Assembly (NCBI GenBank): GCA_003971905.1
Contig: RSEE01000136.1
Location: 1 to 64,000, forward strand
Length of the DNA: 64,000 bases
Reading direction: 5' to 3'
Origin: Moniliella sp. 'wahieum'
Taxonomy: Eukaryota
In this document: positions 1 to 64,000 of the stretch, piece by piece
Position numbering within the stretch: the first letter of the stretch is position 1
How the letters are laid out: each line of letters begins with the position of its first letter
Notes under the pieces: model-generated
What the model saw: only the letters and a program-made list of their open reading frames with translations
The model's database searches: none
What the model was told of the DNA's origin: nothing
Position numbers and translations under genes: made by a program

Positions 1-23
1 ATCAGGGACGGCCGGGGGGGGAC

Positions 24-232
24 CTACCGGACCAGGCGGAGCAGCCTCAGCAGGGGCAGGATGAGCGAGGCCCGGCGGGGGAGACTGCGAACCAGCCCGA
101 GCAGCCTGAGAATTGGCGGCAGGAGCGAGGCCCGGCGGGGGGGAGACTGCGAACCAGCCGAGCAGCCTGAGCGTAGGGCAGGAGCGAGGCTCGGCGGGGG
201 GAGACTGCGAACCAGCCCGAGCGGGCTGAGCA
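24..232. repeat. GC-rich tandem repeat, ~60-66 bp unit, 3-4 copies
   Basis: Core GAGCGAGGC(C/T)CGGCGGGGG(G)AGACTGCGAACCAGCC recurs at ~63, ~123 and ~182, with a more degenerate copy before 60. Confidence 0.85.
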
Positions 233-2095
233 GACGGCGGAGTAGCGGCCGGACGGGCAGGAGGCGTCGAAGGCATCGGGGACGGGGCGCGTGGTGAATG
301 GGCAGGATTGCCGCGGGGATTGTGGGCGGGGATGGGAGAAGTGGACATGGTGGGATGCGGTTGGGCGTGAAGCACAGTGCGATGGGTGGGGGGGGCGGGG
401 GAAGGGGCGGGGGAAGGGGGGGGGAAGGGGGGGGGGGGGGACAGGGCAAGGATGCGTGGGTTAAAGAGTGGGCTTGCTGGCTGGGGCAGACCCCCAGGCC
501 AGCTGGCGCCCATGCCGGCTGGTGCGTCCCCCCTGCGGGAAGGTGCCGGGCAGCGGCGAGGCTCAGGTGCGGTCCCGGGCAGCCAGCGGCGAGGCTCAGG
601 TGCGGCGCCCACGCCGCCAGCAGGCGCGAGCGCATGCCAGGGACGATGGTGGTCAGGCAGACCAACAGGCACGAGCGGCACCGCTGCGCACGGCCCCCGG
701 CACATGGCACCCATCACCCATCCCAACCCACACGCTCACCGCTCGCCTCACCGCTCCCGCGGGTGGATGATTTCTTTCCGCCGGCCTGCCGCGGTGCGCT
801 TGGCCTGTATCCTGGCGCCCCTTGTCTCTGTTGACCACCACCGTCGTTACCCCCTGCACCCATCGCCCCGCCTGGCCCGCCCAGGAACGCACCACCGTCG
901 TTGCCGATCCCCAATGAGCGCCTGGCCCAGGCACCACCCAGCCCAGACTCGGCACTGGCCACGGTGCCAGCAGCGTTCGAGGGCCCGCTGTTTCCGCAAC
1001 GAAAGCTCACCGCAGTGTGCCCTGCTTGATGTGGAACATGGGTCGGATCCACACACTGCACCCCAACACATCTTTCACGCCCGTGTGGTGGCAGCACACC
1101 TTCCTGGTCTGACACAGATCGTTATGCAGGTAAAACCTGGGACGGCTCGGCGCATCAGGGTTCCAGCTCTGGCTCTGCCCCTGCCAGCGACTGCAAACAC
1201 AAACCAAGACCGCTGAGCGCCCTCGAGCAAATCCACACCTCAGTCGTGTTCACATCCTACCCCAGCTCGAGCCAGCCCGAGTCCGCTGGTCAGGCCCGGA
1301 CCAGAATCAGACACGGTTCAGGCGCCAGTCTGATGATCCATGACCCCACCCAGGTCGAACCAACCCCCCTGCCCCCCACCCGTAATCTGCCCTCCCTCTT
1401 CTGCCATCCACAATGGGGTCTCGTACGTAGATCCAATGACCATCTCGTTTTGCCCTGATCGCCGTGTCCACCCGAGCCACAACATAAACAAGTCGCATGT
1501 TCCAGCCTAGTGGCACGGCGCACACCCTGGCGACACCATCGAGCTGGGCCATAAATCAAACCCGGCAGCACCTGACCCAACGGCCAGCGCGACACCCAAT
1601 GAGAGTCAGAAGGAGAGAATCACAGACGAAAGATTGGCGGATGCAGTGGCTGACGCCCTCGCCGCTCCAGGGGAAGAACCAGGCACGGGGGATAAACAGC
1701 ACGCTGGCTCATCAGGTGGTGGGAGAAACAAAGATGAGCGGCTTTCGCTCCCGTGGGACCCAAAGCACCCCCCCCCCCGCAAACACAGGCCTAACGGCAA
1801 GGTGGAAGAGACAGACTAGCCTCTGCAAAGGCCATAGCAGATGGCGCATGTCGAACGCCTTGACACCGGAGGAGGACGAAAAAACAAGTGCTGGAGCAAA
1901 GACAAGTATCCGGGTGGAGGCGGAAGAAACAGGATGCGACGCAAATTGACACAGAACGCAAGCATAGTATCGAGACAGGGACCGTGGCTGCCGCCATGAG
2001 TTGCCACTATGACACTAGTGATTGCATTGGCCAGGAACGGGCCTACTGTCGTTGCCGATCCCCAACTGGGCGCTCGCCCAGGCACCACCCAGGCA

Positions 2096-3129
2096 AGAGT
2101 CGGGACTGGACACGGCGCAAGCAGCGTTGGAGGGCCGGCTATATTTGCTCAGGGCAAGCTCAGCGCACTGGTGTGCACTGTCCTGATCTGCAGCATGCAT
2201 CGAAACACAGTTGGCATTTGCACCCCAGGCCCACCGGCAGTACAGCAGGGCCGCACTTTTGCAGTGAATCCCAACCGAGCTGGACCGAAGGCCTGAACGT
2301 TGAAGGCCTGAGGCCTGGGCGCTGGGCGTTAAGCACTGGCAGCTCAGACTGAGCGCTGGGCCTGAGGGACGTGCGGGAGCGCGCTGCCAACGATGTACCT
2401 GAGCGCACACCCTGCGCCACTGCGTCCTCCTCCGCAGGAGGCCGCCCCCCCCGCTCCGGCACGCGGCATCTTGGCAGCAGCTGCAAGCATTGGCACGTCA
2501 CGCTTTTGCAGCTCCAGGCCAGCCCCGGCGTTCAACATTCAACGCTCCCGGTAACGCACGTGGATGCGGTCGCCTGTCGGGCGTACCATCGTCACCAAAC
2601 CGCGGCGTCCACAGCGCGTCGCATGTCACACACCCATTGTAACCCACCCTCACACGTACATGCAATGCCCCATCCCGGTCATGCCACCGCGGTTGCACTC
2701 TGGCTCCACCCCGCACGGAACATTCCCCGCCCCGGACCCTGTCACATCCGTTGCCGCATGCGGCTTTAGCGTGTGTCACATGTCACATGGCACATGCGGG
2801 CTCATTAGTAAGTAGCCCCCATGCCGATCATTTCGAGCTGGCACCGCCAGGACACTGGCCCCGCACCCAAACTGTCAGAGGTCACCAACCGTCAGGCACC
2901 TCCCTTCGCCCTCCGCACGTTTCAGAGGGCCAGCGTAAACTCTGCATTCCAGCACACAGGCCCCGCGCCCAAACTGTCAGAGGTCACCATCTGTCAGGCG
3001 CCACATTTTCGCACTTACACACTGTGGTGCCTGACATTTGCAACCTCTGCAATTCTGAGACGAAAAACGTCATTTTCATAGAGAAAATCGACGGAGTTAT
3101 GCAGTCCTTCACGTGAATATCTGACTAGG
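2096..3129. repeat. ~1.04-kb direct repeat, copy 1
   Basis: Nearly identical to 5083-6137 from AGAGTCGGGACTGGACAC through TTCACGTGAATATCTGACTAGG; the same ORF translations appear twice in the ORF track. Confidence 0.95.
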
Positions 3130-4049
3130 CAGAGCGTCGGACGGGGACGGCATGGCAAGCTGCACGGTCTGCTGGGACGGGTGCGAGGCAAGTGGGTACA
3201 TGGGCGAGACGAGCTTCCAGATGGCCAAGCCAAGCGTCCAGACGGCCCACTCAAGCGCGGCAGCGGTGGCAGCAGCCGAGACGGTGACCTTGGACGGCCA
3301 GGACGCCAGACCGAGGCCAGCAAGCATGCACAACGCCATGCACCATCCCCTGCACCATTCCCTGCTTCCGCTTGGCCGGCCCGACGGTGGCGATGGCCGA
3401 ATGAATAGTGATGGTGGCCGAGTCAATGGTGGGGATGGCCTGGGCGTGCGTGGGAGGTGGGAGCGCGGCGCTGGGGCGGGTGGGGAGGCAGGGGGACGTG
3501 AGAAAGCCGGCCCGGGACGGGGTGGGAGGTGGCTGCAGAGACACAGAAGCTGGGCAGACGACAGAAGCGTGTGGGTCAGCGGAGGCCTGGGGGGTGGCAG
3601 ATGAGGCGCGGGAAGCGTGAAGTGGAAGATTGGAGGCTCAGAACGAGGGGGTTAAACGAGGCAACAGACCTTGGGGGGCGGGCAAAGCCAGCCGGGTTGG
3701 GGGGGGGGGCGTGGTAAGAAACCAACCAGATCCGTCGCCTGGCCCGTGCATTCATCCGCCGCTGGCTGAAAATATTAACATTTGCAATTGCACCGATGCA
3801 CGCGCAGCCTGCGCGGTCAGATTGGCTCGGCCGCCACCAAATCGACCAAGCCGCCACCACCACCAACGCATCCACCGCCACACGCCCGTTCTCCATCGCG
3901 GTGCATCGTCTTGCCCCCACGCGTGCGCGTCTGAAGAGGACTACCTGGGGCACGCTACGCCACCACTCGTGCTCTGACTCGTCCCAAATTGGTGGGGCAC
4001 CGACGCTGTTTGTTGGGACCGTGCGCCGTCGGGACCGCACCTGAGGTAA

Positions 4050-4870
4050 TTGGATGTGGTGTAACCTCAATCCTGGACCGAATCAAAAGCGCATCATCAT
4101 TCTTGAAAGCCTTGATTCTGGGCTACGCTACACCGTTGACAGATCTCTGATTCGTCCAGAATTGGTTGAACGCCGCCAGCATCAACATCGACCATCCGCT
4201 GTTTGGACCTAACCTCTGATGTTCACATGTGGTGTGACCCCAATCCGGGCCCAATCTGCGTGCCCCTGACCTCCCATGGAAGCCCTGCTTCTGATGCAAG
4301 ATGTGCATGTATGCAATCTATTGTTTGATGAGGATTGGTGCTGTGCCGGCACCGTCAACATAGACCCTCATCCGAATCAAGCTAACATCAGATGTTGGGG
4401 CGTGTTCTGACCTCAATGCTGGACCAATCCTGGAGCGCCTTACCTCCCCTGGAAGCCCTGCTTGTAGTGCACGATGGGGCGCGACGATCTCTGACATCCG
4501 ACGACAACTGGTGGAGCGGCGGCGCCATCAACACCCACCTGCCCGTGTTTGGACCTGCTGTGCACCATCGCTTCAGCTGGAGGACAGATGCAGATGGTAG
4601 TCGATGTAGGCCTGCCCTGGTGGAAGGCGAGGGAGTACGCTGCAGCGGGAGGCTTGGATGAGGCGTGCACCTGAGCGGGAGCGGCTGGGATCGATGCATG
4701 CTGGGATGAGATGGTGGCGTATGCCGGCGGGACCAAAATGGCGATATCTCAGCCGTCTCTCATCCGTTCTGGCTCACATTTGGCATGCTACCAACGGTAA
4801 GCAAGCACTGTTGGAGGCATGCATCAGATCCTCCATCTGCCTCACGATCAGGGGCAACGCGCATAGAGGG
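4050..4870 (+). pseudogene. Degenerate internally repeated coding-like segment, possibly an ankyrin-repeat remnant
   Basis: 4063-4210 aligns with 4410-4557 (e.g. GATCTCTGA...CATCAACA...TGTTTGGACCT). Frame-shifted translations give LVER-GA-IN-like and NGKQALLEAC segments reminiscent of ankyrin repeats. No intact ORF. Confidence 0.25.
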
Positions 4871-5082
4871 TGCTAGCGCCAAATGAAGCACGGATATGGA
4901 CGATGCTCACCACGAGACGGCCATGCATGGTGACATGGGTGGTGGTGGTGGTGGATGTGGCTGGGGTTGGGGCGGTGGTGGTGGCGTGGCGGCGCTGGAT
5001 TAATGGTTTGCGCACACCAACATCAGATGCGCTGCGCCGGCAGCGCGCACAGCGGTGGACAGCGGTCGGATGGCCACAGGCC

Positions 5083-6137
5083 AGAGTCGGGACTGGACAC
5101 GGCGCAAGCAGCGTTGGAGGGCCGGCTATATTTGCTCAGGGCAAGCTCAGCGCACTGGTGTGCACTGTCCTGATCTGCAGCATGCATCGAAACACAGTTG
5201 GCATTTGCACCCCAGGCCCACCCGGCAGTACAGCAGGGCCGCGCTTTTGCAGTGAATCCCAACCGAGCTGGACCGAAGGCCTGAACGTTGAAGGCCTGAG
5301 GCCTGGGCGCTGGGCGTAAGCACTGGCAGCTCAGACTGAGCGCTGGGCCTGAGGGACGTGCGGGAGCGCGCTGCCAACGATGTACCTGAGCGCACACCCT
5401 GCGCCACTGCGTCCTCCGCAGGAGGCCGCCCCCCCCGCTCCGGCACGCGGCATCTTGGCAGCAGCTGCAAGCATTGCGCGTCACGCTTTTGCAGCTCCAG
5501 GCCAGCCCCGGCGTTCAACATTCAACGCTCCCCGGTAACGCACGTGGATGCGGTCGCCTGTCGGGCGTACCATCGTCACCAAACCGCGGCGTCCCCAGGG
5601 CGTCGCATGTCACACACCCATTGTAACCCACCCTCACACGTACATGCAATGCCCCATCCCGGTCATGCCACCGCGGTTGCACTCTGGCTCCACCCCGCAC
5701 GGAACATTCCCCGCCCCGGACCCTGTCACATCCGTTGCCGCATGCGGCGTTAGCGTGTGTCACATGTCACATGGCACATGCCGTGTTAGCGGGCGGCACA
5801 TGCGGGCTCATTAGTAAGTAGCCCCCATGCCGATCATTTCGAGCTGGCACCGCCAGGACACTGGCCCCGCACCCAAACTGTCAGAGGTCACCAACCGTCA
5901 GGCACCTCCCTTCGCCCTCCGCACGTTTCAGACGGGCCAGCGTAAACTCTGCATTCCAGGACACAGGCCCCGCGCCCAAACTGTCAGAGGTCACCATCTG
6001 TCAGGCGCCACATTTTCGCACTTACACACTGTGGTGCCTGACATTTTGCAACCTCTGCAATTCTGAGACGAAAAACGTCATTTTCATAGAGAAAATCGAC
6101 GGAGTTATGCAGTCCTTCACGTGAATATCTGACTAGG
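5083..6137. repeat. ~1.05-kb direct repeat, copy 2
   Basis: Matches 2096-3129 apart from small indels and one ~20-bp insertion near 5780. Confidence 0.95.
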
Positions 6138-6557
6138 GTAGATAGCTCGCTACCCGAAGGGGAGGGAGTTATGCCGAGGCGATAGCTCGCTATAAAATCG
6201 TCCGCTCTATGCAGCATATGGCCTCCGTTTTTCGATTGGGCCACCCGTTCAAAAGTTACACCCACCCATCCCTAACCCTACCCACCCCGACCCACCCCAT
6301 CCGTCGTATCTCGGCCGTGCACGGTCCGTTTGACCTCAGATTTCACACACCCCAGTCCAGAGGGTGCCCTTCCGATCCCCCTGCCACCAAAACATGACAC
6401 CCCTCTGGGCCGAATACAACACGTTCAAAGAAAAATGTTGGGCTACCCCCCAAACGACACCGAATATGGTGTCTGCCAGGTAGATCAGGAGGTGTGCTGA
6501 AAAAAAATATTTTTGCGTTGGGTGGTGGTGGTAGGTGGTGGCGACGGCCTTCCGGGT

Positions 6558-6591
<34 letters not shown>

Positions 6592-8833
6592 TTGCTATTT
6601 AATTAATGCTGGTCACCGGTGGGCGGTCACCGGGTGCGCCGGGGGTCATGACGGCAAGGCCAAAAATACCCTCGGATACATCAGGTGGGATCCCTCCAGT
6701 ACATCTAGATGTATCACAGGGATCTCGTGACACAGCCAGTCCCGTGACATCCCTCGGGAGTTGGGAATATGTCTAGGCCGTCGGCCAACATCTCGCAGGC
6801 GGCGGTCACCGTTGGGCGGTCACCGGGCTGGCCGGCGGGCCCGGCCGTGACTACATAGGTCATAGGCCTCAGGACTATTGAGGTATCGCATACGGGCTAG
6901 CCCGGTGGCGATAACCTCTGCCTCGATTGTTATGCGCCAGGGGACTATTGAATCTTTGAACATACGTCTAGGCTGCATGAGCGCCAGCTGCGCGCTGGGG
7001 GCGGAGAGGACGATGGCGGCGCTGGGCATGGTATGGTGGTGGTGGCGGCGCTCAACATGGTGGTGAGAGTGGTGGCGCGGCTGCAGCGGGGGGTGCAAGT
7101 GATGCGCCACACGTAATTAAAACGCCACTGGTATTTGCAAACTGGCGAGGGGGACGCGCGTGGCCGCCGCCCTCGTCACCCGGGGGCGTGGGGGGTGGGT
7201 GACGCCCCCTGACAGGCTTGGACGGCCGGCCAGAGGAATCAAATCTACCCAAATCCTTCCACGTAGACGGCACGGAGGGTACCCAGGTACTTTTTGTTCC
7301 TCTGGCACTCAATCCAGGAGCGGAATCTTCCCATCCATTCCGGAAAATATGTCTAGGCCAGGGCCTGTCGGCCCGCCGGCCCGGCCCAGAGCTTGTACAA
7401 TTTTCACCAACCGGGCTCGCTGGTTTTCACCTAGTGGTTTTTCAAACAAGGTGGGGGCCGATTTCAAATTGAAAATCACCAATTGATGCTGACAACATAT
7501 GTCTAGGGCACATGTCCATGTCATGTCGCATGTCAAATCGCGCATGCTGCATGCCCCATGCGCTGCATCACCGCACCGCGGCACCTGTCACCTGTCACGC
7601 GTCACGCGCCACCAGCGCACCAGCCACCGCAGTACCACGCATGTCCAAGCCAGTCTCCAGTCACTCATCACGCGTCACTTGTCAGTACCATGTCAGTACT
7701 CATTACATCATTGTATGTCATTCTATTGATGATTCGATGATCGACGTCCTCGGTCATCGGTGTGGCTCGGTGACTCCTCGGCGATGATCGATACGCCCGC
7801 GGTCCAGTGCTCCGACCGCCGGGCCTCGGCCTCAGCGGTGGTGCAGCCACTGCACCTGCGTGCGAGTGCTCCCACTGCCTGCGCCCCAGCTTTGGTGTCG
7901 TACCGCCTGCACCTGCATGATAGTACTTCAACACCTCAGCGCTGGTGGCTGGTGCCGCACCGGCTGTGCCTCAGTGCTGGTGCGGTCCTGCCTGCACTTG
8001 CATGTGCATGATGCATGACATGCATGATAGCGCCTCAAGCTTCGACGTCTTCAACGCCTCAGGCCTCAGGTCACCGGTCAGGCCTCAGGCCTCAGGCCTC
8101 AGGCGCCTCAGGGCAGCACCCAATGCGAATCACAGGTCGCATTGGCACACCAAGTGCACGGGCCATGCGGCTTGCACTGTGCCTGACATGGACTGGGGCC
8201 ACAACGCCTGCCGCATCGCAGAGCACCGCCGCTACGCCCGCTGCCCCTTGTTTGCTGCCGTTCACAACGGCAACGCCGCCACGCTGCACCCGCCAGATGC
8301 CAGTGTAGGAGAGCTCGGCCAGCGCTCAACGCTCAGCGGACGTGCCTGCAGGCCCAACTGCCCCGCGCACCACCTCGCACGCCCCCGCGCCCCCCGCCTC
8401 CTTCTCGTGGCCTGCTGGACTGAGGCATTGATGGGACTGATGATGAATGGATCAACATCTGGTCAATCTGCGTGCGGGATGGGTGTCCACCTGGCCATCT
8501 GCATGCGCCAGCACCATCCCCAGACCTCCTGGACCTCTCCACCCACCACGCGCTTGCACTGCAACTCATGATCCCACAACAGTAACAGCCAAGCTGATAG
8601 CGATGGTACACTATGGGTGCCGGGGGGTTGCATGAGCACGGGCGCGGCAGAGTCGTAGCAGATGTATGGCAGGTCGTCGGTACTGCCCCAGGAAGCGCCT
8701 CGGAAGGTGGCTATCGAGGGGCTGCGCGAGCAGCGGCCCGAGCCACCGCTTGTTCCATGGTTAGAATAGCTCAAGCGCACGTCGTAACTTCTAACTTGTC
8801 AACCAGCGAGAGGACCACCGGGCCGACGGCCTG

Positions 8834-9055
8834 GTTGAACACGTTGAACGTTGAACGTTGAACGTTGACCGTTGAGCTTGAGCTTGAGCCTCAGGGGCCG
8901 CAAGCTTGACCTCAAGGCTGAGCGGTTGAACGTCGAGCGGTTGAACTTCAACGTTCAACCTTGAACGGTTGAACTGTTGAACGGTTGACCGGTTGAACGT
9001 TGAACGTTGAACGTTGAACGTTGAATATTGAATGTTGAACGTTGAACGTTGAAGA
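8834..9055. repeat. Tandem (AACGTTG)n heptamer array with palindromic-core variants
   Basis: TTGAACGTTGAACGTTGAACGTTGA... with variant units AATATTG, ACCGGTTG, AACGGTTG and AAGCTTG. Confidence 0.95.
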
Positions 9056-9486
9056 CGTAATCCCAATGCGGGGTCACCTTAACCGGCATATATATGTCAT
9101 GCCCCCCGGGGGTTGACCCTGTTCAAAACAGTGTATGTTTGCGAATTCGCGCCGGCTTGCGCTGCAACCTAGATCAGTCGAAAGCTACGAAGCACGCGCG
9201 TTTCATAATGGGTAGAGGTCGTCCACGTTATCGATAAAAAAAATACCAAGTGGGCGGAGTACCTCGGGTGACCCCCTCCTATGACACATTTTTGGGTGTG
9301 GTGCGCCAACCAGTGGTGGTGGTGGTGAGCCAATGGTACCGTTAGACTCGTACAGTGCCGCCGCACGCGCTCCGGCCATCAGAAACATCAAAAATAGCAG
9401 TTTCAAAAACCCGCCCCTAAATCTGGACCGGTCGGACACCCTTGTAATATACCCCCCCCATACCCCCCCCTCCAAACACCCTGTGT

Positions 9487-9604
9487 ATCCGCGGCCATAG
9501 AACTGTGAAAGCACCGCATCCCGTCCGATCTGCGAAGTTAACCACAGTATCGCCCAGTCAGTACTACGGTGGGGGACCACGTGGGAATCCTCGGTGCCGC
9601 GGTT
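9487..9604 (+). rRNA. 5S rRNA
   Basis: 118 nt ATCCGCGGCCATAGAAC...GCATCCCGTCCGATCTGCGAAGTTAA...AGTACTACGGTGGGGGACCACGTGGGAATCC...GCCGCGGTT. The ends pair (CCGCGGC/GCCGCGG) and the sequence resembles basidiomycete 5S as I recall it. Same strand as the large rRNA genes. Confidence 0.96.
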
Positions 9605-9605
9605 C

Positions 9606-9610
9606 TTTTT
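9606..9610 (+). terminator. RNA polymerase III oligo-T terminator of 5S
   Basis: TTTTT immediately after the 5S 3' end. Confidence 0.8.
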
Positions 9611-9889
9611 GCCCCCCCCCTCTTTGGTACGTGCCCCCCTCCCGCCCTCCTTTTGCACACCCACCCTCCATCGGCAGGGCTCCCCCCCGTACTAATACAC
9701 CCCGCCCCCATCGGCCACCGTTGCGGCGCTACACCCCATTCTACCCCCCATCTTTGACCCCCCGCCCATGCCCGGCAAGTGTTCCCCCCGCGCCCCCACT
9801 CCGCCCACACCTCCTTCCCACCCCCCTCTCCACTTCGTTCTAATACCACTTGGCCGTACCTCCAACGGTTCAGCAGCTACAGCACTTCC

Positions 9890-10920
9890 CCGCATACCTC
9901 ACCCTATAGTGCACATAGTACCTTCAGTGGTGCCCCCCTCCCTGGGTACCCACCCTACTGCTGCCCCACTCCACCCAGCACTAGTCCAATCCCTCCTCTA
10001 CAAGTCCAATTAGAGCCCCCCAGCCGCAGCTCCCACCGTCGAGGAGCTATAGTGCTGACCTCACCGCCTTCACCCTATAGGACCATGTGTACACCGTCAC
10101 CCCTCCGTGGGTACTCACCCTACAGCTGCCCCACTCCACCCAGCGCTAGTCCCACCCGTCCTCTAGAGGTCCAATTAGAACACCCCGCCCGCGGGACCAA
10201 CGGTGGAGGAGCTGTCGTGCTACCCTCGGCGGCCCTCACCCTATAGGACCATATATACCAATGGTACCACCTTCCAACCATCACCCCTCCCTGAGTACTC
10301 ACCCTGCAGCTGTCCCACTCCCCCCAGGTCTAGTCCATAGCTCCCTCTCCAAGTCCAATTAGTGCACTTTCGGGGTAGCAGCACATGGGGAGGGAGATGT
10401 GGTACTCTCCGTGCTCTTCACCCTATATAGTACATATACTGTCGGTACCACCTACCACCCGTCACCCCTCCCTCACCACTCCCGACAGCTGCCCCGCTTC
10501 GGCCAGCGCTAGTCCATAGCTCCCTCTCCAGGTCCAATTAGTACACTTCCGGGGTAGCAGCACATGGGGAGGGAGAAGTGGTACCCTCTGTGCTCTTCAC
10601 CCTATATAAGACCATATATACCCTCCGTACCACCTTCCAACCATCACCCCTCCATGACCACTCACCCGACAGCTGCCCCACTTCGCCCAGCTCTAGTCCT
10701 AGGCTGCCGTACCAAGTCCAATTAGTGCACTTTCGGGGTAGCAGCACATGGGGAGGGAGAAGTGGTACCCTCCGTGCTCTTCACCCTATATAGGACATAT
10801 ACTGTCGATACCACCTACCAACCGTCACCCCTCCATGACCACTCACCCGACAGCTGCCCCACTTCGCCCAGCGCTAGTCCTCGGCTGCCGTACCAAGTCC
10901 CATTAGTGCACTTCCGCCAC
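9890..10920. repeat. rDNA intergenic spacer subrepeats, ~6 copies of ~170-185 bp
   Basis: Recurring TCACCCTATA...ACAGCTGCCCCACT...CTAGTCC...GTCCAATTAG at ~9900, 10070, 10237, 10418, 10597 and 10781. Confidence 0.92.
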
Positions 10921-10974
10921 AGCAGCAACCCTAGTACACCTCACTTAGTACCATTCACCCTACAGACCCCTGTA

Positions 10975-21900: not shown

Positions 21901-24900
21901 GACACGAAGTGGATGTGCGGATTGGTAGGCAAGGCGCCGCTTACTTGGTACGCTGTGCTGCCGAGCGTGGCAAACGCCTACTGGCCACCCAGAAAGGGCT
22001 GCTGTCCCCAAGAATCGGGAGCGTAGGTCGGTTCGTGGCCAGGGCAGGCCGATATGGACGCGCCAGCCAAGGAGGGGGTACCTGGGCTGGGAAGCCGCGC
22101 GCGGCGAGGGTCCAGTGGCGGGGGAGTGCGGTGCCGATGTGGGTGCGGGTGTCCCCCCGGCACACCTGGACCGCTCGGTTTCGCGACGAGCGTTGGGTCG
22201 TCGCGTTGCGGCCGCTGCGTCGGTTGGCGCACCCACAGTTGCCTTTCATCCACATTGGCTGCGACCACCACCTGCAACCCTAGCACCGCGCTGAATTTAA
22301 TCTCGTCGCGTCGGGGCGGCTTTTGCTTCTGCGCCACCAACCAGCACTTCGGGCCCGCTGCTGCAGCTCGTGTCCTAGCTTCTTCTCCTCTCGCTGCGCA
22401 CCAAGGCGGATGCGTGCTCATGGGGGATGGCGTCCCTTGCCTCCGCCTCTTGCTACCCATCCTTGTCCATGCAACGCCCGATGAGAGAGCGCGGCTGGGA
22501 CGCACGCCTAGGCGATGGTCTGCAGCAGCATGCCGAGCAAGACGCGCGGTTCACTCTCGCCCACCCACGTGTTGTCGGTACGACGAACCGGGCCTTGCCT
22601 GCAAACGTGAATCGTGTCCTTCCCGAATCTGCCGCTTTTGCTCAAGCACGGTCGACACGATGCTTGGCGGAATGCAAATCAACCTGAAGGCGGCCCACCC
22701 TTGGGGTACTGACAACTGGATGATACGTGTGGTGGCAACGAAGGCAGCAGTAGGGATTGCCCACTCCCCTTGCTGGTCAGCAGCACGCATCGTGCACACC
22801 GCTCACAGCCAGCAGCGCTCCAACCCAAAGTACCACCGCTTGTGGATGCTTTCTTTGCCGGTATTTGCTGTCCTCAGTCGACACAAGCGTTGCAAGAATT
22901 TGAGGTCCAATATCAAGACGTGGGTGGAGTCATCGCCAGCTTCTGGCACGATCTGGTGCCTATGAACATGAGGCCGCGCTTCTGCTGATCGCCACCTCAA
23001 GCCCGAGGAATGGGGGTTATTAGCCATGGTGGTCTGCGACAAGCAGAAAAGAAACGGTACTGCTGCTGATCGCCCCTGATAGCACGCTTGGTTGCGGTGC
23101 ACACCTCTCTGGACTTACAACTCCAGGATGAGTCCAGCGCGCTACGTTGTTGGTGGAGATGCCGATGCCTGTATGTGGTTCATATTCTGTTGCTGTGGCC
23201 CAAGTTGCTGACCATCTCGCTTTTGTCAGACGTACGAACGGGGGGTCACGCACTCATACAGTGCATCAACTCGTCGTGTCAGCGCCTGCCCCAGCGAGTC
23301 GCTCGAGGCGCCAATGGAGGGAGTGCCGGCACTGCGGGCACTGCGCTGTTTGGCCATGAGCTGCACCACTGGCACAGACAATTGCATTTCCCGCTGCCGC
23401 GCGGCAACCGATGGCCCTTGTGTTTTTGCGAGGAGCAGATGCTGTTTGGTGCTGCTCTGTTGTGCAGGGCCATGACGGGCGCGCAGAACGAGTCCGGGGC
23501 CCAAAAGGCCACAGCGGGTGCCTCCCGCACTTTGGCAACGCAAAGAAAAAGGATGCGGGTCAGCTGAGACTGGCTTGCCCGCCCGCCAGAGAAGGTGTTT
23601 TATGAAAGGGAAAACAAGCTCAGCAGCAGCTTCATCGCTTCGTCCCCACGGGACTAGGCCTGGCCCATGGCCAGGCCGGGACCTGTCGCTCGTCATCCCC
23701 CCTTGCTGGACCCTAGGAGAATGGGGGTGTGTGGCTGGATCGATGGACCTCACTCTCGAAGGAGTCTGAGAATGGATATCGCCATCTGGTTCGCCGACTG
23801 GGCTAGCAGCCATGCCAGGATGCCTTCAGTGGGCGGTGATCATTTGGCAGCAGCTATCCTTCATGAGGTCTTCCGATGCTACATTGTCAATCTGGCGCGG
23901 CACATTGAGGTGGAAGCCGACGCATTCCCCGCACCGTCTTGCCCGCTGGGTGGGCACTTTCCCCCGCACCTGCATGAAGATGAAAAAAGCAGGTGCTCCA
24001 TCGGGCCCCTCTCTACATGGTAGGGCCTGACGCTTCGGTTCTTGGGGCACACGTCATTACTCCGGCACACGCGTTACGTAGGAAGGAGATGGATCTCTTT
24101 GTCGATACGGAGACCAAGACAAAGCACCAAAAGAACAGAACTGGTACAAAGTGTGTTACATTGATCTTTGCTGCGGGCCGACTACCCCATCGCGAAGCCA
24201 GTGCTGCTTTGGAGCACTGGAAGGAGAAACGAGCTTCGATTCCTATCGCGTGGCCACTGGCCATTGGGCGCCCTCACTTTTGCGCTGCGCGGTTCGACGT
24301 ATGAGGGTATCCCCACCCAACTGTACCATCCCTGTTGTTTGCGTGGATGGGGGGGGACGTTTTCTCCCTCCACCTATCGAGCCGAAGCACAGCCTTGAAA
24401 ACGGGCTAGGCATTGTCGGCGCTCTCGGTTCTCATGAACGCAAGACGAGCTAGATGTTTTTTTGCAGGGCGTTCTGAACTGCGTGGGCCACGCCCGTTTG
24501 GATGTTCAAGTTTAGTGCCAGTCGTAGGCCAAGGCGGGGAAGGTATCCGGCGTGCCGCATCCCTGGTCATCAGCGGTACCACTGTATCCAGCCGGATTGA
24601 TGCCTCCGTCAAGTGTGGGGCTGAGCGAGCCGAAGCAGAGCCGTCTGAAGATGCCGTAGGCGCAGAAGCCCTTCTGGCCAATGTGCCCAAGGAAGGACTT
24701 GGTGTTACTACTATGTCGGTGAGCCTATCCAACTCGGTCTGTGCTGGCCTCTTTTCGCTCTGAAGATTGGTGTGCGTCGGCGGCTCGCGGCATCAGCCTC
24801 GCCATCAGGACTCCATGGAGAACATAACATGGGCCATCAGGACTCCATGGAGAGCATGTCATGGCCCGCAAATGGTGAGGCTGATCGGAGATCGTAACCC

Positions 24901-26284
24901 TCACCACGCTGCCGATTCTAGGGGCCGAGGGAAGAGGAGCGGGCAGCATAGTGGGAGCGGGCGCCAAGACCTCGTGGGCTGGACTGGGCGCAGACGCGCA
25001 GCGTATGCTCATCGTCCCATTCTTTCTGATGGCGTTCGTCGTGGGGCGTGCTTGTCTGGATATTGACTCTGATTTGCGACGTATGTTACCGCGCTCACAG
25101 GTTCCTGTGTTTTTCTCCGTACGTCCTCCCAAGCGGCCAATCGTCGCGTAATGCATGAAAACGACACCCTACAAGACGGCTTTCCCTGTGGACCGTGCCT
25201 AAGAGCCAGGGGACGAGTTAATCATGGAAAGTAGGATGGCTAATATCCAAGTGCCTGAGCGACATGTGGGCGGGATGGGCTGTTGGACGGGAGGGAGGCA
25301 ACTGGTGGTGGCACAAGACGGAATAAGTCCACCTTGGTCACCAGTGTGCCTGTGATGGCCGTCGTGCGTCGCGAAGGGTTAGTTTGGGCGATGGTGGCGG
25401 CTTGCGTTGCTTGAGCAAGTCGCAAGAACTAGTAGCTTGAATATTGTGAAGCTTGAAGAGGCTGAGACCTTGTCACGGGTCGGGCTAGATGGTACGAAGC
25501 GTACAAACAGGGAAGGAGCGAGACGCTCGGACGAAGACACTGGAAATGGGAGCGAGAGCAGCCAGGCCATGACATGTGACAGCTATTGATGCTTAGCGCG
25601 TAGCGCCGACCAGACGCCTGCAGTATTCATTCTCACCCCGCCGGGCGAGCATGCACTTGTCGCTGCCCACCGGCTGCCCGCAGTCTCAGGGTGTGGCGCG
25701 AAGTGACTAGTGACTGTGACTGGTGACTGCGACATGTGACGCATGTGACGCGTGAGTGATTGTGACCACGGGCGATCGATGATCGATGATCGATGATCCA
25801 TATCCATGATCGATGATCGATGATCATCGATGCAGTTGATGACGCAACACACACCGTCGCAGCAATGGCGAGCAAGGCGGGGGGGATCGGTTGGTGCCTA
25901 GCAAGCGTCGCAGACTCGCCTGTGGCCTCCTGTGGCGGGAGGCGAACCTGCCTCGGATACTGGCCAATGCAAAGGCAACTCCTTATGTATACCACCCCAC
26001 ACGAGAAGAGCACAAGACACGCGTCGCAGTTTCAACGTTCAACCATCGATCACTGATTAATGATCGACGACCATACTCTGTATCTGTGCGGTGCGACTCA
26101 GTATAACATGTACGTATGGTAACCGCTAAGCCGCCGAAAAAGCGGAGGGCGTACGGATACTTCGGCCGAATTGGAGCTACCACACTCACGCACGTTTCCC
26201 CACAACCTGCCATAGGACACTTAAAAAGGCAGATGATTCCATCCCCCCACCCTTCCTTACTCTTCACCATCACCACCTACTACC

Positions 26285-27076
26285 ATGACTCGGCTTCCTC
26301 TCTTGGTCCTCGCAACTATCTCACATGTCTGCCCACACGGTCGGCTTGGGCCCTACCGACAAAGGCAGCTTCAGCGTTGTCCCACCAAACATATCCGTAC
26401 CCTGGTTCATCTACCAGGCCCAGTCGGAGTTGCACCTCAACTTTGCCAACTCGAACGTGTCTGCGGTCGTTGAACAACCCGGCCAGCTTCTCACACCCAA
26501 TCGTAAGTCCTTTGTCCCCCAATGGAGAAAGGAGACCGATGAGTATCGGGTAATAGAGGATGAGACGTGAAAGGCGAGAAGGGATGTCTGATATTCTTAT
26601 TCCCCCGATCACAGAAACCACGGCTCTCCCGCAAGTGGGTGTCAACCCGCTGTTTGCCCTCGCGCACGGGACGGAGGACAAGTATATCTTTCTTTATGTT
26701 GATCCGTCGATCTACGGGACGAACGGGTCTGAAGTTGGACTGCACACGCTTGTGGCTAATTTGACCATTGCCTACCCCCTCTGGAGGGCTGGTTGACCAA
26801 CTTGACCTACACCTCTGGCGAGTTTTGGCTCCTTACATCAGCCCCACACCATACGAGGGCGCCGATGTGCACAGCTATACCCAACTGCTGTTTGCACAAC
26901 CTTTGGGATGGACCCTTCCGTCCAAATATGACTACCTTCTCCCTTATAACCCGACAAACCTAACGAACCGTCTCGGTCTTGACCTAGCCGAGTTTGTCCA
27001 AGGAGCAGGTCTGGGCGAGCCGTTAGCGGCGACATACTACAACATGTCCAAGATCCCCGAGCCCGCGTCGAGTTGA
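26285..27076 (+). CDS. Secreted phosphatidylethanolamine-binding (PEBP) family protein; one intron ~26503-26614; apparent frameshifts
   Basis: Hydrophobic N-terminus MTRLPLLVLATI, then KYIFLYVDP, PYISPTPYEGADVHSYTQLLFAQP and RLGLDLAEFVQGAGLGEPLAATYY, matching the PEBP pattern. Intron GTAAGT...CTGAT...CAG. Confidence 0.85.
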
Positions 27077-28963
27077 CGCATTCTCTCTTTTCCGTGTGCA
27101 TGAAGCGAAGCGCGTGTTCCAAGCCACATCCGATTTGATCAGATTTGATCGTATGCAAACTCAGCTCAGGCCCGTCGGCTCTACCCAACACTCGATCCCG
27201 CTCCCCAATTCAATTCAGTCCGATCAAGTGAATCGGTAGCCATCGCGTGGTTATCGAGTTGTCGTATCCTTGCCATATAGTCGACCCGCGCCCGTTTATC
27301 TTACATTTCTATTGCGCCTGCGCAAACCTTCCCTCTGTTCTTTGCCTCCCTTTCTACCTCTGTTCGTTAGCCTTTTGATCTAGCCTGTACCCATGGTCGG
27401 TGGGGGTTCTTTCCCCATCCCCGTCCTCGCCCTTCAGGCCTATCCTGTTCACCAAACCTGCCCGTTTCCATGAATTGATTCTGTGGGCAACTTCTGCTCG
27501 TAGTTATTCCTCCGCCCTCGTCCTTGTCCTCTAGCTCCCGTGGCTTGCTTTCAGCCGTTCACATCCAAACAGGTCGGTGTGCCCTCCTCGTGCCACGTGG
27601 AAAAAGCCGCGTGGGTCCCCCTTCCACCGAAGCCGCCTTTTCAGTCAGAGTTCAGCTCCAGCTCTGACAGTGTTTGTCCTCCACTCCCCCCTCCCGTGCC
27701 TGAGCCTCGAAGGCTTCATACGCGTTACTACCGTCCAAGCTGGTGCAATGTACTAGCCATGCAACATCTGCAGCCGCCTCTGTTGTACGCGAGAGGTCAC
27801 TCCTTGTCCCTAATCCTGCTCCGACCCACCAATCAGCCCAACCGCGTAACTCCCGTGAGTTGACCTTAAGACCTCCAAGGGATCGTACCTCTGACCTCTC
27901 TTCCCCGGGCGTTCCACCTGGCGGTGCCTGCCCCTGACAGTGTCATATATAAGTGTATGCAGCAGATAAGGGCATTTTGAATCCAAAACGTAAAAGTTCA
28001 GCTGACAGGAGAGTTACTCTCTGCGCTCACCAGTCCTTTCCACGTTTGCCACTAGTCGTCTTGCTTCAATTATGTCCTCCCATTCTGGGATTTGATTCCA
28101 ACCATGCTTGTGCCCACGCAGTAGTACTAGATCTGATCATTCCCATCTCGAGACTCAGTAGTCTCATCAGTTGGCGGCTGATGCGTGGCCTATAGAATAC
28201 TGTGGCAGCCTTTCCTCTTTTTCAGATATCAAGACGATATGGGTGGAAGAATGAATCGATAGTGGCAGTGGCGCGAAAAAGGAAGAAAGGTGTGTCTACA
28301 GCCAGCTGCCAGGTCTTAAACAATGATTGTTTTTGGATCGATGGCATAATAGTCTGACAAGTGCATATATCTGCTGTAATTACCCCATTGCCAACTAGTG
28401 ATGCGCATCATGCATCATGCATCGTGCACATCATGGCCAAATCCTGCATCACATTAATCACGCTGCTTCACGCATGACGTCATGCGTCGACGCGCCAGCG
28501 GGCGAGATCTCGGAGCGGCTCACACCCCCTCTTCTATGCCCCACCGACGCCGTCAGCAAGGCACTGAGAGCTGCCAGTCCGCCCTACACGCTTCGCCTCG
28601 ACTTCACTCCTCATCGGCATACACTGATATCTCGTGACAGGCCACCTGCCCGGCCAGGTATACTCCTGCCCCAAGCCGACGGACGCTGCGCGCGCGCGCT
28701 TGCTGCTACATCCCAGCAGCATGGGGGTAGTCAGACACGACGCGCGAGTGTGATCGAGTGATCTCCGCATCTATATTGTCGCTTCTTCACCCGCCTGTGT
28801 TCATCAGCCGGTAAGCGTTTAAATACCCTGATCCTGCTTCAATCGCCATTCTGGCCAACCCCATCCAGACGTCCGGCCATCCCTCCCTCCCTCAGTCCGA
28901 GGAGTGTTTGGCCTGTATACGCCTCCACAGCGAACGTATCGCCCTCCCCTCCAATACGACACG

Positions 28964-30278
28964 ATGGTGTTCAAAACCGCATACCGCGCGTTGAAGAACC
29001 TGCGCTACAGCAGCTCCGAGGTCCTGATCCGCCGAGCCACCAGCAACACCGAGTCTCCTCCAACTGAAGATCTACTGGCTGAGATTGTGCGACGGACGTA
29101 TTCACGCGAGCAGTTTATTTGATGATGGCTATGCTCGACCGTCGTCTGAATGACCGAACGCGCCAGTGGCGGCACGGTTCAAGTCCCCTGTCTTGTCGGC
29201 TACCTTCTGCGTGACGGCCCCCGCTACGTTGAATACTTCCATAACAATGTCTACCTCATCAAGACCCTGCGTGAGTTCCAATACCAGCAAGGCTGGCGAA
29301 GATCATGGCGAACTAGGTACGTGCCTTACTTCGCTCTGTGATAGTGTGGCCATCTCAATTGACTTATGATTCACCGTTATTACACATTCGTATCATGCGA
29401 CACCTCAGTTCGCGACAAGGCGCGCGAGATCAGCATGCTCCTTAATAATGACCATCAGTTGCGCCGCATCCGGGTGCGCTTCCCCCACCGGCGGCGTTCT
29501 TACCACGTTGTCTGTCTCTTCTGATGATTCTTCCTTCATTGATGAGGAAGATCTGGCGAGCGTTGGGTACGACCAAGAGGCCGAGCGTCGCCAGCGTGAC
29601 CAAAATGCTGCCAAAGCACGAGCGTTGGAGGAGAAGCGCAGGGCTACTTTGGCCCAAGACCATGCTCTGTCTCTAAGACGTGCACAAGAGGCGTTGTATG
29701 ACCAACAGCGGGAAGACGCCCAAGTTCGTGCAGCACTTTCAGAAAAACAGCAAGTGGAAGCCTTGCCCTCAGCACCTGAACAAGGTGGCTGGCCACGCCA
29801 CGAGCAGGCACCAAATATGTTTGGCCTCGCCGCTCAGTACACGAGCATGTTGCCTTCTTGCAATCCCTACCAAATGGTTTCTGCAGCCTCAGTTTTCCTC
29901 TTTCTCCGGCGGATCTACCAACCCTTTCGCTGCGCATTCCATGACGGACCAAGTCCCCTCGTCGCCCTCTGTCATGCCACCCCATCTCTCGCCATTTCGC
30001 GTGCGACCAGTGTGACTTCAAGTTCGAGCTTCACCACCCGCCCAGCCTCATCCGTGCAAACCAACCCTTACTATCAAGCTCGGTCCAAGGCCGGTTCAGC
30101 ATTTATGGACCAGCTCGATTTGATGCTGGCTAATGGCAACGGGATTGATACTTTTGGCAACACGGGAAATCAACGGCTAGGGCACTTTGCTCCACAACGG
30201 ACCCGTCTCTTCATCCCTGACCGTGCCCAATTGCCCCCCGTGGTTTCTCCTTTGCTTAGCGAGTTTTGGTTACATTGA
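28964..30278 (+). CDS. ENTH-domain epsin-like protein (Ent1/Ent2 type); intron ~29317-29408; apparent frameshifts, 3' end approximate
   Basis: KNLRYSSSEVLIRRATSN...EIVRRTY, MLDRRLND...WRH, YLL...NVYLIKTLREFQY...GEDHG / VRDKAREI form an ENTH domain. Followed by a coiled-coil, NPF/NPY motifs and DTFGNTG, a motif I recall from fungal epsins. Confidence 0.88.
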
Positions 30279-32213
30279 GCTCTGGCCACAGCATATGGGT
30301 TTCCCTACCACCCTTTTACCGAGCCCCTAGGCATCTTTTTCACTTTGATGATTGTCGTCTGTCCCCAACAGTCATCTGTTTTCCATCCAAGGCCTACTAA
30401 ACTCACACTGAGAGCCAACAGAACTCTCAACAAGCCCCTTCTCCTGGTCATCCTCCCCTTCTCACCAAGAGTCCTACACGGTGACAGCTCGATCCGTCAA
30501 CCTTCTTATACTGTAGCATATTCCATTTCGAATACCAACTATCCATCCTCGTTTTCGCCTCCCATGATGTGCATGATGGTTCCTCTAACCAGGCTCACAA
30601 TCTACCAGGCTCACAATCTCGCAGAAAACAGGGGATAAAAGCCGAGTGCGGTGATCCCCGCTTCAGACTGGCCCGGCGCGTAAGGGGAAGACGTGCAAAT
30701 AGCTGGACGAGGCAATCCACATGTATTGATAGAACGCAGAGAAGATTGGTGGGTAAAAAGGAGTTGTGGAAGATGGCGAAGAGATGACGGCAGCAGGGAG
30801 GGTTGCTGCACGCCTGATACCTTTATCCTCATATGCCTCGTGGCCGCGTCGATGGATCAAGCGTGGCGCGTAACACGTAGTTGGCAATGGGCCTGCTATC
30901 CAATATAGAACCTGGGGCCTGAGAGGCCTGAGATCGAGAGGCGCCCACCGGCAAAAAGACGCAGGTACTCGATACACTGCAGGCAAATACAGAGCGGAAA
31001 CCATCAGAGCCATCATGCATCACCCGTCCGCAGTCGCACAATGGCGCTGCGCACCATCGAAGGCACTGGGTCTGTGCGATGAGCGCCACCTACCAAGTCT
31101 CCTGTCGAGATGCGGGGGCGCACCCGCTGCGGACGCGCTGACGACGGACCGGGGGAGGCGAGGCTGGCGACGCAGGACGAGGCAGTGGCTAGCGGTCGGC
31201 GGAGCAGCAGCGACCAACGGAAAACGAACACAGATCGGGGCACAGACCCTGCACCAGCCGAACGGTCGTGCGCACGGGCCCATCGATGTTCGTCTCGCGC
31301 TAGCATCATGCATCATGCATCACAACAATAAGAAGCCACAGTAGCATACGTGGGTGGAGAGCGGCCGGAAGGAGAGAGCGGCCACGTAGCCCCTGTCACA
31401 TGCATGTCACATGCTCCATGCCACATGTCAATGTCACATGATGCATGACGACTGACGCTACTGAAGCTATGATCCTGTGTCCTCGGCCTACTCAGTACTC
31501 AACGTACTCAACGGTGAACTCCACTACGTACGTCACACGTCAACGTTCAACCAGTCGGCGTGGGCTTCTGCATCAGATAATCGATGATCGATGAATTGGT
31601 GAAGCTTAGCTTGAAGCTTGAGGCTTCAAGACGTTGAAGCTTCCCGTGAAGCTGGAAGCTTAGAAGACGCACTCGGGCTTCAGCGCTTCAGCGCCGGCGA
31701 GAGCTAACCCTCCTGAGGACGGTCGCCGGGTATTGAATTCGGACAAGAATTGCTAATTGTGGGAGCACGGGGATTCAGAACTCAGGATCCCAGAGAAACG
31801 CGCACAGGCACCGCGGACGACGGAGTTCGAGGGACACGATTCCATTTGTAACATGTAACAGGTAAGCGCTGTTGGATGTTGGGTACGTACCTAACCTATT
31901 TTGGCCACACCGAAAGAGACGCTTCGATCGTTCCCAACCAGTTTCATGAGGCGGTTCAACGTTCAACAAACCTTAACTGTGGCGCAGAGCGCTAGCTAGT
32001 CCCCTCTCCACGACACGGGGCACCGCACACCACGCACCGCGCACCCACGTTGTCAATTCTTCTCCCTGTGGACTCCGAATCCCCAGCTGGCTTTCACAGG
32101 GAAAGTAATATATGTAGAGGCCCCCGCAGCCTCTTCTGCGCAGTTCGCGTTCTCTCTCTCCCTTCCTCACGTCCATCGACCATCCTATTAACATCTGCGT
32201 TTCCCCTCGACCC

Positions 32214-33927
32214 ATGTCCTACCCTGGTCCTTCCATCCAATATCCGCCTTCGGGCCAGGCGGCTCCCTCGACTCCGCACCGGCCTCGGCGTGGCCCCATT
32301 CGGATTATCGTCCTGTGCGATGGCACGTGGGCGTCGCGAGAGGCGGTGTTTACCAAGGTGCAACAGGGTGTGGCTACATCCAAGACGGCGTCGGCTGACT
32401 GGTACACCAATGTGGCCTGTTGGCGCAATGTATTCTGCCTGCTGCCGACCGGGCAGATGGGAACGGGTACGTGCGCCCGCAGATCCTGCACTACATGACG
32501 GGGTTGGGGTCCATGCCGGACTTGAAGCAGAAAATTGTCCAGGGCGCCACGGGCCAAGGGATTGACGATAAGGTACTAGAGGGCATCCGGTTCATTTACG
32601 ACAATTACCAGCCCGGGGACGAGATCTTGCTCTTTGGCTTCTCCCGCGGCGCGTTTACGGCGCGGTGCATTGCTGGCGTGATTGACTTTGCCGGCGTGCT
32701 GACCAAGCCGCAGAGCATTCGTCTCAACGAACTGTGGAAGGCGTACATTGAACGTCGACCAGACCAGCCTTGGACGATTGCCAGGGCGTGCTACGTGTTG
32801 CATGACATTACCGGTCGTTGGCCGAACGGGAGTTCGGTCGGAGTAGCGAGCGTGGCATCGGACCTGGTCGCGGCACATTTGCCCAACGGGTGTCCCAGTC
32901 GCTCAAGCACATCAGTATCCTGCGTCCGTCTCGTTCGACACGTTGACCCAAGGTGCCAATCCTGCGAACCTGTGATGCCTAGTCCTACGGTAGAAGTGGT
33001 GCCTATCAAGGTGGTAGGTGTGTGGGACACGGTGGCTGCTCTTGGGGTGCCCGGGCTGTTCAAGACGTTGGCCAATGAGCATATGACTTCCTTTTTCGAC
33101 CCGGGCTTGGGTGCCGGGGTGGAGAATGGGTTCCATGCACTATCACTTCACGAGGATCGCAAAGATTTCCTACCTACCTTGGGGTACCAACAAAAAAACG
33201 CTCCTCGCAACCAGATTCTCAAGCAAACGTGGTTCCAAGGGTGCCACGCTGATGTGGGTGGAGGCTATTCTCTCCATGGCCTGTCCGACATTACCTTAGC
33301 TTGGATGGTGGCTCAACTGCACGACCATCCCTCGGGCCGCTGGGGATTGACTTTGACCACCTCCGGTCGCTGCAGGACAAGCGGTACGTGGGCCAAGCAG
33401 GCGGAGCACGAGAGTCGGATGGCGATCGAGGAGCAGGCGGTGCGGCAGGTGGACAATGAGCGCCTGACCAAGGCCGATCTGGTTGGTGTCGTATGGAGCG
33501 ACATGCTCCAAGGTGGGCAGTAGCGCCCGGCACGAATCGCTTCACTTTTCGTCGTCGTGGGTGGGACGTACAATCCTGTACCTCGCCGCAGTTTGAGGCG
33601 CTGCGCAAGCAGGACCCGAACCGGTTGACGTACCTTTGGCAGCAAGCTAGCAACCCCAATACGCTCCTCCCGACCGAGCGAGCTCTTCGGGGCGCCGGAA
33701 CGGAGAAGCCCGTGCCGCCGACTCTGCAAGACAAGGCCTACGACCATATGATGCAGACGTCCCAAGGCTTGCAAAAAGTGGCGGACCAGTTTGTCAACAA
33801 GTTCCACGTTTCCGACACGCACAACTTACGGCCTGGCACGTTGGGGCAGGGTATCGAGGCCATGCGTTCTCGCTTGGACCACAGTCCTTTGTCAATGAAG
33901 GAGCGTGTTGACAAGGACAGCCGCTAA
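32214..33927 (+). CDS. DUF2235 / Tle1-like alpha/beta hydrolase (putative phospholipase); apparent frameshifts
   Basis: Motifs in order: RIIVLCDGTW, TNV, Y..GLG, YQPGDEILLFGFSRGAFTAR, IKVVGVWDTV, HALSLHEDRKDF.PTL, QTWFQGCHADVGGG, LSDITLAWM. Confidence 0.93.
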
Positions 33928-34244
33928 GTGCTAAACGTTGTCGATTTTCGGATTGGCCGTTGTGGACCTTTGGATTCTTCCTATTCTCCTATTCGCGAGT
34001 TTCCCGATATGAATCACTTCCTGGCTATCAACAAGTCCAATAGTATCCATAGGCTTTTCGCACACAATGATTAGTTGCTTATGCCAGCCGCAGTGGGATC
34101 CAAACACGGGGCAGCGCAACAAAACGAACGGCTTCTGGCCCGAAACGAGGGACAAGAGAAAGGGCAAAGCGAGGGACAAGACGAGGGACAAGACGAACTA
34201 GGGAAGGGACGAGCACAAGGACAGCTCAGGCCGCCGTCTCCACC

Positions 34245-37200
34245 TCAGAACGTTCCACAAAGCCGAGGGGAACATAAAGTAGTCCAAGACCTTGTCCAAC
34301 CGCTGGCAAGTTCCTCCACCTGTGCCCGGCGAGCTTTACGTTTCCTCGTACGCAGTCTCCGAGAGACGAGCGATCTCTTCCAGCGCGTCAATCTTAGCCT
34401 GAGCCGGGCGGTGGCCAGCTCATCGTTCGAAGCGGGACCCAAGGGGGCGGGAACAGCGTCTTCAGCTCCGGTTGTGCCGTCTTGCGGTGTGGCAAGGGGC
34501 ACGATCCCAGCCGCGGCCTCGGCAGCCCAGCGGGGCCCTTCACCAGGCGCAAGGGGGGGTACCCCCGCGGCGGAAAAGCTGGCGCGGGTCTTACTCTTTC
34601 TACTTGGTGCCGCGGCCACCGCCTCATTTCGGCCTTGACAACAGCCCGCTGCCACTTGCCATCTCCCGAGTGCGCTTCTCGTCCGCTTCGACAGCATCAA
34701 GGCGATACTGGATGTGCTTGATCACTTTGAAGATCCAGTAGGGCCAGTTAACCATCTGCCACCTCGGTTCCTGTTCCAACACGAACTTTTCTTGGGCCCA
34801 CACTTGTGCTTCTGGCGACTGGGGTGGGGGTCGCACGTCCGGCTCCGACTCCCGCCTCGTTCATGGTCTCCTCCGAGGCCTCGTCCGCATGCACTGGTTT
34901 CTCGTCCTCATTTTGGGACTCATCCCCAGCCTTCTCGGTAGCGTCGGGAGGTGGGGGGTGGTGTGGTTGGCATCTTCAGTTTCCATTTCCTCGACGGGGA
35001 CAGGATCCCGTTGAGGCTCGGGGGAACATCGGGTTGGTTGATCGTGCTCGTGTCCAGCTCGGGGGTGACTCTGAGTTCGGCGACAGTCGAAGGGGGGGGA
35101 ACGGTTTGCCGTAAATGTAGAGCCCCCAGGCCCAACGGCCCTGGGTGTTCTTGGGCATAGATTCGACATACTCGGTCAAGTGCCAATACTCACGACCGTC
35201 AACGTCGGTGCCAAGCGGGCCCGAACGCTCTTGGTTCGGTTGAGGGTGGTTGTAGAGTGCACCTTGCGTTGCTTGAACAGGTTCCAGGCCACGTTGCGTT
35301 GCTCGCGTGTTTTCTACAGAGAGGGGCAATACATTAGTTAGCAAAAAAACAGCAACCAAAGGACGGGATTGGGGAGGGGGGGGGGGAGACGTACCTTGCG
35401 TCCCAATTCCTCGATGTACCGTTGGACAGTCTCGTTGTCCAACTTTTCTTGAGCGCTGCATGCGTTCCTTGTGCTCCGTCTTGATCGGGTAAGGTCCGCA
35501 CGAGTCCCGCTCCGAAGCGGCGACATTGTTCCACGCCTCCACCAGGTCCGTCCGAACGGCATTGGTACGAGGCACAAGGGTGTTGACCAACGCGCCGAGA
35601 ATAGCCACTCGTTGTTCGAAAGGCGGGGCAGGGACAGGAGCCGTCGGAGGTGGGGTGGGCGTCACAACCACTTCCACCGCTCCAGCGTGCTCTGGTTCGA
35701 CCGAGCCATCCTGGTCGGGGGCAAGCGACGGGCTGCGCTGCTGGGAAGAGCCGAGGCCTGACGCGAGATGGATACGGAAGCCGATTGGGCCCGGGAAGTT
35801 AGCCCTGATGGCGGCTGTCCCCGGGGGTGCGGCCAGAGCGCCTCAGCTCCGTGGCTCGGTCCCGATGCACTTTCTTTGCTGATGCGGGGGGTACGTCCAC
35901 GGGGGTTTGCGCACCAGTTGAGTCGGTCTGATGATCTTCATCTTCGTCTTCACTGGCTTCCGCGGAAGGGGCACCGTCATAGTCCTTATCGTCAGCGCCA
36001 TCTCGTCCATGTCGTCATCGCTGTGGATGGATGCCTCAGCAAATTCTTGCGAGGAATATCAATGTTGTTGAGCTTGGCTCGTCCGGCTCGAGTAAGGACG
36101 CGTCTGCTTGTTCCCGGAGCCAGGGAACATCTGACATTGGCGTAGCTACCTGCTCATCGGGCACTTCGACAAAGTTGTGCTCAACGTCAGGCAGGTCCTC
36201 AATCTCCACTGCTCTGCCTTGAGCCACTCGCGTGCTGCCTCCCATGCTTCACCACGCATCGATGCGTCAGGCGCATTGTGTAGCATCCGCACCGCCCGGA
36301 CCAAGGGCAACTCCGGCAGAGCACCGCTGTAGTTTGGTTGGCATGGTCTGAAGCGACTTGGTCGTCGTACCGGCCAAACAAGCAGTCACTGCCTCGAGAA
36401 TCTGGTTGAGCATGCGCGGATCCCAGTCATCAAACCTGTCCAGCCGACGAAGAACAGAACCGAGGCAGGGGTAGCAACCGCATCAAAACGAACCAGAGCC
36501 TCGTAAATCCACATGCGGGCGAACAGATTGGCAGTGGGCAAGGACGAGTCGACAGCACCTGTCAGCGGTGCCTCCTCCAACTTGGGAGCAACCACAACGG
36601 GCTTGGGGCGGATCTTGGGGATGTCCGAAGCAGCCGATTTCTTCCTTTGGCAGGCGTCGTCTTCCCTCCCTTGGTGGGTGGCTTTGGCAGCCTTAGTAGG
36701 CGTTGCTTTGGCTCCCTTGGTGGGCGTCGCTTTGGTTCCCTTGGTGGGCGTAGCTTTGGTCTGCCCGTAGCCTTGGCTTTGGTCGAGGCTGGCCTTGTCT
36801 TGGCCGTAGCTTTGGCGGCTGTCTTGCCTTTGGCGGTCGATGACTTGGCTTTGGACGTGTAGTTTTGGTCCCCTTGCCAGTGGTCGCTTTGGCCTTGGTG
36901 GAAGCCTCTTGGGTGCGGCCTTGCCCTTGGAGGCAGCAGTGGTTTTGACAGACTTGCCCTTGGCGGTGGTGAGGACGGGTCAGGCTCCGAGCCAGAGGCG
37001 GGCTCCTGGTCTTGCCCATCGACATCCATCAGTTCTGCACCGTTGCTGTCGTCTTGCACATCACTTCGTCCTGGGCTTTGAACAAGGACTTGGGCTTGCC
37101 ATTGGGGAGGAACTTGAGCGCCAGGGCCTCATCGTCCGAGCTGTCTGGAGATTGCGGGGTCTGAGCCTTGACCTTGGCGGATTTGGTTTGTTTGGTGGAT

Positions 37201-38097
37201 TTGGCAGCACCCTTTGTAGGTTTAGTCGTATCCTTGGGCTTGGCTTTTCCTTTCCCTTTGGCGTTGGCATTGGCATTGGCATTGGCATTGGCCTTGGTCT
37301 TGGGCTTGGTCTTGGCCTTGGCCTTGCCTGTGCTGGCAGGAGCATCCGAAAGAGTTTCGTCCGCCTCATCGAGGGAAGTATGGGGGCGCTCATCGGCTCT
37401 AGCATGGGAAAGACGATCGTGGCCTTCCTCCGTGTGAGCCAAAGGAGTCAGACCCCGACGGTGGCGACAGACGGAGCAATCGCACGTGCCCACGCACCGA
37501 GGGCAAGCGAACAAGTAGCCCGCCTCGGACGCGGGGCACATCTGGCTCGGGTCCAGACCAAGTTGGACTTTGTTGGGGTCGCCCGCGGTGGGGTCCCGGC
37601 CGCGGGCAAGGATATCATCGCGTGAGAGGCCGTAGTAGACCTTGAGGGAGTAGTCGCAATAGCGCAAGCGGCAACGCTGGTGATTGTCGCGCATGTTGGT
37701 GCACTGCAGCATGGGGCGAGGGCAGAAACGGCGGTGCTGGTGGCAGGGGCCGAGGTGGCCCGGTTGAGCATCGGGACTCATTTGTCCCTCAACCGGCTCG
37801 GTGTCCCCAAGCAGAAGGGGGCTGGCAGCCATGGCCTGGGCCTGTTGGGTGCGGCCGCGGCCGTACGCGGCTCTGCCTTTGGCGGTCGAGACACGGCCGC
37901 CCGGGCGGGCAATCGCATCGGCGGACGAGTCGGCGTCGAGGGACTGGTCGGGCTGGGGGTGGGACTGGATTTTGGTTTTCTTGTTGGCGACGGCGAGCGA
38001 GGGCGAACGGGCAGATGTGCTCTTGCGTTTGGACGCGGGTGCGGAGGGGGGCGTGTGCCCTGGGGACGGGGGGAGGTGGGGATCGTCGGGTGTGCAT
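34245..38097 (-). CDS. zf-4CXXC_R1 zinc-finger protein with Lys/Ala/Thr-rich linker and WHIM/WSD-like motif (chromatin-associated); introns and frameshifts, ends approximate
   Basis: CHQHRR...C...C...YCDYSL..YY...CPRCVGTCDCSVCR..RGL.PL fits zf-4CXXC_R1. RSGPLGTDVDGREYW fits the LGxD..G..YW WHIM/WSD motif. Intron signal near 35295-35393. Confidence 0.8.
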
Positions 38098-39655
38098 GGA
38101 GGGGCAGGAGGTGGCAACGACGGGTGGGGGGCGGGACGGAGGCGGAGGTGGAGGCGGAGGCGGAGGGCAGGCGGAGGGAGGCGGCGGTGGAGACGGGGCG
38201 GCAGGTGATAGTGAAGCGCAGCGCAGCGGACACAGCCGGCCAGAAAGCACAGCAGGCGCACACACGAGATGGAAGGCAGGAGCCAAGAGACGCCGGCTGG
38301 ACGCGCTGAATTTTCCTCCGGCCAGCGCAGCCATCGGGCACGAGTACGAGTGGGGCACGGCGCCAGCCTGTCACCCTCCCGCCCACAAGACGCGTCCGCG
38401 CGTCGGCCGCGTCTGGATTTGGCGCGCCTTTGCTTCCGCCCGCTGGCGCGCTGCCAATCACACGCTCCAACACGCCGCGTGCCTCGCCTGCTCCGCCCCG
38501 CCGCCCTCACGCTGTCCCGCCATGGAGCTCCCGCAGCACACACACCCATCGCACGGGCTCAAGCATGCGCGTCCGTTGGGGCAGATCTATAAATCGACGA
38601 GTTCGCGTGATGGCCCCCGTGTGCGCTCTATTCCGCCCTTGGGTGATCGCGTTAGGGGACGCGCACGACCGACGCGGCCATGTTTGTCAGCTCAGGGAGG
38701 AGGGGCACGATCAGTGCCGCATTCGCTTGCCCCCCCGGAGACGGTAGCAGCAGCCCCCATGCTACTGTGCGCTGTAAAGAACAAATAAAAGAATGCTTCT
38801 GCTGCTGTTCTGACCACCTCTTCGGCTTGGCTCTCAGTCGATCAGCCGCTCCTCCCCCCTCGGCCACAGGCAGTGCAGACGCTGCGCCGTTGCTGTTCCC
38901 GTCGCTGCGGGCGGAGCAACGGGAGGAGGGCTGGCGGTTATGATGGAGGATGGAGGATGGTTTCTAACCTGCCGCTGCTCGACGCGTGCAGCCACGCGTT
39001 TGGGGGTTGGAAACGTGCGTGACCAGTGATCACCGGTGCTAAATGGTTCGCACACTGGCCCCGCGCCTGGGTGCGATTGGGCTCGCGCTTGCAACTTTCA
39101 TTCTGCATGTTCGACGTTCGTTGTTCGTTGTTCTCTGTTCAGTATGTATTACGCAGTGTTCAACTTGAACGTTCAGTTGAACGTTCAGTTGAACTGCCAG
39201 GCTGCGCCCCTCGGCGCCTGGCCGCACCTGCGCCAACCTAATAGGATGCCTCTACTTCATCCTCCAACCATCTGTGCTCCGAGAGGCGCCGCTCTGGTCG
39301 CCATTCCATTCCTCCTCTTCTCTACGCAGTAGTAGCCTCACGGTGCGCACCATGGGCACGCAGATAGCTGTCGCTGGGTAGTACGAACTGTCTCTCTGAC
39401 GGAACTTCAACTGCAGGCGCACGTGCACCCACGTTGACTGGACCATACCTTGCCCCGTTCCCATCCTACCTGCAGACCACCCGGACGGACGTACAATTCA
39501 GTCTAGTCATAGTCCTAGCCCTAGCCCTAGCCCTAGCCCGAGCCCGAGCCACACACGACAAACAAACGCGACCAGGCCCAGCAGGGGCGCAGGGCGAGGG
39601 ACAAAAGGAGTAAGGGAGCGAGGGTGCAAGCGCGCGGGACGGATGGCAGGGCACG

Positions 39656-42600
39656 CTAACTCCGCGCCAATGCAACGATCAAGTCCCATCCGCCAAACAA
39701 GCGACGAACCGGAACACGCCGGATCTAGCGGGTGACGGGACGCGCTGGCGTGCAGCGGGTCCGGGGGTGCCATGCGCCTGGCTCACGTCCTGGTCCGGGT
39801 CCTGCGCAGGGTCCTGCGCAAGGTCCTGTGCTGTGTGGGGGGTCTGGGTCCGGGTCGGTGTCCGGGTCGTGGGCGCAGCACTTTGCGCAGTTCAGCTACA
39901 AAGTGTGTGTCAGCAGTCCCTCCTCTGGTCCGGGGTGAGGTACGGCGAAGTTCCCATGCGCGAGCGGGTTCTGTGCCGGATCCCGAGCCGGGGTGGTGGG
40001 TAGGGGTCGGCGAGACCGGTGGGAAGACGAGGAAGTCAGCGGGGGTCTGGAGGGAGCGGAGGAAAGATCCCATCAGGAGAAGATCAAGGCGACGAGGACG
40101 ACGGTGGAGGGGGTACTTGGCGTTGGCACAGTGCGCGGAACGGGTTGGGCGTCGAAGGTCCCAAGTTAGATGCTGTGGTGGCCGTGCGGCTACGGCGGTG
40201 GGTAGGGTGCAGAGCGTCGCCGCGAGGCGAGGGTGGTAGAGTCGGAGATACTCTGTCCCAAGCGCGACAGGGGCGAGTTGGCTAAAACTAATGATGGGGA
40301 GGCGCCTGAGCTCGGAGGGCCTAAGGAGCCCGTGGTAACTCCTTGGGATTCCTGCGCGCCTAGCGTGTGGGAACCTCCGTCGCGCACATGGGTAGCCTCC
40401 GTGGGTCCCTGCACCTCGTCGTCCTCGGGACTGGCTTCCTTGTTGGTCGACTTGCCATGGGCCTTGGGGTCGGACTTGGCCTGGCGCGCACAGGTTCCGG
40501 GACAGAGATGCGTTCATGTGGGCAGCAAGCGGGGTATGGTACAAGGCAGGGACATACGAGTGTTCCTCGGGATCAGCCAGTGTGTCCGAAACCTCGTTGG
40601 CCTAGGGGCGGGTTAGTTCTTGCCACACACATACAAGCGAAGAGGGGTCCGAGGGGGGGGGGGGGGGGGGTAGGACGTACTTGCATAGGACGGGGACGGG
40701 ATCCGCTGGACTCTCGCGCTGGAGCAGAGCCACGAAAGTTTTGTTGACATGAATCACGTCCATGGGCCATTGTTGAACCAGACCAACGACGGCAGTTTGG
40801 TCGGTTTGGCCGTGCCATTTTCCGTGCGCGGAGTACCGGTTCCTCGTCCGAATCCTCATCTTGTTGGGCAAAAGGTTGCTGTATCCCCCGGAGGTGGGGT
40901 ACGGGGCACAATGGTGCACGTGAGCAGTGCATCGGTCCAGTTCTGGTCGGGCAGAGGGATTGCCGCATCGTCCACTGCGGCCAGGTAGAGCGCACGAGGT
41001 GCCGGCGAGGCCGGTGCTGGGAATCCAGCGTGGCAGCAAGCAAGCTGAAGGCGGCAAGTCGTACACCGCAGCCTCGAGGGGACCGGGTCCGAATGAGGAG
41101 GATCAGCATCCAAGTTGAGCAAGCTAGACGCGTCGCTATCGGGCTGGTTGTCTCCCCCGCCCGATCCTAAGCCCGAGCCCGAGCCCAAGCCAAGCCCAAG
41201 CCCGATTCCGGCCGTGGGCGTCGTCCCGCCGCCGGTTCTCGTCGCTCCCCCGCTGTGGACTGGTCGGGGGGATCGGTGATTGTCGCGCATCGGACAGCGA
41301 GTGGGTCAAACTGGTGGAACGTAAGAGGGAAGCCTTGACCTCGGCGCCGCGGTCTGAGAAGGTAAAGTAGGAGACGGATGGCGAGGCGGGCACGCGTACC
41401 GCCTCGGCGGTGATGGTGTACCCCTAGGAAAGTGGCCTAGCTCCACGGTCACTTCCAGCACGATGTCCCTTGGACGGTGGGGCCATCACGTTTGGACAAG
41501 CTGACCGCCCTGCGGCCTCGCCAATCGCATTGGACAAGGACAGAGGGGACGTGGGGTCGGCAGCACTGTTGGATGTGGTGCGGGACCGAGAACCAAGGGG
41601 AGCGAGGAGCGGCAGGTCGCTGGCCGAGGACGGGAAGCCCGGTTGGTGGGAGGCAAGGCGGGGCTAGCCTGTTGGGATGATGGCGCGTCGGGGTCGTCGG
41701 TGAACGCACTAAAGCTAAGTGTGCGTCGGTCGCTTCGGGCGGTGGGGCGGCGCAGTTCGCGCATGGTAGAAAAGTGCGCGGAATCATGGTGCGTGGACCT
41801 GGACGCGGACGCGGACCCAGCGGGCGCGGTGGCGGCGGCGGACGGAGGCCGAAGCACCCAGACGAATGAGCGCGCGAGCTTCAAACTTTTTAGTGCGTGG
41901 ATCAAAGTCTTGCAACAAGAGTGTCCTGTTCTCAGCGCCCTTGGGCAAGGTGAGCGCCCAGGGCAGATCTGGATCTTCGTCCCGCCCGTCCCCAAGGACC
42001 ACGACACTGGACGGCGGCAGCGTGACTGCCGGTCCGATCCCGGAACTAGGCGCTGGGCCCTTGAGGTAGGCTTCGATTTGGTTGATGGTCTTGGGCAGTG
42101 CTGCGTTCCAGGAGGTGTTGACGGAGGAAGGGACCGAGCCGCCAAAGTCGATGGCCATGACGTGGGTGGTGGGTAGAAGGGATAGCATAGGCTGTGGAAG
42201 TATAAGGATCAACCGTTTCCAAGATCCAACCGTCAATCAGGACCCGCCCGACGGGCAGGTTGGCCGGGTTAAGTTTCCCACCAAACACATAATCTGGCGA
42301 ACCATCTTCCTTCTTGCTCGACGGCAGGGACAAGCCTGACGCACGCGCAATGCTCTCCCACGAACAAGACGCCGCGGCATAAAAGTAGGCGATGGGCTTG
42401 CCCGGGTTGGCGGCCGCGACATCGGCTGTGCCCAGGCCTGCGTCGGGCGGAATGGGCTCGAGCGCGGGTTGATCAGCATAGCGATGGGTCGAGGCTTGCG
42501 CGCGCGCCAAATGGTTCGCCTGGCTCGGGGGCAGTGCGGGCCGTCAAATGGGCAACGCAAAGGCGCGGCCACGAAAGGGGAAGGAAGGTTTGGTCGTGGC

Positions 42601-45600
42601 AAAGTACACTCCTGCGCCGTTACCATAACTCTGTAGCGGCAGCGCAGCGTCCATGCGCTCGTCCAAGCCTTTGCGCACCGCCAGCGACTCGACGCCTGAA
42701 GAAGTTCTTCGGCCGCCAAACCTTGCACCACCTTGTCGGCACGTTGAATCGCGACGCTAGGCGAGATGGATTGCATGTACTTTCGTCGGATGTGAAGCCC
42801 GTTGCGTTCCGACACGAGCGCCCAGCCGGCCGGGTAACCGAGGGGTCGGGAGAGCGCTCGGCGTACAGCCGCCGCAGCAAAAACAGTACATCCAAGGGTC
42901 CCGTCAGACTGTCCCGCACCGCATTCCGCGGTGGAGGCAGGCGTACGGACGCGCGCAGACTGTCAGCGGTGCTGGCCGCTTCCGCTGTCAATCAGGATTG
43001 TCCGGCACGACGGGCGTGGTGGAGCGAGAGAGGTTGACGGGGGTGCCGCCGAGCGTGGAGACATTGTCCAGTGCAGGGGAAGTGCGTGTGCCACTGCGGG
43101 CGCCTTTGAACGCAGGCGAGGTCAAGTCGAGGGTACATGTTTTGGTCGAGAGCGTTTGCGACGGAAAAGTTCCTTGACTTGATCGTCCTCCAGCTCATCA
43201 ATGTCAACATGAATGTTGGCGCCGTTGACCATGACGACGCCCCGTTCTTTACCATTCCCCCATGCCGGGCCACGAGAACTGTGATCGCCGTGTCATCCTC
43301 CAGCGACGCAGGCACATGTTCATCGTGATCCACAATCCGCCTCCGCCTTGACTGAGTTTGTGGCGACGCAAGCAACTGATCTCAATGGGTGGTGGGTCAA
43401 TCACAAGATCCAAGTTGGGACTCCAAGATTCGAGGTCGCATCGCAACTCGCACTCGACGTTGGTGTGTCGTCGGGTAACAAGCCGGGGGCGAGCTCGTAC
43501 TCGAATCGGAACGTAGCCCGCTCATGCTCGTACTGGATCTTCTTCACCTGTCCCCCAACAGACGCGTGACAACGGGCGGCGCACCAAACTTGATCGCATA
43601 CTCGCCTGCGCCCGCAACAGCGGCCGTCATGGCGTTGGGAGTGGATGACTTGGATGTCCAGCCCTTGGGATCGCTCTGCTCCAACAGCGTCACATGCACC
43701 GTCGTTGGACTCAGCGACTCGACGGACCAGCCACGAAGGTCGACTTGGGTCCGGATCACGCCCGACTCGGGCGCGGGGATCTGCGGGAACAAGCCACGGT
43801 CGTCGGTGCTAAAGCTAAAAATGTGAACCGAGGCGGGGGACTTGTAGGATGTGCTCACCGTCACGGAATCGCGGGCGCTGCCATAGATATACCCGTTAGT
43901 TGTCACTTCAGCAAGGTGGGAAGGAAGAGATGGGGTGAGGGGAGAGGGGGGGGGGCGCACCTGACGGGCCATGACGCTTATTCTTCGAGTGCCACAATGA
44001 GCTGAGGTCGTTAAGGTCGGCCAAGAGGGTAGAGCTTTCGTGGGTCTTGTCCCACAAGGCTTGAGCGCCTGGGCTCGAGATGGTGGCGAACAAGTCCCAG
44101 ACGCCTACGCCTACAAACGTCGCTTCCGCCCGGTAGACAATCAAGGTGGGATCGATCGAGTCGAGTTGGGTGATGGTCACCCCGCGCGAGTCCGACACGT
44201 GTTTCCACTTGGCGTCTGGCTCTTGGAGCAGAGAGGTAAAGTAGATATAGTTTCGTCGGATCAGTGCGTCGACGGCGTTGGAGTTGGATCCATTCGGTTG
44301 TCCTGCCAGCGCAGCGCCTTGTACGTTCTTACCCACCGCACCGCCCTCAAACGACAAGGCTTGCAACTTATCTGCCTCGTCCAAGATCCAACCGAACGCC
44401 TCGCCCGGGTCGCGCAAGCTAGCCCAGCCTGTGGGTGCGCATGGGCCAGCAGATCAGCTGCGACCGAGGGAACGGGACTACACACGACTGACAGCGGCAT
44501 CTGGGTGCCCTTGGCCCAGCGTTCGCTGTTGACTGATCGGCCACTGCGGATCGAGTCGGCACTGCTCGCTTCGGTGCGTGGGTCCGAGAGCGACAGGGGC
44601 GGGGCGTTGAGAGGATTGACGGGCCAGACGGGGATCAAGTCCCCGTTGAGCCGGATATCAGTCGAGGCGGCAATACGCTGGATCTGCACACTGACCCTTG
44701 TCACCTCCTCTTGCAGCACAAGACGGTCATGGAGAATGGTGACTTCGATCCCGGCTGCATTGTGGGGAACGGCGTGGACAAGACGCCATTGCGGGTACCG
44801 CGAGGGATTCGCCGCATGTCCGCTCGTACCTCCCCCAGCAGCTGAGTGGATACGCGCATGGCCTGTACCACGCACACGGATCTTGATGTTCCAGCCTTCG
44901 CGAGCGGAGAGCAGCAGCTGCACTGCGGTCGGGCGAGACGTCCATCTGGGCCGGCGCATCGTCGCCCCTGGGTTTCTCTTCGGTCGGCGTGAGCTCGGAA
45001 GAGGGCGAGTCGGTAGAACACTATAGTCAACCGCAAGGGTATCCCTAGACGCATCAAACGTAGTGTGATCCACATCGACCGCATGGCCAAAGTCCGAGAT
45101 GAGGGGAATTGTCGCCGCGTTCGCGGAAAACGAACCAGGCGGGAAACGGTGGAGCCCATGTGAGTCGCCAGTCCTCCCGAGGGAGACTAACCAAGACCCC
45201 TTGAGCGTCCAGCACCAAAAAGCAGTGACGTGGATGAACTGCTGGTCCTTGGGCACCGACGACCGCGTCGGAGACGTCCGGGGCAGCTCCAAGACCCAAG
45301 CAGCAAGGTGGATGGCGAGCGGACATAGGGCGGGGAAGGGCGGAGGTAAGCGGGGGAGGTCAGGCTGGGCGGGGAGGGAGGTGGTGAGGTCGACGAGACG
45401 CTGTGCGTGGGCGTCGATAAAGGTGCGCGAGACGGTGATGGCGTCGCGGGGCGAGGTAGGCCAGCCAAGACGAAAGTTGGTCTTGGTCACCCTACGTCCG
45501 GCGCAGGCATCTCGATCAGCTCAGAGCTTTTACTAGCCCATCCCACTCGACGCGCGCGTCTGAGGTGGCAAACGCAGCGCGGAACCCTCGAGGTGCGCAT

Positions 45601-46050
45601 TAGCGGCCGCTTGGGCGCCGACGGCATTGAGCGTGCCAGTGTAGGGCACCTTGACGATGGCGGAAACACGTCGGGGCCCTTGGTGGGGTGGGAGCGGCGG
45701 TGGATGGCGACGAGGGAAGGAGGGTCGATGGGGGAGATGGTGAAGGGCTCGGGGGCGGGATCGGGGGCGGCGGAGGGCGCGGAGGGCGGGTCGGGCGGGC
45801 GGCCGGGAGAGGAAGAGGCGGGTGGGTCGCGCAGCTGGGCCGGAGGGGACTGTCCGACTCGACGTTTTGGACGAGTTGATGCGGGCGTGGCGTGGGGATG
45901 GGACGGCGGATCGGCGGCGGGCGGGAGGGAGAGCGGCCGCCAGGCAGACTCGGGGCCGTCGACGAGGGAGCGGAAGAGCTGGGCGGCGTGGGCCAGCTGG
46001 GCGTCGCGCTGGGCGGCGGACTGGGCCAGTGGGTCGGCGGGGGCCGACAT
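39656..46050 (-). CDS. Large START/SRPBCC lipid-binding domain protein with C-terminal hydrophobic segment; introns and frameshifts
   Basis: LGWPTSPRDAITVSRT, WKHVSDSRGVTITQLDSIDPTLIVYRAEATFV...WD, IRTQVDLRGWSVESLSPTTVHVTLLEQSDPKGW resemble START domains. The end carries GSFLRSLQTPADF and GGWDLIVALARS-stop. Confidence 0.8.
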
Positions 46051-46899
46051 GGGTGGGGCGGGGGGGTGATGGTGGTGGCGAGGGTGGCGGTGGTGGTGGC
46101 GGCGGTGGCGATGGCGGTGGCGAAGGCGATGGCGATGGCGATGGAAGTGGGGGTGGCGATGGGATGGTCGAATGCGGGCGCCGCAGGCCAACGGGGCGGG
46201 GTGGGTGGGTGGTTAGGGTGGTGGGGGCGCTGGGCCCCAACCAGCCCCTGCGTTGCCCAGGCTGAACGCAGGCACGCAGCCGCAAACTTTCAAATGACGC
46301 AACTCAAACTCAACTCAACACCCAACTCAGCCCCGCTGGCACTGCTCCTGCGCCTGCTGCGCCCCCTTGCCCCGTCCCATTTCACCGCGATCGGCAGGTG
46401 GCAATCGCTCTATATCCACCCCACCCCCAGCAAAGCACGAACAAACAGGAATGCATACTAGCCTAGGGCCAAGGAAACGAGATAGGATACAGAAGAACGG
46501 GCGAGGCCGGATGCGGTGTTGCGTATGCGGCAGATGAGTGCAGAGCAAGGAAAGGAAAAGGAAAAGAAATGGGAAAGGGAAGGGAAGAGCGGCGGGTACT
46601 AACCAGAAGAAGGGATGTAGGCAAAGGGGAGAAGGAGCAAGTGCGAAAGGAGGAGGAGATGGGGACAGCGGGGGGAGCCAGAAAGAAAACAAACCGCAAT
46701 CGCAACCACAACCACAACACAACCAAAAAAAAAACCAAAAAAAAGAACAAGAACAAGAAATAAGGTCCAACAGGATCCCCCAATGGGGGTCGGGGGGTCG
46801 GGGTATGGAAACGAGCTCGGCAATGCGAGCGGGAGGCAAACCGACAAAACGTCAAGCGTACCCCATCAAGCTTCAAGCGTCAAGTGTCAACGCCATCGC

Positions 46900-49056
46900 T
46901 CACACGGGTGGGTCGGAGGCGCGTACAAGGCGCTGTCCTGGGACGCCGAGCCCGACTCGGCGCGGGGGGTAGATGGCGCAGTTCAGTTTGGGAGCCATAG
47001 AAGGGGATCCGGAGGCGAGTTGTTCCACGTCCCTCTGTTGCGTGGCGGGGTGAGCTCGAGACCCAGAACGCGTGGCGCCGCCGTTCCTCCTGCGTCGGCG
47101 GCAGAGGAAAAGATGAGCAGGCCAGCGGCCGCTGCCAGGGCCAGCACACCACAAGGTACCGCCACGGCAATCGCTACGATCCCTCGGTGGACAAGCCGTG
47201 GTGGGAACTGTGAGCGCTGGACGAACTAAATGTAGGTGCTGGACCGCTATCTGAGCTGGACGGATTGGCATCTGGGCCTTCGCCCGACTGACTCAGCGCG
47301 GCACAGTTGCTCTGGTTGACAGCGGCGTTGGAGCCGAGTTGGGACCCAATGTTGGATACCAACGCCGAGCCGTCAGGCACGCTGATGGTCACGGCCCCCG
47401 AGCCGTCGGCGGTGGTACGCTCGACGGTATTGTTGCTGCCGAGGTGGGATGGCCGTCGGAGCGGGTTTCGAACGACAGTCCATTCACGTCGTGTGGTTGT
47501 TGCATCTGTGCCGGCGGCGAGGAGACGAGAGAGGTAAAACGTCTTGCCTGCCAACGAGGGTAAGTGAAGGTAAAGCTAACGCTGTTTCGGTTGGGTTGGT
47601 CTGGTTGGTGGTTGGGAGTTGATGAGGGCCAAGCCAGTCAGGGCATTGCCAGCATAGATGGCATAGGCCACCAGACGACCATTGTAGTTTCTGGAACGGA
47701 GGCCATGGAGATAGACGCGACACGGGTATTGCACTGTGCACCGATCACTTGTGCAATGGCCGCGTAGGCATAGTACGAGGAACGAACATGGGGCTGGACG
47801 CCGTTGGCGTAGATGGGTTGCCAGGGGGACGAGTAGGAAGTTTGGGTCATATGCATCTGTACCGAATTCATCTGCACCGTCGCAGCATAGAGGAAAAAGT
47901 TGAACGTCCATAGCGTATTGGCAAATGTGTCCGAGATCCTTTGATGCCTTCGGGCCCGATGGAGCCCATCTCGCGCAGGTAGTAAGGCCGACCAATCTGT
48001 TTGGCCTCCTGCGCTTGGTCGATCCATTCGGTAAGTTGATTCTCCGTGTTTGAAAGTCAAGCAGCCAGTCGTTCGTGATAGGGAAGTCGGACACGCCAAT
48101 GTAATACTGCTCATGCACAACGCATTATCGTCAGCCATGATGCCCCCTATGGAGTTTCCTTCCCATACTCAGGACAACTGGATGGCACACCCAGACGAAG
48201 CAGCGGGGCCGGGGGGGGGAAAGAAAACGTACAAGATAATTGTGCTGGTTAGCGCCGGCAATGAAGATACCGTTGCCCGTGGCAACGCCGTTGGTGTCCT
48301 GGACCAGGTTGGAGATGCGGTACGGGCGTCCATTCTTGTCGGCGGTGGTGGCGGGTGACGGCGGCCTCGAAAAAGTCAGAAGACTTGTTACGGGGAGCAA
48401 GACCTGGAGGGATGGCCTGGACACGAGCAATCCACTCGGCGCCATAATCTTGTTCGGAATAGCCTTCGGCGCGGTAATTGTTGACGACGTAGAGGTCCGG
48501 TTCGTTGCCCACCTCAAACCCGGCAATTTTGACGTTCTTTAGGTTGTCCAGCACGGCCGCGGCCTGTTCGACAATGCGCGGGATGGCATCCGAGCCATTG
48601 TACGCCAAGTTAAGGCCAAACGTGACGGGTGTGCCGGCGGGCAAGCGGTCGACGGCAGACAGGAGACCGTTGCCATAGTACCAACGTGAGGTGGTGTCGC
48701 CGCTTGCATTGTTCTGGAGAGAAGGCGAGGAGGAAGCCACGTCGTCATAGAGCATATTGTCGCCCGTGTTGCCGCCCAAGCGGAGGTGCGGGGGCACGCC
48801 AGTGTACTGGCCCAGGTTGGAGAGGAGTTGGTAGGTGAGGGGATTGACGGAGTTGGTGCCCGTGAAGGCAAGCACGTTGCTGGGCTCAATGCCGACGCCA
48901 GCAAAGGACGGGAGGAGGGTCTGGGACAGGGATGAGCCGGCGCCGCTGGCATTGAGCGCGGGGTGAGACCGACGGGCGACGGCTGCCGGCGGGGGCGACG
49001 GATGCGGCGGCGAGGGCGAGGGCCAGGGCGGTGGCAGCATGCCTGCAGAGACCCAT
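46900..49056 (-). CDS. Glycoside hydrolase family 79 (beta-glucuronidase-like), signal peptide plus C-terminal transmembrane helix; frameshifts
   Basis: Signal MGLCRHAATALALALAAASVA, then FAGVGIE, LRLGGNTGD, VTFGLNL, FEVGNEPDLY (NEP acid/base motif), SDTFANTLW..NF.LYAAT, HVR..YY, and TM segment IAVAVPCGVLALAAAAGLLIF followed by RRRRR. Confidence 0.92.
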
Positions 49057-52000
49057 GGCGAGCAGAGCGGGGACGGAGGGGGTGGTGGAAGAAGGAGGGC
49101 AGAAGGACGGACGGAGGCTGGGGAGTGCCAGAAGCGGGTGTGGGTTGCTTGGGCTGAGCTGAGCGTCCGCAGTGAGAGCGAGTGGTGTGGTGGGGGGGGG
49201 GGCAGGAGGCAGGCCGGGGGCGGAGAGCTGCTGAGAGGGGGGTGTGGAGAAGCGACGAGGGGCGGCCACACTCGCTCGAGCGGCAGACGGACTACTGGGT
49301 GCTGCGCTCGGAAGGCATACGCAAGACAGACCAAGTAGCGATGACGTTGGATGGACTCAGCTTGCTCGGGCGCTGAGTGAGCCAGTGGCGGGTGCGGCCT
49401 GGGGCAGTGACTATAAAAACTCGGGAACAAAAACGAAGGCCGTCTGAGATCTGAGATCTGAGATGCGACGCACCAAACACACCGAGAGTGCTGGCGGGGC
49501 GCCAGCGCTGCGGCTGAGCGAGCCCGACACTGCTCAGCTCGGGCTGAGTACTCCGACTGCGTACTACTCACGCCCAGGCAGCCGACGAGCAGCGCAGCCC
49601 GCCAATCGTCGCTAATCCAAGTAGGGATTAACGTTTAACGTTGATTCCATTTCCGCGGCAGGCGGGGGAGCGCTGATCGCTGATCGATGATCTGATCCCA
49701 TAGCGCTGCAGTGCCCAGTCCCCCGCTGCACCCTGGTGCGCCAACCCTAATCAGGCGGACGATGACGGAGCGGGAGGGTTAGACCGGTTCGAGGGGGTGG
49801 CAAACAACAGGCGATGTGCCCGGCACTACCACTCACTAGACTCACACTACCCATGGGCCGCAGGCACGTTTGGGCACTTGCCTTGCCAGCACATTATCTC
49901 TCCGACCCACCTTCCTTTTCCAGGCCATCCCCCACCGCATCACGCACATGTGTCACACACGAGCCCCCGTCCCGCAGCACACGCCACGCGCCACGCGCCA
50001 CGCCAGGCCACGCCCTGCCCCTCGCCTCACAGCGTCTTCAACGCATCTTGATCAACCCGTAAAAAGATGGCCCTGGAAAACAACGCAACCTTCTCCCACT
50101 TACGCGCGCCCCCTCCAACACTGTCGCATCATCCATCAACGTTCCACATCCCAGGTCGGAGCAGCCCGGAGCGCGGAGCGGTGGCTATATTTAGACGGGT
50201 GCGCTTACGCTTAATAGGACGAAGCTCAGCAACGCCCAGCCTACCAACAGAGTGTGAGTGCCTTGGAGCTTGGAGCTTCGCAGACGTTTTTAGCCTTGCT
50301 AGAATACATCCAAAGTGGTCTGGCCAGCATGGCAGAGGGCCTGGCAGGGCCTGGCCCCTAGGGTGCTACAAACGGTGACCAGTGCCCGCTCACGCGCTCA
50401 CTGCGCTGAGGCTCAGCGCTCAGCCTGAGCTCAGCGCTGACTACGATCGCTTGACTACTCCAGAGTGCCTCAGCCAGCGCTGAACGCTGAACGAACGCTG
50501 AACGCTGAACCGTTGAACATCGCTGAGCCTCAGCGCGCTGAGCAGATGGCATGCTCTTCAAGCTTCGAGCTTCAAGCGACCAGTCTGGTGAGTGAGTGAC
50601 TAGTGACTAGTGACTAGTGCTGTCCCTGCTCGGTCGCTCAGGCCGAAGTGCCCCTATAGATCCATTTCGCTCGCAGCCACATTGTTTTACACCTTCCGCT
50701 GTAAGTGCCTGAGGGGCCTGAAGCTTGAAGCCACCTGATGCTGAGCGCTGAGCCTCAGCGCTGATGTGATTAATCCTTCTCGTGGACATCATATCGCATT
50801 CTGCGTGGATCCCCCTCCGTTTTTTTTGCCCTGTTTGTCTTCGTCTATACCAATAACGTTCTCGAACGTGTAGAAAAATGCTAATGCCTAGTGCAGCACT
50901 ATACTCTGATCTTCAAGCTTCATCGCACCGGCCTGCCACCCCAGAACTGTGGAACCGGTATACATGTGGGATGCTACCACGGTTCATTACGTCCATTGCC
51001 AAGGCAAACGTGCTATATAACGCAAGGCTGCGCACTTTTACTTCGCTAATGCGTCTCTATCGGCCCATAGGCGCCGCCGGAAGGGCAGCCCAGGCAACCC
51101 TCGCAACAATCCAAACCCCCAAACCCCGCAGGAAAAAAAGAAAAAAGGCCCCCCTGAACTCTCAGGATCTCAGCATCCCAGGTCTCGATCTCATACACAT
51201 GGATCTCAGGATAATGCGAACGCTACAGTTACCGAACTGTGAGTTTAACATTTACTCAGTCTCGGGCGAGAGTCTGGTACCGAACCATTCATTGATCGAC
51301 CGTTGAACGCGCAGCGCTGAAGCTCAGCGCCTCAGCGCGCTCCGATCTCCTCGGACCGCGGACCTCTTGCCTCCGGACCAATTAGGTCGGCCGTCTCGCG
51401 CCTGGTCGCCAGTCGCCAGCATCCCCCCGCGCCCTCCGTCGAACTATTCTCAAGGAGAGCAAAGTTTTTAGTGCTTTCCAGAGTGAGCCCGTGAAGCGTG
51501 AGGGGGTGATCAGCAATTCATGGTCGGAGGCATGATGCATGATGCATGATGAGATGCATGATGACGCTGACATGTGACTGTGACATGTGGCTGTGACAGG
51601 GGTGTGCCTGGTTGTGCACAGAACTGGCTAGGCCCACTAGTGCGCCATGCCTGAATAGGAAGGAGAGAGGACAAGCGATATAGATATAGATAGATACGGA
51701 TGGCACAACCCTACCGCAGTGTACCCACCCGTACCACGTACCCTCCTATATGCGTGTCGCCCATTAATCATTCTGCATCAACCAGCAAGTTCAACCTTCA
51801 GTCCCCCCCACACGCCTCCCTCGCCCATCCGCACGCGCAGCCCCAGCCCCCACCACCACACCCCACAGACCGCCATGTCACAGTACATCGCAGCTGGGCC
51901 AGCGACCAGCACCAACTGCTGAGCTGCAGCGGCGTTGAAGCGCACCGTCAGTACACGCACTTGCCGTTCTCTCCGAGGCACCGTCAACTTCAATTGCTTC

Positions 52001-53107
52001 GATGGTCAGTACGACGTGGACGGAGGAAGAGGGTGCGTGTGCAGGCAGCGTCGGGTGGCCTTGTAACGGCAAGCCATCTGCTAAGACCCACGGCTATAGT
52101 TTGTGGGGGGAAAAGGGGTGCTGTCAACTCCGCAACCCGGGTTCCTACATCTTACTCATCGATCAAAGGGGCAAAGCATGTTCAGGGTGGAAACGGAAGG
52201 ATATGCAGGCCCCATGCAATTGCGCAGAATGGCTATGCTTTTTCAAGAGGTCTCTCAGAGGTTGGGCTGATAGGATCCGGCTCATGGTCAACCTCGTGCA
52301 GCAAGAAAACCCTGAACATCAGACATGCGAGGACACGATAGAGGCGGACGCTTTGCATCGAGGCGCGCGACCCTGAGGCCACACCTAATCGCACGCGTCA
52401 TATTGGCTCTGAAAAAGGAAGGAAGGAAGGAAGGAAGGAAGAAACGGAGCGTACCTTCTTTTGACTGTCCCGTTCATCTTTCCCGCGGGGGGGTGCGGAC
52501 CCTAGCGCATTGCTCTCTATGAGTGGCACTGAAGTCAATTTCCCGCTGCGACCACCGCCATTTCTCGTTCACCCTCAATCTAATTCAACGCAGGCGCCCG
52601 GATCCTGAGCATTCCGAACCGCTTGGCATCGGTGCGAAGGGTATAGAAAAAATTGATGAAGGTTGTGTTGGCCATCAGCCGTTGCGAACAAACGGGTCAG
52701 TGCGCAAGCGGTGAAATGGTTCGGTCCGATGTTCGTTGAGAATGACAGCTATTGTAACCAATGATCCAGAAACGATAGAGAGGGGCCACCAAGTGCCGAA
52801 GGAATGAACGCGAGAGACACAGAAAATCCTTTGTCATCCGTAAGCTTACCATGGAAAATGAGAGTAGATTCATCGCCTTACTATCTTGCTACAGTGCTTG
52901 GCTTTTGTCCGCTGCTTTTGCACATTCGAATGCTTGTCTCTCACGACGAATGAAAACGTCAACGTTGGTCCCATCTACGCATAGCGCAGAAGCGTTAAGA
53001 AAAGGGGGAATCCACCTCTGTTGACTTGGTGAATTTCTTCTGGTGTTCCTCGAACTTCGAAGCAGCCTGATGTGTCCCCCTTGGGGCCTCGTTCGATCCT
53101 CGATGGG

Positions 53108-54940
53108 TCACCTCTTGAACAAACGCTTGGAATTCGGCCAGCAACATACTACTAAAGTTGACGAGTGTGGTTCTCTATTTCGGCCGCTACTGTTTGCGTA
53201 AATGGGTAACATGCATTTCAGCACACAGTGGACTGCTTTCTCGAAAGGCACACAAAATCGGTTTCTTGCTTTGGGGGTGAGCGTGAGCTGCTCCACGTCC
53301 TCCAGCACCTCGCCCAAGCTATGCTCCAAGGCCAACAACATGTGGTCCTTATAAGCCTGGATTGGCACCGGGACCTGAGAGTTCGGCGTGCTGCCGATGC
53401 CAATTAGGAAATGCTCACACTCGGGACAAGATGGCTACGTTGGTTACTCGGCCCGTTCCTGCATCAACAGTTGTGCATGCATCCCGACCCTGTCATATCG
53501 GCCTCGGCCGATCCGCTGGATCCATCCTTGTTGTACCCAAGAAAGAGCGAAGAGGGACGTAGAACGTCACGCTGTCATCGGTGCCCGAGAGCGTGGCTCG
53601 CATTGGGCTCACCTCGCCGACCAACCATGCCTTGTACTGCGCTTCAAACTCGACCCGCTCACGCCAGGCCAGGACAAGCTCTTGCTGCCATGCCTTGGCT
53701 GACGGTTCACCGGACTGCCCACAGACCGGGTGAGGTGGGTGCGGTACTCGCGCGGCCAATTCCGGAGAGAGTGGGAGGGGATGGCGTGGGTGAGGAAGAT
53801 ACGAGGCCACGGTTATGGAAGCTGATTGCAAAGCGGGTGGGTGAGCCTGGAGGTAGGTGAGCTGGAGATAGGTGCAGGTAGTGGGGATCCTACCGTTATG
53901 CAATACTACACAATCCTTGTTGTGCGCTGGCTGGGTCGATCTGAGCGGCAAGGCCAATTGGCAATTGGAGTCAACTTTGAGGTCCCTCAACGCGCGGCAC
54001 TAACCTCAACTTATTGTTCCAGCCAATAAAATCATCGATAATCGCTAACCTCCAATCTACCAATGGGCGAGCTCCCCTGGATCCCTCCACTTCGCACCTC
54101 GCTCGGCTCGGACGTTACTAGTTACTACGTCTACGGCAGCTACACGGAAGGTACCGTCCAAGACGACTGAAGCAAGTTCGTTGACTCTGTTGGGTCCAAC
54201 GTCCCTAGGCTCACAGTGCCAAGGGTAACCGGTAACCCTTGGCAGAAAGTAGAGTAGGCGGCTCCGAGTAACCGAAATGACAAGCTAGGTAGCATAATAC
54301 ATCGCCAGAACCCTGCAGGGGTGGGGACGTTGCTATTTGCACATACTTCCCACAGGGAGAAGGGGGGGGGGGGGGGGGGCGAGACGGGGAGAACGGGTGT
54401 ATGGCGCGCGCGCGCCCCCTCCCCCACACCTCCCTGAGGTTCAACGGCGCTTCTTGCGTCCCTGGTTCATCTGAGCGGGCAACCAATCTGGGTCCACGTT
54501 TTCAGGAGAGGCGGTGTGTCGACAGCAGAGGAGATGGCTTGCTCTGCTGCTCCAGGTCGTGCGTAACCTCGTCGGCCGAGACGTCTTCACCAGCACGAAT
54601 GCGGGCGGCCAAGGCAGGTGAGATGCTGACCTTTTTGATTGGTTTGGAACCCCGGTGCACCACGTCCAAGGCCCGTGGTGGGTCGTAGGCACTGTGTAGG
54701 CAGACTTGGACTTCTTGCCCCGGCGCCGCTTGGGCTGGGCTGGCTTGCTCAGTACGCGGTAAAGCACCAGCCCCACAAAGCCCAACGCGCAGAGTGGGAG
54801 CGCCACCCAGGCACTGGTGAGGGGTTAGTGGCCTGTGCCTTGCTGTGGGGCCGTGAGGAGCGGTGAGAGAGCGGGGGACCTACAGAGAACGGTTTGTCCG
54901 ACGACATGAGTGCGGAGATGAAAGAAGGTGGTGGCTGCAT
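53108..54940 (-). CDS. Hypothetical spliced protein with N-terminal hydrophobic segment
   Basis: Consecutive minus-strand coding-like segments (LPLCALGFVGLVLYRVLSK...KRRRGKK; KAWQQELVLAWRERVEFEAQYKAWL; AYKDHMLLALEHSLGEVLEDVEQL) with GT..AG signals between them. No family recognised. Confidence 0.4.
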
Positions 54941-56024
54941 TCGTGGAGCTTCGCACCGACGGGCGAGTGCGAGGTGGACGCATCACGTGATACTTGAAAT
55001 GTGAAAGTTGGGAGGAGCAAGCACGCGGTTGACAAGCAGTTTCAAATTTCACCTTTCACCGCGTCTCTACCTGACAGCACTCAGTCTGAAGAGTACTCTA
55101 TATCAGAGTGCGGCTCCAACTTCCGAGATTCGCGCTCGCCTCAAGCTTCCAGTCTGCCTTCAGGTGTACGAAGCGACGCAGAAAAGGCTCTGACCTAGAA
55201 CCACCTAGATTAAAGCAAACACGACCAGAGAACGTCCATAATCAAGTACCCAGATGAGCGAAGTATAGTCTTGTTGAAGGCGCAAGCTGTCCTCAGATCA
55301 CCACTACTGTCCATCTCCCAATCGCCGTCCGAAGTATTCATCTGATGGAGATAGGCAGAAGAGGGTGCTTGGGTTTCGCAGATCCAACGGCTATCGGTGC
55401 CACAGAAAAGAGATTAGGTAGCAGGAATGATCAGTTTTAACGCGTTTTTGGTTTGCCGCATATCTGCCGAGGTTGTCTAGTAGCGAGACGTGCGGGGGCT
55501 GAACCGTGTTGAGATCCAGAGTAGGCTGTTACAGTGCCGTTGTAGTGGAGAAGGCAGCCTGGATTACTAGTGATGGTAGGCTCACAACATCGGTGCGTGC
55601 ACCCTTCTAGATATGAGGACGCTGACCTATCGCGACCCGACCAGGACAGCCCTTTTTGGAATGGAAGACCTGGCTCGCACAGCAGCCAAACTTTGAGTTA
55701 GGTGTAAAACCCACGCCATGGTTGCTAGTGCGCTGTTGCTGTCGTCAAAAGGATACTGGACCTGCCAGTGGGACTCACTGAGCCACGTTGCAATGCGCAG
55801 CCTGCAGATGAGCATGAGTTTGGGCCTATCCTGATCCATCCGTCGCCGTGGCAACACAGTACCGGCAACATTATCTTGGCCCTGAAAGCACTGCTCTGCA
55901 TCGCCCCCTGGGGTATAAGCTGCCCATTCGAAGGTTCAGGAGTGGAATCGGGCGGTAACTGGGAGGATGTTGGGCACCCACCGGCTCTGAGCAATTAGCT
56001 GAGCAATATTGGCTGTGGAATAGC

Positions 56025-56092
56025 CTGAGCCATATCGGAGCCATAGTCGGAGCCATAGTCGGAGCCATAGTCGGAGCCATAGTCGGAGCCAA
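56025..56092 (-). repeat. 12-bp tandem repeat (ATGGCTCCGACT)x~5
   Basis: Plus strand (GGAGCCATAGTC)n; translates to (MAPT)n on the minus strand. Confidence 0.9.
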
Positions 56093-58889
56093 TAGCGGAA
56101 CAAGAGACTGGGAGGAGTTGTGCGATCCAAACGGGAGGTGGATCTATCGTCACTTGCTTGACCACAAATCTCATCGTGCGCCCATGTGCACCCCCTCATC
56201 AGTAGGATGTTTGGGATAATGACCAAACGCAGCGACTGTGCACCAAGGGAGAGCGGGTTTTGGCCGCTGTGGCTGCTAACATATTGCTACTGCCCCCCCA
56301 ACGATTATCCTCTTCTTCTCTTTGTTGAGACGATGAAGAAGGCCAGTCCACATACCGATACAGCATCTCCCAAGCGTGTGCCAAAGTCGTTCACACCTTA
56401 GAGAGTTAGTTCGACTGTAGTCTGTCTGACCCCCCACGGAGAGATTTTAAGGTCTTCCTCGATTCGGCCTTCCACAGGGCAGACAAGTGACACAAGGACA
56501 ACATCGAAAGGAACTTCTTGCTGTCGCCCAGGGTCGATCGAACGTGCTCTACAGACTCTCAAGTCCCACAAGAACGCTTTTTCGAACCGTCCGATCCGAA
56601 CTATGCGAACCTCTCGGTCAGGATCATCACATGGAGCCGGACAAGGAAGCCACCTCCCGCGTCCTTCCCACATATACCACATCTCATAGATGTCATGGTC
56701 CCAGCGATGCATTCGGGAGCGAGAGGACCTTCATTTCATTCGGCCTATGTCCCCTTGCAACCTTCACATCTTCCCCACGCATCGTTCCTTCAAGATGAGA
56801 TGCATAGTAAGGGTCTGTGCCAGTTCGCACGCACGATGACACACAACCTGCAGGAGATGCAGCAATAAGTAACTCAATGCCACCTCTTTTTTGAGATGGG
56901 ATGGCCCTCAGCTTCTCTCTCAATATGACTCAGTACTTTTTTTCGTATTCGCCACGCATACTGCAGTTCGAGCATGCTCCGACAGTTGTATATATATATA
57001 TGGCGGGGGAGAGGCAAGCATCAGTCCGAGACTATATTCATAACATCCTTTTTCGTAGAAGAGATTAAGCTGCGTAAGGCTGGGAACGAAGAAACTGCGC
57101 TTAATCGCATCCCTCATCTGTGACGCGCGTGTGCTGCTTGAGTTTTTTCGTCACAACTGTCATATGATTGTGCTGGGCACCTCTCTGCTCCATAGAGGCC
57201 CCACACTGTCAGCACTAGTCAATGTCTCTGCTCAAAGCGGGACAAACACTGTAAAGCTGTGCAGGCCAGTGACTATTTGCTCCATGTGGCACCGATGGCC
57301 TGGGTAGGGTCGTGTTTGAGGGGTAAAGAAAAAAAAAAAGAGAATCCCGAAGAGAAAACCAGTATTACTTGGCGAAATCGATAGAAACCCCCCACATCCC
57401 CACGCAAATTAAATATACCCGCACTTTGAAAGTTTCCTCGCAGCCCAAGGCGCGGGTTGCAGCGTCGCTGGACAGCTGGCGAGGCTGACACACTGCGCCA
57501 CCACGCACTGGGCAGCCTTCAGACTAGCAACGATAGGCATAGTCAGTATATGTCTCACTTGTACTGTCACTTGTCACTTGGCTGCCACTACTTAGTATGT
57601 TGCGCCCACCATTGGCAGCTTTTCGCCACCCATAATCCATTCGGGCTGCCCTGAGCGCCTGCTGGCTTGAGCACACGCGCGACACTCGCCCCACCGGGCG
57701 TCGTGTGTCGTGGGATGCATGACATGTGACATCCGCCGCGTGCACCTTCTGTCGTCGCGTTGGGGAAGACTGCTGGGCGCGAGTGCAGACGTACCCTCTC
57801 AGGTGCGTACAGCCGGAAGTGCAAAAACACCCCGCCGCAATCACAATAGTAGTTACTACATCGGGCCTTTTGTTCCTACATGTATAGCCGCACGGACTGT
57901 GACACCGTGCGAGCCGACAAGCGTCGAGAAGAGGATGCACTCGTCGAGGTGCACGAGAGTGCGCGAGCAGTAGAGCGCAGTGCGCATGGTCGTGCACAGA
58001 GCACAGTGTTGGCCTCCTCAGCCGGTCGAGCTGCTCTGTCTCTCTAAATCGATCCAAACCCCCAGGCCCAACGCCGCCTCGGGGCCACGGAGGCTGTGTT
58101 GTCCCTCTCGCTGGCTGGGCAGAGGCGAACGGATGGATGATGCATGGGAGCCGTAGGCCGCGTTGGGCTCTTCTGGCTTGCCTCTGCACTAGTCCGCACC
58201 AAACGTAGAAGCTTATTCGCCGTGGTATATGCGCGAATTTGCCTTAGTCCATAAGCAAGAGAGCAGCCAGGCCGCCCAAATTGGCGCAGAGTCAGTTCAG
58301 TGCCTGCCTCGCCACCATCCACCCCCCCTACCCCCTAATCTCCCCGCCACCACCTCCTCATTGACCGCCACCACCACTCATCCACTCCCGCCACCGCCTC
58401 ATCCACTCCTGCTACCGCCACCTCCACCCCCCGAACCCCACGATGCCTCCATTGGCAGCCGGCACAGCGTGGGGCCCGCATCCACGCTCACACACTGCCA
58501 ATGTTCTCTCGCACGTGCTCCTCCTGGTTGTTCTCGGCGTTGGATGCACCACCTGGTGTTTTGTGCTGCGCTTCTTCCTCTATCACCTCTGGTTCCCCGT
58601 TGGCTGGCTGGACAGCCTTCTCTTTCTCATGTTCTGGCGCCCCCCTCGCTTTCCTACAGGACCTCGTCGTTGTCTTACCTGATCTGGCGCGTAAGGAAGG
58701 GGCGTTCCTTTGCAACGTGCTCGAGCGCTTCTATCATATTGCGCTGTTGGGTTGGCTGATGCGGCTTATCACGGCATTCGCCGAGTGCCGCAGCGAAGAA
58801 GACCACGAACAAGACACCCACCGCACCTTGACACACCCCAGGCACCCCTGGGCGCTTCCCGGGCCAAATCCCTCTTTGTCTACTATTAG

Positions 58890-61800
58890 TATGTCCAGCT
58901 TGCACCTCTCCCCCCTACCTCCCGTCTCTGACCTCAGCTCGAATCCTACAGGCAATGATTCCACCTCCAGGCCGCCTAGCCCTGCTTTCCCTTTGACCGG
59001 TGCGATTGTACCCCCGACGCCTCCATCCATGTATGCAATGCTTCTTCCCTCCCACCGGACCAGGACTGGACCATGCCCCCAACACCACCTCCGATGATGG
59101 AAGTACGCGATGGTCCTGCTGCTGCTACGGTGCGGCACAGTGTTCCACCTTGGTCGAGTCCAAGTGACGAAGGTGCGAACAAGGCCATCCGTCGGATGGA
59201 TCGGGGTGTGTCTCCGCCTCCCCCTCCCGCATATTCCCAGGCCACGGCCGCGTCCCATAGGACTGTGGGGCGGAGCGAGACATCTCCCTCTCCCCCTCGT
59301 CCCCGCATTCGTCGGGTCGTGATTTACCGTCTTCCACCGCGACGGACGGGCCCTACCCCTCGGCCCGTGGGGCCAATTGTTTCTCTGACCCCTCGCGCGC
59401 TTAGTCCAACCGTGTCCCCTACACTTTCGTCCGTCATGCGAGCGAGTCTCTCTCACCTCGTCTGATCGGTGGAAATGCGGCTCCAGCCCCGTGGCCGGAG
59501 GAGCGGAGTGAGTCTCCTCACCCTCCCGCACGCAGTCGGAGCGTGTCCCCTATGCTTTGCCCCCCCTTGGCTCTCACACCTCGTTGGGGTACTCCAAGCC
59601 CGACCCCTTCCCCTCTTGTGACGGATGAAAGTGGTCCTCTTGGCTCAAATGACCCAAGTGCGGCCCTTTCTCCTCGTCCGTCGGATGCGAGCCGGTCGCC
59701 TTCACCTGTCCCACGTGGCAGGAGCCTGGTTCGTACACCTCGTCGGAGGGTGAATTCGAGTGGGTCAACCACCCCTCGTCCGTACAGGAGCGCCGCCCCG
59801 TCCCCTGGTTCGCGTGGTCGGAGCATGCCCTCCTCCCCTCGCTCTTTGGATTCGAGTGTGTTTTCACCTCGTCCATACGATCGGAGTGCTGCCCCGTCCC
59901 CGCGTCTGGAGAGTCCCGCTCGCTCACCTTCTCCTGGTCTGTTTGGCCGGGCCCTGGCCCCCTCCCCTCGTTCCGTGGATTCGAGGGTGTGTTCACCTCG
60001 TCCATACGATCGGAGTGCTGCCCCGTCCCGTCGCGTCTGGAGAGTCCGAACGGATCAATTCACCTGGTCTGTTTGGCCGGAGCATGGCCCCCTGCCCTCG
60101 TTCCGTGGATTCGAGAGTGTTTTCACCTCGTCCGACGAGTCCGACCGGTCAACTTCACCTGTCTCCCTGACCAGCAGGTGGAGCCTGCCCCCTACTACTA
60201 CGGCTCTGGGCGTACAGAGTGCCGAACGCTCTCCAGATGGCCCCCTAGCGAATGAGGTAGACCGATTGTCCGTGCTGAAGACGCAATTGCCAAAGGGGCC
60301 CTCCTACCCCAACCCATCCTGGACCAGGAGTCAATTGCGGTCGCGGATGCAACTGCTGGTGCTCCTGCCGCCACAGTCGTTCCGGAACCAGCATTCGTCC
60401 CACCCGAGCTTGATGTCGCCCCGGACCACAGCGTCCCCGCGCACAACACTTTCGTTCCGGAGCCAATGTGGTCCTCAGAGGCTGGCGCGGTACCAGACCC
60501 CTCCACAATGATGCCTCCTTCCCAGCCATCTCGAGGCCAAGCTGCGTACAGCCATCGCGATTGGCATCCAGGAGGGAATCAAGGCGGGAATTACAGCTGT
60601 CCTAACGGAAGCGTACATGCTGGAGTGATTGAGGGGATCCAAATCGGTTTCACCTCTGCTTCCGAGTTCACCAACAACCAGGAGGCTGCCCACATTCCAC
60701 CAACAGACGAGCTCACCAACCTGCAACCTCCCGTCATTCCCGACGGTGAGATTGGGGCCCTAGCCCAAGTTGATGGCGAACAAGAACAAACGGTCAACAC
60801 CTCCAGTCTCTTCGAGGAGGCGCCAAAGCTGGGGTTGAGTTCGTGCACCAACCGGATGTCAAATCTCTCGCTGAGCCAACCGTCGAGCATCCTCCTGTCA
60901 CTCCCGACGCAGAGTTGATTCCTACCCATCAAGATGCTGTTGATCAAGGGCTGGTAACGGTAAATGCCTCCTTGCCGGTGGAGGAGTGTGCCACCACGGA
61001 AATTGGGGTCGCTCACGAATCGGAAGCCAACATCGCTCTCGCTGAGCCATCCAGCCAGCAGCTTCCTGTCATCCCTGACGGAGGGAACTTGACCCTCCCC
61101 CAAGATGATGGTAACAAGCACTAGCGATTGCAAATGCTTCTAGCAACGTCGGGGAGTCCGCCGCCGCCGACCCTGAGCTCGCCCACCACCATGATGCCAG
61201 CATCGGTCCCAGTGAGCCAGCCATCGAGCAGCCTCCTGTCATCCGTGACCCCATCAGGTACGTCTTGATTTCCCGTCACGATGCTGGTGAACAAGGACTA
61301 CTGTATCTACCTCAAGTGCTTTCCTGTATGGCACCGCCGCTGAATTTGAGCTTGCCCTGCAACGGATGCCAACGCGCCATCTCCAAGCGACCTCATCCAG
61401 AAGCCTCCCGTCATCCCCGACGGTGAGATCGTTGCTCCGCCTCAAGTTGATGACGAACAAGCTCAAACAGTCAACCCCTTCGGTCTCTTCGAGAGGGTGT
61501 CAACGCTGGGGTTGAGTTGGGGCACCAAGCGACGGATTTCAACATCGCTCTCGCTGATCCAACCGTCGAGCAGCCTTTTATCATCCCCGACGAAGGGTTC
61601 GTTCCCTTCTCCCAAGATGAATTTGAACAAGCGCTGGAAAGTCTAAATGCCCTCTTCCCCGTCGAGGAGTGTACCACCACTGGAGTTGAGCTCGCCCACG
61701 AATCGGATGTCAACATCGCTCTCTCTGAGCCAGCCATCCAGCAGCCTCCTGTCATTGACGACCCCATCAGGTACGTCCCGATTTCCCCCCACGATGCTGG

Positions 61801-64000
61801 CGAACAAAGACTAACTCTATTTTCCTCAAGTGCTTTCCTGTATGGCACCACCTCTGAATGTGAGCTTGCCCTCCAACAGGATGCCAGCCCGTCCTCTCCA
61901 AGCGACCCCATCCAGCAGCTTCCCGTTATCCCCGAGGAAGAGGTCGTGGATCCGCCCCAAGTTGATGGTGAACAAGCGCAAACAGTCAACCCCATCAGTC
62001 TCTTAGAGGAGGGTGTCAACGCTGAAGTTGGGCTCGTACACCAACCTGATGTCAACACCGCTTCCACTGAGCCAACGGTCGAACAGCCTTCTGCCACTCC
62101 CGATGGAGAGTTGATTCCTAGTAGCCAGAAAGATGGTGTTGAACAAGCGCCGGTGACTTCAAATTCCCTCAGCCCTACCAAGGAGTGCGCCGAATCGGAA
62201 GAAGAGCTCGCCCACCACCACGATGCCAGCATCGCTCCCACTGAACCAGCCATCGAGCAGTCTCTGGTTATCCCCGACGGAGGGAACGTGTCCCTATCCC
62301 AAGATGATGGTGAGCAAGCGCCGGTGACCGTAATCACCCCCAGCCCCATCGAGGAGTGCGCCACCGCTGAAATTGAGCTCGTGCAACGCCTATCGGATCT
62401 CAAGCTTGCTTCCACGGAGCCCCCTGTCGAGCAGCCTCTTTTCTTCCCTGACGTCGACCCCACGGATCCAACTGTCGAGCTGCCTTTTCTTTTCTTCCCT
62501 GACGTCGATTCCACGGAGCCAACTGTTGAGCTGCCTCTTTTTTCTTCCCTCCCGCCAGGTACGTCCCGATTTCCCCCCAAGATGATGATGAACAAAAGCA
62601 CTAACTATATCTTCTGCCTACAGTCCCATCGAGGAGTGGGCCACCACGGAAGTTGAGTTTGCCAACCACCAGAATGCCAGCACCGCTCTCGCTCAGCCAA
62701 CCATCAACTGGCAGCCTCCTGTCATCCCCAACGAAGGGTTCGTTCCTAACCCCAAGATGATGGCGAGCAAGTGCTAGCAACTGCGAATGCCTTCGTTCCC
62801 CTCGAGGACCGCGATGAAGAAATGGGCTGCGAACCTGAAGAGGCGGATGATAACGATGAGCCAATGAGCTGCGAATCACCTTCTGTCGAGGAAAATCGCG
62901 ATGAGCCAATCGTGTGCGATACACCTTCAGAAGTGCCAACCGCAGGGGTTTACCGCCCCATCTCAAGATGTCGAGATAGGGGTGGTTACTGCCCCAACCC
63001 AAGATGTCGAGATGGTGGCTGATGTTGACGGTGTCAGTCATGCTCCGATGGCATTTTCAGCAGCCCGTACGCTGGTCAGGAGAAACAGGGGTCATGGGCA
63101 TCAGCCGTGGCACAGCTTAATCCGGACCAACAACGTTCCGCCACCGAATTCTTTGCGTCTTTCAGTGGTGGGGCCGCTCAGACCGCTTCTGGTGGCACGG
63201 CATTCGCGCTCACTGGTCCATTTCAGCATCCAACTAATACTTGCATTGTGCCAAAAACACCTGACCCACCTACGCTACTTCCCAACGGATGGGGATCCAA
63301 TGCTACTGTTCCTTCGCACTCTTCGTGGGCGCCAATCCAGGTGACTCCTTCGCGAGCCAACAGCCAAACACAACGCACGCGCCGCCCTCTGCATTCGGGG
63401 TTCTTGCCGGAGTACGACGCAGCAACATCATTCGTCTGGCACTATTTTCCAGCCTGCTCAGGGCCGTCCGGGTCCCACCAATGGGTTTGCGAGTTACGCT
63501 ACTGGCCCATTCAAGACTGGTTGGACCACAACCAACCAAAACCAGCCAGTTTCCCAGCAGTTTCCCTCTGCCTATGTCCCACCCGACAACGACGATTCAG
63601 GTGGCAATGCACCCGTTTGGGATCACACCCCGGCTCAGCCTACTGTTCAGCCTATGGAGGTTCAACCAATGGATCAGCCGATGGATCAGCCTATGGCTCA
63701 GCATATGGCTCAGCCGATGGTTCGGCCAATGGCCCCGCCGATGGATCAACCCATGACTCGGTCAATGGCCCAGCCTATTCCTCAGCGCCCATATGTTGTG
63801 AGCAAAGAACCAGTGGGAACCTCCACAGCCGCCCCGTTGAAGTCCGCTTTCACTTCGGAAGCATTTGCTTCTAGGCAGCCACCCCCAAGTGGCAATACAG
63901 TGCAAGGTTCCCATGGCCAAAATGTTGCCTATACTGGTGTCGGAACAACGGTTACGGATGGGCCAGCACAGGCGGTCCAACCTCCGAAAATCATCTGCAG
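58890..64000 (+). CDS. Long low-complexity repetitive protein (Ser/Pro/Arg region, acidic ~57-aa repeats, M-x-Q-P repeats); fragmented by frameshifts, may run off the window
   Basis: Chain of overlapping plus-strand ORFs (59543-60511, 60466-60918, 60843-61124, 61517-62656, 62771-63022, 63107-63874) sharing repeat units. Start codon uncertain. Confidence 0.55.
60700..62790 (+). repeat. Coding tandem repeat, ~170-175 bp unit, about 12 copies
   Basis: Recurring GAGCTCGCCCAC...CATCGCTCTC...GAGCCA...CAGCCTCCTGTCATCCCCGACG...CCCAAGATGATGGTGAACAAG, encoding ELAH..D.NIA..EP..EQPPVIPDG....SQDDGEQA. Confidence 0.88.

What the first reader, a model, noticed from the sequence alone, without database searches (positions are those of the whole stretch)
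8834..9055. Shared grammar of palindrome-cored heptamer repeats (TGA-xyy'x'-TGA) in intergenic DNA
Seen: what look like unrelated microsatellites follow one rule, a palindromic hexamer A-x-y-y'-x'-T joined to the next unit by one G or C so that junctions read TGA or TCA. This locus is the longest example (AACGTTG, with AATATTG). Others: AGGCCT and ACCGGT (8058-8110), ACGCGT (7596, 7668, 25746), AGTACT (7693, 31492), ACATGT (2775, 25731, 51569), ACTAGT (25704, 50596), ATCGAT (25774, 31580), ATTAAT (26054), ATGCAT (28407, 31306, 51533), AAGCTT (31612, 50557), AGATCT (49445), AGCGCT (50412, 50743). That is 14 of the 16 possible A....T palindromes by eye. Inference: ordinary slippage does not explain a constant TGA/TCA junction combined with any palindromic core. 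A recurrent sequence-directed process fits better, for example a nick or break 2 nt 3' of TGA, fold-back or hairpin copying of 3 nt, then realignment, which inserts 7 bp per cycle. That would resemble P-nucleotide footprints of hairpin-forming transposases/RAG or fold-back template switching. I do not recognise this as a described system.
Basis: partly seen in the sequence, partly recalled or inferred. Interest (0 to 1): 0.9.

Follow-up and report, generated by a model that had tools for sequence, protein, structure and literature searches.

The report
Heptamer repeats look like transposon scars
The odd 7-base repeats in this fungal DNA follow one strict rule, and the rule is best explained as scars left when a jumping gene was cut out many times, scars that then seeded small repeat arrays.

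Summary
The window comes from a fungus of the smut group (Ustilaginomycotina). Its intergenic DNA holds about 50 loci where T-N-A trinucleotides lie 7 bp apart around a 4-bp palindrome: TGA 37 and TCA 25 such 10-mers against about 1 expected each, and no other junction is enriched. I refined the rule. The middle base N is free but is the same in neighbouring units. All 16 cores occur. The repeats are direct and never inverted. Only period 7 shows the effect. The underlying unit is a 7-bp direct repeat centred on T-N-A. Where the two copies differ, or are separated by 1, 2 or 4 extra bases, those bases are the reverse complement of the adjoining repeat end (P nucleotides): 20 of 32 cases for TNA against 15 of 287 for other centres, 6 of 6 two-base spacers, and two perfect 7+2+2+7 structures. 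This is the signature of a 7-bp target-site duplication left by a cut-and-paste element that excises through hairpins on the flanking DNA. Slippage and CpG decay then modify the scars. No such element lies in the window, and I found no published description. Verdict: a new variant of a known kind, confidence about 0.6.

The parts
8834..9055 (.). Longest composite array. It is built from GTTGAAC units joined with 0, 1 or 2 extra bases, and opens with GTTGAAC-AC-GTTGAAC. It also holds a short stretch in the opposite orientation (TTCAAC), a 6-mer derivative (TTGAGC x3) and CpG-decay variants (AATATT, AATGTT).
   Evidence: as single-stranded DNA it folds at -54.7 kcal/mol, z = -9 against shuffles
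7510..8112 (.). Cluster of TCA-phased heptamers with ACATGT, ACGCGT, AGTACT, ATGCAT, AGGCCT and ACCGGT cores. It includes CCTCAGG-CG-CCTCAGG at 8097-8112 (7-mer + 1 + 1 palindromic bases + 7-mer).
7680..7697 (.). TGTCAGT-ACCA-TGTCAGT. A non-palindromic TNA-centred 7-mer is repeated, and the spacer is the reverse complement of the left copy's last 2 bases followed by the reverse complement of the right copy's first 2 bases. This is a model footprint with P nucleotides on both sides.
   Evidence: 2 such structures seen, 0.00 expected
31394..31411 (.). TGTCACA-TGCA-TGTCACA. Same 7+2+2+7 structure on a palindromic 7-mer.
25702..25830 (.). Cluster holding AGTGACT x2, degenerate GTGAC units, TGTGACG-CA-TGTGACG (25735-25750) and the GATCGAT arrays.
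30563..30578 (.). Isolated CATGATG-TG-CATGATG (7-mer + 2 palindromic bases + 7-mer).
30911..30933 (.). CCTGG-GGCC-TGAGA-GGCC-TGAGA. It contains CCTGAGA-GG-CCTGAGA preceded by the expected 'CC T-N-A' with one mismatch, which fits two successive events.
31303..31322 (.). GCATCAT x2.9 (ATGCAT core).
31489..31513 (.). AC-TCA-GTAC-TCA-AC-GTAC-TCA-AC. A +7 footprint is followed by a +9 footprint on the same 7-mer ACTCAAC.
31540..31967 (.). Further loci upstream of the DUF2235 gene: TCAACGTTCAAC, ATCGATG x2, AAGCTTG units, CTTCAGC-G-CTTCAGC, and the exact two-copy TGTAACA x2 (31847) and GTTCAAC x2 (31954).
49443..49697 (.). TCTGAGA x3.1, TTAACGT x2.1 (T linker) and the CGCTGAT / GATGATC units, upstream of the GH79-like gene.
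50387..50760 (.). Dense cluster: AGCGCT units in both orientations, the non-palindromic GCTGAAC array, AGTGACT x3.6, AAGCTT units and GCTGAGC x2.
51530..51600 (.). GCATGAT x3.1 followed by degenerate TGAC-phased units.
2294..2328 (.). TGAACGTTGA followed by AGGCCTG x2. TGTCACA x2.3 lies at 2774-2789. Both are repeated unchanged in the duplicate copy at 5282-5316 and 5758-5773.
54114..54237 (.). GTTACTA x2 (T linker) and GGTAACC x2 (A linker). The flanks of the latter, CCAAG..CTTGG, extend the palindrome.
55987..56006 (.). CTGAGCAA-TTAG-CTGAGCAA. An 8-bp direct repeat with 2+2 palindromic bases, probably the scar of a second element type.
   Evidence: 1 seen, 0.00 expected

Best explanation
The heptamer grammar is an accumulation of excision scars from a cut-and-paste DNA transposon (or a nuclease of the same chemistry). 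The element inserts with a 7-bp target-site duplication (TSD) centred on T-N-A and leaves through hairpins formed on the flanking DNA exactly at the TSD border.

Inferred steps.
1. Insertion duplicates a 7-mer t1 t2 T N A x y. This is why successive junctions carry the same N.
2. Excision seals each flank into a hairpin.
3. A host nuclease opens each hairpin about 2 nt from the tip. Two bases are thereby moved from one strand to the other, leaving 4-nt palindromic 3' overhangs: x y y' x' on one side and t2' t1' t1 t2 on the other.
4. End joining follows.
   - If the 7-mer is already an odd palindrome, the two overhangs are identical and cohesive, and the product is a perfect tandem 7-bp duplication.
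   - If it is not, the product is [t1t2]TNAxy-y'x'-TNAxy or its mirror image. That product itself contains a new palindromic 7-mer.
   - Filling the overhangs in before joining gives +8, +9 or +11.
5. Each scar doubles the preferred target. Re-insertion, ordinary slippage, small indels and CpG-to-TpG decay then build and erode arrays.

Shown here: the sequence patterns and their statistics. Inferred: the element, the hairpin, the position of opening and the repair route.
For: (1) Fixed 7-bp direct repeats centred on T-N-A.
- Same-type junction spacing peaks at 7 bp: 105 against 25.6.
- J-palindrome-J is enriched for TGA and TCA only.
- Junction pairs share the middle base: GG 37 and CC 25, against GC 3 and CG 2.
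- Opposite-type junction pairs show no peak at any spacing from 3 to 21.

(2) P-nucleotide rule.
- I took adjacent TNA-centred 7-mers that share one arm and differ in the other. The differing dinucleotide is exactly the reverse complement of the retained arm in 20 of 32 cases (chance 1/12).
- The same test pooled over the 15 other centre types gives 15 of 287.

(3) Predicted by-products are present.
- All 6 of 6 TNA-centred 7-mer direct repeats with a 2-nt spacer have a spacer that obeys the rule. For other 7-mers it is 7 of 27.
- With a 4-nt spacer, 2 of 4 are exact 2+2 structures, against 0 of 39 for other 7-mers.
- Markov expectations: 0.40 for the 7+0+2 class (10 seen, some of them shifted views of one locus) and 0.00 for 7+2+2 (2 seen).

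(4) Three 9-mer tandem repeats are preceded by the 'ab T-N-A' that two successive events would leave: exact at 31489, one mismatch each at 25728 and 30911.

(5) Among 23 isolated loci, both flanks match in 8, one flank matches in 11 and neither in 4. In 7 of the 11 one-sided loci the non-matching side has 0 of 2 bases right, as expected for an unrelated original flank rather than decay.

(6) Hairpin stability does not explain the T-N-A centre. A....T units fold no better than T....A units (-7.38 against -7.43 kcal/mol for 4 copies) and worse than C....G or G....C units (-10.5 and -10.6).

(7) Literature, passages read.
- hAT, Transib, RAG and MULE enzymes form hairpins on flanking DNA. Host enzymes open them and end joining leaves footprints (PMC5499845).
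Against: - No element flanked by a TNA-centred 7-bp repeat plus terminal inverted repeats lies in the window. All 5 hits of the scan are array self-matches.
- No transposase domain was found among 217 stop-to-stop ORFs of at least 110 aa. Shorter exon-sized ORFs were not scanned.
- The density is high for scars: about 50 loci in 64 kb.
- I know of no superfamily with a 7-bp T-N-A-centred TSD.
- The canonical hAT features, recalled and not checked here, would give A-N-T junctions and odd-palindromic footprints, which is not what is seen. Those features are an 8-bp nTnnnnAn target and a first nick one base into the flank.
- Palindromic 7-mers make up nearly half of the inferred targets, against 1/16 by chance. 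This needs the extra assumptions in step 5, or a target preference.
- 12 of 32 differing arms do not obey the rule.
- Array growth by re-insertion cannot be told from slippage.
- Everything rests on one window of one assembly. No reads, alleles or relatives' DNA could be examined.
Confidence: 0.6

Rival explanations
1. Polymerase template switching without any element. A 3' end stalled just past T-N-A-x-y copies back 2-3 nt of its own strand, then realigns on the original template and recopies TNAxy, adding 7 bp per cycle.
For: It yields the commonest minimal product, [TNAxy][y'x'][TNAxy], seen one-sided in 11 of 23 isolated loci. It keeps the same middle base in both copies. It needs no element, which fits the absence of one in the window.
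Against: - A zero-loop copy-back (x y directly followed by y' x') is not what a polymerase makes by folding back. It is typical of sealed hairpins that are later opened (established knowledge of V(D)J and hAT chemistry, recalled).
- The 7+2+2+7 structures at 7680 and 31394 and the 7+2+7 structures would need two separate copy-backs around a full 7-bp direct repeat.
- It gives no reason for a strict T-N-A centre with a free middle base.
- There is no link between G or C and the side that carries the palindromic bases.
Confidence: 0.12
2. A host-encoded hairpin-forming nuclease, such as a domesticated transposase, repeatedly breaks T-N-A-centred sites in open intergenic DNA. The scars are by-products of a cellular process rather than of a mobile element.
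For: It uses the same sequence evidence as the best explanation. It would also account for the lack of an element in the window and for the clustering upstream of the three recognisable genes.
Against: A 7-bp direct duplication is the normal by-product of integration (staggered strand transfer plus gap repair), not of cutting alone. No candidate protein is in the window. This was not testable here.
Confidence: 0.12
3. Ordinary microsatellites whose expansion is favoured by hairpin formation of self-complementary units (slippage only).
For: The arrays fold strongly as single strands (z = -9). Palindromic units are commoner among runs of at least 21 bp (7 of 8) than among shorter ones (22 of 43) (counted by hand). 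Derivative 6-mer and 8-mer units have also been amplified, so slippage does act here.
Against: - It predicts C....G and G....C units at least as often. Observed: 28 A....T, 1 C....G, 0 G....C, 0 T....A, although C....G and G....C fold better and are commoner as single hexamers.
- It predicts the same effect at periods 6 and 8, which is not seen.
- It cannot produce the P-rule spacers or the TNA-specific arm replacement.
Confidence: 0.07
4. Selected arrays of binding sites for a regulatory protein that reads TGA half-sites in promoters.
For: The arrays lie in intergenic DNA upstream of the DUF2235, GH79-like and zf-4CXXC_R1 genes. TGAC/GTCA is frequent in some clusters.
Against: All 16 cores occur. 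The covariation of x,y with y',x' and the P-rule spacers are properties of copying, not of one protein's site. The middle base is free.
Confidence: 0.04
5. Artefact of sequencing or assembly.
For: The two copies of a 1.08-kb duplication differ by single-base homopolymer indels, which suggests residual long-read errors.
Against: No known artefact makes a T-N-A-phased, flank-dependent palindromic grammar at some 50 sites with 16 cores. The two duplicate copies carry identical heptamer arrays. Reads could not be checked.
Confidence: 0.03

Closest known systems
Excision footprints of hairpin-forming cut-and-paste elements (hAT such as Ac/Ds and Hermes; Transib; MULE) and V(D)J coding joints with P nucleotides
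   Same: Both have a direct repeat of fixed length (the target-site duplication) around a junction. The extra or replaced bases at that junction are the reverse complement of the adjoining flank end. Outcomes vary by 0-2 such bases per side. This matches the chemistry described in PMC5499845 and PMC4561436 (passages read).
   Different: The duplication is 7 bp centred on T-N-A. The palindromes are even, implying a hairpin exactly at the border as for RAG/Transib (recalled), not the one-base offset of Hermes (recalled). The scars are so dense that they form microsatellite-like arrays. No element was seen.
hAT7 families (hAT with 7-bp target-site duplications) of rust fungi
   Same: A 7-bp duplication, a basidiomycete host and a hairpin-forming superfamily (PMC12730594, passages read).
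   Different: Their target consensus and footprints are not given in the passages I read. The host here is a smut-group fungus, not a rust. Membership is untested.
PIF/Harbinger-type (PHIS) transposons: TWA duplications and NuwaII C|TNA|G targets
   Same: T-N-A with a free middle base is their duplicated target, set in a short palindromic context (PMC4482050 and PMC4561436, passages read).
   Different: Their duplication is 3 bp and excision is normally precise (PMC4561436). Here the repeated unit is 7 bp and includes two bases on each side of T-N-A.
Tc1/mariner (Stowaway) footprints
   Same: The formal shape is the same: duplication, short palindromic insert, duplication (PMC4561436, passage read).
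   Different: There the insert comes from the constant element ends. Here it varies with the flank, and all 16 cores are found.
Hairpin-prone microsatellites (for example CAG/CTG)
   Same: Self-complementary units, strong single-strand folding and secondary growth by slippage.
   Different: A fixed period, a fixed T-N-A centre and flank-templated palindromic bases.

Membership tests
Excision footprints of hairpin-forming cut-and-paste transposons | A direct repeat of constant length (the target-site duplication) brackets the scar | tested here: met
   7-bp direct repeats centred on T-N-A with 0, 1, 2 or 4 bases between them.
Excision footprints of hairpin-forming cut-and-paste transposons | Junction bases are palindromic to the adjoining flank end (P nucleotides) | tested here: met
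   20 of 32 replaced arms for TNA against 15 of 287 for other centres. 6 of 6 two-base spacers and 2 of 4 four-base spacers obey the rule.
Excision footprints of hairpin-forming cut-and-paste transposons | A resident element with terminal inverted repeats and the same duplication exists in the genome | tested here: inconclusive
   None in these 64 kb and no transposase domain in 217 ORFs of at least 110 aa. The rest of the genome could not be read.
Excision footprints of hairpin-forming cut-and-paste transposons | Empty, filled and scarred alleles at the same site | not testable with these tools
   No other strain or relative's DNA was available. The in-window duplicate copies carry identical arrays.
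hAT superfamily (canonical) | 8-bp duplication with the nTnnnnAn target (recalled) | tested here: not met
   The main class is 7 bp with nnTnAnn. A single 8-bp scar at 55987 does fit nTnnnnAn.
hAT superfamily (canonical) | First nick one base into the flank, giving footprints palindromic about the terminal base (recalled from Hermes work) | tested here: not met
   The junction palindromes are even (x y | y' x'), for example TGTCAGT-AC|CA-TGTCAGT.
PIF/Harbinger (PHIS) transposon scars | 3-bp T-N-A/TWA duplication and precise excision | tested here: not met
   The repeated unit includes two bases on either side of T-N-A. TNATNA 3-bp duplications are not enriched: d = 3, 32 against 34.3.
Tc1/mariner-type footprints | The insert derives from constant element termini | tested here: not met
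   16 different cores, which covary with the flanks.
Ordinary slippage microsatellites | Unit sequence unconstrained apart from composition, with the same behaviour at neighbouring periods | tested here: not met
   Self-complementary units make up 57% of runs at period 7 only. 28 of 29 palindromic units are T-N-A centred. Slippage is still likely as a secondary process (6-mer and 8-mer derivatives).

The most novel reading that the evidence does not exclude
The scars are made by something not yet catalogued. One possibility is a new group of eukaryotic cut-and-paste elements with a 7-bp T-N-A-centred duplication and RAG/Transib-like exact-border hairpins. The other is a domesticated enzyme of that kind that keeps breaking promoter-proximal DNA in this fungal lineage. 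Either would act as a lineage-specific mutator that creates its own target with every event and so manufactures palindromic heptamer microsatellites in regulatory DNA.
Probability: 0.2. Interest if true: 0.85.

Novelty: new variant of a known kind. Interest (0 to 1): 0.6.

Why it matters
If the reading holds, three things follow.
- A whole class of 'microsatellites' in a fungal genome is the fossil record of transposon visits, not the product of polymerase slippage. Each scar can be read base by base for the original target, the position of hairpin opening and the repair route.
- The scars define the target (nnTnAnn, 7 bp) and the chemistry (flank hairpin at the exact border) of an element nobody has yet seen in this genome. 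That makes the element directly searchable.
- It shows a self-reinforcing route from a single scar to an array, because each event duplicates the preferred target, and this happens in DNA just upstream of genes.

It also offers a natural data set on hairpin opening and end joining in a basidiomycete.

Tried and rejected
- Fold-back palindromes. TGA...TCA pairs are not enriched at any spacing from 3 to 21, and GC/CG junction pairs are at background.
- 'Two hairpin ends with T-N-A loops', which would give adjacent odd palindromes with different arms. 2 were seen against 28 with the same arms.
- Decay of perfect 14-mers as the source of one-sided loci. This is rejected because mismatches concentrate in the 4 outer positions: 9 there against 4 (3 unique) in the 10 inner positions. 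In addition, 7 of the 11 one-sided loci have 0 of 2 bases right on the odd side.
- Array boundary phases and extension classes. I first over-read these. Many 'boundaries' are junctions with neighbouring degenerate units, so I rely on isolated loci only.
- Hairpin thermodynamics as the reason for T-N-A: no difference between A....T and T....A units.
- Conserved flanking bases beyond the 7-mer: none convincing.
- Miniature elements with inverted repeats: only array self-matches.
- Enrichment of single odd palindromes outside arrays: mild only, 132 against 102.5, and none for longer arms.
- GC3 as a gene finder: uninformative.
- Literature. Ten full-text searches found no description of this grammar.
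  - The 'palindromic microsatellites' of Fusarium mitochondria are (A)n-TATA-(T)n, a different thing (PMC7218506, passages).
  - The Podospora mitochondrial ultra-short elements could be seen only through citing papers (PMC7272585 and PMC1864894, passages). The original paper is not held.
- Not examined: DNA of relatives. ORFs shorter than 110 aa were not scanned for domains.

Full report
WHAT THE WINDOW IS. The window is about 59% G+C and poor in recognisable genes. Of 217 stop-to-stop ORFs of at least 110 aa, Pfam names only three. They are a DUF2235/Tle1-like domain (32399-33520, +), a weak zf-4CXXC_R1 match (37032-38558, -) and a weak GH79 C-terminal domain (47177-47575, -).

The best named relatives of the DUF2235 protein are Tilletiaria anomala (45% identity), Tilletia horrida and Sympodiomycopsis. 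Those of the GH79-like ORF 48252-49634 are Ceraceosorus, Thecaphora, Pseudozyma flocculosa and Tilletiaria (53-57% identity). So the DNA comes from a fungus of the Ustilaginomycotina that has no close named relative in the protein collection.

THE OBSERVATION. The locus is as described, and the grammar holds window-wide.
- Perfect period-7 runs are over-represented: 17 runs of about 2.5 copies or more, against none for periods 8-10.
- Of 51 runs of at least two copies, 29 have a unit made of a palindromic hexamer plus one base. 28 of the 29 are A....T.
- TGA-N4-TGA and TCA-N4-TCA with palindromic N4 occur 37 and 25 times, against 0.97 and 0.69 expected. No other junction trinucleotide stands out.
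- Same-type junctions peak at a spacing of 7 (105 against 25.6, z = 17), with harmonics at 14 and 21.
- All 16 possible cores occur, at about 50 separate loci (52 chains).

REFINING THE RULE.
(a) The middle base of the junction is free. 4 of the 28 A....T runs have A or T, roughly the background share of TWA among T-N-A sites.
(b) The two junctions of a unit carry the same middle base: GG 37 and CC 25, against GC 3 and CG 2. Opposite-type junction pairs show no peak at any spacing. The structures are therefore direct repeats, not fold-back palindromes.
(c) Only period 7 is enriched for self-complementary units: 57% against 10.5% by chance. Periods 5, 6, 8 and 9 are at or below chance.
(d) The T-N-A centre is not a matter of hairpin stability. 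In nearest-neighbour DNA energies, A....T units fold like T....A units and worse than C....G or G....C units. C....G and G....C hexamer palindromes are also commoner in the window.
(e) AATATT and AATGTT inside the main array are the CpG-to-TpG derivatives of AACGTT (direct reading).

THE KEY RESULT. Viewed as 7-mers centred on T-N-A (y' x' T N A x y), the loci behave like target-site duplications joined with P nucleotides.
- I took adjacent TNA-centred 7-mers that share one arm and differ in the other. In 20 of 32 cases the differing dinucleotide is exactly the reverse complement of the retained arm (chance 1/12). When only the outermost base differs, it is the complement in 8 of 13 cases.
- The same test on the 15 other centre types gives 15 of 287.
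- Direct repeats of TNA-centred 7-mers with a 2-base spacer obey the rule in 6 of 6 cases: 8097, 8834, 25735, 30563, 30918 and 31497. The rule is that the spacer equals the reverse complement of the end of one copy, or one base from each copy. For other 7-mers it holds in 7 of 27.
- With a 4-base spacer, 2 of 4 are exact 2+2 structures: TGTCAGT-ACCA-TGTCAGT at 7680 and TGTCACA-TGCA-TGTCACA at 31394. Other 7-mers give 0 of 39, and the Markov expectation is 0.00.
- I predicted these 7+2+2+7 structures from the model before I searched for them (note written; searches).
- Three 9-mer tandem repeats (25733, 30916, 31495) are preceded by the 'ab T-N-A' that an earlier +7 event at the same 7-mer would leave. 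The match is exact at 31489 and has one mismatch in each of the other two.

HOW THE MODEL PRODUCES THE GRAMMAR (inference). An element integrates with a 7-bp stagger centred on T-N-A. On excision each flank is sealed into a hairpin exactly at the border. Opening about 2 nt from the tip moves two bases from one strand to the other, leaving 4-nt palindromic 3' overhangs.

Joining the strands directly gives t1 t2 TNA x y y' x' TNA x y, or its mirror image. The net gain is always 7 bp, and there is always a 4-bp palindrome between two T-N-A with the same N, whatever x and y are.

If the 7-mer is already an odd palindrome, the two overhangs are identical and cohesive, and the product is a perfect tandem duplication. 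Examples are GTTCAAC x2 at 31954, GGTAACC x2 at 54224 and TGTAACA x2 at 31847.

A one-sided product contains a newly made palindromic 7-mer, and every scar doubles the target. Arrays can therefore grow by re-insertion as well as by slippage. Filling in before joining gives +8, +9 or +11.

Among the 23 isolated loci, both flanks match in 8, one in 11 and none in 4 (about 2 expected by chance). In 7 of the 11 one-sided loci the odd side has 0 of 2 bases right, as expected for an unrelated original flank.

The main locus itself reads as GTTGAAC units joined with 0, 1 or 2 extra bases. It opens with GTTGAAC-AC-GTTGAAC. Three of its four single-base spacers are G, the complement of the unit's last base (direct reading; for the exact repeats).

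HOW THIS SITS WITH WHAT IS KNOWN.
- Hairpins on flanking DNA are made by hAT, Transib, RAG and MULE enzymes. Host nucleases open them and end joining leaves footprints (PMC5499845, passages).
[quoted passage not shown] Mariner footprints keep the duplication plus element ends. mPing accepts any middle base in its T-N-A-type duplication and excises precisely (PMC4561436, passages).
- NuwaII elements duplicate C|TNA|G (PMC4482050, passages).
- hAT families with 7-bp duplications occur in rust fungi (PMC12730594, passages).

None of these fits in full. The repeat here is 7 bp, not 3, so it is not PIF-like. The cores vary with the flank, so it is not mariner-like. The canonical hAT target (nTnnnnAn) and its one-base-offset nick, both recalled, would give A-N-T junctions and odd palindromes. 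The even palindromes point to an exact-border hairpin, as in RAG/Transib (recalled). A single 8-bp scar, CTGAGCAA-TTAG-CTGAGCAA at 55987, does fit nTnnnnAn and suggests a second, hAT-like visitor.

WEAK POINTS.
- No element with such duplications and no transposase domain is in the window.
- The density of scars is high.
- Palindromic 7-mers are far more frequent among the inferred targets than 1 in 16.
- 12 of 32 differing arms do not obey the rule.
- Growth by re-insertion cannot be separated from slippage, which clearly acts as well (amplified 6-mer and 8-mer derivatives).
- The two copies of a 1.08-kb duplication, about 99% identical, carry identical arrays, so no polymorphism could be observed.
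- No DNA of relatives, alleles or reads could be examined.

RIVALS.
It does not readily give zero-loop palindromes, the 7+2+2+7 structures or a symmetric T-N-A centre.
- Slippage favoured by hairpins is contradicted as sole cause.
- Binding-site arrays are contradicted by the 16 cores and the flank-dependent palindromes.
- An artefact is unlikely but was not checked against reads.
- A host nuclease of transposase chemistry remains possible and is my most novel reading.

NOVELTY AND VERDICT. Ten full-text searches found no description of this grammar. I file it as a new variant of a known kind: transposon excision scars, with an undescribed 7-bp T-N-A-centred target, dense enough to generate a family of palindrome-cored heptamer repeats. 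Confidence in the scar explanation is about 0.6.

Noticed in passing
window 2040-3135 and 5027-6143: A 1.08-kb segment is present twice, about 3 kb apart, at roughly 99% identity. The differences are mostly single-base homopolymer indels plus one 22-bp indel next to the TGTCACA repeat. The homopolymer indels may be residual long-read errors.
   Followed up: partly
window 55987-56006: CTGAGCAA-TTAG-CTGAGCAA is an 8-bp direct repeat with 2+2 palindromic bases. It fits the recalled hAT target pattern nTnnnnAn and is possibly the scar of a different element.
   Followed up: partly
window 39165-39194: A 12-bp tandem repeat (TTGAACGTTCAG x2.5) whose unit holds the perfect 10-bp palindrome TGAACGTTCA. 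It is one of the few TGA...TCA cases and is not explained by the simple model.
   Followed up: no
window 8940-8965: Two units of the main array are in the opposite orientation (TTCAAC instead of TTGAAC). This would be possible if fragments with identical self-complementary overhangs can flip, but that is speculation.
   Followed up: no
window 9904-10927: C-rich tandem repeats of 165-184 bp (about 6 copies, 63-89% alike) in a stretch of strongly negative GC skew.
   Followed up: no
window 13044-13365: TTGG-rich repeats of 136-138 bp (about 2 copies) containing shorter TTGG and TGGTTGGTTGGC runs.
   Followed up: no
window 59798-62390: Several families of diverged direct repeats (129-130 bp, about 171 bp, about 513 bp and about 680 bp spacing) overlap long ORFs on both strands (for example 61454-62653 +) that have no Pfam match. 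This may be a repetitive protein gene or decayed repeats.
   Followed up: no
window 32399-33523 and 48252-49634: The best hits of the DUF2235 and GH79-like proteins (64% and 72% identity) come from the same unnamed 21,011-base contig. A related species therefore keeps the two genes as near neighbours, and its intergenic DNA would be the natural comparison.
   Followed up: no
window 384-440 and 40653-40670: Long G runs: a 57-base G-rich tract and a perfect G18.
   Followed up: no
whole window: Only 3 of 217 ORFs of at least 110 aa have a Pfam match, and GC3 shows little coding signal. The region is gene-poor or rich in lineage-specific genes.
   Followed up: partly

What the first reader, a model, noticed from the sequence alone, without database searches (positions are those of the whole stretch)
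25700..26070. Palindromic heptamer clusters sit upstream of genes and avoid coding and rRNA sequence
Seen: this cluster (GTGACTAGTGACTGTGAC, GACATGTGACGCATGTGACGCGTGA, (ATCGATG)n, TCAACGTTCA, TGATTAATGA) lies 200-600 bp before the PEBP start. Similar clusters precede the epsin (28395-28490), DUF2235 (31300-31970), zf-4CXXC (39100-39200), GH79 (49440-50780) and 58.9-kb genes (57560-57730) and the 5S gene (7500-9055). I saw no such arrays inside recognised CDSs or rRNA genes. Inference: either scars accumulating at open promoter chromatin (break or recombination hotspots) or a cis-regulatory code of TGA half-sites at 7-bp spacing.
Basis: partly seen in the sequence, partly recalled or inferred. 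Interest (0 to 1): 0.75.

Follow-up and report, generated by a model that had tools for sequence, protein, structure and literature searches.

The report
Palindromic seven-base repeats before genes
Several gene-free stretches of this smut-related fungus are built largely from short tandem copies of seven-base palindromes, which look more like scars of a repeated seven-base cut-and-fill DNA event than like a gene-control code.

Summary
Exact tandem repeats of period 7 number 51 against about 4 expected. In 29 of the 51 the unit is a palindrome round a free centre base, against 10% by chance. The consensus is NNT-N-ANN. Periods 6 and 8 show no such palindromy (1 of 53, 0 of 6).

In 6 of 21 exact two-copy events the duplicated 7-base window is itself the palindrome (P about 6e-7). 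That points to a symmetric, 7-base-staggered cut and fill-in, as in a transposon target-site duplication, rather than simple slippage.

No palindromic array lies in rRNA genes or gene bodies (0 of 27). Fourteen of 27 lie within 1 kb upstream of nine genes. However, two firm 5' flanks and a 4.3-kb rDNA spacer have none, so this is not a universal promoter feature. TGA and TCA forms occur on either strand whatever the gene direction, and the units are very diverse, which argues against a binding-site code.

Best reading, at about 0.4: footprints of cut-and-paste transposons that make 7-bp duplications, a kind known in Basidiomycota as hAT7 and Kyakuja, later expanded by slippage. No such element lies in the window, and no genome or relatives could be examined.

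The parts
25700..26070 (.). The island in the finding. It holds AGTGACT x2 (25702-25715), GTGACTG x2 (25716-25729), CATGTGACG x2 (25733-25751), GATGATC arrays (25774-25798 and 25806-25825), TCAACGTTCA (26033-26042) and TGATTAATGA (26054-26063). It lies 216-586 bp before the ATG at 26286.
2304..2789 (.). AGGCCTG x2 (2304-2317) and TGTCACA x2.3 (2774-2789). Identical copies lie at 5292-5305 and 5758-5773, in the second copy of a 3-kb tandem duplication.
7500..9055 (.). Largest rDNA-spacer island, upstream of the 5S gene. It holds CATGTC/GTCAC repeats (7500-7700), GATGATC-type units (7720-7790), CATGATG (8005-8018), CCTCAGG arrays (8056-8104) and GTTGAAC arrays (8841-8868, 8925-9053).
28395..28490 (.). 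Small island before the ENTH-like gene: CATCATG x2.7 (28405-28423) and a perfect 14-bp palindrome GCATGACGTCATGC (28472-28485).
31300..31970 (.). Island 120-790 bp before the DUF2235 gene. It holds CATCATG x2.9 (31303-31322), TGTCACA-type units (31394-31447), GATGATC x2.1 (31580-31594), CTTGAAG-type units (31600-31694), TGTAACA x2 (31847-31860) and GTTCAAC x2 (31954-31967).
39100..39200 (.). Small island before the zf-4CXXC gene on the minus strand: TGTTCGT x3.7 (39108-39133) and TTGAACGTTCAG x2.5 (39165-39194). The latter consists of GTTGAAC-type halves in alternating orientation at a spacing of 6.
49440..50780 (.). Largest island, upstream of the GH79-like gene on the minus strand. It holds TCTGAGA x3.1 (49443-49464), GTTTAAC x2.1 (49628-49642), GCTGATC-type units (49671-49692), GCTCAGC/GCTGAGC/GCTGAAC units (50387-50530), AGTGACT x3.6 (50595-50619) and GCTGAGC x2 (50740-50753).
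51295..51600 (.). GTTGAAC/GCTGAAG/GCTCAGC units (51300-51345), CATGATG x3.1 (51530-51551) and GTGAC repeats (51565-51600).
53955..54242 (.). CAATTGG x2 (53955-53968), GTTACTA x2 (54114-54127) and GGTAACC x2 (54224-54237). The last is flanked by complementary CCAAG and CTTGG, so the whole stretch 54219-54242 is the duplicated core of a 17-bp perfect palindrome.
57560..57730 (.). TGTCACT x2.3 (57565-57580) and GCATGACATGTGACATCC (57714-57731).
32091..33930 (+). DUF2235 (Tle1-like lipase domain) gene, used as an anchor for 5'/3' placement. It contains no period-7 arrays.
34229..35292 (-). Gene matched by homologue P0121. It converges on the DUF2235 gene. The 300-bp gap between them and 1 kb of its 5' flank hold no arrays.
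41862..46030 (-). At least the first approximately 1,390 codons of a large START-domain gene. It contains no palindromic arrays. Its 5' flank (46031-47176) holds only the imperfect TCAAGCG x3.6 at 46866-46890.

Best explanation
The clusters are mutational scars, not designed elements. I propose that short intergenic 'islands' have been built by many rounds of one elementary event: a symmetric (dimeric) enzyme cuts the two strands 7 bases apart on either side of a palindromic site NNT-N-ANN, and fill-in plus rejoining leaves that heptamer duplicated in tandem.

The most likely agent is a cut-and-paste DNA transposon that makes 7-bp target-site duplications, inserts, and later excises. Such families are known in Basidiomycota as hAT7 and Kyakuja. 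Each new copy is a new target. Replication slippage can then expand arrays, and point mutations and 1-base junction changes blur them into the mixed clusters of 6-, 7- and 8-base units.

The islands sit mainly in 5' intergenic DNA for two reasons: such elements prefer open chromatin, and 7-base insertions are removed from genes by selection.

Shown: the period, the palindromy, the register of the duplicated window, the strand symmetry and the distribution. Inferred: the enzyme, the insertion-excision cycle and the link to open chromatin.
For: 1. The period is sharp. There are 51 exact period-7 repeats against 4.1 expected, and 6 at period 8 against 1.1. Identical neighbouring TNA-centred units number 32 at spacing 7, against 1-6 at spacings 5, 6, 8-13, 15 and 21, and 11 at spacing 14.

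2. Palindromy is specific to period 7: 29 of 51 units, against 1 of 53 at period 6 and 0 of 6 at period 8.

3. The duplicated window itself is the palindrome in 6 of 21 exact 14-bp events, where 1/64 is expected (P = 6.5e-7). Arrays start in the palindromic register in 11 of 27 cases and end in it in 10 of 27, where 1/7 is expected (P = 7e-4 and 3e-3). Slippage has no reason to pick that register; a symmetric staggered cut does.

4. The symmetry extends into the flanks. Sixteen of 30 flank positions are complementary, against 25% by chance. One example is CCAAG-[GGTAACC]x2-CTTGG. Transposon target motifs are palindromes that extend beyond the duplication (PMC4168063, passages).

5. There are precedents. 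Galileo makes 7-bp duplications with the consensus GTANTAC (PMC4168063, passages). hAT7 in rust fungi and Kyakuja in mushroom-forming fungi make 7-bp duplications (PMC12730594, passages). hAT excision in fungi is repaired by end joining and leaves short deletions or palindromic additions at the joint (PMC5873905 and PMC5499845, passages), which would explain the 6- and 8-base variants.

6. The centre base is the same in neighbouring units: it differs in only 1 of 25 one-mismatch pairs. The copies are therefore direct, not inverted.

7. No palindromic array (0 of 27) lies in gene bodies or rRNA genes, and 14 of 27 lie in the 14% of the window that is within 1 kb upstream of placed genes.

8. 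There is no bias of TGA against TCA with gene direction.
Against: No transposon was found.
- A scan for inverted terminal repeats with flanking duplications gave only one 7-bp candidate (41692-45264), which lies inside the START-domain gene and is probably chance.
- No dispersed repeat family links the islands.
- No transposase domain was found among 359 ORFs scanned against Pfam: all 106 ORFs of at least 150 aa, and 253 of the 340 ORFs of 75-149 aa. The 87 not scanned lie in 1-14,062.

Other points against:
- Ustilaginomycotina genomes are described as compact and repeat-poor (PMC5751038, passage), yet some islands are almost wholly made of such units, for example 50380-50760. That would need very many hits at the same place, or much secondary slippage.
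- hAT footprints are usually imperfect, whereas many arrays here are exact.
- Fifteen of the 21 two-copy events are not palindromic windows. Four of those have units with a palindromic rotation in another register.
- Mismatches between neighbouring units are not concentrated at unit junctions (positions 1 and 7: 12; positions 2 and 6: 12; chi-square P = 0.09).
- Isolated NNTNANN palindromes are also enriched outside arrays (209 against 158 +/- 11). Duplication alone does not explain this.
- The two copies of the 3-kb duplication carry identical arrays, so there is no sign of recent change.
Confidence: 0.4

Rival explanations
1. Ordinary replication slippage. Chance proto-repeats of hairpin-prone palindromic heptamers expand like micro- or minisatellites in unconstrained DNA, and no sequence-specific enzyme is involved.
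For: Arrays reach 3-5 copies and decay into imperfect copies, as simple-sequence DNA does. The islands fold somewhat better than shuffled sequence (z = -2.1 and -2.3). This reading needs no mobile element, and none was found.
Against: Slippage does not explain several observations. Only period 7 is in large excess, 12-fold against 1.5- to 5-fold for periods 4-6 and 8. Only period 7 is palindromic. The T-N-A core is required while the ANT-, CNG- and GNC-centred palindromes are not enriched. The duplicated window of two-copy events is itself the palindrome in 6 of 21 cases. A 7-base palindrome with a free centre base forms at best a 2-bp stem.
Confidence: 0.2
2. An endogenous process that is not a mobile element. 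A domesticated transposase or another dimeric nuclease repeatedly makes 7-base staggered breaks at NNTNANN sites in open promoter DNA, and fill-in joining duplicates the site, so the host's own machinery builds these spacers.
For: The geometric evidence is the same as for the main explanation. This reading also fits the absence of any element in 64 kb and the very high local density of events.
Against: No candidate gene was seen in the window. I know of no precedent for a host nuclease with a 7-base stagger. Nothing here separates this reading from transposon footprints.
Confidence: 0.13
3. Cis-regulatory arrays. The heptamers are binding sites for dimeric transcription factors, or TGA half-sites spaced 7 bases apart, and selection keeps them in promoters.
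For: Fourteen of 27 palindromic arrays lie within 1 kb upstream of placed genes. Palindromes are typical sites for dimeric factors. One cluster holds a perfect ATGACGTCAT-type palindrome (28472-28485), which resembles the CRE/ATF site; I recall that motif, I did not test it.
Against: There are fifteen different palindromic heptamers that share only T-N-A. TGA repeats are direct rather than inverted, so they are not half-site pairs for a dimer. There is no orientation bias relative to the gene. Some firm promoters have none (P0121-like gene, rRNA operon). The same units fill a 1.5-kb rDNA spacer. A 7-base spacing does not match the helical repeat.
Confidence: 0.12
4. The same unknown mechanism that makes heptanucleotide tandem repeats over-represented in many bacteria also acts in this fungus.
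For: All 34 loci of at least 8 kb look prokaryotic, with ORFs of at least 200 aa covering 0.53-0.99 of the sequence. They carry further heptamer arrays. Heptameric repeats are reported as over-represented in bacterial genomes, without a known mechanism (PMC4692102, abstract and passages).
Against: In those contigs most other heptamer units are not palindromic. In L070, for example, 3 of 18 are, by my reading. Here 29 of 51 are. The hosts are from different domains of life. No control pattern was scanned, so the count of hits is not calibrated.
Confidence: 0.08

Closest known systems
Excision footprints and target-site duplications of cut-and-paste transposons with 7-bp duplications: hAT7 and Kyakuja of Basidiomycota, and Galileo/1360 of the P superfamily
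   Same: Both show an exact 7-bp direct duplication, a target that is palindromic round a free centre base (Galileo: GTANTAC), symmetry that extends into the flanks, and 1-base junction variants as expected from end joining (PMC4168063, PMC12730594 and PMC5873905, passages).
   Different: No element, terminal repeat or transposase was seen in the window. The consensus here is NNTNANN. Copies are stacked into arrays of up to 5 and into islands of up to 1.5 kb, which I did not find reported for footprints in my searches.
Micro- and minisatellites (slippage-generated simple-sequence DNA, 'cryptic simplicity')
   Same: Both are short tandem units in non-coding DNA with imperfect copies mixed with perfect ones.
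   Different: Here the period is specific (7), the units are palindromic with a T-N-A core, and the duplicated window is in the palindromic register.
Bacterial intergenic heptanucleotide repeats (cyanobacterial heptamers, Xanthomonas GGGAATC, Nostoc GGGGAYT)
   Same: Both have period 7 and lie between genes. The very unit GTTGAAC forms arrays in many prokaryote-like contigs (PMC4692102, passages).
   Different: The bacterial units are mostly non-palindromic and often G-rich, the arrays are longer, and they are often arranged as inverted arms. The host here is a eukaryote.
Clusters of palindromic transcription-factor sites (AP-1/CRE-type bZIP sites)
   Same: Both are 7- to 8-base palindromes upstream of genes. 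One CRE-like palindrome lies at 28472-28485.
   Different: The units here have no common recognition sequence, they are in direct tandem arrangement, and they show no orientation or promoter universality.

Membership tests
Transposon target-site duplication / excision footprint (7-bp class) | Direct duplication of a fixed number of bases (7) | tested here: met
   There are 51 exact period-7 repeats against 4.1 expected. Identical neighbouring units number 32 at spacing 7 against 1-6 at control spacings.
Transposon target-site duplication / excision footprint (7-bp class) | The duplicated window coincides with a palindromic target motif that extends into the flanks | tested here: met
   In 6 of 21 two-copy events the window itself is palindromic (P = 6.5e-7). 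Sixteen of 30 flank positions are complementary.
Transposon target-site duplication / excision footprint (7-bp class) | Copies of an element with defined termini, flanked by the same kind of duplication | tested here: not met
   Within the 64-kb window only: one chance-like candidate and no dispersed repeat family. No whole genome was held, so the feature cannot be tested genome-wide.
Transposon target-site duplication / excision footprint (7-bp class) | A transposase gene of a matching superfamily in the genome | tested here: inconclusive
   No transposase domain was found in the 359 window ORFs scanned. Eighty-seven small ORFs in 1-14,062 were not scanned, and the genome was not available.
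Transposon target-site duplication / excision footprint (7-bp class) | Empty and filled sites polymorphic between strains or relatives | not testable with these tools
   No sequencing run was listed, and no relative's DNA could be fetched.
Slippage-generated simple-sequence repeats | No preference for a particular unit length, symmetry or register | tested here: not met
   Period 7 alone is in 12-fold excess, alone is palindromic, and lies in the palindromic register.
Bacterial heptanucleotide repeat class | Prokaryotic host; long arrays of a non-palindromic heptamer, often as inverted arms | tested here: not met
   The window is fungal: eukaryotic rRNAs, and best named homologues from Tilletiaria and Tilletia. 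Units are palindromic in 29 of 51 cases. No inverted repeat of 40 nt or more lies in the islands.
bZIP-type binding-site clusters | A shared recognition core in inverted half-site arrangement | tested here: not met
   Fifteen different units share only T-N-A. TGA-TGA direct pairs dominate. The consensus motifs themselves are recalled, not taken from a call.

The most novel reading that the evidence does not exclude
A lineage-specific, host-encoded process, for example a domesticated transposase or another dimeric nuclease, makes 7-base staggered breaks at NNT-N-ANN palindromes in open chromatin. By repeated fill-in duplication it manufactures promoter and spacer DNA from nothing. A sizeable part of this fungus's intergenic sequence would then be the product of one enzymatic mutational process, possibly related to the unexplained excess of heptamer repeats in bacteria.
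Probability: 0.15. Interest if true: 0.85.

Novelty: new variant of a known kind. Interest (0 to 1): 0.6.

Why it matters
If the reading holds, a single well-defined molecular event, a 7-base symmetric staggered duplication, has written much of the non-coding DNA in front of genes in this fungus. That would give a readable record of where the genome is hit: open chromatin, and perhaps recombination or insertion hotspots. It would be a source of rapid promoter length and sequence change. It would also be a eukaryotic counterpart to the long-unexplained excess of 7-base repeats in bacteria. The idea is directly testable with a whole genome, a few related strains and a chromatin-accessibility map. 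If instead the arrays are only footprints of a known transposon family, the finding is an unusually clear but ordinary example.

Tried and rejected
- Whole genome: none is held.
- Earlier notes on this genome: none.
- Public sequencing runs: none was listed for 25000-34999, and no RNA holder was listed. Expression, introns and strain polymorphism could therefore not be examined, and read laying was not used.
- Gene finding with self-trained codon models failed three times. The models drifted to proline-rich low-complexity frames.
- An intron-pattern scan was too noisy to give gene orientation.
- A classification by ORF length was not useful.
Few domains were found. PEBP (14.8 bits), ENTH (21.7 bits) and GH79C (22.3 bits) all fall below Pfam's cut-offs, so those three gene names are only weakly supported.
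- ORF 22027-22962(+): no homologue.
- ORF 61454-62653(+): the Atlas gave nothing usable.
- The two copies of the 3-kb duplication were compared for array changes. The arrays are identical, and the 22-bp indel beside one array is not heptamer-based.
- I tested whether mismatches concentrate at unit junctions. The result was not significant.
- The model '3-bp duplication TNA plus 2 bases from each transposon end' was considered and rejected, because 11 different 4-base palindromes would need 11 different element termini (my reading).
- A foldback-type element was considered and rejected: the islands have no long inverted arms.
- Literature searches for heptamer arrays in fungi found nothing relevant.
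Full report
**What the window is.**
Rfam finds a eukaryotic 5S gene (9487-9605, +) and an 18S-5.8S-28S unit (13948-18470, +). The ORF at 32399-33520 encodes a DUF2235/Tle1-like lipase domain. Its best named relatives come from Tilletiaria anomala (45% identity), Tilletia horrida and Sympodiomycopsis. The window therefore comes from a basidiomycete of the Ustilaginomycotina, near the Exobasidiomycetes. It averages about 58% G+C. No whole genome is held. No sequencing run was listed. The scan had no earlier notes on this genome. Everything below rests on these 64 kb.

I counted maximal exact tandem repeats of at least two copies with a primitive unit. Period 7 gives 51, against a mean of 4.1 (maximum 8) in 20 third-order Markov simulations. 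Period 8 gives 6 against 1.1, period 6 gives 53 against 14, and period 5 gives 94 against 55.

TGA/TCA trinucleotides recur at a spacing of 7 in 130 cases against 45 expected. Spacing 6 gives 82 against 50, and spacing 14 gives 86 against 47. Three control trinucleotide pairs show much smaller excesses at spacing 7.

In 29 of the 51 period-7 repeats the unit has a rotation that is palindromic round a free centre base. That holds for 1,708 of 16,380 (10.4%) random primitive 7-mers. Fourteen of the 15 distinct palindromic units have T at position 3 and A at position 5, giving the consensus NNT-N-ANN (my reading).

Window-wide, NNTNANN palindromes number 263 against 156.5 +/- 16. The three other centre classes are at expectation: ANT 183 against 169, CNG 325 against 340, GNC 339 against 337. 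Outside strongly periodic stretches the excess persists, at 209 against 158 +/- 11.

**Anatomy that bears on mechanism.**
I dropped the three runs that lie in the second copy of a 3-kb tandem duplication, which left 48 runs, 27 of them with palindromic units.

- Of the 21 runs that are exactly 14 bases long, where the duplicated window is unambiguous, 6 have a window that is itself a palindromic heptamer: AGTGACT, TGTAACA, GTTCAAC, GCTCAGC, GCTGAGC and GGTAACC. The binomial P is 6.5e-7 against the 1/64 expected.
- Arrays start in the palindromic register in 11 of 27 cases and end in it in 10 of 27, against 1/7 expected (P = 7e-4 and 3e-3).
- Palindromy is confined to period 7. Only 1 of 53 period-6 units and 0 of 6 period-8 units have a palindromic rotation.
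- For the six arrays in register at both ends, 16 of 30 flank positions (five on each side) are complementary. One site, CCAAG-[GGTAACC]x2-CTTGG at 54219-54242, is the duplicated core of a 17-bp perfect palindrome.
- Identical neighbouring TNA-centred units number 32 at spacing 7, against 1-6 at ten control spacings and 11 at spacing 14.
- Among 25 neighbour pairs with one mismatch, the centre base differs once, so the copies are direct rather than inverted. The other mismatches are spread over positions 1, 2, 6 and 7 (9, 5, 7 and 3) with no significant junction bias.
- Inside the clusters there are also units of 6, 8, 9 and 12 bases. Examples are GGTTGAAC, TTCAAC and TTGAACGTTCAG.
- The single strands fold only modestly better than shuffled sequence (z about -2).

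**Where the arrays lie.**
NNTNANN palindromes and period-7 stretches are concentrated in about ten islands: 2.5k (and its duplicate at 5.5k), 6.5k, 7.5-9.1k, 25.5-26.5k, 28.0-28.5k, 31.0-32.0k, 39.0-39.5k, 49.0-52.0k, 54.0-54.5k and 56.5-57.9k. They are close to absent from 9.6-25.3k, 32.1-38.9k, 39.5-49k and 58.4-64k.

Gene placement was difficult. Pfam recognised only four domains at E of 0.001 or better:
- DUF2235.
- zf-4CXXC_R1 (37032-38558, minus strand; 23.6 bits, just above the cut-off).
- ENTH (21.7 bits, below the cut-off).
- GH79C (22.3 bits, below the cut-off).
A fifth, PEBP, scores only E = 0.036.

Homologues fixed three genes:
- DUF2235 at about 32091-33930, plus strand.
- A gene matched by P0121 at 35292-34232, minus strand.
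- A large START-domain gene at 46029 down to at least 41862, minus strand.

With nine placed genes, five firm and four weak or approximate, the counts are as follows:
- 0 of 27 palindromic arrays lie in the 19.4 kb of gene bodies. If the arrays were independent this would have P about 6e-5.
- 14 of 27 lie in the 9 kb within 1 kb upstream of those genes (P about 4e-6, with the same caveat about clustering).
- By gene, the upstream 1 kb holds: 5S 3, PEBP-like 3, ENTH-like 1, DUF2235 5, GH79-like 2, zf-4CXXC 0 (but related 7- and 12-base repeats are present), START 0, P0121-like 0, rRNA operon 0.
- The downstream 1-kb windows hold none, except the one that is also the DUF2235 upstream region.
- The only clear convergent gap (33931-34228) is 300 bp long and empty.
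- The rDNA spacer between 5S and 18S (9606-13947), which is certainly non-coding, has none.
- Neither does 18471-25285, whose coding state I could not establish.

The arrays therefore avoid genes and favour some 5' flanks. They are not a universal promoter feature, and absence of coding constraint alone does not explain where they sit.

TGA-TGA and TCA-TCA pairs occur on either strand irrespective of the neighbouring gene's direction. Upstream of 5S the counts are 13 and 13. Before the plus-strand DUF2235 gene they are 4 and 7. Before the minus-strand GH79-like gene they are 10 and 2.

**Interpretation.**
Four features point to an enzyme that recognises a symmetric site and cuts both strands 7 bases apart, followed by fill-in. 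This is exactly how target-site duplications arise.
- The length is sharp.
- The symmetry is exclusive to that length.
- The T-N-A core is fixed.
- The register of the duplicated window coincides with the palindrome.

The literature gives precedents, all read as passages:
- Galileo of the P superfamily makes 7-bp duplications with the consensus GTANTAC inside a 15-bp palindromic target motif, and target motifs are stated to be palindromes extending beyond the duplication (PMC4168063).
- In Basidiomycota, hAT7 families of rust fungi and Kyakuja families of Agaricomycotina make 7-bp duplications (PMC12730594).
- Dada makes 6-7 bp duplications (PMC3706591).
- hAT, Mutator-like and Transib elements leave hairpinned flanks that are joined by end joining (PMC5499845).
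- In Candida, all Ds footprints showed short deletions or palindromic additions at the joint (PMC5873905).

I add one inference. For a palindromic duplication, the palindromic nucleotides added at one flank are identical to the start of the other flank. Microhomology joining would then tend to restore an exact tandem copy, or lose one base. That would explain both the clean arrays and the 6-base variants.

A preference of hAT and P elements for nucleosome-free 5' regions, and the Tn10 target NGCTNAGCN, are recalled from memory and were not seen in any call.

**Weaknesses.**
- No element, terminal repeat or transposase is present in the window (Pfam on 359 ORFs, with 87 small ORFs in 1-14,062 not scanned).
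- Ustilaginomycotina are described as compact and repeat-poor (PMC5751038, passage).
- The density of units in islands such as 50380-50760 demands either extreme hotspots or much secondary slippage.
- Single NNTNANN palindromes are enriched too.
- The duplicated 3-kb segment shows no array change between its copies.

I therefore give the transposon-footprint reading about 0.4. The rivals are slippage alone (0.2), a host nuclease or domesticated transposase (0.13), regulatory arrays (0.12), and a mechanism shared with bacterial heptamer repeats (0.08).

**The bacterial lead.**
A scan of metagenome contigs for (GTTGAAC)x4 stopped at its limit with 120 stretches. All 34 loci of at least 8 kb look prokaryotic, with ORFs of at least 200 aa covering 0.53-0.99 of the sequence, against 0.35 for the window. 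Many carry further heptamer arrays, mostly with non-palindromic units.

Earlier notes of this scan describe heptamer-built hairpin repeats in several bacterial phyla. Rehm et al. state that heptameric repeats are over-represented in bacteria and little studied (PMC4692102, abstract and passages).

The resemblance lies in the period and the intergenic position. The palindromic unit and the eukaryotic host set the present case apart. No control pattern was scanned, so the hit count is uncalibrated.

**Novelty.**
Searches for heptamer or 7-bp tandem arrays in fungi, in Ustilaginomycotina, or as transposon footprints found no description of such islands. These searches cover only the held open-access library.

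I rate the finding a new variant of a known kind: either target-site-duplication scars or heptameric simple repeats. It has moderate to high interest, because the signature is unusually clean and a genome-wide test is straightforward.

Noticed in passing
window 16138-18470: The 28S rRNA match spans model positions 1-3401 but only 2,333 bases of DNA (1,903 bits), so about 1 kb is missing. The single rDNA unit, with 5S upstream on the same strand, is flanked on both sides by non-rDNA sequence. It may be an orphan or degenerate unit, the edge of an array, or a collapsed assembly.
   Followed up: no
window 2060-3060 and 5047-6067: A tandem duplication of about 3 kb with 97% identity over the aligned 1 kb. 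The copies differ by a 22-bp indel next to the TGTCACA array and by a few 1-3 base indels. The heptamer arrays are identical in the two copies.
   Followed up: yes
window 9904-10927: Six copies of a C-rich subrepeat of about 180 bases in the spacer between 5S and 18S. A further repeat pair lies at 11222-11388 and 12001-12167. This spacer holds no palindromic heptamer arrays.
   Followed up: partly
window 60717-62390: A long plus-strand ORF region with internal repeats of about 513 and 171 bases (3-5 copies at 61-89% identity). It has no Pfam domain and no usable Atlas hit. It may be a lineage-specific repeat protein.
   Followed up: partly
window 28472-28485: A perfect 14-bp palindrome, GCATGACGTCATGC, about 480 bp before the ENTH-like gene. 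It resembles a CRE/ATF-type site; that motif is recalled from memory.
   Followed up: no
L001-L120 (e.g. L070:5366-14685, L001:2777-3110, L030:1036-7674): Prokaryote-like metagenome contigs carry many intergenic tandem heptamer arrays, among them GTTGAAC, ATTGACA, CCTCACG and AATTCGC. Related variants often lie side by side. This is the bacterial heptanucleotide-repeat phenomenon.
   Followed up: partly
window 41862-46030 (minus strand): A large START-domain protein gene. Homologues are 734-2,510 aa long. Its 5' end overlaps GGTGGC-type and histidine/proline-rich low-complexity repeats at 45.5-46.2k. An imperfect GAGAGGG repeat at 43927-43949 falls in a 97-bp gap between homologue matches, which is probably an intron.
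   Followed up: partly
window, whole: The sense strand of the placed genes tends to be C-rich: GC skew is negative over the plus-strand genes at 26-31k and positive over the minus-strand genes at 36-49k.
   Followed up: no
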